NCBI GenBank assembly: GCA_002269645.1
Contig: NIVC01000019.1
Coordinates: forward strand, 1,364,001-1,428,000
Origin: Macrostomum lignano
Taxonomy: Eukaryota
DNA length: 64,000 bases
Reading direction: 5' to 3'
Shown here: in pieces, positions 1-64,000 of the stretch
Layout of the letters: every line of letters starts with the position of its first letter
How positions within the stretch are numbered: position 1 is the stretch's first letter
Position numbers and translations under genes: made by a program
Notes under the pieces: model-generated
Seen by the model: the letters and a program-made list of their open reading frames with translations, nothing else
What the model was told of the DNA's origin: nothing
Databases searched by the model: none

Positions 1-390
1 ACAATCAGTGACATTTGACTGCCTGTGAGAATTGACAATCAGTGACATTTGACTGCCTGTGAGAATTGACAATCAGTGACATTTGATTGCCTGTGAGAAT
101 TGACAATCGGTGACATTTGATTGCCTGTGAGAATTGACAATCAGTGACATTTGACTGCCTGTGAGAATTGACAATCAGTGACATTTGACTGCCTGTGAGA
201 ATTGACAATCAGTGACATTTGACTGCCTGTGAGAATTGACAATCAGTGACATTTGACTGCCTGTGAGAATTGACAATCAGTGACATTTGACTGCCTGTGA
301 GAATTGACAATCAGTGACATTTGACTGCCTGTGAGAATTGACAATCAGTGACATTTGACTGCCTGTGAGAATTGACAATCAGCGACATTT
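1..390. repeat. 34-bp minisatellite (ACAATCAGTGACATTTGACTGCCTGTGAGAATTG)n, runs off the window start
   Basis: About 11 near-identical tandem units read directly. Confidence 0.95.
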
Positions 391-872
391 GACTGTCAGT
401 GACATCTGACTGCCCTGCCTCTGTAGCTCCATGTACCTGCACAGTGCAGTGGTGTTGGAACTCACTGAGCCATTTATCAACGTACTTGTATATCAATGCT
501 GAGTCAATGAAAATCACATCAGCGCTTTTGCAGTTCTGCTCTGCCTAAGGGGATAAGGTACAGGTCTATAGATTGGCACGAATTTCTGGCTACATCGGAT
601 TGCAAACAGAGAACTCAGAATCAGACTAAAAATATCCCACAAATGAATACAACACTGTAACAGCACAGCTGCCCCGGGGGACAAGCAAGGTGCCATTGCA
701 TTCTCGAACAAATTTGATTATGCCCAAGATTAACTAGACCAATCGGATGTCAAGGGGACTTGTCACTTACGCTCTATATTGCTACTTGTGACACTCTTAT
801 CAGTAGTACGATACGATGAATCCGGTTTTTAACTTTAGGCAAACAAAATATTCATATCCCTAGACATTACAG

Positions 873-2341
873 CCCCATAAAGACAGGACTCCAATACAGT
901 CTGATAAAGACAGGAACGACTCCGATACAGCCAGATAAATACAGGGACTTCAATACAGCCAGATAAAGACAGGAAGAAGTCCAATACAGCCAGATAGACA
1001 GGAAGGACTCCGGTACAGCCAGATCAAGACAGGAACGACTCCAATACAGCCAGATCAAGACAGGAAGGACTCCAATTCAGTCTGATAAAGACAGGAAGGA
1101 CTCCGGTACAGCCAGATCAAGACAGGGACTTCAATACAGCCAGATAAAGACAGGAAGGACTTCAATACAGCCAGATCAAGACAGGGACTTCAATACAGCC
1201 AGATCAAGACAGGGACTTCAATACAGCCTGATAGACAGGAAGGACGCCAATACAGCCAGATAAAGACAGGAAGGACTCCAATACAGCCAGATCAAGACAG
1301 GAAGGACTCCAATTCAGTCTGATAAAGACAGGAAGGACTCCGGTACAGCCAGATAAATACAGGGACTTCAATACAGCCAGATAAAGACAGGAAGGACTCC
1401 AATACAGCCAGATCAAGACAGGAAGGACTCCAATACAGCCAGATCAAGACAGGAAGGACTTCAATACAGCCAGATCAAGACAGGAAGGACTTCAATACAG
1501 CCAGATTAAGACAGGAAGGACTCCAATTCAGTCTGATAAAGACAGGAAGGACTCCCGTACAGCCAGATCAATACAGGGACTTCAATACAGCCAGATAAAA
1601 ACAGGAAGGACTCCAATACAGCCTGATAGAGACACGAAGGACTCCAATACAGCCTGATAGACAGGAAGGACTCCATTACAGCCAGATCAAGACAGGGACT
1701 TCAATACAGCCAGATAAAGACAGGAAGGACTCCAATACAGCCAGATCAAGACAGGAAGGACTCCAATACAGCCAGATCAAGACAGGAAGGACTTCAATAC
1801 AGCCAGATCAAGACAGGAAGGACTTCAATACAGCCAGATTAAGACAGGAAGGACTCCAATTCAGTCTGATAAAGACAGGAAGGACTCCCGTACAGCCAGA
1901 TCAATACAGGGACTTCAATACAGCCAGATAAAAACAGGAAGGACTCCAATACAGCCTGATAGAGACACGAAGGACTCCAATACAGCCTGATAGACAGGAA
2001 GGACTCCAATACAGCCTGATAGAGACACGAAGGACTCCAATACAGCCTGATAGACAGGAAGGACTCCCGTACAGCCAGATCAATACAGGGACTTCAATAA
2101 AGCCAGATAAAAACAGGAAGGACTCCAATACAGCCTGATAGAGACACGAAGGACTCCAATACAGCCTGATAGACAGGAAGGACTCCAATACAGCCTGATA
2201 GACAGGAAGGACTCCAATACAGCCTGATAGAGACACGAAGGACTCCAATACAGCCTGATAGACAGGAAGGACTCCGATACAGTGATAGAGACAGGAAGGA
2301 CTCCGATACAGAGTGATAGAGACAGGATGGACTCCGATAAA
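873..2341. repeat. About 31-bp variable minisatellite (CCAATACAGCCAGATAAAGACAGGAAGGACT)n
   Basis: Tandem units with recurring length and sequence variants. Confidence 0.93.
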
Positions 2342-2807
2342 GCCCAAAATATATCATAAACCATGGAACTTTAGACTACAGATAGATCTGAATATAACCA
2401 GCTGAGATATTACAATAAAATAACGAAGTCAAACGCAACTAGCATTCAAGAGAAGCACAATTTATAGATTTTTTTAATCCAAGATCGAACAGGAACTCCG
2501 TGCGCAGATCAATTCACTGAACTGGTCGCGCCGCGGAGACGAACGAAAGACGCAAAAACAGCTCACTGGCCTCTGTTTCTTCCTCTGATCTCTCCTCTCC
2601 AGTCAGCATTGATGCGTTTATTTCCTTTCAAACAGAAGATAATTATTAAATTGAACAATAATTACAGTCAATCAGACACAATACCAGAACCCCAGTCTAA
2701 ACAGAATTTATTGGCGACAAAATCACCCAGCGCATACGGCTACTATCAGTAGCATTGAATGTTTATTAAATGTCAATTTAATTGTATCAATACTCGCAAA
2801 GATCAAA

Positions 2808-2947
2808 TCAGTAGGTTTTATTTCTGAACGAGCAGCCCTCGGTCAGTCGGGCCTTGCCGCCAGTTGGCTGGCACAGAACAGTGCTGCAGCCGGCGCACAC
2901 AACCACAGTCTGGGCGTGCGAGAACACCGTGGTGATTTTCAGGCAGC
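2808..2947 (-). CDS. RPS27: 40S ribosomal protein S27, coding exon 2 (last)
   Basis: Reverse complement reads cag|GC TGC CTG AAA... = (G)[45 protein letters not shown]; AATAAA at 2762-2767 on the minus strand. Confidence 0.97.
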
Positions 2948-3114
2948 CTGCGAATTGGGACAGCGGTGGTTCACTGATCAGTTTGTTGGGCTTAATGTAT
3001 TAGTGTGGCATAACTTTGCCTTGTTGCTTTCTCCATGGCGGCTCCAAAACTCTATGCATTCTGGCAGTGAGTTTGCATCTTCTCAAGCTCTAAAATTATA
3101 TTTGGCACTCGCAC

Positions 3115-3960
3115 AAACCCGGTGAATACGGTACTCAGGCCAAGAAGCGTCCCAGGAGGCCGTAGCCCAGCGGTAGCGCAGCTGCTCTGGTGTGCCAGCG
3201 ACCCAGGCTCGATTCCAAGTGCAGTCACATTAATTTGGGGCTGAATTGGAATCTCGGCTTGGCTCTGCTCGTGCAATTAACGGCCTTGAGAGCCAACCCC
3301 CCAAGGCGCAGTGAAGTGTACATGCCTAACGATAAAAATAAAGTTAGGGCCGCTGTACACTCCTGTGTGAGTGCGTGCCTGCGTACGTATCTGCGCGCTT
3401 GTATGCCTGCTCAGGGGAGTCGGCGGAATGGGCAGTAATGCCTCTCGCCGGTTATGTGCCTATGTCGCTTAAAGTGCGCCAGGGTGCACACAACCCCCCT
3501 GCCTCTAATAAATAAGAAGCGTCCCAGAGTCAACTTGCGGTCCCCGCAGAGTGGTGTTGCAGGTAACAACAGGTAAAATATGAAAGAAGTGACTCCAGAC
3601 GACTCTAAAACAACGTGATGTTACGGTACAAGTCGCCAAAAATCGTCAAAGAGTCGCCTAAGAGTTAAGTTGAGGCGTTTTGGTTGTCGGCGACTCTGAA
3701 CGAGGCGTGCTGGAGTCGCTGCAGAATCACTGAGTTGCGTCTAAAGCGCATCTGCGTACCTTTGTAAATTAGAATCGCATTTCGCATTCATAACAACTCT
3801 ATTTAGTCTACTTAAGTCAGTAGTAAGTTAAGCGCTAACACAACTCTTGGATGACTGTTTTGCACTCGTGACTCAACAGTAGCCTCTAAATCGCATTAGA
3901 GTCGTTTGAGTCGTTACAGACAAAGCAGATTCTACAGTTAGGATTCAGCTGGAAAGCCAA
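3115..3960 (+). mobile_element. Interspersed non-coding element rich in GAGTCG/CGACTC motifs (host of the SINE), in the RPS27 intron
   Basis: Homologous in reverse orientation to about 20715-21225. Confidence 0.65.
3156..3513 (+). mobile_element. tRNA-derived SINE, full length, with 14-bp target-site duplication
   Basis: Pol III A-box-like TAGCCCAGCGG and B-box-like GGCTCGATTCC in the head; A-rich tail CTCTAATAAAT; AAGAAGCGTCCCAG at both 3142-3155 and 3514-3527; other copies in the window. Confidence 0.85.
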
Positions 3961-3969
3961 CTGTCTCAC

Positions 3970-4084
3970 CTGGACACTTCACATCCATGAAGCAGGAGTT
4001 TGGCGATTGAACCAAACGCTTCTTCTTGTGCTTTCGCTTCTCCTGGGACATCGATGGGTGCAGCAGATCCCTTGCTAGAGGCAT
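3970..4084 (-). CDS. RPS27: 40S ribosomal protein S27, coding exon 1
   Basis: [39 protein letters not shown]|gtgag; phase 1 joins exon 2 to give an 84-aa protein with the C2-C2 zinc ribbon. Confidence 0.97.
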
Positions 4085-5075
4085 GGCTTACAATGGCTTT
4101 ATTTCGACTTTTAGCTGTGGAATGAGTGTACACAATGCTAGTTTTAATTAGAATCATGGCAACTGACAGTGGCATATGTAATGCACAGATTCTTTAAATG
4201 ATTATTTAAATGGTCTTGTGCAGCATTAGGCCTATTAGTAAAAAAGCATTTTGAAAACTTCAAATACAATTTTTCTCATTTTTGGCTGATTAGATGGCTT
4301 AGTTAAACCATGTTTTGGAAACAAAAAAAACCTTTTGCATAGAAATAATGTGTTATAAATATTTTTTGGTACAATAAATTGTTATCTTTTAAAAGCTTAA
4401 CATGATATATTAGTATGGGGTCCAGTGCAACAATTGAAAAAACTAGAAATTTACCCATGGTCATTTTTTAAAAATGTCACTTGTGAAAAATGGGTATTAG
4501 GAAAATATAAGTAAATGTATATTTAAATAGGAATAGGTATAGGTTTTTAATTAGAACACAATATTTTAGTCTGATAGAAAGAAAATACTTTATTATAATT
4601 ATATAACATCTTCAATTTTTTACATTTTTTGTCACTAAAATTTTGGCCATCGTTAAGTGTACTACACTAAATTATTTACAATTTTCCCAAACTTTTCAGC
4701 CAATTTGGTGATAGTCCATTGACTGGAAGACCTATTATAGTACCAATTTCTTTTATACCTCAAGCTAACCTAAGGCCTGCAGCTGAGCTTTGTGGCATTG
4801 ATATTACCCTATGTGAACTGGTGCTACTCACATCAGACAGCATGGCAACAATTTGCTAGCTTGCCACATTAAAACTGCTAAATTCTAGGGTCTATAGACA
4901 ATGCCCAGAAGCTCTAATGAAAGGATTGCTATACTGAAATAGAGCCCAATTTGTTGATGGCTGTCTGGGAATGTCCTATCTGCATGACATAGAAAGCCAT
5001 TACAATGGGCAGCTTTTTTTAGGGCAGCAATCTTATTATCACCTAGCTACTAGATCTACTCTATCGTTGGGCCTA

Positions 5076-5131
5076 GGGGGGCCGTAGCCCAGCGGTAGCG
5101 CAGCTGCTCTGGTGTGCCAGCGACTCAGGCT
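5076..5131 (+). mobile_element. SINE head fragment (same family as 3156-3513)
   Basis: GGCCGTAGCCCAGCGGTAGCGCAGCTGCTCTGGTGTGCCAGCGAC matches the head of the 3156 copy. Confidence 0.8.
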
Positions 5132-6331
5132 TGCAAAACTTGCAAACATGCAAACATGAAAACTTGCAAACATGCAACACAGAATATTAACTTTTGAACC
5201 AAATATAGGCATAGTGCTAATTAGATAATGAGACATTTAAACCTTATAATGCAACCATAGTTATTCTTACCATTTTAAACAAAATTAGATAATTTTTGCT
5301 TAGGTTTTTTATAGGTAAATCATATCTTTGGTCAAAAAGTAAGTTATACAGCCAGTGTAAATCAAGGGGATTGCGCATGTATATAATCTAGAGCAAGAAG
5401 CTGGGTCATCCAAATGTGCTAATGTTAAGATCATTGATAAGACTATAGTATTGATAAAGGTTAGTGTCAGCTTTGAAGCAAAGAATTGGTGTTGGTACAA
5501 AGTTAACCTTTAGCAATTGTACTTTTCATAGATATTGTTAGTTAGGCCTTTATAAATTTAAATCTTTACTTTTAAAAAATGAGCAAATTGTAGAATTGCT
5601 AAAAGAATAAGAATATCAGTTCCATTTATTTCTTTTTTCAATGACTTTAGTAATTTGCTCAACCAATATGATGTTTGTCACCTATAAAATTTACATAATA
5701 TTCTAACACTTATACATGTGCAATCTTAAGAATCACCTAGCTATCTTTTGGCAATACCTACACATAAGTTATTATTGGCTGAGAGCAGTCACATGACTAC
5801 TATTCTATCCAATAGCAACCTACATGGATATGTTGCCAATAGAAATGGCCAAATTAATTCTTAGGTTATACCTAAGCATGCTAATATTATGCTGTTTGTA
5901 TTGTTGATTTTTGATTTCTGGTATAGTTTAATTATTTAAATCCTATAGTAAAAGATTGAATTAAATGATACAAAATATATTTTGCAAGATGCTAGATAAA
6001 AAAATTGGTTGCATTAAAATCAGAATGATTTCTGGCTATTTCCATACATCATAGCTATAAAAATATTTTTAAGAGATTTATTCAATAAAACTAACTTAAT
6101 AACAGTTTTTATTCCTGCTATCTTCTGCTCACAAGACAAAAAGATTTTCTAACATACTGGCCTCTAAGTCTAAGGGCCTTATTATGAGTGTGAGGCTTTT
6201 TTCTCCAAATCTCTCTATGCCACAAATTATTCAAGGCAGTGTATTTTATAGTCAAGCAAGCAAAAGTAGTTTAGTTGACAAAATGAAGAGCAATGCATAA
6301 TTTAACTTAAACCAAAAGTTCCCAAGCCTAA

Positions 6332-6900
6332 TCTCTACATATAAAAATCAAAACTCTGTCTGTCTGTCTGTGTGTGGACAATTTTGATCGCTATGGACTC
6401 CCAAACCGCTCAACCAAATGACACCAAACTTTACACCCACCCTTAACTTACTACGGAGAATGTCTTAGGCTACCTTTTAATTTCCTAGACTCAAGTCTTC
6501 CTACCTAAAAGTACAAAAAACTGCGCAAAATGCGCAATTTTTTCACTAAATCCTCCGTAGCGCCGCTCCACTTCTACCGATTCTCTTCAAATTTGACACA
6601 GGCAATTTTCAACTATTTTGACACAATTGTGTAAAATTTCAAATTTCAAAGTTAATCCTGAAAGCCGCTGTGCACTTTTAAAGTTAGGCTGTTTTTTTCA
6701 GCGTAGCAACCACCCCAACCTCTGCCTGCCTGCCTCTTTCCTGATCTGGGCAAAGGGTGTGAATAGGTTTTAAAATGCCTAACTTTCGGCTGCCATAGTT
6801 TTGCTCAACTTGAAGCAATTGACTTCAAATTTGACACAATTCTTTATTGACTCATTCTCTGCCTACATGTAAAGTCTCAACTCTGTATCTCAATCAGGAC
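6332..6900 (+). mobile_element. Putative non-autonomous Helitron-like (Lep1/HINE-type) element; 3' end not defined
   Basis: 5' TCTCTACATATAAAAAT, a (TCTG)n seed, then ...AAACCGCTCAACCAAAT...AAACTT and repeated CAAATTTGACACA modules; pattern recalled from such families. Confidence 0.4.
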
Positions 6901-7474
6901 AGAAACTGTAAGCATGTGAAGTTTGTCTGCTTCACTGTTTGCCGCTCACTTACTCATTCCCCCAGCCCAGACGAAGGGTCAGGCGATAGGGCTCAATGTA
7001 CATAGCGAATGTACAGTGTTTTGGAATAACTTTTTAATAGCCTTCTCTGTACCCCCCCCCCGCGAGTGGAGAGGCATGGAGAGGAGAGAGTTTAGCAAGA
7101 GATTCAATTTCAAACCACTGTCCTCTGAATAGACAAGTCTGCAGCAGTTAAACAAGGATGGCAAATCAAGGCGATGTGGGATGGTTTGTAAAAATATCGA
7201 AAAATTAATAACTGATTACAATGCAATCCTACTAAATTAGTTACACCATGAAAATTTTAACATTAAGATTCGCATAAGGTACTTTAAAATTTAAATGGCC
7301 TTCTAAGAAATGCGTATTTCCATGGTTGTTAGACTGCTGCAGACTGTGGTGGTGGAGCTGGAGATATACAAATTCCTCTCAGGGCTGCTAATTGACCAGA
7401 AAGATGACGTGATTAAAGCATGAGAAATGATAACAACCATGATAGTACTACATCCCACAAACTGGCTTTCAAAG

Positions 7475-9116
7475 CAGGGATCGGCAGATTTTTATCTCAA
7501 AGGCCAGATAAAGAATCCAGCTCATGGGTACGGGCCAGATAAGAGTGAAAAGGAAAAGGAATAGACTATTAGAAAGGGAGGAGGGGCGAGAGGGGATAAA
7601 AGAAAAGATAGAAGATAACAGGAGAGACGTACGAGGAGGTTGAGGAGAGAGCAGATAATATGGGATGAAGAAGCGAGAGGAAGGGAGAGAGAAGGGAGAG
7701 GAAATAGTAGAGGTGAGAAGATGGAGAGAGAAGAAGGGAGAGCTGAGACAGAGGATCGATGAGAGAGGAGAGTAGAGAAGAGTGAGAAGAGAATAGAGAA
7801 TAGAGAACAGAGAGGAGTGAGAAGAGAGAAGATAGAGATAAGAGAGAGAGAGAGAGTTAAGAAAGAAGAGAGGACAAAGGAGAGATTATAGAGTAAAGGG
7901 AAGAGGAGGAAAGAGGAAAGAGATGAGATTGTAGAGATGAGTGAGATGAAAGGAAATATGAGAGAGTAGAGTAGAGATGAGAGATGAAGGAAGAGAGAGC
8001 AGAGTGCAGAGAGACGAGAAAAGAGAATAGAGGGGGAAGAGTATAGAAGAGGGAAGAGAAGAGAGGAGTAAGGAAAGAGAGGAGTCAGAAGAGGGGAAAG
8101 AGAAGAGTACACAGTAGAGAGGAGAGTAGAGTTGACAGAAGAGAGAGGGGAATGAGAGAGCAAAGATGAGAGTGAACAGACGATATAAGAGAGGAGAGAG
8201 GAGAGTGAGAGAGAAGAGAGAAGACAAGAGAGGGAGAGAGTATAGAAGAGAGAAGAGAAGAGATGAGAAGAAAGAAGAAAGGATCGAGTCCTCCTGAGTC
8301 AAAAAGGGGAAAGAGAGGAGTACAAGGGGAGAGAGGTGAGAGAACATATGAGAGTAAAGATGACAGATAAGAGAGGGGAGATGAGAGAGCGGAAACGAGA
8401 ATAAACAGACGAGAGATGGGAAAGTAGAGAGAAAAGAGGAGAGATAAGAAATAAGGGATGAGAGGTGGAGACAAGGGAGAGATGAGAAGTGAGTGAGGAG
8501 AGAGGAGGGGAAGGGAGAGAATCGAGAGGACAGGGGAAACTGGTGAAAAGGATGAGAGAGGAGAGGAAAGAGGGGAGAGAAGAGAGAGAAGAGAGATAGG
8601 ATAGGAGAGAGCAGAGAGATGAGAGGAGAGAGTGGACAGAGGAGAGGAAAGAGTTGAGAGAAGAGAGGAAAAAGGAGAGAGTAGAGATATGGAAAGTGTT
8701 GAGAGAGGGTACAGTAAGGAGTGAGAAGAGGTGAGGGAAGAGAGAGCAGAGAGCAGAGAGCAGAGGGAAGAGAGAGTAGAGAGCAGAAAGAAATGAGAAA
8801 AGATAAAACAGGAGAAAGGAGATATGAGAGACCAGAGACCAGAGCGAAGAGAGGAGAAGAGAGAGAAAAGAATAGAGGGGAGAGGGAAGAGATGAGAGAA
8901 GAGACGAGAGAGGAGAGAAGAAAGAAGAGATAAGAGGGGAGAGAGAGAAGAGATGAGAGAAGAGAGAAGAAAGAAGAGATAACTCAGATAAGAGGGGATA
9001 GAGAGAAGAGACAAGAGAGAAGATAGGAAACAGAAAAGAAGATGAAGTTTCAAAGGATGCAAAGGACATAGGGAGAGGCAGAGGTACATAGAGGCCAGAG
9101 TTTGCCTGACATTCTG
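7475..9116. mobile_element. Degenerate hAT-type MITE containing about 1.5 kb of purine-rich (GA) low-complexity sequence (about 7535-9085)
   Basis: Left end CAGGGATCGGCAG; right end GAGTTTGCCTGACATTCTG (imperfect inverse); no TSD seen. Confidence 0.5.
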
Positions 9117-10736
9117 CGCAGTACCCCAATATCAATGTTTGCCTCAAATCCTAATTTTACATGAATTTACACTATTTTATGTTTAACTCTAATCCTAACT
9201 ATTAACAAGGGAACAAGTTTTTGTTTGAGTTTTACCTCAGATTTTAGAATATATGCAAAAACAATTCCAGGGAATGGAGTTCCCCGGGTTCAAAATCCGC
9301 GGGTTTCAACAGCTTGTCAATCTATACAAATACAATTAGCATATAAAAATCATTAAGTTTATATTTGGCAGTCTCTATGTACATAGTTACTAATGTTCAG
9401 CTATAGCTATGGCTACAGGATATGCCTATAGTAGATAGCTGCTTTTATAGCTAGAACTATGGAAATATGGTAGTTGTTGTCACATTCCATAGATTCCCAT
9501 AGCTGTAATCATTAATTTCAAAAAATAAAAAATATTAGAAACAAAAAGTAAAACAAAGTCAATGATACTTAAATAAACTGTATTATAGACTTAGAAACTT
9601 ATAGTTTATACCTAATAATGTACAATAAAACACTAGCAAACATTAACTTTTATTAATATGAAAAAGTTTAATATTAGTATTTTCAGTAGCAATTAAGTAT
9701 TGTTACCCTACTTTGTAAAAAGGATGAAATATAATTTTACAAAGCAATCAAGTGTTTATTTTACTTTTTTCTTTAATTTGCAATTGTTTAAGTACCACTA
9801 CCAGGTTATCTTCTTGATTCAAAATATTTTGTTTCCTAGACTAATTCCTAATTCTTTCCTAGAGAATTAGAATAAGCCATAGTTTTGCTTATAGTTTTAT
9901 GGCTATGGCAAATGGACCCCCTTCCTTACTATGGAACACTAATAGTTACAGTAGGCCTAGCTAAATTTTGATCAGAAGGAATAGCTCCCAGCGTTTCTAA
10001 AAATGAAAAATTAAATTAAAAAACTAGGTTTAATTTTTCTAAGCTAAAAGTAAAACAAAAATAGTTTAAAAAACTCATTTTATACAGTTTAGCAAAAAGT
10101 TACTTGTTTTTACTCATTGACATTAATTTATTAAATATTGAAAGTTTAAATTTAAAAAGTTAAAACTTGAAGCAGTTAAAATTGGTTGTAATTTATAATT
10201 TTTATTTTGGCATATTTTTGTATGCAATAAAAAGTTTGTTGGCATACATTGGCATTTTGCAGCCATTGGTCTTGGTTGCAAGGCTTTCTAATATTTCGTT
10301 TAAAATATCGCCACATTGCACACGGCATACACATATATGCTAGACGTTCTGACGGCGCAGCAGCACAGCTCGCCGTGCTTCCGTCTAAGCGCCATATTTT
10401 AGTTGCTGTATCACCGACTAGACGGTCGTCAGTAGGGTGGTTAAAGATCTCGTGAGAGTTTATTTATTCAAGGATTTTGCATTGCACAATGAAAATGCAA
10501 GAAGGTAAAAAAAAATTCGCTTTATTAGTTATCCGCAAAATAGCAGATATTAGTTGTTAAAAAAATACCGTCATTTGGGAAAGAGGTGGTTTCGTTAACT
10601 GTTTGGAATGCTTTTATTTTGCTTAACTACTTCAAGCCTTAACGCTACATTTTTCCGGACGGACTGTCAAGTGCTGCACATGACGCTAGCGCAATCAAAA
10701 GCCGGCGAAGCAATATATCCAAAAACTAAAAATTCT

Positions 10737-10845
10737 TACACTAAGAGCACTTGCATTCTCATTTTGCAATGCAATGCTGTAAATAAATTTTTACACTAAG
10801 AACACTTGCATTCTCATTGGTAATGCAATGCTGTAAATAAACAAA
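10737..10845. repeat. Two tandem copies of about 55 bp
   Basis: TTACACTAAGA(G/A)CACTTGCATTCTCATT...GCAATGCTGTAAATAAA twice. Confidence 0.85.
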
Positions 10846-11620
10846 AAATAAAGCAACAAAAAGCGGGATTTACGTACACTACATATAATGTAAAATGGTC
10901 CGATTTTATCGCCGCTACAGTAATGACAAATAATATATTTGTTGTGATCGAGTTATCGAGATTGCCATCGAGGTAGATTGTCTCAACACAGTGTTGTGGC
11001 GACATGTGTTGACAGTTGGCCTGTCTAATAAACGGCATTCGAACATGCGCGATGTACGCCTTATAGGCCAATCGAAACATGTTAGGGCTGTATCAAACAA
11101 TATTTAGCACAATTAGAAATTCTCTAAACGCTTTCTCTGATCTGACATCTTATTAATAGATCTTTTAAAAAACTAGAAAAAGGTCAGTAGGTAGAAATAA
11201 TTAGATTATTTTATTCTAAATTAAATATGCGTGTATGCATTTTTTAGGGTTAGGCAAGTGTGTTTCTTATTTGTTTAAACATTATCAACTTCAAACAAAA
11301 TTCAAGTTGAGTCGTTTTCTTACTTATTTAAATTGCCATCTAACTTTGCCGTGCAATTAACAAATAAACCTGGACTTCGTCGTGACATTGTAATTATAAT
11401 TTTAACTTTTTATAAATTCAACTCTGATATTTTGCCTCGAATTAAAAATCCTGCATACATTTGGCATTTTCAGGTTCGACATTGGTGTGCACATATAATA
11501 GTGTACATAAATGACCAAGTTCATTAGTTTAGCCTTCAAGTTTGGTATAACTATAGTGTAGCGTGTGTAGGGTGTAGCAAAATTTTAATCAGTTTTTTAT
11601 AAATAGAAATCCTATATAAT

Positions 11621-11866
11621 CAGTAGGGCAACCAGAAATTTTTAGACTGGGGTGGATTCTGGAGGGTAAAGTCCTGGGAAGGGGGTGGAGAGGTAGCTCT
11701 GTTTTTGGCAAAAACTTGCTTTAAAAATTGGGTAATAATATATTTATTTATTATTCAAAAAGGAGTAAAGGACTACTTTAAAGTGATAAATACAGTTTGA
11801 TTTTTTTGGGTCTCCACCTAAGGGGGGGGGGCAACCACCCCACCCCTTGTTTGCATTGTGCCACTG
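11621..11866. mobile_element. Degenerate hAT-type MITE (CAGTRG termini)
   Basis: Starts CAGTAGGGCAACCAG, ends GTGCCACTG; internal G-run/C-run subterminal pattern like the 12591 element. Confidence 0.45.
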
Positions 11867-12590
11867 ATATAACTTTTAAAGAAAATAAAAGTTAAAGAAA
11901 GAATAAAAACTTCTAAAAAAATAAACATTAAAAATATTAAGTCAGACTCTTATTTAAAATATTTAATTTTATTTTCACTTTTAGTTTAATTTTTTATTTA
12001 AATTTATATTAGCATTGAATTAAAAAAACTAGAATTTTCCATTTTTCTTTTAGACTAGGCCTATGATAAAATAGCAAAAATAGAATATAATGGCTTTTTT
12101 TAGAAGACTTTATACCCTAAATAAGCTACAATAATATTAATAGGCCTAGCCTAGGCCTATGATAGTTTTATTGCCTTAAAAAATAGCTCTAAAGCCTGAC
12201 AGACTCAGATTAGTCCTAGCATAGGGGCCCCAGGTTGTGGATAGTTTGCAAGTATGCCGGAACTTATCATAGCCACCCTAAGTCCTTGGTATACTAAGGG
12301 GCCTAGCTAAGTAGGGCCTATGCCATTGGCAAGTGCTACTAAATGCAGAAGCTAAACAAGTATTTTTAAATATATAAAAAAACAAAATAGTATAGGCCTA
12401 GCTAAAATATCTTGCCCAATTGTGGCCAATCAATATAATTGAAAATTTATTCTAAAAGGGATTTGGTTAGATAAAGTTTTTAATTAATTCATATATGGGC
12501 AACATATGGCAAAGCTAGCTAGTCTTATAGAGCTTGCCAACCTGGCTAGTGGCAGTTGATAATTGACAGTTTTTAAAAGCAAAATCCTAT

Positions 12591-12854
12591 CAATGGCATA
12601 ACCAAGATAGGAGGCAAGGGGGCTGTGGCCCCTCCCCCCTAATTGCCTGGGGGGTAGGATTAGGCGCAGCGGATACTAAAAACCAGGAGGCAATTGAGTC
12701 TCTGCAGCGTCAAAATGAGTGTTTGTGGCACCAAATAAGTGCCTATGGCACCAAAATGAGTACCTATGACATCAAAAGTGGCAATGGTATAAGGCATGGC
12801 TAGCCAGACCAACTTGGGCCCCCCTCCCGATTGAAATTCCTGGCTACACTACTG
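12591..12854. mobile_element. hAT-type MITE with 8-bp TSD
   Basis: TIRs CAATGGCATAACCAAG / CCTGGCTACACTACTG; flanks AATCCTAT and AGTCCTAT (7/8 identical). Confidence 0.75.
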
Positions 12855-14200
12855 AGTCCTATTGAGCTAGTAGCAGAAAAATAGATTTGTAAGTTCATTG
12901 GTTTGTTGACACCAATGAGATGAGATAGTTTTAACTTTAAAATTTTTGCTAGCATTGCATTTGCATTAATAATTCCAAAAAATGGCATAAGACAAATCAC
13001 AACAAATTTCTTCTGTTTTACTCTGATTGCTAAGGTCTTAAGGCTGGGGGAGGATAGTTGTAATTGTAGTCAAGTGGTCATTTTGTGCACAGTCATTCAA
13101 ATAATAAACACCAAAGTTTTCATACTATAATTATGTACATTTTTTGCTTAGCTGATTACTATCAATAGGGTAGAGCTGCCACCACCATAATTTACATATT
13201 ACAAAACATTTGAAGTCTCAGAGCTTTCTTTGGAATGAGAACTGTTTGGTTGTTTTATGCCCCATAGGCAAATAATTCAAGATAGGCTATGGCTCAGATT
13301 AACTAATTAATGAAGAAATAAATATAGCTTATGCTGATATTATTATTGTCATTTAATGGAAATAAATAGCAGGTTAATAAACTTGAGATTAATTATTTGA
13401 CAAGTAAGATTTCATGGGTGCCTAGGTATGGGGCTAAGGCTTAAAGAGAGTTAAGCACTAGTTGACAAATTAATAATGCCAAATGTAATAAAATAATGTG
13501 GGTAGACAAGGCATGCCGAGCACAAAATATTTGCAGAGTATAAATATTGGATAGACAAATATGCCAACGCATGGGGGCAATACCTTGACAAAACCCAGAC
13601 AGGGAAAGGCCATAGGGGATAGACTAATAGAAAAGCAAAGAAGTGAATGGGAAGAAAACAAAAAAACAGCAAGGGGATATGGGAGGACCAGGAGCAAGGA
13701 ACTAGAGAAAACGTACCCAGGATGGAGAAAAATGACACAGAACAGCCCAGGGATAAAGTAATAGTTCTAGTACTAGTCATGCAGAGTTCATGTACAAAAT
13801 GTTCCATTCAACTTTAATGTCTATTAATTATAGTGTCATCCACTTGCCACACTATAATAGTGCTCAAATATTGTACATTTTCTTAAAAACTAAATCCTTG
13901 CAAAATATTAGTTTAGATACTAGTTTTGTTTTTTTTGTGCTAAATGTCTTTACTCTTTTTTGTTTTAATGCAAAAAATGGGATAATTATTTTCCCTATAG
14001 GAAAAAGTTGTAAAACTGTGGACAGTGTCCGGCGCACTTTTGAAATTTTTCTAAAGCGCAGCGCGCGCACAGGCGCAGCGCCTGCGTGCGTGCTGCCCTT
14101 TCTTACTGGCTGCTGCCTGCTGCTCTAGCAAATACATATACATGGAAATGGGTATAATACCCCTGTTGAAGGGACTTATACACTCGTAATTTATTAAGTT

Positions 14201-14510
14201 TAGAGATGTTCCAAAAATTCAATTTCAATTTTCCAAAATTTGAAATTTTTTAGAGCAGATTTCAATTTCAAAAAATTTTTGAAAATTTTGGTAGTGTCTA
14301 AAAAGTCGCTAAAAATAAACTACTTTCTACTACATATACATGTATTACTTTTTGCTTAAGCAGTAAATTGAAAGTAAAAAAGTGAGTGTTGATTATACTA
14401 AACTTTGTTTTTCTGAATTCTGACCAGATTTCAAGAAATTTCAATTTTGATTTTGGAAAGTTAGCAAATTTTGATTTTGACGATACTGCAGATCTTTCGG
14501 AACATCTCTA
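14201..14510. mobile_element. MITE with TAGAGATGTTCC terminal inverted repeats
   Basis: TAGAGATGTTCC at 14201 and GGAACATCTCTA ending at 14510; no clear TSD. Confidence 0.7.
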
Positions 14511-14951
14511 ATAATCCTAAAGTGCAGTAAAATAGTTTGACTCTTTTCTAAAGCACGCATCCGCGGGTTTTTAACATTTATTCCAAAAGGGATTATTTTT
14601 GTTTTAATTGTATAAAGGGAAAATGAAAAAGAGCCATTTTACTACAAACTATTGATTAAGCAAACAACTCTATCAGAGTTCTACTTTTAAAGAAGTCAAC
14701 TGCTGCTATAATATATTCAATGTTTTACTCCTTGTGCATACTTATTGCAATAATTCTAGTACTACAATGCAGTTAATGGCAAGCTAGAAATATTGTATGG
14801 AGTTCTGACAAAGTCTATAACAAGAGTGTCTATTTAATGTCTGTTAAGATATACTTATGCCCATCAATGTTGTTTAGCATGTTAGGATTAGTTATCTAAT
14901 ATGATAAACACCTTACTTATCTGTGAATTGCATGTACTAAGTGCCGCAAGC

Positions 14952-15170
14952 ATGCAAGCAGGTGCTGCATATTTGCTTCTGTATAATGGTGTGCAGTGCA
15001 TTGGCTGGCTCGCCATCCTACTGTTAGCTGAGCTGTCAGCCATCAACAATGCTCCTCCATATCCTTCTGTCACTACACTGTTGCAACTGTTTCAAACTGC
15101 CGCAGTGCTAGAGATTGTGCACTCCGCTGTGCGCCTGGTTCGATCGCCCGTGTTCACCACGGCTATTCAG
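14952..15170 (+). CDS. HACD: Very-long-chain 3-hydroxyacyl-CoA dehydratase (PTPLA/PHS1 family), exon 1
   Basis: MQAGAAYLLLYNGVQCIGW...FQTAAVLEIVHSAVRLVRSPVFTTAIQ|gtaact; phase 0. Confidence 0.93.
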
Positions 15171-15339
15171 GTAACTGATTCACGGTTTGGACTGTATGTG
15201 AACACTCCGCTAAAATTGTGTAGCAGGGCATGCTTTTACACGACTGATAGTAGGCTCAAACTGCGGAATTTGTCCGTAAATAGGTTAAGTGAAGGCTTTG
15301 TGGGATTCTTTCTAAGCAAAGAACAGTTATCGTCTAGAG

Positions 15340-15475
15340 CAGGGGTCGGCAAACTTTTCCTCAATGACCAGACAGACAGAACCTATCGCAGACTGCGCGC
15401 CAGAGGGGGAGAGAGTAGAGGGAATAGAGAAGAGAGCAGAGAGCATGCATGTCTCTGGCCCGCAGTCTTAGGAGG
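15340..15475 (+). mobile_element. hAT-type MITE fragment with a short internal GA-rich tract
   Basis: CAGGGGTCGGCAAACT terminus; resembles the 7475 element. Confidence 0.5.
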
Positions 15476-15749
15476 CGAGAGGTCTGGCCAAGGCGATTCA
15501 CAAAAATGTCGACCAAAACGACGTAGTACTAATTATGTGACGAGGCATTTAGCCTTGAAAAATGCAGCTATAGTTACTTCTGCCGTTTACCCAAATTACG
15601 TTAAATTTTGCATTAGGGTTTCTCTCATAGGTAAGTCGCATTTCTGGTCAAAAAGTAAATCGCACGGCCGGATTAAATTTCGAAGTTGGGCATTTATGGA
15701 AAATAGATGAGGGAATAAAGGAGAGGAGAGGAGAGAAGGGAGGGGGTGT

Positions 15750-16150
15750 TCTATCTGTAACAGGGTCGGGCTGTGTCTATCTGTAACAGGGTCGGGCTGT
15801 GTCTATCTGTAACAGGGTTGGGCTGTGTCTATCTGTAACAGGGTCGGGCTGTGTCTATCTGTAACAGGGTCGGGCTGTGTCTATCTGTAACAGGGTCGGG
15901 CTGTGTCTATCTGTAACAGGGTCGGGCTGTGTCTATCTGTAACAGGGTCAAGCTGTGTCTATCTGTAACAGGGTCGGGCTGTGTCTATCTGTAACAGGGT
16001 CGGGCTGTGTCTATCTGTAACAGGGTCAAGCTGTGTCTATCTGTAACAGGGTCGGGCTGTGTCTATCTGTAACAGGGTCGGGCTGTGTCTATCTGTAACA
16101 GGGTCGGGCTGTGTCTATCTGTAACAGGGTCGGGCTGTGTCCAATTGCAT
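15750..16150. repeat. 26-bp minisatellite (CTATCTGTAACAGGGTCGGGCTGTGT)n in the HACD intron
   Basis: About 15 near-identical units. Confidence 0.95.
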
Positions 16151-16246
16151 GTAGCCTGGGCTGTGTTCATAACAATCGTTTAGGTTGCCTGTTGTACTTT
16201 TATTCAAGCATGACAATTAAATACTAAATCGCACCTGTGTCCGCAG

Positions 16247-16687
16247 GTGTTCTCCCGGGTGCTGCTAGTGTGGGGCATTCTGTACACGGTGCCGGATCCG
16301 TCAGTGACCGAGTCCATCGGCTGCATGCTGCTCATCATTGCCTGGAGCGTCACCGAGGTCATGCGCTATGGCTACTACGCCTTGAACCTGATCGGCTTCC
16401 GGCCATTCCCCCTGCTGTGGGCTCGCTACAGCCTGTTCATTGTGCTGTACCCAATGGGCGTAACCGGGGAGTTGCTATGCATCTACGCTGCTCTGCCCAT
16501 AATTGGCAAGCGTGGCATCTATTCAATTAGCATGCCGAATAGTTTTAATTTTGCATTCGATTACGGCTACTGCCTGATTGGCATCATGCTGTCCTACCTG
16601 GTGTTCTTTCCCCAGCTCTACTGCTACATGTTTGCTCAGAGAAAGAAAATGCTGCGACTTGAAGATGCCAGACCGCACGCTGATTAA
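16247..16687 (+). CDS. HACD: 3-hydroxyacyl-CoA dehydratase, exon 2 (last); protein is 219 aa
   Basis: ccgcag|VFSRVLLVW...AWSVTEVMRYGYY...RYSLFIVLYPMGVTGE...; family motifs carrying the catalytic Tyr and Glu. Confidence 0.95.
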   Translation: MFSRVLLVWGILYTVPDPSVTESIGCMLLIIAWSVTEVMRYGYYALNLIGFRPFPLLWARYSLFIVLYPMGVTGELLCIYAALPIIGKRGIYSISMPNSFNFAFDYGYCLIGIMLSYLVFFPQLYCYMFAQRKKMLRLEDARPHAD

Positions 16688-16735
16688 CTGGCGACAGTTG
16701 ATGACGATTTGTAGGGGGGGGGATTCGTTTTTTAT

Positions 16736-17418
16736 TAGAGATGGAATGAATCCTTGATTTTTCGAATCTGAAATTTGGAATATTCGGATACTTCATTTTT
16801 TTCGAGTACCAAATATTCAGATCTGTAATTTTTCAGATACCGAATATTCGGATCAATGATTTTCAGAATACCGAATATTCGGATCTCTATGGATTTTCAG
16901 AATACCGAATATTCGGATCTATGATTTTCAGAATACCGAATATTCGGATCAATGATTTTCAGAATCCATAATATTCGGATCTATGATTTTCAGAATACCG
17001 AATATTCGGATCTATGATTTTCAGAATCCAGAATATTCGGATCTATGATTTTCAGAATACCGAATATTCGGATCTATGATTTTCAGAATCCAGAATATTT
17101 GGATCAATGATTTTCAGAATACCGAATATTCGGATCTGTAATTTTCAGAATACCGAATATTTGGATCTGTAATTTTCCGAATACCGAATATTTGGATCTG
17201 GTATTTTCCGAATACCGAATATTTGGATCAATGATATTCAGAATACCGAATATTCAGATCTGTAATTTTCCTAATACCGAATGTTACATAAATGGTTATT
17301 TTTGTTTATTCGGTATTCGGAAATTCTTTAAAAATGAACCAAAAAACTAAACGAAGAGCCAAACTAATGCCACAAAAATGACCGATTTTTCGAAAACCAA
17401 ATATTCGTTTTATCTTTA
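16736..17418. mobile_element. Degenerate TAGAGATG-type MITE whose interior is a about 31-bp minisatellite (TTTTCAGAATACCGAATATTCGGATCTATGA)n
   Basis: Left ATTAGAGATGGAATGAAT versus right-end reverse complement ATTAAAGATAAAACGAAT (transition-only mismatches); array about 16800-17285. Confidence 0.55.
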
Positions 17419-17864
17419 ATTTTGGCCTTGATTTTGAACTGACTTTGTTGTTTTACTAAACATATGACTAGATTTTGTTTCGACTGGCTTCTTTATACTT
17501 GTATTGGAATTGAATTGCGTTTTTTTACTTGCTAGACTACTTACATTGAGTAGTGCGAGCGACGATAAATTCAAGTTAATGATTCATTCCTTTTTGTAGC
17601 GGTAAAATTAGCTTATATAATTATTAGTTTTACCTGTCTTAGCTAATCCGAGGCCTGAGCATCAAAGTAACAAATTGCCTTGCTTGATAGCTCTAATTTT
17701 GACTGCTGATTTCTGTTTGTATCGGGTGCTTGTGTCTCCCGTACAGCTTCTTAATAAAATTGCAATTAGTCAGCGAAGCATCATTTTGCTGTTGTATTTT
17801 CCTTTTTCATTTAGGTTAACTTAACAGCAGTAATACCAAGCCATTTGTACTCCCGTCGAACTAC

Positions 17865-18570
17865 CAAGGTGGGAATTCCCCCGCCTGCAATTATTTTGCT
17901 GCGCAAGCACACGAAATTCAAGAACACGGGCCAACTCTTTGTTGCGCACCTTCTCAAACAAGAATCAAGTCGCCAGCCCTCCGGACCGTCCAGATATTCG
18001 ACGATTCTGCCAGAAGGTCGGATTTTTTCCATAAGCGCTAGTGTATTCAGTACACCCCTGTGCGCCAATCAGCCCTGCGCCTCAGTGCAGCCTTGCCAAG
18101 CCTCCAAATTTTATCAGCACGTCGGCTACATGTGTCTGCATCAGTTCTGACTTCGTTGGTTACTGGCCTTCACCCAGGTGGAGCTTCTGGACCTTCAACA
18201 GGTGGCACCAGGTGACTATGGACACCCTGATGCGGATTTCTCTTGTTTCGCCGATCAAGCCTCGACAATGGGCAAGAATCAACCGCAAGACATTCTCAGC
18301 TAGTCTCTCAAGCATTCCGTCATTATCCCGACGCCGTCGGCACCTTCAACAGATTACACCAGGTGACTATGAGGATTCTGTTGCAACTATGTCAGATTTT
18401 TCTTATCAAGCTTTAATAATGGGCAAAACTCAGCATCCTAGCGGGCTGGCGACTTATTCTTGTTTGAGAAGGTGCTCAACAAAAAAGTTTGCTCGTGTTT
18501 TTGAATTTCGTGGCCTGCGTTGCTCCATTCCGGCGCAGCAAGAAATTATCAGGGGATCTTCCCCCAATTT
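17865..18570. mobile_element. About 700-bp foldback/MITE-like element with about 120-bp terminal inverted repeats
   Basis: Reverse complement of about 17870-17985 (GGGCTGGCGACTTGATTCTTGTTTGAGAAGGTGCGCAACAAAGAGTTGG...) matches about 18443-18565. Confidence 0.75.
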
Positions 18571-18756
18571 ATAAAATTTGAAAGCCTAGATTTTATTAAT
18601 ATTATATACTTATGAAAGCTTATTTCCTATTTTCAGTTCATTTTGGCACGCTGCCAAAATAGCAAGCTCGAAAGACTAATAGGCGCATTAAATAATAGGC
18701 TGCACGATTTTACTAATTTCTAAGCATTGAAGGCTCAACCACACAAGCAGCACACC

Positions 18757-20688
18757 ATGGTTGACGAAGAGGAAATGATGAAAGAACTGGAAGCAATGTA
18801 CGTTGAAGAAGACAAGAAGAAAGGCAAAAAGGCTGGTAAAGCTCCCAAGAAGCCAGCGACAGGCAAGGCTGGTGGTGCTGGGCAAGATGAGAGTCATGAT
18901 GACGAGGCCGGCAAGAAGGAGGAAGCCGAGAAGAAGCCACCGACTGCGGATAGCGGCGACAAGAACGGCGTTGCGGCCAAGGCTGATGCGCCTGTGGCCC
19001 CTGCCGCAGCAGCGCCAGCAAAGAAGACCGAGGCAGAAAAGCGCAAAGAGAAGAAGGAACGTGAGAAAGCTAAAAAGGCAGCAGAAAATGCCGCAAAAAA
19101 GCCAGACAATGAAGCTGAGGCAAAATCTGTCGAGCCGAAGCAGGAGCAGAAACAGCAAGATGAATTTAAAAAGCCTGATGAGGCTGGCAAGGTGGAAGCC
19201 AAGGAAGAAAAGGCGGAAGACGAGGCCGATGGCGAAGGTGCAGGCGAAGGTGGAAAAAGCGAAGAGAAAGAAATGTCTGCTGCCAAAAAGAAAAAGCTAA
19301 AGAAAAAAGAGAAGGAAAAGGAAAAGAAAGCGGCAGCGGCCGCGTCTGGCGGAGCAGCTGCTGGAGGAGGCGAGGCGAAGAAGCCGACCAGCGCTGTGGC
19401 GAAGCTGATCAAGCAGCAGCTGGAGAAGCAGCGCGAGGAAGAGGAAAAGCTGCGCCGCCAGGAAGAGGAGGCCGAACGAAAGCGCGAAGAGGAGCGTCTT
19501 CGTCGCGAGGAAGAAGAGCGGTTGGAGCGCGAGCGCAAGGAGCGGCGCAAGCAAAAAGAAAAGGAGCGTAAGAAGCGACTAAAAGAGGAGGGCAAGCTGT
19601 TAACCCAGAAGCAGAAGCAGGATAGGCAGCGGCTGCAGCAGATGATCCAACTGAGCAGTGTAGAGCTACCGGCAGCTGCTGAAGATGGCGCTGAGCAGCA
19701 AGAACAGAAACCAGCTGAGCAGCAACAGAAAAAGAAGCCGAAATACGAGAAGCTGAAGCGGCGCAAGCCTGCTGCATCGCAGGCAAATCAAGAATCATCG
19801 GAACAAATGCCGGCGCCAATCGAGACTGTGAAGGCGGCCGATGATGCAGTGCCCGAATCATGGGAGGATGCTGCGATGGACACTACGTGGGATAAAATGG
19901 AGACCAACGATGAATGGGCGCCTATTACCACGCCGAAAGAGAAGCAGGCAGGAGCGAAGGCGGCTGCTAAAGACCAGGACGATGATGAAGGATCGTCATC
20001 TGACGACGATGAAGATTCTGATGATGATAACAACGAAGACGAGTCCGAAGAAGAGACCGCCAAAGACGAGGATGTCGATCCTATTGATCGAGCTCGCCAG
20101 CGCATCGCCAAGCGTCGTGAAACCGCAATCGCCAACGCAGAAGCCTTGGTCGACTCGCCGGACGTTGTACTTCGCTGCCCTCTAGTCTGCGTGCTTGGCC
20201 ACGTAGACACTGGCAAGACATCAATCTTAGACAAACTGCGCAGGACCCACGTGCAGGACGGCGAAGCTGGCGGAATCACGCAGCAGATTGGTGCCACCAA
20301 TGTGCCGGCTGCCTCCATACTGACCTCCACACGGATGGTGAAGTCGTTTAATCAAAACGAAATGCGCCTGCCTGGCCTGTTGATTATCGATACGCCCGGC
20401 CACGAGTCGTTTAGCAATTTGCGCTCTCGCGGCTCCAGCCTGTGCGACGTTGCCATCCTTGTCGTTGACATAATGCACGGCATCGAGCCGCAGACTATTG
20501 AAAGCATTCAGCTGTTAAAAGACCGCGGCACTCCGTTTATTGTGGCACTGAATAAAGTCGATCGACTGTACGACTGGCAAAAGAATGCAAATGTGGATGT
20601 GTTTGCCACGCTGAAGAAACAGTCTCAAACCACTAAGAATGATTTCCAGGACAGGCTAAACCAGGTGGTGGCGCAGTTCGCTATGCAG
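18757..20688 (+). CDS. EIF5B: Translation initiation factor eIF5B, exon 1
   Basis: Lys/Glu-rich N-terminus, then G1 GHVDTGKT, GGITQQIGA, G3 DTPGH, G4 NKVD; donor CAG|gttagt; ATG chosen at 18757. Confidence 0.96.
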
Positions 20689-20714
20689 GTTAGTGTGACT
20701 TGCTATCAGTTTTT

Positions 20715-21225
20715 ATGTAACTCGGGTTCACCCGTGAAAGGAATCGCTAGAGTCATTGCGAACAACTCACTAGTGGCTCTAGCGACTCTGAAGCGTCTCT
20801 TGTGGCTTTAAAACGATTTAAACTACTGCAATGCGACGGAGGGTCCTGAAAGTCGCAAAAGAAAAGAGAGTCGTTGCGTCATCGCTAAATTTTCTATTAA
20901 CTCAATTAGACAACGTGGAATTGTTAGCGAAATGCGATTCTTAATCACAAGGTGACGCAGATGCGCTTTAGACTCTAGAACGACTCTATAGCCCCAGAAT
21001 CATCATAGAAGTGCCGCAGAGTCGCAGACAATGAAACGCCTCAAATTGACTCTCAGGCGACTTTTTGGCGACTTGTACGTAACGTTTCATTGTTTTAGAG
21101 TCGTTTAGAGTCACTTCTTTCTTCTGTTTTACCAGTGTTACTGGCAACGACTTTGAAACAAATCTGTGGCAACGCAAGCGACTCTGGGACGCTTCTTGGC
21201 CTGGGTACTGTTTTCATCGGGTCAT
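20715..21225 (-). mobile_element. Second copy of the GAGTCG-rich interspersed element, without the SINE insertion
   Basis: Reverse complement of 21181-21205 is CAGTACCCAGGCCAAGAAGCGTCCCAGAGT, a single copy of the SINE target; body aligns by eye to 3530-3900. Confidence 0.7.
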
Positions 21226-21847
21226 GCGTCTGAAAAGAAGCAAATAGAAATGCCACATCGTCAGACAGATTAAGTACTACAAGAGGCTCCGTGTACCAAT
21301 AGGTTAGACAAAGTCCTTATGTAGTAGCATTGCAGCTTTGTAGATAAGTCGGATTGCTCATTAGATGTCTTCAGATCGTACCAGTGTAGCAATCCTCCTC
21401 TATAGGGCGGCAACACGAGCGTACTACTAAAGTGCTTGATCGGTCTAAGCTGGTAAATCTGCATATTTTCTATTAGAACCTGAAATGACTCCGGTGGCAT
21501 CAGTTAGAACTGGCATATGTAAAAAATCTTGCAACCTCCCGTACTTTCCTGCTATACAAAAGGCAACATGCCATCGTATACCTGGGTTGGCGAGTGAATC
21601 CCGCTGCCCAGGTGAACACGAGCGCCTAGCCAAGCTGGTCTGATATTGACCATCCCCAACCGCTATGAAAAGCAAATCTATGCGGGTTGGCAGCTTATGA
21701 TTGATCGCATCTGCATCCGCGTATTCGGCTGTCCCCATATTATTAATTAATTTACCGCCGGAACCGTTGCTTTCACCTGACTATTCCCTTGACTGCTCAA
21801 ATAATAATCATTTCTGACATTTATTATCCGCCCCGAACACTATGCAG

Positions 21848-22030
21848 GAGTTGAACGTGTGCCTGTCGAATGAGAACAAGAATTTTGACGACTACATCAG
21901 CTTGGTGCCGACTTCCGCTCATTCTGGCGACGGCATGGGCAACCTGATGGCGCACATCTGCGAATTGTCGTTGCGCAAACTCAAGAAACGGCTGGTGTAT
22001 CACGAGGATCTGGAGGCCACAGTTATGGAG
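21848..22030 (+). CDS. EIF5B: eIF5B exon 2
   Basis: cag|ELNVCL...DYISLVPTSAHSGDGMGNL...EATVME|gtaggc; phase 0/0. Confidence 0.96.
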
Positions 22031-22129
22031 GTAGGCAATCGTTTTTTTTCTGTTGGCTTGTAGTGTTCTTTTGAACTTTTTGATGCCAGATTGCCCCAAT
22101 TTTTGGAGGCAGATAGGTCTCCTCTGTCT

Positions 22130-22363
22130 TAGTTGTCACAACCGGCGAGAGGCATTGCTGTCCGTTCCGCCGACTCCCCTGAGCAGGCACACAAGCGCGC
22201 GGATACGTACGCAGTCACACAGGAGTGTATAGCGGCCCTAACTTTATGTATCGTTAGGCATGTACACTTCACTGTGCCTTGGGGGTTGGCCCTCAAGGTC
22301 GTTAATTGCAAGAGCAGAGCCAAGCCGAGATTCCAATTTAGCCCCAAAATTAATGTGACTGCA
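22130..22363 (-). mobile_element. SINE, truncated copy (same family)
   Basis: Reverse complement aligns with the body of 3156-3513; tRNA head and tail missing. Confidence 0.85.
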
Positions 22364-23419
22364 CGTTAGACCCATCTTGAAGGCATCATGAGTAATTGAA
22401 GTTCGCTACGCAATGCTAAAGCTTGAATGCTTGCCTCGGCATCGCCAATGCTTTCAAAGCGCATAATTATTAGAGTACTTCCGTTGTCCAGTCGTTAAAA
22501 AAATGCAGAAAGTGTTGATGCTTATAAAAAGCCCGACTTCAAACGTTGGGACGGCAATGGCGGTCTTTGCTAGTTGCTTTCAAACCTCCGGGCCCTGTTA
22601 TTAGCTTGGGTTAATCAAGTTAGGGCGAGTGTCGCGTACGCATCGTTAGTTAAAAGCTGGACCGCTGCAGCTGAGAGCGGCTGTTGTAGAATTCTGACGG
22701 ACGGGGTTGCTCTCTGATTCTTAGTTGATCCTAATGCAATTTGCCTGTAGCAGTGCTGTGTGAACAGATCTGAAAGCTTGCACTATTCTCACTGCTATAG
22801 CTTGTTTTGATAATCAATCTCTCTCATGAACTTGAGAAGGGATCGTACATGTAAAAAAACATGTAACATGTAACAAGAATAGTCGGTCGTGTGCTGTAGA
22901 ATGCACTACTACTCTGTATGCCTGTCTACTGCATTTGACATTGGCAGTTAGTTTTATTGATTTCTAAAGCTCCGCGTGTGTTTTCCTCTCTCTGTCAGTC
23001 TCTCTGAGCATCTTCATCGCGTCTACCCGGCCTCCCCAAGCAAAATTTCATTGGGAGAAATGGATCGAATGGGAGCGGATTTTTCTCTCCGTTGTGTTCC
23101 ACTCGGCTCACTGTGTGTCCTGTAGCGGCTCGCCACTTTGCTGATGAAGCTCTCTAAGCTTCGCCCCCCCCCAGCCAGTGGGTGAAACAATCGATGATGA
23201 GCTAATTTAAAAGGATTTTCGAACGCCCCTGCTGCCGGGCGGATGCCTGCGTGATGGACAGGGAACGGGTGGGCTGGCTATGCCTGTTTGTTTTCTCATT
23301 TCGTTTTGCTGTTTTTTGCTGAGAGAATTTTCGGCTCGCTTCGTGTGGCGAATATTTTTTGTTTACATTTTTTTGTCTCGGAGTCTTTACTAATTAACCA
23401 GCGAGTTTGTGACATTCTT

Positions 23420-24150
23420 AATTGTGTTTCGGCGATGCATTGAGGCAAATGTTGAGTCAAGTTATTATAGAGCAGTTTAGGCAATGCATAGAGCAGTTTA
23501 GGCAATGCATTGAGGCAATTTTGAGTCAAGTTATTATAGAGCAGTTTAGGCAATGCATAGAGCAGTTTAGGCAATGCATTGAGGCAATTTTGAGTCAAGT
23601 TATTATAGAGCAGTTTAGGCAATGCATAGAGCAGTTTAGGCAATGCATTGAGGCAATTTTGAGTCAAGTTATTATAGAGCAGTTTAGGCAATGCATAGAG
23701 CAGTTTAGGCAATGCATTGAGGCAATTTTGAGTCAAGTTATTATAGAGCAGTTTAGGCAATGCATAGAGCAGTTTAGGCAATGCATAGGGCAGTTTAGGC
23801 ACAGCATAGTGCAGTTTAGGCACAACATAGTGCAGTTTAGGCACAACATAGTGCAGTTTAGGCACAGCATGATGCAGTTTAGGCACAGCATGATGCAGTT
23901 TAGGCACTGCATAGTGCAGTTTAGGCACAACATAGTGCAGTTTAGTCACAGCATGATGCAGTTTAGGCACAGCATGATGCAGTTTAGGCACTGCATAGTG
24001 CAGTTTAGGCAATTAATACAGAAGCTTAGGCAACTCATAGTGCAGTTTAGGCAATTAATACAGAAGCTTAGGCAACTCATAGGGCAGTTTAGGCAATTAA
24101 TACAGAAGCTTAGGCAACTCATAGGGCAGTTTAGGCAATGCATTAGGGAA
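23420..24150. repeat. Composite array: 69-bp units grading into 21-bp and 42-bp units sharing the core GCAGTTTAGGCA
   Basis: Read directly. Confidence 0.92.
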
Positions 24151-24684
24151 GTGAAGTTATTTGGGTGCATCTGTATCGATTAACTGTGCAATGTGTCTGC
24201 GTGTTTTCATTTCTGAATCTGAATATTTCTTATTTAGCTGCAGAATCCAGGCTCCTTTGCTATTCGATTCTCAGCGGCGCAACTCGCCGGGTTTTTTTTC
24301 TAAGCAGCTGCGCCTCTTTGAGCTGCGCCTGCCCAGCTGTCAACAGGCAGATGCATCTCAATAATTCTCTTCCTATTCAACGCTTATTCCAGTTATTGCC
24401 TTGTGTAACTAACTGTTCCACATTTTTGACATGCGTGTGTTTTGTGCGCTCTTAGGCTTTAGCAGCCCGTAAGATTGCTGGTCTGGTTTTTTGCGAACTA
24501 GATCGCTTCACCTCTGTGTTTCTTCTCTTCTTTAAGAGTCTGTTGATGTATCGCGAATCAAGATTCTTGTTTGTGTTCCTGTATTGCCTAGCTAAATGTG
24601 TCCTCTGCGCTTCCCATATCTTTCTGGGCGTTTGTCTTTGATACATGTATACCTCCTTTCTGTCTAATAACTCTTTATATGTGT

Positions 24685-24751
<67 letters not shown>

Positions 24752-24764
24752 GTCGGTCTGTCTG

Positions 24765-24823
<59 letters not shown>

Positions 24824-24824
24824 A

Positions 24825-24887
<63 letters not shown>

Positions 24888-24979
24888 TTCTGTCTGTCTG
24901 TATCTGTCTGTCTGTCTGTCCGTCCGTGTCGGTCTGTCTGTCTGTATCTGTCTGTCTGTCTGTCTGTCCGTCCGTGTCG

Positions 24980-25039
<60 letters not shown>

Positions 25040-25135
25040 TTCTGTCTGTCTGTATCTGTCTGTCTGTCTGTCCGTCCGTGTCGGTCTGTCTGTCTGTATC
25101 TGTCTGTCTGTCTGTCTGTCCGTCCGTGTCGGTCG

Positions 25136-25193
<58 letters not shown>

Positions 25194-25281
25194 GTCTGTC
25201 TGTCTGTCCGTCTGTGTCTGTCTGTCTGTCTGTCCGTCTGTGTCTGTCTGTCCGTCTGTGTCTGTCTGTCTGTCTGTCTGC
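24685..25281. repeat. (TCTG)n microsatellite with internal 152-bp duplication
   Basis: Variant CCGTCCGTGTCGGT at 24920, 24968, 25072 and 25120. Confidence 0.95.
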
Positions 25282-26169
25282 CACTTCAGTAGTGTGTGCT
25301 CTGTGAACAGTAGTTTCTATATATCATCCTGCCAATGCACTGCTTCTGTAATGAAAGTTCTGATATCAATTTGGCACCGATTGCCAGCTGTAGACTTTTC
25401 CGCGCTCTCTTATAGTTGTCTGGCACAGGAGCCTGAAGCATAGCGGCTGGCAGCCGTAGATTGCACTTGTGCACTTAATTCACTTCTTGTTGTATGCCAG
25501 CCAGCGATGAGGCCGTTCTGCTGCCCCAACCCGATGGCGCAGCGCTTAAACTCCTCAGCAGCCTCCGCACAGTTCAATCTTGCTGCCGCTGCTGCTGCTG
25601 GCGAAGATTAACGCTTAGCCAAGCAGGCTTGCGGCTTGCGGCCTTCAATCCCAATGGCCCGTCTCCCGCAGGCTGCCTTCTCCTTGCCGACCTTATCATT
25701 GGGTTGAATCTTCTTCCGATTTTTGCTTTGCCCGTTGCTTTTGCGTTAGGGCAACCCTGTTCGATTGCATTTTGCCTGCAGTGTCTTCTGCGGTTCTCTG
25801 GCGTCAAGGAATGAAGATTCATTGCTTATCTGGTCATTATTATTATTATTCTGGCTGTGTATATACACTGCAATGCCAGCGTATATCAGTCAGCCAAGGA
25901 GTGGATTTCGCATTTTAGTATATTTTATTACTAATCAAATAGCATAAATTTTTGTTGGTTTTGGCTGCAAATTTAATTAATAGCGTGCGCGAAGTGCCGC
26001 TGCGGATTCGGAAAGAAATTGTTGGCCGGAACTGTTGTAGTGCGGTTGGTTAGCGATGACAGCGTATGTAATATAGCTCTGTGAGACTGCTGCACTGTAC
26101 CGACTGCTTGCTATGTGGGAACAATGATAATGGATATTGTCAGGTTAGGCCGCAGTCCTCTCAGACCAT

Positions 26170-26545
26170 CAGTTGCTGGACCAGCCTCCCAGCTCCTCAG
26201 TTGCTGGACCAGCCTCCCAGATCCTCCTAAAGTTGCTGGGCAGCCTCTCAAATCCTCAGTTGCTAGGCCACCCTCTTAGATCCTCAGTTGCTGGGCCAGC
26301 CTCCCAGATCCTCAGTTGCTGGACCAGCCTCCCAGATCCTCCTGAAGTTGCTGGGCCAGCCTCCCAGATCCTCAGTTGCTGGGCCAGCCTCCCAGATCCT
26401 CCTGAAGTTGCTGGGCCAGCTTCCCAGATCCTCAGTTGCTGGGCCAGCCTCCCAGATCCTCAGTTGCTGGGCCAGCCTCTCAGATCCTCAGTTGCTGTGC
26501 CAGCCTCCCAGATCTTCAGTTGCTGGGCCAGCCTCCCAGGTTGCT
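26170..26545. repeat. About 28/38-bp minisatellite (AGTTGCTGGGCCAGCCTCCCAGATCCTC)n
   Basis: Read directly. Confidence 0.92.
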
Positions 26546-27759
26546 TCACTTCTAATTTGACCGTGTGTGTCAACGGCTTCAATCAGTTGCTTATGATAAG
26601 CACATAGCAGAAGTGAATATTTTTCTATTGCAGCTCTAAAAGTACAAACGTAGTTTCAATGAAAAAAATAAAATTACGCATTATTCAGCCACTGGCACAG
26701 TTGCAGCAGTAAATGCATTAGAATCGATACGTAATGCACTGACTCCAATTCCGAAAGTCATTTTTACGCAAACCGCAAATGGCTGGGCCACCCAGTGCGG
26801 TTTCAATATCCAGCTTCATGGGTCCAGAGTTAGATATGTTTTCCAGCTCAGCAGATGAATTGAACTTTAGCGGCGCCTATTGAAAATGAATTGGCCATCA
26901 CTGAGAGGGGGAGGGGGCGGAACCGGCGACACAAATAAGTGGCCAGATAAATGCATCAAACTGCATTTGCCTTACCGCTGGCTAGGGGGGGGGAGGACTG
27001 GAATATAGATGAGGTTTAGGATTAGCAGAAGCAGAAGGCCGCCGCCTGTCTGCCATCGTTCCCCTCCCATTCCGGAGTTACCCTCCCCTCCCCCTATGCC
27101 CGCTCAAACTGAGACTGCGAAGGAGCGAATTTCAATTCCAACTTGTTTCCCGACGCGCCCCCGCTGCTACCCCCGCCAGCCGTCCAGAGCTGCGGCGGCG
27201 GCGGCGGCTTCTCAACAACAGACTCCGGACTCCGCCCTGTTGAACAGTTTGGACTGGCGGTTGCTGGGCGCGGTATATTTTTCTATATTTAAGGCAGCCG
27301 GTGGGACGAGATGGATTAGAAATAGACTGCCTGAGCTTCTCTCTCTCTCTTCTTTATTTGTATGCAAACTCCTGGGCTGCTGTTGCATTTGAGTATCTGC
27401 CGATCTATCCCTCCCCCTCTCTTCCTCTTACCCCCAGAGAGACCTAGCCACTGCCCTAGCTAGGTAGCTTGGTCTCCCGTCGCCTGTCTCAGCTGCTGCT
27501 TGTCAAATTCAGTCCTAAACCGGCTACCCCTGCTGAGCCAAATATACCCGCGTATAAGCAAGCTCTGGGAATATATGGGCCTCATCTGAACGTCCTATTC
27601 CATATTTAAAGCCTAGAACTTTAAATTTCTTTCGTATTTTCTCTAGAGTATATCACTCCATCATTTTGTCTTCTTCTTGATTCGAATTTAAATAAATGAA
27701 TGAGCTATCTATGGGGTTTACAGATAATCAGAATTGATGAGTGCTTACGATGGAGTAGG

Positions 27760-27975
27760 TGTGCTCAGAAGGAAATGAGAGTGCTTAGAATAGGGCAGGG
27801 GTGCTCAGAAGGAAATGAGAGTGCTCAGAATACGGCAGGTGTGCTCAAAAGGAAATGAGAGTGCTCAGAATAAAGCAGAGGTGCTCAGAAAGGAATTAGT
27901 GCTCAGAATAGGGCAGGGGTGCTCAGAAGGAAAAAAAGGGTGCTCAGAATAGAGCAGGGGTGCTCAGAAGGCTTG
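27760..27975. repeat. Alternating 20-bp units (40-bp period), core GTGCTCAGAA
   Basis: Read directly. Confidence 0.88.
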
Positions 27976-28126
27976 CACCTTAATCAACTTAACCTTAATC
28001 CTTAATAAGCTAATTAATTTGTTCGTTGCTCCTCAACCCGTGGCAACAACAGATATGCGCAACTTCAGATATTGGAACTTTATAAACTCAATCTAATACA
28101 ATTAATTACCTATTCCCGCAACTCAG

Positions 28127-28420
28127 GTGAAGGAAATCACTGGCCTAGGCACAACCATTGATGTCTGTCTGGTCAATGGCAAGCTGCGCGAGTCCGAGAC
28201 CATTGTTCTCGCTGGCCAGGAGGGGCCCATTGTTACTCAGATTCGCGGCCTGCTGATGCCCGCGCCTATGAAAGAGATGCGAGTGAAGAACCAGTACGAC
28301 AAGTTCAAGGAGGTCAAGGGGGCGCAGGCTGTGAAGATTATCGCCAAGGATTTGGAGAAGGCCTTGGCTGGCTTGCCGCTCTATTCTACTAAGAATGCTG
28401 ACGAGATTGAAGTGTTCAAG
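28127..28420 (+). CDS. EIF5B: eIF5B exon 3
   Basis: cag|VKEITGLGTTIDVCLVNGKLRE...GPIVTQIRGLLMPAPMKEMRVK...IEVFK|gtgagt. Confidence 0.96.
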
Positions 28421-28469
28421 GTGAGTTTATTGGCGAGTCTGCTTTCAGGTGCAATTCTCCATGAGTGCC

Positions 28470-28811
28470 TTTTTATTAGAGACAGGGAGCCGTGTGCACC
28501 CTGGCGCACTTTATGCGACATTGTCGTCACACAACCTGCGAGAGGCATTGCTGCCCATTCCGCCGACTCCCCTGAGCAGGCACACAAGCACACACACACA
28601 GGAGTGTACAGCGGCCCTAACTTTATTTATCGTTAGGCATGTACACTTCACTGTGCCCTGGGGGTTGGCCCTCAAGACCGTTAATTGCACGAGCAGAGCC
28701 AAGCCGACATTCCAATTTAGCTCCAAATTAATTATGTGACTGCACTTGGAATCGAGCCTGGACCGCTAGCACATCAGAGCGCCGTGCTAGACCCCGAGGC
28801 TACAGCCCTCC
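28470..28811 (-). mobile_element. tRNA-derived SINE, full length
   Basis: Reverse complement starts GGAGGGCTGTAGCCTCGGGG..., contains GGCTCGATTCC, ends CTCTAATAAAAA; flanks CATGAGTGCC / TAAGAGTGCC resemble a TSD. Confidence 0.85.
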
Positions 28812-29872
28812 TAAGAGTGCCACTCAGAGTGAATTCTCTATAAGAGTGCCACTCAGAGTAAATTCTCTATAAGAGTGTCACTCAGAGGGAATTCTCTATA
28901 AGAGTGCCACTCAGAGGGAATTCTCTATAAGAGTGCCATTCAGAGTAAATTCTCTATAAGAGTGCCACTCAGAGTGAATTCTCTATAAGAGTGCTATTCA
29001 GAGGGAATTCTCTATAAGAGTGCCATTCAGAGTGAATTCCCTATAAGAGTGCCACTGAGATTGAATTCTTTATAAGAGTGCCACTCAGAGTGAATTCTCT
29101 ATAAGAGTGCCATTCAGAGTGAATTCCCTATAAGAGTGCCACTCAGAGTGAATTCTCTTTAAGAGTGCCACTCAGAGTGAATTCTTTATAAGAGTGCCAC
29201 TCAGAGTGAATTCTCTATAAGAGTGCCACTCAGAGTGAATTCTCTATACATTACCACTCAGAGTGAATTCTTTATAAGAGTGCCACTCAGAGTGAATTCT
29301 CTATAAGAGTGCCACTCAGAGTGAATTCTCTATACATTGCCACTCAGAGTGAATTCTCTATACATTGCCACTCAGAGTGAATTCTCTATAAGAATGCCAC
29401 TCAGAGGGAATTTTCTATAAGAGTGCCATTTAGAGGGAATTCTATAAGAGTGCCCTCAGAGGGAATTCTATAAAAGAGCGCCATTCAGAGGGAATTCTCT
29501 ATAAGAGTGCTACTCAGAGGGAATTCTCTATAAGAGTGCCCTCAGAGGGAATTCTATAAAAGAGTGCCACTCAGAGTGAATTCTCTATAAGAATGCCACT
29601 CAGAGGGAATTTTCTATAAGAGTGCCATTTAGAGGGAATTCTATAAGAGTGCCCTCAGAGGGAATTCTATAAAAGAGCGCCATTCAGAGGGAATTCTCTA
29701 TAAGAGTGCTACTCAGAGGGAATTCTCTATAAGAGTGCCCTCAGAGGGAATTCTATAAAAGAGTGCCACTCAGAGGGAATTCTCTATAAGAGCGCCATTC
29801 AGAGGGAATTCTCTATAAGAGTGCCACTCAGAGGGAATTCTCTATAAGAGTGCCACTCAGAGGGAATTATAG
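28812..29872. repeat. 29-bp minisatellite (AGAGTGCCACTCAGAGTGAATTCTCTATA)n
   Basis: About 36 units. Confidence 0.95.
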
Positions 29873-30626
29873 AATCAGATGCTTCTATAGGCAGCGCGGG
29901 CAACTAGTCAATATTTTTGTCAGTAAAAGCGCAGTGCACTTACACCCCTAGGAAAATTGTGTAGAGAATTCTAGATTCCCGCAGCCCTAATAGTTCTATA
30001 TTGCTCTCTACTGTAGAATTTGCAGTTATTTCTCTGGAATAAGACCGTCTGCACTGCGCAGCGTTGGCGTTACAAGTTTTGATTGCTGCTGCTGAGCCAG
30101 CGTTTCCTTGCTTCTGGGGTGTATAGCTTGACTGCTGTGGATTACGGGGTGTGGATAGGTTGCGGGCTGGCGCAGACACGCACTGTGCCATCCTAATCTA
30201 TCAGCTAACACTAGCAGCAATATTGACCGCAATCATGTAGTGTGCCCTGCTAGGTCGCGCTGCCTTCCTGATGGTAAACTGATGGGGAATATCCTTCTTG
30301 TAGAAGAGGAGATTTGCTTTCTTGCTTTCATTCGCTACGCAGTAAATTTTCTTGTTTGACACATTTTTGTCTTGCATATTTCGCACCCGCCGCTGGCAAA
30401 CTGGAGTGGGGGGAGGGGTCTGCTTTTTTTGGGGGTCTGCTATCAGACATTGTCCTTTAGGGCCTGAGGCGCGGCAGCCTTCCCAAAGTAATTCGTCGGG
30501 ATATTGCATGAGCTGCATCCGGTTTGCCATCTATATGGATTTTTTTACAATTAGCATTTCGCTTTTCCTAGTCAGTATGCGGTGTTTCTGGGGCGTTGGG
30601 CTTATATGTACCCGAGTTTTCGTATA

Positions 30627-30641
30627 GATAAATAGATAGAC

Positions 30642-30683
<42 letters not shown>

Positions 30684-30684
30684 G

Positions 30685-30760
<76 letters not shown>

Positions 30761-30890
30761 CAGATAGATAGATAGATAGACATATAGATAGATAGACATA
30801 TAGATAGATAGATAGATAGATAGATAGACAGATAGATGGATAGATAGATAGATAGACAGATAGATGGATAGACCGGCAGACAGATAGATT
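30627..30890. repeat. (GATA)n microsatellite
   Basis: Read directly. Confidence 0.95.
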
Positions 30891-31724
30891 AAATTAAGAC
30901 TTCAAATGAAACGCTGGGTAAAAAAGTTTTCCTACTTGCTTAAGCTCAACCATTTAGAAGTTATAACTTACTTCTTCCTTGCTTTTAAAACACCCCTTCG
31001 ACATTATTTGCAAGTATGTGCAGTGACATTCACACGAAGTGAAAAATAACTGAATTGGAGTGGAGACTTCTGAATTAGTTCATAGCAGCATTCCAAGCTC
31101 GTCGCAATTTTCGTTAAAACCATTATGTATAGATTGGATTTTTGAATAGTTAGCAAACTTAAATAGCTTAATATATGCATACTTAATAAAGTTACAAGAG
31201 CAGAGCAGAAAAAGAGTCTGACAAGTGGAAATGGCGCGATCGGGCAAATTGAAACAGAAACAAAAATTCATCTGTCATTTTTGAATAAGCGGACTTAATT
31301 TTGTTAAAATTGCAGTCAATAAAAACTGGTACCGCGTCGAGAGTAGACGGGCTCAATTAATGCTTTTACAAAACATGTCGGTATAGACAATGTATACTAG
31401 TCTTTTAACAACAGCTATTATAAATATGTATATAATACATGTTAATCTGGTGGGTAAAACTGGCTCTGTAAAAAAATTTGCTAATAAAAAACAGTCAATA
31501 ATTTGTGAGTTACAACAGCCATTACATATTTGCTTAACAAAGTGAGTCAAGGACGCCATGCCATACCTATAGTTATAGTTACTAATCAGCGATGTAAATT
31601 TCAGTAGCAAATATTACACAAAGATTTGTTTGGCTTCAAAATCAAACTTAGCAACAAAATACTTCTGTTGGTTTCTTTGGTCAGTGGTTTCTATAGCTGC
31701 CTTTTACAAGATTGGTAGGACTAG

Positions 31725-32325
31725 GAGACAGGAACCTTCAGGAGTCTGGGCGAGTGAGACAGGAACCTTCAGGAGTCTGAGCGAGTGAGACAGGAACTTT
31801 CAGGTATTACAGGAACCTTCAGGAGGGTGAGCGAGTGAGACAGGAACCTTCAGGAGTCTAGGCGAGTAGGACAGGAACCTTCAGGAGTCTGAGCGAGTGG
31901 GACAGGAACCTTCAGGAGGGTGAGCGAGTGAGACAGGAACCTTCAGGAGTCTAGGCGAGTAGGACAGGAACCTTCAGGAGTCTGAGCGAGTGGGACAGGA
32001 ACCTTCAGGAGTCTGAGCGAGTGACAGGAACCTTCAGGAGTCTAGGCGAGTAGGACAGGAACCTTCAGGAGTCTGAGCGAGTGGGACAGGAACCTTCAGG
32101 AGTCTGAGCGAGTGACAGGAACCTTCAGGAGTCTAGGCGAGTAGGACAGGAACCTTCAGGAGTCTGAGCGAGTGGGACAGGAACCTTCAGGAGTCTGAGC
32201 GAGTGACAGGAACCTTCAGGAGTCTAGGCGAGTAGGACAGGAACCTTCAGGAGTCTGAGCGATTGAGACAGGAACTTTCAGGTATTACAGGAACCTTCAG
32301 GAGGGTGAGCGAGTGAGACAGTACA
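31725..32325. repeat. About 31-bp minisatellite (GAGTGAGACAGGAACCTTCAGGAGTCTGAGC)n
   Basis: Read directly. Confidence 0.93.
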
Positions 32326-32786
32326 ATCATTTAGGTATCTGGGCAAGCGAGGCAGGAAACTGAGAAGATCGGGCTGAGTGCCAGTTTAAACAATAACAAT
32401 TTTTCTTAAAACACACATCGGCAAAATGATAAAAAAGATCTTAGTTAAAATTCAGCTAGCTCGGGATAGCGCATCTCTGTGAGCAGCACACAACAAAGCA
32501 TTGGACTAGCAAAGGAAAGGAAACGCAGGAGTTCGTACAGCTGTTTATTCGAGCTCAAACAGATATATGACAAGAAACTTCATTTGAATCGAAAAGTCGC
32601 CTGATAAAAAAACTCAACGAGAAATAAGTTCCAATTAACCGGAAGGTAGAACTTCGATTTCAAAACAGAAGCTAATGCAGAAAAAAAGCAAACTTCCGCA
32701 GAAAAAGACCCGGAGAATACTTGCGCTTAGTAGGGGTTTCTCGTCCGTTGAAGCAACTTTTTAACAGTTGTAAGTAAAATAGCTAG

Positions 32787-33129
32787 CTATAACATGTCGC
32801 CTCCAGCACCTCTGTACATTTCTGCTCTGGCCTGGTACGGATTATCCGCGTGATTTCCGCGCAGCGGAATGCACTCTTCTAAGAATTGTTGCTGCTGGCC
32901 CGCCTGTCGCTGCTGCTGATAGCCGTCCCCTGTCTGGTGCTTGTTCTTCAGTATGCCCCGGTTTAGAGTCTTTGTGCCGCTGGCGGCGCCGCCAGCCGAC
33001 TGGCCGCCAATCGCGTCCTCGCCGCCGCCAGACAGATTGAATCGAATCTCGCCCTTCTGCCTGTCCCTAGCCGGCAGTGTGGACGTAGAGTAGGAGGTCG
33101 GTACGCTCTGGTACTGCGGGTACTGTTGG

Positions 33130-33178
<49 letters not shown>

Positions 33179-34539
33179 ACCGCACAGTTCCGTAGGTGTC
33201 CGCTGTGCCAGCTATTGTTGACATCGGCAGAATTGACGGCGGAGGGGGCGGAGGCGGAGTTGAAGACACGGAGGAAGCCGCTGAAGAGACTGCCGCTGTC
33301 ATTGCGTATTGCTGCTGCTGCTCTACCATGGGTCTCACAGGCTGCGTCGGCTTGGCGTTAGTGTACATTAGAGCGGCTGCCGCTGGCGGCGGAGGCGGCG
33401 GCAAGGGCGGCTCAATATCGTTAGACGGTGGCGGCAGCATAGGATTTGCCAATTTCACCGCGGTAGCAGCTTGATATTGCTGCTGCTGTTGGTGCTGTTG
33501 GCGCATTGTGTGCGTCATCACCGGACTCTCATTGCCGATGGTTGTAGCTCCGAGGTCTCGCACTAAGAAATCGCCGCCACCCATGCCGCCGCCTCCGCCA
33601 TAGCCGCCTCCACCGCCGCTGCCGATCATGCCGCCCATGACTCCGCCGCCTCCATTGGTACCGTTGGCCGAATCCTCCGATGCTATGTCTCCGGTGCTGC
33701 CGTCGATGCCGTCTCCGGGGCCTCCAGGCCTGTGCAACTGTTCGCCCTGCCAGCTCTTTGTCGGCTGCACGAGATCTATGCAGCGCTGCCTCCGGCACAG
33801 GCCGTGCCAGATCAGCGGGCTAAACAGGCCAGCCAGTAGGAATAGAAAGGCGGCTACGGCCAGCAGTAGGTTAGCATAGTTGGGCACCTGTATGGACGGG
33901 CCGATGATGCGGTAAAACAGATTGCCAGCGCTGGGCCACAGCAGCGCCTGGATGCTGACGTGCATGCGGAGACCGGCTAGTGCAATGGCCAGGCCTGGCG
34001 TGACAAAGCCGACCAGCACTAGGAACCAGGGCCGGAGGGCTACCCCGCCGCCAACCTCCTTGATGAAGCGGACGCCTCCGTAGCCGTGAGCCACAGCTAG
34101 ACAGGCCAGAGCCGTCAGCAGCAGAGGCAGCCAACGCACAGTTGACATTCGGTACAGATCTGGCAGGCTGAGATTCTGCTTGAAATGCTGCTGCACAAAG
34201 CCCAAGCCGGCGCCAAAGGTGCACACAATTAGACTAGCTAGTAGACGCGCAGTCCATTGTCGCCTACGAAGGCTCTGACAGCCGCGAAATTTGTCAGATA
34301 CGGCGCGCACCCAAGCGTCGGCGCGTACCAGCATTCTAGTTAAGAATAGCCAGCCAAGAGCGCTGCGCCAAAACCAGAGCCAAATTGTTGGCGAGATCAT
34401 GTTAGTTGGCAAGCCTTCCAGCAGCTCCAGGTAGACTCGGACATCGTCACCGGCTCGATCGTCGGCCTCTGGCGGAGCGATCGCCCAGCCAGGTTGATTG
34501 GCGCTGGCTGAAGGCACGGTTGGCAGTCTGACGTTGTAG
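32787..34539 (-). CDS. Divergent SLC6/NSS-fold membrane protein, exon 2 (last): distal TM segments plus Gly/Gln/Pro-rich tail
   Basis: ttctgcag|C TAC AAC joins exon 1 in phase 2; several hydrophobic segments; polyG, polyQ and polyP; AATAAA at 32544-32549 on the minus strand. Confidence 0.8.
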
Positions 34540-35750
34540 CTGCAGAAAGCGAATTGCGGTGGGTTGGTCAAGTCACTTTGATCTCTAATTACTTATAGCA
34601 CAACGAAACTTCACGTTAATATGTAGCCAAAGTTGCCTACGTACTCTATGCTCTATATCATTGAATTTGTTTGCTTTGAAAAATTGATTTTAGTTCTTGT
34701 CCTGTCGTCCAACCAGTGAGCTGCAGCCACTTCTTTCATTAGTTATGTTTGGCTCGGTCTGTCTCTGTCGACTTTCCTTTCCCCTGGTGTCTTATCAAAG
34801 CTCATGGGATTCCAGCACTATGCTAGGAGCTTCAGTAATTCGACACTTGAAAGACAACTAAATCCCTTGGGTCAGAAACTGAAGAATAACACTGACTTGC
34901 CCACTATCCAATCTCCAATCTTTGACTCTCAGCCTGAAGCGACTGGCCCTTTCTGAAGCTTCAGTCCTTCATCTGAGCGCACTGCTTATTGTGTATTACT
35001 AAGCGATCTGAAGTTTTTAAGACTAGCATTTGTAAGTTTTTACAGGTGAAAATTAGACTTAATCCATAATAATGCTTAACTTTTACCAAGTTTCTAAACT
35101 GAGAAAGTCTCTTCTGCTGGTAAATAAATAAATTTTATCTATTTTAGCGCAACTGTGCATAGGAAAAGAGCCAGTTAGAATTCTAACGGCAATCGAAAAG
35201 TTTCAGTTTTGCGCAGTTATAAGTGAAAAAAACTTGAAGTTCACGCACGTGACCGCTGCTTGTGTATAGTCCAGCACAATATCATTCCTAGGATCTTACC
35301 ACCTTGCTGCCTTCTTTAGAGAAAAAGTTGAACTTTTCATAGTTTTATTAGCTGGCGATCAAGTACATTGCTAGGACGCTAGTCAGCTTCACTGGCTTCG
35401 GGCGAGAGGGATCCGATATATTTGGGGCGAGAGGGAAAAACTCTTCAACAGTATGGGACCGTGGCGAAAACGGCTATGACTATGCGAGCTGCAGGATGGG
35501 ATTATATCTTTGGAATTTTTCCCCAGTATCCCTTGGCGGCTTGGCAGCTCTGCGACTTGGCACGATGTCGCTTTACTAGCAATAGCATAGCCAGATTGTG
35601 ACAGGAAGAGAGAGACGAGCGGTGGGCAGGAAGGAAGCTGGAAAGGAGTTCAAATATTTGTCCCAAAAAGAGAAAAAGAGACTAGCGGACGTGTCAGTCA
35701 GATCCCAAACTTGTGGCTCTACTAGCCATGTAGGAATCCTCAGTCCTCAC

Positions 35751-36601
35751 CGAGGCATCTGACAGGTGCCGTTAGAGCTACTAGCTGGCGCAGGTGCCGC
35801 ACCAGAAGCGTCAATTGCCGATGCTGGAGAAGCTGCGTCGCCAAATAAAGCCGGATGTCCCTGACAGAATTGCATAACCAATGCGCTAGTTGACACAGTG
35901 TAGAGCGCGTGCAATAGAAATACTAGGCCAACTGTTAGGCCGGAGTCTAGGAATGCGTTGGTTCGCGGCTTCCTGTAACTGCCCAGCGCTATTAGCGCTC
36001 CTGTGCCGCAGGCGTACAGGTAGGGCAGTAGTGAGGCTCGCAGCAGGTCTAGCAGGCTATCTGGCAGTTTAGCTGACAGTTGCCAAAGGCGTTGGAGAGC
36101 GGCCTCAGAGTGGCCCAGAGACAGTGTGCGAGCGGCCACGGCGCACAGGGCGCCGATGCACAAGAGGGAGCCGAGGACCCACAGTTTGCTGGCATACTTT
36201 GGCCACCAGGTTAGCACAGGTAGCAGTACGCCTAGCCACAGGGCTAGCTGAAAATAAGCCGTGTATTGTAAGCCACCGATGTTGTGGTGCCGCTGCAGAT
36301 GATCCAGCACGTCGGCATTGGTAGCCAATAGGTCTAGCGCGCTGCAGGTGAGCATCAGCAGGCCGATGCCTTTCCAAGCCGGGCCGAAGCACCAGCATTT
36401 CACTGGGCCAAACTGACTTCGCTGGCCCAGCGCCAATTCGCAAAACACTAACGGCTGCACTAGAACCAGTATGCCGGCTAGTTGAACTAGGACAGGCCAT
36501 AGTCCGTACTCGATGTAGGCTCGCAGAGGCAAATACACGAATAGCTGAGGCGTTAGCAGGGCTATGCAGCTAATCAGGGTGCATTCGGCTCGAAGCATCA
36601 T
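35751..36601 (-). CDS. Divergent SLC6/NSS-fold membrane protein, exon 1
   Basis: PLVFCELALGQ...W..GPAWKGIG and GTGALIALGSY match SLC6 TM2/TM3 and TM6 motifs; donor CG|gtgag; the frame is open to 36691 so an upstream exon is possible. Confidence 0.8.
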
Positions 36602-38044
36602 GATTGCAGCGATTTTGTGTTTTTTATTCTGTCCAGTTGACCCGCGTCTGGTCAGGGTGTAAACAGGACGGAGGTTCGCTTTGTTCAACAACTGCTGAAC
36701 TCGGCCATGTCTGTGCCTCAGTGTTGGCTTGGCTTATAAGAGGGAGAGAAAATTATTATCCTGACTAAGGACGAACGGGCAGAGGACTATGGAGGGGAAG
36801 AACGGAGGATCGGAGTGGGGTGGGCTCTGGTTTAGCCTCGGACAGATTTGGAACGGAACAGAACTGAACGGAGGAATGGGGTGGTGGGGGGAGCTTATTC
36901 GTCTCGGCCCACTGTTTTTGGGAGGCGAGGAGGGTGACGCGGGGGTTGGTCCGGCCGGCAGGAGCCCTCCAAGCGCGGAGCTCCCACCCCCTCCTCCTGC
37001 CCGAGGAACTGAAAATACTTGGCCCTGCCCCCCATATTGTCCTTCCCTTCCTCCTATCATTCTCCACTCACCCGAGGCGGCCTACCCCATCCCTGACTCA
37101 TTCCTTCAGCTCCTACCCTCTGGCCAAAGCTTGCAATGAGGAGCTTTGAATCTATATAACTTTAAGCCCTTATTTCTCTGTTCCCTCCCTCTCCCACCAT
37201 TTCGCCTCATTCATTGGCTGCCCGTGCGCATTGGAAGTCCTCCCCTCAACTGCTCCTGCTCTCGGTCTCGTCTCTCGCTGCTCTCGGTCTCGTCTCTCGC
37301 TGCTCTCTCTTATCTTCAGCCAATGCTGCGACCGTTTGTATTACTTTTGGAGTGACTCGCCTGGCATTGCTAACACCCCTCCCCCGTCTCCTCGCCACGA
37401 CGAGACCAAACCAAAAAATCCGATCCTACCCTCCCTCTTCAATTTCCTCTGCCCCCCCCCCCCTATTTAGTCGGCTTCTGCTCCCCATTTCTCCTTACTG
37501 TTTAAAACTGCTAATGCGGATCGGTCCTGTAACTGTTGTTTTTCAGCTGAGTGTCTCATTCTGCCTGCCACTCGTTCTCAATGACCTCCCCCCCACCCAT
37601 ACAGCTCATTAAGCTGCCAAATCGAGCTCTTGTGCTTGCTTTGGAATCGAACTGTCTTTTCTTATTTGCTTTCCATTCGTCATTTAGCTTTCTACGAATA
37701 TTTGAAAAAACGAGTTGGCCCGTTTATTTGATTAAGAGTCCAAAACCCACAGGCTTGTTGAGTCTTCTGTACGATGGCTCATTGCTGTGTTGGACTTGTC
37801 TGTATTTTCATGTTGATTTTAACAGTTTGCACGCAACCTACCTTCTTAGGTTAGGGGTCTACCAGTCTAGATTGTCCAAGTATTTTATCGTTACTAGAAT
37901 GGTTTTTTATGTCTTCACCAGTGTTTTTATGAGTTTGACTTTCGCATATACTTTGCAGTTATTGTTCTGTCTACTGGTCTAACCTTTTCTATAGTCTTTA
38001 CGAAGAAAGAAATAGCACGTTTGAATTTCGGAACACTCCTTAGT

Positions 38045-38310
38045 ATTAGGGCCTTTTCATATTACCAATTCCAGAACCAGAATCGGTTCGGAATTCCAAG
38101 AAAAACAGCAGTATAACTATTAAACTCTGTTAATATTTGACTGCCTTAACAACCTAACTTAGCACAATTTTTCACTTTCTTCTTGGCGATTGTCATTCAA
38201 TAATAAAAACTTTATAGCACGTATCTCCCTCTAGTTATGGAGACAAAAAGTTATACTTCACAAATTGGTTCTGGTTCTGGAACCAGAGCAAGCAATATGA
38301 AAAGCCCATT
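38045..38310. mobile_element. Small MITE-like element with inverted termini GGGC(C)TTTTCATATT
   Basis: GGGCCTTTTCATATTACCAATTCCAGAACCAGAA versus TTCTGGTTCTGGAACC...AATATGAAAAGCCC. Confidence 0.5.
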
Positions 38311-38449
38311 AGTCAGTTTAGTCAATAAATGGCAATACCTATATGAGCAGGAAATTAGTTTGCACATTGGCTCAGCTGCAGGGGCTCCGGGCACCCGGAT
38401 ACAGCAGGTATGCATTGACGCCCATTCCGCTAAGCCCTGGCGACCACGG

Positions 38450-39030
38450 TCAACTGGTGCTGCGATGTCGGACAGGGAGATCCGGTGGTGCCGGTGTGCA
38501 CAGCGCGGTGCCTCTCCGGAGAGTCTGGGAGGTGGTTGGTCGCTCGCCCGATAGCCTTTAGGTAGCGGACGAGCTGACAGAAATTCTTGGGCCCGAAAAC
38601 TTCGGAAAGGTCCCGGTTTGGGCCGAAGTAGGCGAGCGTATTTTAAGTAAAGGCATATTTACGTTCACATTCACATATGAAATGCTCCACATTCTCACAC
38701 CGGAGAGGCAGAAAGGGCATTTCCTAACTACGGATTTCCCCTGGAGGCAGCGATGACTGGCGAAACGGCCCGAGAGGGCCATGGTGTCCTGATGCCCTGA
38801 TTTCCCTGCGGTTGAATCCAAGCAGGGCCCTATGGAAGGCGGGGAAAGGACAGGGGACAGCCGCGCGCGGGATTGCCGACAGTCGGGGCGTTTGCCCACC
38901 TCTCCCTGTGCTTTGAAGCCACCACTGGTCCCGGTCGAACTAGTAAGACCATGCAATCGGCTAACTCGTTTGTCGGATGGCCAGAGTGCCCGGCGATTCA
39001 CTTTCCAGTTTGCACCTTTCAATATTTGTA
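38450..39030 (-). mobile_element. 3' fragment of a non-LTR retrotransposon ORF2 (CCHC knuckle), frameshifted
   Basis: Across frames: ALLGFNRREIR / FASHRCLQG...KCPFCL / ENVEHFICEC / LVRYLKAIG. Confidence 0.7.
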
Positions 39031-39639
39031 TACGCTCATATTTATTCTATGGCCTGGCAAATCAATAATTCACAAAAAAGTGCGCATTGTCAAAGTAGCG
39101 TCATAAAGATTCTAGAGAACCACAGACGGTCAGCAGTAAAAATTGCATTGCAACTGAGTCAGTGTTTCAGCAAGCGGCCTCGGTCCTTTATAATGCAAGC
39201 TCCATTGCAGTGCGTGATTAAAAAATTCTCAACCAACAGCTTGGCAGGATTTCTCCCGTGTCTGTCTGCCTCAATGTGCCTCTGCCGTTATCCAGGCACC
39301 TGAGCAAGAGCACAGTCTATTCAATACATGTATGTCATAAGTAAATTGTACTCTTTATCCGCTTCATGCAGCGTGATGAATCATGTTTCTACATTCAATG
39401 AAAAAATAGATTGAAAAGATTTTTCCATTAGCTAATTTGTACCTTTTGGTAATGACGCCCTGTGTAATCACTTTTATGAGTCACGCCTACGCTCAGTGAG
39501 TTGCTTGCGCTTTTTTAAGCCTGCCTGTCTGCTGCTTGAAGCTGATACTGAGACGGCTTTTTAAAATGGGTAGGGTTGAAAAATGCACCGGAACACTAAC
39601 AGCCAAGGATTTCTAAAGATCTGGATTTTTTACCCCGCC

Positions 39640-39950
39640 AGTAGTCGGCAGGTTCGCAGGGGGAGGCATCGACGACCCTCATCCGGCCGGTATCTCTGAT
39701 GAAGGCGCAAAGATCACGGATGTTGTCCGGGGTGGTCAGTTCTTCCATCCGCCTGGGGTTGCCGAGCTGTTTGTGCCGCGCACAAATATTTCTATATTTG
39801 TATTGAAATAAGGGCAGAAGGTGACAGGGCAACCGGTTTGCAACGAGGTGTCTCTGGAAGAATCCATGGCCGGTTAAGGCCATGCACATCTCCCTGGACT
39901 CACTTAGACCCTTAATTGCAGCATCCACGTTTCTTCTGTTTAAAATATTC
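39640..39950 (-). mobile_element. Second 3' LINE fragment (R1/LOA/I-like C-terminus), degenerate
   Basis: MCMALTGHGFFQRHL ... DLCAFIRDTG. Confidence 0.7.
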
Positions 39951-40719
39951 TGCACTCCCGGTAAAAATGAAGAAAAAATGGACAAAAGGTCTAATTTTAA
40001 GGTCCTTACTGACGAGATTGCTGCGAAACAATATATTACCGACGTCATTACGAGCTATAAAGTGCCCTTGCAAAGTGGTTCACTATCGACCCCAACTCGC
40101 GATGAGTCAGTAAGGGTGCTGGCTCTGACTTTTGTGCTCATTTAGAGTTTCGTTGGTTTAAAGACAGACTTTGTGAGATTTAGCTGTGCTTCAGTTCAAT
40201 TGAGAACAGCTGCTATTAATAAAATATTAAAGCACTGTTTCAATATGAAACCCCAGTCTGGGAAAAATTTATCTGCTAAAATCCTCACCCAGTTTCCCTT
40301 GGCCTAAAGGGAGACGGAATATTTCGCTGTATTTTTATGGCTCATCGGCAATATATATTCTCTTTTGCGTTTGCAAGCGTCGATAATTTATGCAGCCCCG
40401 CTCATGGCTGCGCAGCCTGTGTGCCTATTATTACTATTAGATATATCGCAAATCCGGGCGACTGAAATCCACCCAGCTTAGATATTAATCCCCCTGCTAG
40501 ATTCCCATTCCTACATTCTCGAGTCCCATTGCTAGGATCTGCGAGTGAACACTATGCACTGAATTCCGTGCGTCAATTCGATTGGTTCAACTGTGCTTCT
40601 CTAACTCTACTAGTGTCGGAGAATAATATCTTCTGTAGATCCGAAATCTCTTCTAGGAATTTAGCGTACATTGGCCGCCTTAAACCTCCTATTTGCATCA
40701 TTGAGAACTTATTACGGTT

Positions 40720-41075
40720 CAAATCCACAATGTCCACCTATCAGACCCGGAATGTCACTCCCTTCAGAGCCAAAATGTCCATCTATCAGACCCGCAAAGT
40801 CACTCCATTCAGAGCCACAATGTCCACCTAATGTCACTCTCTTCAAATCCACAATGTTCACCTATCAGACCCGGGATGTCACTCGGTCCGAATCCATAAT
40901 GTCCACCTATGAAACCCGGAATGTCGCTCCTTTCAAATCCACAATGTCCATCTATCCGACCCGCAATGTCACTCCATTCAGAGGCAAAATGTCCACCTAG
41001 TGTCACTCACCTTCAGAGGCACAATGTCCACCTAGTGTCACTCCCTTCAGAGCCACAATGTCCACCTATCAGGCC
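40720..41075. repeat. Degenerate about 45-bp minisatellite, core CACAATGTCCACCTA...TGTCACTC
   Basis: Read directly. Confidence 0.85.
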
Positions 41076-41492
41076 CGAATTAGCAGCTTTTCAAACCTCG
41101 AGAACAACTCATTCCAGAACTTTCAAAGCAGACTTCTAGTGTCAGGCTCTAGAGAAGGCTATGTGAGCAGTTAGTTGGTGGGTTTATTCAACCCTTAGGC
41201 TCTAATCTTCTTGCTTTCACTTTCACCCAATTGCGGCACAGTTAGTTGAACTGGCTGGCTTGGTAACTACTTGAAACTGCCACAGAGCTGGGGATCGGGT
41301 CGGCTCATTTCGAATGGAAACTTTCTCGCTAAGAGCGGGTCAACCGCTGCCGGCGTGTGTGGGGGTGATAATGGAGAGTGATCGGACAGTGGGGTGGCTG
41401 TCTACTGGTCTACTCGTGCTTCCAATGGGTGTACTGAAATTCTGTGTACACTCGAATCGGATTCTCATACGATACCCCCCTCTCCCTCCCTC

Positions 41493-41537
<45 letters not shown>

Positions 41538-42134
41538 TTCTCGCCCTCTTTCTCAGCAGCTAAAACGCGAATTAAGCTCTGCCAGTGTGGGGCTGCCGGG
41601 TTGCTCCGATCTAGAAGAGGAAAATAGCGAGGAGGAGAGAGTAAATTTAATCTCAAGTATCCTCTGCTTTGGACTCGCGTGTGCGCCAGCGCGTCTCTCC
41701 TGTTCTTGCTGCTGTCTGTCTTCTAGGAGAGCCTGGCAGGACGTTGGGCTAAAAAGATCCTTTCTTCTCTCACTTCTCTCTCAGTCTAACTTTCTCTCTT
41801 AGCGTCTCCGTCTCCCTTCTCTCGCATCACTTGATCAGCTTGGCAGCTACTCGACACGAGCTGGCCCCTCGTTTGCTCTCCATCCATCTCGAGCTTATGC
41901 GTGTACTCTTTATCGGGCCAAAAATTTTAAACCTCTTTTATTCGAAAAAAAACCACCTATGATACTTTTTTGCGATGCTATAAAAAATGAGGACACACTA
42001 AATTCCTACTGTAATATACAGTTGGCTCATATATCCTTGATGTGAAATTTTATTAACTGTTAGAGGATCTCATTCGTAAAACGTAGCTTAAATTTTGGTA
42101 GGAGTGCCCCGGTAGAACAAGAAAACCTCTTAGT

Positions 42135-42925
42135 GTCTTAGGGTGTCTGGAGTGTCAGTCTTAGGGTATCGCTTAGGGTATCGGAAGTGTCTGTCTTAGG
42201 GTATCGGTAGTGTCTGTCTTAGGTGTCGGTAGTGTCTGTCTTAGGGTGTTGGTAGTGTCTGTCTTAGGGTGTTAGTAGTGTCTGTCTTAGGGTGTTAGTA
42301 GTGTCTGTCTTAGGGTGTTAGTAGTGTCTGTCTTAGGTGTCGGTAGTGTCTGTCTTAGGTGTCGGTAGTGTCTGTCTTAGGGTGTTAGTAGTGTCTGTCT
42401 TAGGGTGTTAGTAGTGTCTGTCTTAGGTGTCGGTAGTGTCTGTCTTAGGTGTCGGTAGTGTCTGTCTTAGGGTGTTGGTAGTGTCTGTCTTAGGGTGTTA
42501 GTAGTGTCTGTCTTAGGGTGTTAGTAGTGTCTGTCTTAGGGTGTTAGTAGTGTCTGTCTTAGGGTGTTAGTAGTGTCTGTCTTAGGGTGTTAGTAGTGTC
42601 TGTCTTAGGGTGTTAGTAGTGTCTGTCTTAGGGTGTTAGTAGTGTCTGTCTTAGGGTGTTAGTAGTGTCTGTCTTAGGGTGTTAAAAGTCTGCCTTAGGG
42701 TGTTGGTAGTTTCTGTCTTAGGGTATCGGAAGTGTCTGTCTTAGGGTGTTAGTAGTGTCTGTCTTAGGGTATCGGAAGTGTCTGTCTTAGGGTATCGGAA
42801 GTGTCTGTCTTAGGGTGTTGGTAGTTTCTGTCTTAGAGTATCGGAAGTGTCTGTCTTAGGGTGTCGGTAGTGTCTGTCTTAGGGTGTTAGTAGTGTCTGC
42901 CTTAGGGTGTTGGAAGTGTCTTTCT
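42135..42925. repeat. 22-23-bp minisatellite (TAGTGTCTGTCTTAGGGTGTT(G/A)G)n
   Basis: Read directly; most units contain TTAGGG. Confidence 0.95.
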
Positions 42926-43090
42926 TGGTATGCCATGAAATTTAAATACCGGTATTTTCAACTCCCATTGTCCAATGCTAATTGTCTCCTTCCGCAAATG
43001 CATCCCCGTGTGGTTCTTTAGTGTATCGAAGGATGCTGGCAAGTTAGGAGCAATTTAACATCAATTCAGCCCCCGTTATCCACTTTGTAG

Positions 43091-43299
43091 ATGGACGTCA
43101 GCGCCAAGCTGAGCAAAGTGTTGAAGAGCATCGAAGTGCAGGACACGGGTGTGTACGTGCAAGCCAGCACGCTGGGCTCCCTGGAGGCTCTGCTGTTGTT
43201 TCTGCGTACGGAGAAGATACCCTACTGCGGCATCAACATCGGCCCGGTGCACAAGCGCGACGTCACTAAGTGCAGCATCATGCTGGAGAAGGATCCACA
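43091..43299 (+). CDS. EIF5B: eIF5B exon 4
   Basis: tag|MDVSAKL...GVYVQASTLGSLEALLLFL...GPVHKRDV...KDP CA|gtgagg; phase 2. Confidence 0.96.
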
Positions 43300-43319
43300 G
43301 TGAGGCGCTGTCTGGGGGT

Positions 43320-44350
43320 TTAGGGATTGCTAATCTAGCCCACAGGGATGCAGGAATAGAATGGATTGCTAATCTAGCCCACAAGGATGCAGGAATAGAA
43401 TGGATTGCTAATCTAGTCCACAAGGATGCAGGAATAGAATGGATTGCTAATCTAGCCCACAAGGATGCAGGAATAGAATGGGTTGCTAATCTAGCCCACA
43501 AGGATACAGGAATAGAGTGGATTGCTAATCTAGTCCACAAGGATGCAGGAATAGAATGGATTGCTAATCTAGCCCACAAGGATGCAGGAATAGAACGGAT
43601 TGCTATCTAGCCTAATCAAATGAAGGAATAGAATGGATTGCTAATCTAGCCCATGCAGATACAGGAATAGAGTGGATTGCTAATCTAGCCCACAAGGATG
43701 CAGGAATAGAATGGGTTGCTAATCTAGCCCACAAGGATGCAGGAATAGAATGGATTGCTAATCTAGCCCACAAGGATGCAGGAATAGAACGGATTGCTAT
43801 CTAGCCTATTCAAATGAAGGAATAGAATGGATTGCTAATCTAGCCCATTTAAATGCAGGAATAGAATGGATTGCTAATATAGCCCATTCAAATGCAGGAA
43901 TAACTGGATTGCTAATCTAGCCCACAAGGATGAAGGAATAGAATGGGTTGCTAATCTAGCCCATTTAAATGCAGGAATAGAATGGATTGCTAATCTAGCC
44001 CACAAGGATGCAGGAATAACTGGATTGCTAATCTAGCCCACAAGGATGAAGGAATAGAATGGGTTGCTAATCTAGCCCACAAGGATGCAGGAATAGAATG
44101 GATTGCTAATCTAGCCTATTTAAATGCAGGAATAGAACGGATTGCTAATCTAGCCCACAAGGATGCAGGAATAGAATGGATTGCTAATCTAGCCCATTCA
44201 AATGCAGGAATAACTGGATTGCTAATCTAGCCCACAAGGATGAAGGAATAGAATGGATTGCTAATCTAGCCCATTTAAATGCAGGAATAGAACGGATTGC
44301 TAATCTAGCCCACAAGGATGAAGGAATAGAATGGATTGCTAATCTAGCCA
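43320..44350. repeat. 39-bp minisatellite (GATTGCTAATCTAGCCCACAAGGATGCAGGAATAGAATG)n filling eIF5B intron 4
   Basis: Read directly. Confidence 0.95.
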
Positions 44351-44438
44351 ATGAGGATATAGATTATTTAGGGTAGGATAACTTTGTACTCTAACTTATG
44401 CAGGTGAAACCAATCGTTAACCCCGAATTCCCCTCCAG

Positions 44439-44790
44439 GTGGGCGGTCATTCTGGCCTTCGACGTGAAGGTGGAGCGCGAGGCGCAGGAGCTGGCGGACA
44501 GTCACGGCGTGAAGATTTTCACTGCCGACATCATCTACCACCTGAGCGACGCGTTCATCAAATGGCGAGACGATCGAATCAAAGCGGAACGGGAGAAGTT
44601 CAAAGACATCGCCGTGTTCCCCTGCAAGCTGCGCGTCCTGCCGCAGTTCATCTTCAACAGCCGGGACCCAATCGTGTGCGGCGTCATTGTTGAGGCCGGC
44701 ATTCTCAAGGTGGGCACGCCGATCTCGGTGCCTAGCAAGGAGTCCGTGTACCTCGGCCGGGTCGAGTCGCTCGAGCTCAATCATAAAAAG
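44439..44790 (+). CDS. EIF5B: eIF5B exon 5
   Basis: cag|G TGG = (Q)WAVILAFDVKVERE...IFTADIIYHL...AVFPCKLRVLPQFIFNSRDPIVCGV...NHKK|gtgact. Confidence 0.96.
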
Positions 44791-44839
44791 GTGACTTATT
44801 GCATTTTTTATGTCCTGGTGTCTATTTTTTTGTCTTTCT

Positions 44840-45365
44840 TAGCGTGTCTTAGTGTCTGTCTCAGCTTCTGTCTCAGTGTCCGTCTCAGTTTCCGTCTTAG
44901 CGTCTGTCTTAGTGTCGGTCTCAGTGACTGTCTTAGTGTCGGTCTCAGTGACTGTCTTAGTGTCGGTCTCAGTGTCTGTCTCAGTGACTGTCTTAGTGTC
45001 TGCCTTAGTGTCTGTCTCAGTGACTGTCTCAGTGTCTGCCTTAGTGTCTGTCTCAGTGACTGTCTTAGTGTCTGTCTTAGTGTCTGTCTCAGTGACTGTC
45101 TCAGTGACTGCCTTAGTGTCTGTCTCAGTGTCTGTCTCAGTGACTGTCTTAGTGTCTGTCTTAGCGTCTGTCTTAGTGTCGGTCTCAGTGACTGTCTTAG
45201 TGTCGGTCTCAGTGACTGTCTTAGTGTCGGTCTCAGTGACTGTCTTAGTGTCGGTCTCAGTGACTGTCTTAGTGTCGGTCTCAGTGACTGTCTTAGTGTC
45301 GGTCTCAGTGACTGTCTTAGTGTCTGCCTCAGTGTCTGTCGCAGTGTCTGTCTTAGCGTCTTTCT
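44840..45365. repeat. 12/24-bp minisatellite (TAGTGTCGGTCTCAGTGACTGTCT)n filling eIF5B intron 5
   Basis: Read directly. Confidence 0.93.
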
Positions 45366-45548
45366 TGGTGTCTTTCTTAACGTGTCCAAATTGTATTCTG
45401 AATGATCCAGTGTACTCTAACTTTGTAGGCTCTTCTGCTCTGATTGCTATTGCTGAGCAGTTCTAAGTACTCGTAACAAAGCGGTTTAGCTCCTTTAATT
45501 GAAAATTCATGCTTTATAAAGTCCTTTACACTACATATCGGCAAACAG

Positions 45549-45770
45549 GTGGAAGAGGCCCGCCGAGGCGCCGAGCTGTGCATTAAAATCGCCGCACCGC
45601 CTGGCGACGCGCCGAAGATGTACGGCCGGCACTTCGACCACAACGACCTGCTGATGAGCCGGGTCAGCCGAGAGAGCATCGACGCTCTCAAGCAGTACTT
45701 CCGCGACGATCTCGGCAAGGAGGACTGGAAACTGGTCATCGAGCTAAAGAAAGCCTTCAATGTTTATTGA
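45549..45770 (+). CDS. EIF5B: eIF5B exon 6 (last)
   Basis: cag|VEEARRGAELCIKI...MYGRHFD...SRVSRESIDALKQYFRDDL...LKKAFNVY*; AATAAA at 45859-45864. Confidence 0.96.
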   Translation: MEEARRGAELCIKIAAPPGDAPKMYGRHFDHNDLLMSRVSRESIDALKQYFRDDLGKEDWKLVIELKKAFNVY

Positions 45771-45919
45771 GAGACTCCCCCCTGACTATGCGGTCTTTCT
45801 CTGGCGCCTGTTCTCCGTCTATGGCACACTTTTCTCTCGTGAACTTTTTGGGGTGCTTAATAAATAATTCCTGAAAAATGCTAAGATTTAGATTCCCATC
45901 CTTGAGCTTGGAAAATCAG

Positions 45920-46430
45920 TACTGCTGCACCCTCATCCCTGATCCTTCAGCGGGCCACCACTGCACCCTCCGTGATCCTTCAGCGGGCCACCACTGCACC
46001 CTCCGTGATCCTTCAGCGGGCCACCGCTGCACCCTCCCTGATCCTTCAGCGGGCCACCACTGCACCCTCCCTGATCCTTCAGCGGGCCACCACTGCACCC
46101 TCCCTGATCCTTCAGCGGGCCACCGCTGCACCCTCCCTGATCCTTCAGCGGGCCACCACTGCACCCTCCTTGATCCTTCAGCGGGCCACCGCTGCACCCT
46201 CCTTGATCCTTCAGCGGGCCACCGCTGCACCCTCATCCCTGATCCTTCAGCGGGCCACCGCTGCACCCTCATCCCTGATCCTTCAGCGGGCCACCGCTGC
46301 ACCCTCCTTGATCCTTCAGCGGGCCACCGCTGCACCCTCCTTGATCCTTCAGCGGGCCACTGCTGCACCCTCCCTGATCCTTCAGCGGGCCACCGCTGCA
46401 CCCTCCCTGATCCTTCAGCGAGCCTTCAGC
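45920..46430. repeat. 33/36-bp minisatellite (CTGCACCCTCCCTGATCCTTCAGCGGGCCACCA)n
   Basis: Read directly. Confidence 0.95.
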
Positions 46431-47348
46431 TACCCCACAGCTCCAGTCTGGTGAACCTGGATATATAATAATCTTAGTTCGGCTTGAAGCCATCTAATTT
46501 GTCTGTTGGTTTCTCTAAAAACCTACCAGATTAATTTCTGACCCATAAAATTTATGTTAGTTAGGATTCGCCTAGAAAAGAACAGTTGTTTTGTTGATCA
46601 ATACCCCTCCCTAATCCATGTTGTCGGGCAGTTGACACACAGTTGATGCATTACTTAAATTGTAAACTCTGGATACTTAATATAATATTAGTAAATTGTT
46701 ACGGCATATAGTAGTTTAACGCTGTGGATTCCACTGACTGATGATCGCTATTTTTTCCTGTTGCCGTAGATCTTCTAAGGAGATGATTTTAAGTAAGCTT
46801 CAGAAATTTCGAGTCCTGCTATTGTAGGCCTCACTAATGTTGTATCATTCGTTGCTGTCGTAAAAAGAAAAAAATATTGTCTTTAATTTTTTGTGTTTTT
46901 TTGTTTAGTTGTTGTTTCTCAATTGAGCGATTCAGCATTTTCTGTTGCCCTACGCATTGCAGTGCAGGCTATTGTGGGAGCTCCTGTACGGTATGCACTA
47001 CTTGTCTGAACCTTGGTCGTTTAAAGTAGCGTGTATAGCGCATTGAAATTATAATTCAGTAAAAATAATTATTATAATAATAATATTTTAAATAATTTTT
47101 TGTCAGCTTCTTCCTCTGTTCCCGAACCTCCCATGAATGCGAGTTGATTGTGGTTGAGAAAACAAAATCCCTTGATGCTGCATTGTAACAGACAGATATA
47201 AACGAGTGCTTGATTTCACTGTGCGAGTTTCGAAATACCAGCGCTTCTGACTTTTTATTTATTACAAATTTTATTTAGAATGTTCACAGTATTTACACTA
47301 CTTTTTAGTATCAGTAGTAGCTAGAAGTAAATTTTCGACTTTCTTATT

Positions 47349-47481
47349 TTACTTATCTTCCCCAAGTGCGGCGGCAAATTCTTCGTAGTCAATCATGCCG
47401 TCTGCGTCCATGTCGGCCGCCTGGATCATCTCGTCCGCCTCCTCCGGGGTCATCTTGTCGCCGCGGGTGGTCAGTATGCGA
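47349..47481 (-). CDS. Calmodulin-like EF-hand protein, exon 3 (last)
   Basis: gccag|T CGC = (R)RILTTRGDKMTPEEADEMIQAADMDADGMIDYEEFAAALGEDK*. Confidence 0.93.
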
Positions 47482-47514
47482 CTGGCAGGGTCGGGGTGCT
47501 TGCTGTTGATCATT

Positions 47515-48090
47515 ACTGTCACCCTCCCTGACTGATTCTCAGGCCATGCTGTCACCCTCCCTGACTGATTCTCAGGCCAAGCTGTCACCCTCCCTGACTG
47601 ATTCCCAGGCCATGCTGTCACCCTCCCTGACTGATTCCCAGGCCATGCTGTCACTCTCCCTGACTGATTCTCAGGCCATGCTGTCACCCTCCCTGACTGA
47701 TTCTCAGGCCATGCTGTCACCCTCATTGACTGATTCTCAGGCCATGCTGTCACCCTCCCTGACTGATTCTCAGGCCATGCTGTCACCCTCCCTGACTTAT
47801 TCTTAGGTCATGCTGTCATCCTCCCTGACTGATTCTTAGGTCATGCTGTCACCCTCCCTGACTGATTCTTAGGTCATGCTGTCACTCTCCCTGACTGATT
47901 CTCAGGCCATGCTGCCACCCTCCCTGACTGATTCTCAGGCCATGCTGTCACAATGCCACCCTCCCTGACTGATTCTCAGGCCATGCTGTCACAATGCCAC
48001 CCTCCCTCACTGATTCTCAGGCCATGCTGTCACAATGCCACCCTCCCTGACGGATTCTCAGTCCAGACTGCCACAATGCCACCCTCCCTG
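47515..48090. repeat. 33-bp minisatellite (TGTCACCCTCCCTGACTGATTCTCAGGCCATGC)n filling intron 2 of the calmodulin-like gene
   Basis: Read directly. Confidence 0.94.
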
Positions 48091-48122
48091 ATTCCCTGGC
48101 CCCGAGGCCACGAGCCACTCAC

Positions 48123-48264
48123 CGCAGCTCGTCAGAGGTGATGTAACCCCGTTTCTCCAAGTCGAACACCATAAAAGCGCTTTTAATCTCCTCTTTCGTC
48201 ACCGGTTTGTTCACGTGATTCACCATTAGCGACACGAACTCGGGAAAATCGATGGTGCCGCTTC
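48123..48264 (-). CDS. Calmodulin-like EF-hand protein, exon 2 (not in the ORF track)
   Basis: cgtag|GA AGC = (G)SGTIDFPEFVSLM...EIKSAFMVFDLEKRGYITSDEL CG|gtgag; phases 1/2 fit both neighbouring exons. Confidence 0.93.
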
Positions 48265-49624
48265 CTACGGAAAGTCGGTGTCAATTTTTAGAGCTATAAT
48301 ATATTTTTGTTCAAACGTGACGCACTTGTTTCTTTTTAAAAAACGTCTAACTTTCTACGAATAAAAAATCTGATATCTTCCCCGTTTTTGCACGTTGCCA
48401 TGCCGGCTGTGCAGCTTGTGGGAGATAATGGGAGTTGAAGAAAAACGCGCGACACCAGGATTTGAATGGTCGACTGTTGGTTATCTCTAGAGGGTGCAGC
48501 TATTACTCTGCAGCATGGCCGGGCACTGCAGTAGGTTTTGCTAGGATTAGGATTAGGATTAAGCCAAGGTATTCTGACTCCCCTCTTGCCGTGGAAGCTG
48601 GAAGCCAGCTCAGCAACCTGGCCGTAAGCCATACTGAAAGTTGAGCATATAAGTTTGCACTAAAACTGCCATACAGGGACGGCTAGTTCGTCACTAAAAC
48701 CTGTCCGTCTGTCTGTCAACTCATCTCGCATTTCATTCATTTCCAGGCTTTGTATAGATGGAGAGAGTCAGGCTCTTTAGGTTTGGACGTCCCCTCCCAG
48801 TCTCTCCTACGCGTAATTCGATATCTTTCACCAGGGGGAGGGGGCGTGGGTTCTGCTTGATCTTCTTCTCCCATCTAACTTTTCTCTCTGTGACGCGCAG
48901 TCACAAATCACTTTTTTCTGTATGCTTGATCTTGCCCTCTCCTGCGCCCTATTATGAATCACAAAGGCTTGCGCTGGTTTATTAGCCTCAAGATTTGGTG
49001 CCAACACATTAATAGAGACGGAATTAGCAATAAAAGGATACAATCTTTCAACATTGACGAGTTCTTTGCTTTTGGCTTGCCTCAAACACGCGTCAAGAGT
49101 CTCAAATTGCTGGCTGAACTCTGCTTATGCTTTCTTTGAGTTTGGGTTCCCCCCCCCCCAAAATACCGGTGTTAACTTGCAATTATTAGACACTATAGTT
49201 CAGCCTGGAGGACCTCTGCTTACTTGGACCGGAAGCGGACCGGCACCAATTTTAACACCTGCCGAGGCCAGCTAAAAGTCCCAATTATTGACAGGGTAGA
49301 TAAGCATAAGAATTTATAGAGCACCCGTTCAGATTGGAAAATTTCAAAATAGTGCAACACCGATAAATAATCTGCAGAAGCTCAGATTCAAAGTCTCTGA
49401 TGCTTTAGACAATCTTCGAGCAATTTACTTGTTGAAATTGATTAGTAATATATGCAGGTGCTTTATTGCTTAATCTGCCTTCTTATCCTATTTCTGTAAT
49501 GTAAAGTAGGAGTTAAAAATGTTTTTTTGATAATTAAAACACCTAACGATGCACAATTTCTTTGCTTTGATGTCTCAAAATTTTAGAAATCGGTGCTGTG
49601 TCACTAAAGTGTCTCCGAAAATAA

Positions 49625-50120
49625 ATGCTCTTTAGTGTCTTTGCTTGGAGTCGGGAATGCTACTGGAGTGCTCTTTAGTGTCTTTGCTTGGAGTCGGGAA
49701 TGCTACTGGAGTGCTCTTTAGTGTCTTTGCTTGGAGTCGGGAATGCAACTGGAGTGCTTCTCAGTGACCTCTTGTTAGAATCGGGAATGCAACTGGAGTG
49801 CTCCTCAGTGACCTCTTGTTGGAATCGGGAATGCAACTGGAGTGCTCCTCAGTGTCCTTGTTAGAATCGGGAATGCAACTGGAGTGCTCCTCAGTGACCT
49901 CTCGTTTGAATCGGGAATGCAACTGGAGTGCTCTTCAGTGATCTCTTGTTGGAGTCGGGAATGCAACTGGAGTGCTCCTCAGTGACCTCTTGTTGGAATC
50001 GGGAATGCATCTGGAGTGCTCCTCAGTGATCTCTTGTTGGAGTCAGGAATGCAACTGGAGTGCTCCTCAGTGATCTCTTGTTGGAGTCGGGAATGCAACT
50101 GGAGTGCTCCTCAGTGACCC
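49625..50120. repeat. About 45-47-bp minisatellite, core TCGGGAATGCAACTGGAGTGCTCCTCAGTGACC
   Basis: Read directly. Confidence 0.92.
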
Positions 50121-50189
50121 TCATTGGAGTACTGGATTTTCATAATTTGCCACGGATTAGCTACTTTGGCCCCATCTCTCAAGTCTCAC

Positions 50190-64000: not shown

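What the first reader, a model, noticed from the sequence alone, without database searches (positions are those of the whole stretch)
32787..36601. Probable pseudo-transporter: SLC6 fold with eroded Na+/substrate sites and a large signalling-type tail
Seen: a two-exon, about 867-aa ORF keeps SLC6 scaffold motifs (LISCI, PLVFCELALGQ, W..GPAWKGIG, GTGALIALGSY). The TM1 signature G-x-G-N-V-W-R-F-P is replaced by LLTPQLFVYLP, EL2 is very short, and the TM8-like segment reads WFWRSALGWLFL rather than LGLDS. An Ala/Ser/Pro-rich insert of about 70 aa spans the intron in the EL4 region. The C-terminal tail of about 330 aa has polyG, polyQ and two PPPPPPP tracts, and ends D-M-L (fits a class III PDZ motif). 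Known: the unwound TM1/TM6 and TM8 residues form the Na1/Na2 and substrate sites in LeuT/DAT/SERT. Inference: a non-transporting receptor or scaffold derived from a neurotransmitter transporter, possibly a lineage-specific family.
Basis: partly seen in the sequence, partly recalled or inferred. Interest (0 to 1): 0.75.

Follow-up and report, generated by a model that had tools for sequence, protein, structure and literature searches.

The report
Divergent SLC6 transporter-like flatworm gene
A two-exon gene of the flatworm Macrostomum lignano encodes a real but extremely divergent relative of the sodium-driven neurotransmitter/amino-acid transporters (SLC6) that has lost almost every residue that binds sodium, chloride and substrate yet is kept intact by selection, so it probably does something other than classical sodium-coupled uptake.

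Summary
On the minus strand, exon 1 (36601-35751) and exon 2 (34539-32787) join through GT/AG into an 867-aa ORF. Two NCBI models of Macrostomum lignano paralogues use the same junction. The membrane domain passes Pfam SNF (48 bits, cutoff 27, E 1e-12) and aligns end to end with GAT1/SERT/LeuT (hhalign 91%). All three Na1 side-chain ligands, all four Cl- ligands, the TM3 substrate Tyr and the extracellular-gate Arg are replaced. Arg352 sits at the Na2 Ser position and Arg356 in the S1 pocket, facing new Asp90/Asp97 on TM3. Structural and gating residues are kept (E55, G199/G201, Y209, D366, D411). It is not a pseudogene: between two diverged copies the core has 15 synonymous and 3 non-synonymous changes (pN/pS 0.07), the tail 0.31, and the exons have no indels while the intron has many. 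No relative was found among 1.84 billion protein representatives. Canonical Na+/Cl- symport is very unlikely. AlphaFold failed for lack of homologues. The "signalling tail" argument is weak. Verdict: a new variant of a known kind, of moderate interest.

The parts
35751..36601 (-). Coding exon 1 (residues 1-283 plus 2 nt): start ATG at 36601, TM1-TM7 and the start of the EL4 insert
   Evidence: ORF and frame. Pfam SNF 30.6 bits on this exon alone. Gap-free, 0.8% diverged from the paralogous loci.
34540..35750 (-). Intron (GT at 35750-35749, AG at 34541-34540), phase 2
   Evidence: Splice signals read directly. Stops in all three frames. 5.3% substitutions and about 140 gap columns against L001/L002. 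NCBI models use the same junction.
33798..34539 (-). Exon 2, membrane part (residues 284-531): end of the EL4 insert, EL4b helix, TM8-TM12
   Evidence: Pfam SNF profile positions 341-477. HMMER alignment to GlyT2. hhalign. Hydropathy.
32787..33797 (-). Exon 2, cytoplasmic tail (residues 532-867 plus stop): RQRCIDLVQP membrane-proximal motif, polyG, polyQ, two poly-Pro tracts, C-terminus GGDML
   Evidence: Composition and motifs. No Pfam family. pN/pS 0.31 against L002. Only in-frame indels, apart from one 1-nt deletion specific to L001. Full tail annotated in P0003.
36512..36583 (-). TM1 (residues 7-30), CTLISCIALLTPQLFVYLPLRAYI: Na1 Asn becomes L20, hinge Gly-x-Gly becomes T17-P18-Q19, extracellular-gate Arg becomes Y23 (His in the other copies)
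   Evidence: Anchored on P25 and on the invariant 30-residue spacing to E55. Y23H seen.
36296..36367 (-). TM3 (residues 79-102): substrate Tyr becomes T94; new acidic residues D90 and D97 at pocket- and vestibule-lining positions (GAT1 L136, I143); D100
   Evidence: Ungapped extension from the conserved K77-G78-x-G80 motif. Moderate confidence, because hhalign gaps this helix.
35975..36046 (-). TM6 (residues 186-209): Cl- Gln becomes L191, Na1/Cl- Ser/Thr becomes L195; G199-x-G201 and S208-Y209 retained
   Evidence: Ungapped agreement of MAFFT, hhalign and HMMER.
34293..34385 (-). TM8 (residues 336-366), IWLWFWRSALGWLFLTRMLVRADAWVRAVSD: T351 at the Na2 Asp/Thr position, R352 at the Na2 Ser position, R356 at an S1-pocket position; also R342, D358, R362; D366 is the retained intracellular-gate Asp
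   Evidence: The same register comes from HMMER against GlyT2, MAFFT, hhalign and the ungapped D366 anchor.
35751..35863 (-). EL4 insert, first part (residues 247-283): Ala/Ser/Pro-rich, with NGT sequon at N277
   Evidence: No difference from L002 across 64 codons.
34464..34539 (-). EL4 insert, second part (residues 284-309), followed by the conserved EL4b helix (VRVYLELLEGLP)
   Evidence: HMMER alignment to GlyT2 EL4b.
36602..37200 (-). Conserved non-coding 5' flank (probable 5' UTR and promoter); in-frame stop upstream of the ATG and a short uORF
   Evidence: 1-2% substitutions with small indels against L002. Sequence read.

Best explanation
Shown. This is a functional, selectively maintained gene of Macrostomum lignano. 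It encodes a 12-TM protein that belongs to the SLC6/SNF family by descent. It lacks the side chains that bind Na1 (L20, L195, V227), Cl- (Q40, L191, L195, H231) and the substrate (T94 in place of the TM3 Tyr), and it lacks the extracellular-gate Arg (Y23).

Inferred. It cannot run the classical Na+/Cl--coupled symport cycle. The central cavity is instead lined by its own charged side chains. Arg352 takes the place of the Na2 Ser, and Arg356 sits at an S1 position on TM8. Both would face Asp90 and Asp97 on TM3. I take this to be a 'self-liganded' LeuT fold in which an internal Arg-Asp network replaces the ion and the substrate.

Most likely reading (speculative). The protein works as a membrane-embedded sensor, scaffold or regulatory subunit rather than as a concentrative transporter. 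The retained inner-gate pair (Y209, D366), the TM6 Gly-x-Gly and the TM2 Glu would keep the fold and perhaps a conformational switch. The 336-aa disordered cytoplasmic tail (poly-Pro, polyQ, C-terminal -D-M-L) would offer docking sites. Expression appears low, with reads in a head fragment, which would fit a few specialised cells.
For: - Family membership: Pfam SNF 48 bits, E 1e-12; GlyT2 and GAT1 are the best PDB matches; hhalign 91% over 457 columns.
- Twelve hydrophobic segments in canonical order.
- Site table, on reference sequences verified at 79 numbered positions. Losses are selective: 1 of 8 ligand positions kept against 6 of 7 structural/gating positions, p about 0.01.
- The TM8 register is the same in three alignment methods.
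- Purifying selection: 15 synonymous and 3 non-synonymous changes in the core, pN/pS 0.07, p 8e-7; tail 0.31, p 0.02. Exons are gap-free while the intron has about 140 gap columns.
- The full tail and the -GGDML end are kept in both gene lineages.
- Precedent for an SLC6 member acting in signalling: C. elegans SNF-12 binds the STAT-like STA-2 (PMC4681281).
- Low transcript counts, with 34 reads in the head-only fragment (PMC7336406 Table S8). The link between that transcript ID and this gene is inferred from the cluster name and the matching 2190-nt CDS length.
Against: - No functional data.
- No 3D model: AlphaFold without homologues gave pLDDT 35. That the Arg and Asp side chains point into the cavity is inferred from homology only, and the TM3 register is only moderately certain.
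- The retained inner-gate residues, TM6 break and TM2 Glu are equally what a working transporter would keep.
- pN/pS of 0.07 in the core is as strict as for a working carrier.
- The tail has no recognisable domain, and its short motifs (PDZ class III, YxxPhi, poly-Pro) occur often by chance. PDZ ligands are common in true SLC6 transporters.
- No orthologues were available, so long-term conservation of the substituted residues is unknown. The selection test covers only the short time since the two copies split (dS about 0.04).
Confidence: 0.4

Rival explanations
1. It is still a carrier, but a Na+- and Cl--independent one (uniporter, exchanger or H+-coupled). The guanidinium of Arg352 permanently takes over the TM1-TM8 bridging role of the Na2 ion, as Lys/Arg do in ApcT, BasC, GkApcT and CaiT. 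The new polar residues (D90, D97, R356, H231, Y194) would form a binding site for a different, probably charged, substrate. A channel-like leak along this charged pathway is a sub-variant.
For: - R352 aligns with the Na2 Ser and T351 with LeuT T354 in three methods.
- Precedent: basic residues at Na2-equivalent positions are essential for transport in Na+-independent LeuT-fold carriers (PMC6472337).
- The elements needed for alternating access are retained: TM6 G-x-G, a Pro in the TM1 break, E55, inner-gate Y209/D366 and outer-gate D411.
- Purifying selection on the core is very strong (pN/pS 0.07).
- The membrane-proximal C-terminal motif RQRCIDLVQP resembles GAT1 KQRIQVMVQP.
Against: - In the known cases the basic residue sits on TM5, not TM8, and no SLC6 member with this arrangement is known to transport.
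- The TM1 hinge glycines and the main-chain-based substrate site are heavily altered (L15, L16, T17, P18, Q19).
- The substrate Tyr and the outer-gate Arg are gone.
- Two Arg and two Asp in one small cavity may simply pair up and close it.
- No 3D model.
Confidence: 0.35
2. It is a regulatory pseudo-subunit. The inactive SLC6 fold forms hetero-oligomers with canonical SLC6 transporters of the same cell and controls their trafficking or activity, in a dominant-negative or chaperone-like way. Its tail anchors the complex.
For: SLC6 transporters form oligomers, and their ER export depends on C-terminal motifs (established knowledge). A related membrane-proximal motif is retained here. The ion sites are lost while the fold is conserved. 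Expression is low.
Against: There is no evidence for any partner. The oligomer-interface helices (TM11/12) are not notably conserved. No canonical SLC6 gene lies in the window.
Confidence: 0.12
3. It is an ordinary Na+/Cl--coupled SLC6 transporter, and the 'eroded' sites are artefacts of misalignment or of a missed exon.
For: Overall identity to references is only about 18-24%, where alignments can slip. hhalign places gaps in TM3 and TM7.
Against: - TM1, TM2, TM6 and TM8 are anchored by invariant residues at exact canonical spacings: P25-E55 is 30, E55-G80 is 25, Y209-D219 is 10, and T351 lies 15 residues before D366.
- No Asn, Ser or Thr lies within one residue of the Na1 positions in TM1 and TM6 (sequence).
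- The NCBI models have the same N-terminus and junction.
- There are no extra conserved exon-like blocks.
Confidence: 0.04
4. It is a decaying pseudogene, or an annotation artefact in a repeat-rich polyploid genome.
For: One copy (L001) carries a 1-nt deletion in a C-run that truncates its annotated product to 729 aa. Expression is very low. No homologues were found elsewhere.
Against: - The 867-codon ORF is intact in the window, and an 868-codon ORF is intact in L002.
- pN/pS is 0.07 in the core, p 8e-7.
- Exons are free of indels while the intron is riddled with them.
- Downstream of the L001 deletion the shifted frame stays open and conserved to the same stop. This points to a sequencing error or a very recent lesion.
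Confidence: 0.03

Closest known systems
Canonical SLC6/NSS transporters (human GAT1 and GlyT2 are the best PDB matches; LeuT is the prototype)
   Same: Pfam SNF above threshold. Twelve TMs in the same order. Retained: TM2 PL..E.ALGQ, IL1 W..P..KG.G, TM6 G-x-G...SY, TM7 D, EL4b helix, TM8-end D, TM10 D, TM11 TP, membrane-proximal QR....VQP. A C-terminal hydrophobic PDZ-type end, as in many SLC6 members.
   Different: No Na1 Asn/Ser/Asn. Na2 Ser replaced by Arg. No Cl- site. No TM3 Tyr. No outer-gate Arg. TM1 G-x-G-N replaced by T-P-Q-L. EL2 of about 10 aa without the disulfide or glycosylation sites. A 55-60-aa EL4 insert. A 7-aa N-terminus. A 336-aa low-complexity tail. Four Arg in TM8 and three Asp in TM3.
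C. elegans SNF-12 (SLC6 member acting in epidermal innate-immune signalling through STA-2)
   Same: An invertebrate SLC6-family protein whose documented role is signalling through a cytoplasmic partner rather than a known transport activity (PMC4681281).
   Different: The review still predicts SNF-12 to be a transporter of an unidentified substrate. I did not compare sequences, and no specific similarity to the flatworm protein was found (the exhaustive search found no relative). This is an analogy only.
Transporter-like nutrient sensors with long cytoplasmic tails (yeast Snf3/Rgt2, Ssy1; human SGLT3)
   Same: A transporter fold that no longer transports. In Snf3/Rgt2 a long cytoplasmic C-terminal extension recruits signalling partners (established knowledge; transceptor review PMC5890159 listed).
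   Different: These belong to different superfamilies (MFS, APC, SLC5). Their sensor status was shown by experiment, whereas here it is only inferred. The tail here has no known docking domain.
Na+-independent LeuT-fold carriers with a basic residue at the Na2 position (ApcT K158, BasC K154, GkApcT K191, CaiT R262)
   Same: A positively charged side chain at the place where Na2 bridges TM1 and TM8 (PMC6472337). Here R352 aligns with the Na2-coordinating Ser.
   Different: Those residues lie on TM5 in APC/BCCT families and their position is known from structures. Here the Arg is on TM8 itself, within the SLC6 family, and its position is inferred from sequence alignment only.

Membership tests
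SLC6 / SNF (Pfam PF00209) | Score above Pfam's gathering threshold for the whole protein | tested here: met
   48 bits against a cutoff of 27, E 1e-12, three collinear stretches. Exon 1 alone scores 30.6 bits.
SLC6 / SNF (Pfam PF00209) | Twelve TM helices collinear with LeuT/GAT1 over the full length | tested here: met
   hhalign: 457 aligned columns, probability 91%, E 1.2e-7. Eleven strong hydrophobic segments plus the Trp/Arg-rich TM8 at the expected places.
SLC6 / SNF (Pfam PF00209) | LeuT fold in three dimensions (5+5 inverted repeat, unwound TM1 and TM6) | tested here: inconclusive
   AlphaFold2 with only the two near-identical sequences: mean pLDDT 35.5, pTM 0.20. No fold search was run on it.
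SLC6 / SNF (Pfam PF00209) | TM1 signature G-x-G-N-x-W-R-F-P with the Na1 Asn and the outer-gate Arg | tested here: not met
   T17-P18-Q19-L20-F21-V22-Y23-L24-P25. Only the Pro is kept.
SLC6 / SNF (Pfam PF00209) | Na1 side-chain ligands in TM6 and TM7 (Ser/Thr, Asn) | tested here: not met
   L195 and V227.
SLC6 / SNF (Pfam PF00209) | Na2 ligands on TM8 (Asp/Thr followed by Ser) | tested here: not met
   T351 is kept (LeuT-like), but the Ser is R352. HMMER, MAFFT and hhalign give the same register.
SLC6 / SNF (Pfam PF00209) | Cl- site of eukaryotic members (Tyr TM2, Gln and Ser TM6, Ser TM7) | tested here: not met
   Q40, L191, L195, H231.
SLC6 / SNF (Pfam PF00209) | Structural and gating residues: TM2 Glu, TM6 G-x-G, inner-gate Tyr and Asp, outer-gate Asp | tested here: met
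   E55, G199/G201, Y209, D366, D411.
SLC6 / SNF (Pfam PF00209) | Na+-dependent solute uptake | not testable with these tools
   Needs heterologous expression with radiotracer or electrophysiological assays.
Transporter-derived sensors / pseudo-transporters (Snf3/Rgt2/Ssy1/SGLT3 type) | No net transport despite an intact fold | not testable with these tools
   Only inferred from the missing ligands.
Transporter-derived sensors / pseudo-transporters (Snf3/Rgt2/Ssy1/SGLT3 type) | Cytoplasmic extension that recruits signalling partners | tested here: inconclusive
   A 336-aa tail exists and is kept in both gene lineages with pN/pS 0.31. It matches no domain family, and only short chance-prone motifs are seen.
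Na+-independent LeuT-fold carriers with a basic residue replacing Na2 | Lys/Arg side chain occupying the Na2 position between TM1 and TM8 | tested here: inconclusive
   R352 aligns with the Na2 Ser. It is on TM8, not TM5, and no reliable 3D model shows where its side chain points.

The most novel reading that the evidence does not exclude
This would be the first natural 'self-liganded' SLC6 protein: a lineage-restricted flatworm pseudo-transporter. Arg352 permanently fills the Na2 site, and an Arg356/Asp90/Asp97 network fills the substrate pocket. That would turn a neurotransmitter-transporter fold into a receptor or scaffold (or an ion-independent gated pore) that signals through a long disordered tail.
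Probability: 0.3. Interest if true: 0.7.

Novelty: new variant of a known kind. Interest (0 to 1): 0.5.

Why it matters
SLC6 transporters are major drug targets, and their ion-coupling mechanism has been worked out largely through engineered mutants. A naturally evolved family member under strong purifying selection that has replaced every Na1 and Cl- ligand, and put an arginine at the Na2 serine, is a natural experiment. It bears on what the LeuT fold can do without its ions.

- If it still transports, it would show how an SLC6 protein can become Na+-independent, in parallel with the Lys/Arg solution of APC-family carriers.
- If it does not, it would be a clear SLC6 pseudo-transporter. That would add to SNF-12 as evidence that this family has been recruited for signalling.

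M. lignano has transgenesis and RNAi, so the question can be tested directly. For genome annotation, it also shows that 'hypothetical protein' records with a faint SNF hit can hide intact, constrained genes.

Tried and rejected
1. **Word-indexed homologue searches.** I ran three, with the membrane domain at E 1e-3 and at E 10, and with a profile that included LeuT, GAT1 and SERT. All returned only the gene's own cluster. The failure of the third search to return any canonical SLC6 protein is unexplained. It means the tool could not supply an MSA.
2. **Exhaustive HMMER over 1.84 billion representatives.** It returned only the own cluster plus P0002, which is a translated tandem repeat and was rejected as spurious.
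3. **Metagenome scan.** Sixty-four pattern hits, none confirmed.
4. **AlphaFold2 with the only permitted sequences.** Mean pLDDT 35, unusable. I therefore ran no fold search and did not use the second prediction slot.
5. **Exact look-up of the spliced 867-aa product,** to find assembled transcripts. The tool turned it away and I did not pursue it further.
6. **Passing unspliced genomic frames to Pfam.** I used stop-to-stop segments instead.
7. **Literature.** No paper mentions the gene IDs in its main text. Supplements of three M. lignano papers had nothing. One had low read counts for the same transcript cluster. No survey of flatworm SLC6 repertoires covers it.
8. **Paralogue or missed exon in the window.** tblastn of the model against the window found nothing else. 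The intron has stops in all frames.
9. **MAFFT placement of gaps in TM3-TM5 and hhalign's 7-residue gap in TM7.** Judged implausible inside helices. I used ungapped extension from invariant anchors instead.


Full report
**1. What is there.** The window is eukaryotic DNA from the free-living flatworm Macrostomum lignano. The only database protein that matches the region is NCBI 'hypothetical protein BOX15_Mlig000173g1'. Two long ORFs lie on the minus strand, at 36691-35747 and 34571-32787. Reading the sequence shows an ATG at 36601, a GT donor at 35750 and a polypyrimidine-AG acceptor ending at 34540. Joining 36601-35751 to 34539-32787 gives 2604 nt, that is 867 codons plus a stop, in one frame. 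The intron has stops in all frames. Two independently annotated NCBI models from other copies of the gene (P0001, 729 aa; P0003, 863 aa) start with the same MMLRAEC and use the same junction...CQMPR|YNVRLP.... Minor corrections: the first proline run is PPLPPPPPP, the EL4 insert is about 55-60 aa, and the tail is 336 aa.

**2. Is it SLC6?** Yes, by descent.
- Each exon alone hits Pfam SNF, and the hits are collinear: exon 1 scores 30.6 bits at profile positions 49-89, and exon 2 scores 21.5 bits at profile positions 341-477.
- The joined membrane domain scores 48 bits, E 1e-12, against a gathering cutoff of 27.
- The best solved-structure matches are GlyT2 and GAT1 (E about 1e-4).
- A local profile-profile comparison with GAT1, SERT and LeuT aligns 457 columns end to end (probability 91%, E 1.2e-7).
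- Hydropathy gives eleven strong segments, plus the Trp/Arg-rich TM8 where it is expected.
- The 3D fold could not be tested. With only near-identical sequences allowed as the alignment, AlphaFold2 gave mean pLDDT 35.5. I did not run a fold search on that model.

**3. Site-by-site anatomy.** I then mapped functional sites by ungapped extension from invariant anchors whose spacings match the canonical ones: P25-E55 is 30 residues, E55-G80 is 25, Y209-D219 is 10, plus D366 and D411.
- Lost, Na1: N66, S295 and N327 become L20, L195 and V227.
- Lost, Cl-: Y86, Q291, S295 and S331 become Q40, L191, L195 and H231.
- Lost, TM1 hinge: G-L-G becomes T17-P18-Q19.
- Lost, outer-gate Arg: becomes Y23 (His in the other copies).
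- Lost, TM3 substrate Tyr: becomes T94.
- Changed, Na2: T351 is kept (as LeuT T354), but the Ser is R352.
- New charges on pocket-facing positions: R356 (GAT1 T400, LeuT I359), D90 (L136/V104) and D97 (I143/I111). TM8 carries four Arg and TM3 three Asp.
- Kept: E55 (TM2), K77-G-x-G80, G199-x-G201, S208-Y209 (inner gate), D219, the EL4b helix, D366 (inner gate), D411 (outer gate), the TM11 TP, and a GAT1-like membrane-proximal RQRCIDLVQP.

The TM8 register is identical in HMMER against GlyT2, in MAFFT and in hhalign. The TM3 register is less certain, because hhalign gaps that helix. The losses are selective: 1 of 8 ion-ligand side chains is kept against 6 of 7 structural/gating residues (Fisher p about 0.01). 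I chose those positions after seeing the data, so the test is only indicative.

**4. Is it alive?** Two other loci of the GCA_002269645.1 assembly carry the gene, L001 and L002. They are nearly identical to each other. Both differ from the window copy by 5.3% substitutions and about 140 gap columns in the intron, but by only 0.8-1.3% and no gaps in the membrane-coding exons. This fits the known hidden polyploidy of the species (PMC10468722 abstract).
- Membrane core: 15 synonymous and 3 non-synonymous differences, pN/pS 0.07, binomial p 8e-7.
- Tail: 8 and 8, pN/pS 0.31, p 0.02.
- EL4 insert: no difference in 64 codons.
- A divergence profile shows exactly two gap-free blocks, which coincide with the two exons, and no further exon-like block within about 3 kb upstream.
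- The short 729-aa P0001 product results from one 1-nt deletion in a C-run of the second poly-Pro tract of L001. Downstream of it the shifted frame stays open and conserved to the same ...GGDML stop, and L002/P0003 is intact there. So the tail is part of the gene in both lineages.
- A re-analysis of positional RNA-seq lists transcript Mlig000173.g3. Its length of 2190 nt equals the P0001 CDS. It has 34 reads in fragment A, 0 and 0 in fragments B and C, and 21 in the whole worm. DESeq base means are about 3.5 (PMC7336406 Table S8 and related tables). From my knowledge of Arbore et al. 2015, fragment A is the head-only piece. So the gene is expressed, but at a low level. The link between that ID and this gene is inferred.

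**5. Relatives.** None were found. The three word-indexed searches, the exhaustive HMMER search of 1.84 billion cluster representatives (the second hit is a translated tandem repeat) and a metagenome scan returned only the gene's own cluster. Even M. lignano's own canonical SLC6 proteins are too distant to pass. The gene is therefore a long-branch orphan within SLC6. I could not test whether it is restricted to Macrostomum, because other macrostomid genomes are not in the collections.

**6. How it most likely works.**

Shown: it is an intact, constrained, expressed SLC6-family gene without Na1, Cl- and canonical substrate ligands.

Inferred with good confidence (about 0.8): it cannot perform classical Na+/Cl--coupled symport.

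Beyond that, two mechanisms fit.
- (a) Pseudo-transporter. The cavity is filled by its own R352/R356-D90/D97 network. The fold serves as a sensor, scaffold or regulatory subunit, and the disordered tail serves as a docking platform. Precedents are SNF-12/STA-2 in C. elegans (PMC4681281) and transporter-like sensors with long tails in yeast (established knowledge).
- (b) Na+-independent carrier. R352 replaces Na2, as Lys/Arg do in ApcT, BasC, GkApcT and CaiT, where they are essential for transport (PMC6472337). The new polar residues would bind a different substrate.

I lean slightly to (a), at 0.40 against 0.35. My reason is that the TM1 hinge, the outer-gate Arg and the substrate Tyr are all gone together, and that opposite charges appear on facing helices. 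But the retained inner gate, the TM6 break and the very low pN/pS are just what (b) predicts.

The tail matches no domain, its motifs are short, and PDZ-type C-termini are usual in genuine SLC6 transporters. A misalignment or missed-exon explanation and a pseudogene explanation are both largely excluded (sections 3 and 4).

**7. Comparison and novelty.** By Pfam's criterion and by collinear architecture, the protein is a member of the SLC6/SNF family. It fails the family's mechanistic signatures (TM1 motif, Na1, Na2 Ser, Cl- site). I therefore file it as a divergent SLC6-derived protein, not as a 'sodium:neurotransmitter symporter'. I found no description of it, or of a similar SLC6 variant, in the searchable literature. 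It is a new variant of a known kind. Interest is moderate (0.5). It is a clean natural experiment on the LeuT fold in a genetically tractable animal. So far, though, the evidence comes from one species, is purely computational, and leaves the function unresolved.

**8. Surroundings.** On the plus strand, pieces of an eIF5B/IF-2-type GTPase lie at three places: 18727-20811 (G domain), 28106-28633 (domain II), and 44398-45405 (end of domain III plus domain IV). If these belong to one gene, the SLC6-like gene is nested antisense in one of its introns. Several minisatellites flank the gene.

Noticed in passing
window 18727-20811 (+), 28106-28633 (+), 44398-45405 (+): Three plus-strand ORFs carry successive domains of an eIF5B/IF-2-type translation GTPase: GTP_EFTU 109 bits, GTP_EFTU_D2 23.8 bits, and the IF-2 C-end plus GTP_EFTU_D4. 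If they are exons of one gene, it spans at least 27 kb, and the SLC6-like gene lies antisense inside one of its introns. The exon for the first part of the IF-2 domain was not located. No gene is called at the corresponding place in L001.
   Followed up: partly
window 31725-32282; L001 about 14100-16400: A minisatellite with a 31-bp unit (91-bp higher-order unit, about 15-18 copies) lies 500 bp downstream of the stop codon. The array is about four times longer at the paralogous locus L001.
   Followed up: partly
window 28812-29868, 30624-30872, 43324-44350, 45924-46424: Further tandem arrays: a unit of about 29 bp over roughly 1 kb, (ATAG)n of 249 bp, a unit of about 39 bp over roughly 1 kb directly upstream of the last eIF5B-like ORF, and a unit of about 33 bp over roughly 500 bp. 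All are also present, with different copy numbers, at the paralogous locus.
   Followed up: no
L001 about 13270 (poly-Pro tract; corresponds to window about 33180): A single-base deletion in a C-run truncates the annotated product PAA77381.1 to 729 aa. The near-identical locus L002 and the window lack it, and the downstream frame stays open and conserved. It is probably an assembly error or a very recent lesion. A transcript of the same 2190-nt CDS length appears in the Mlig_37v3 transcriptome table, so it may be real.
   Followed up: partly
L002 polyQ tract (protein positions about 743-747): The NCBI product PAA69868.1 (863 aa) lacks five Gln codons that are present in the genomic sequence of its own locus, whose translation is 868 aa. 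This is an unexplained discrepancy between annotation and genome.
   Followed up: no
window about 38100-38750: About 650 bp are present in the window but absent from the paralogous locus L002, 1.5-2 kb upstream of the gene. It is an insertion or deletion of unknown nature.
   Followed up: no
window 14901-15710 (+): This ORF contains the start of a PTPLA/HACD (3-hydroxyacyl-CoA dehydratase) domain: 32 bits, profile positions 1-30 only. It is probably one exon of a multi-exon gene.
   Followed up: no
window 60500-63800 and 8000-10000: At 60.5-63.8 kb, ORFs of more than 1000 codons are open in all three plus-strand frames in an AT-rich (GC 0.28-0.33), strongly C-over-G skewed stretch with no Pfam hit. 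This is presumably low-complexity or satellite DNA rather than a gene. At 8-10 kb there is an unusual GC skew of +0.49.
   Followed up: no
tool behaviour: A profile containing verified LeuT, GAT1 and SERT sequences returned no SLC6 protein at all from the 5.8-billion-protein word index. This is unexpected for such a large family. It shows that the negative results say little about distant relatives. The exhaustive search is the informative one.
   Followed up: no
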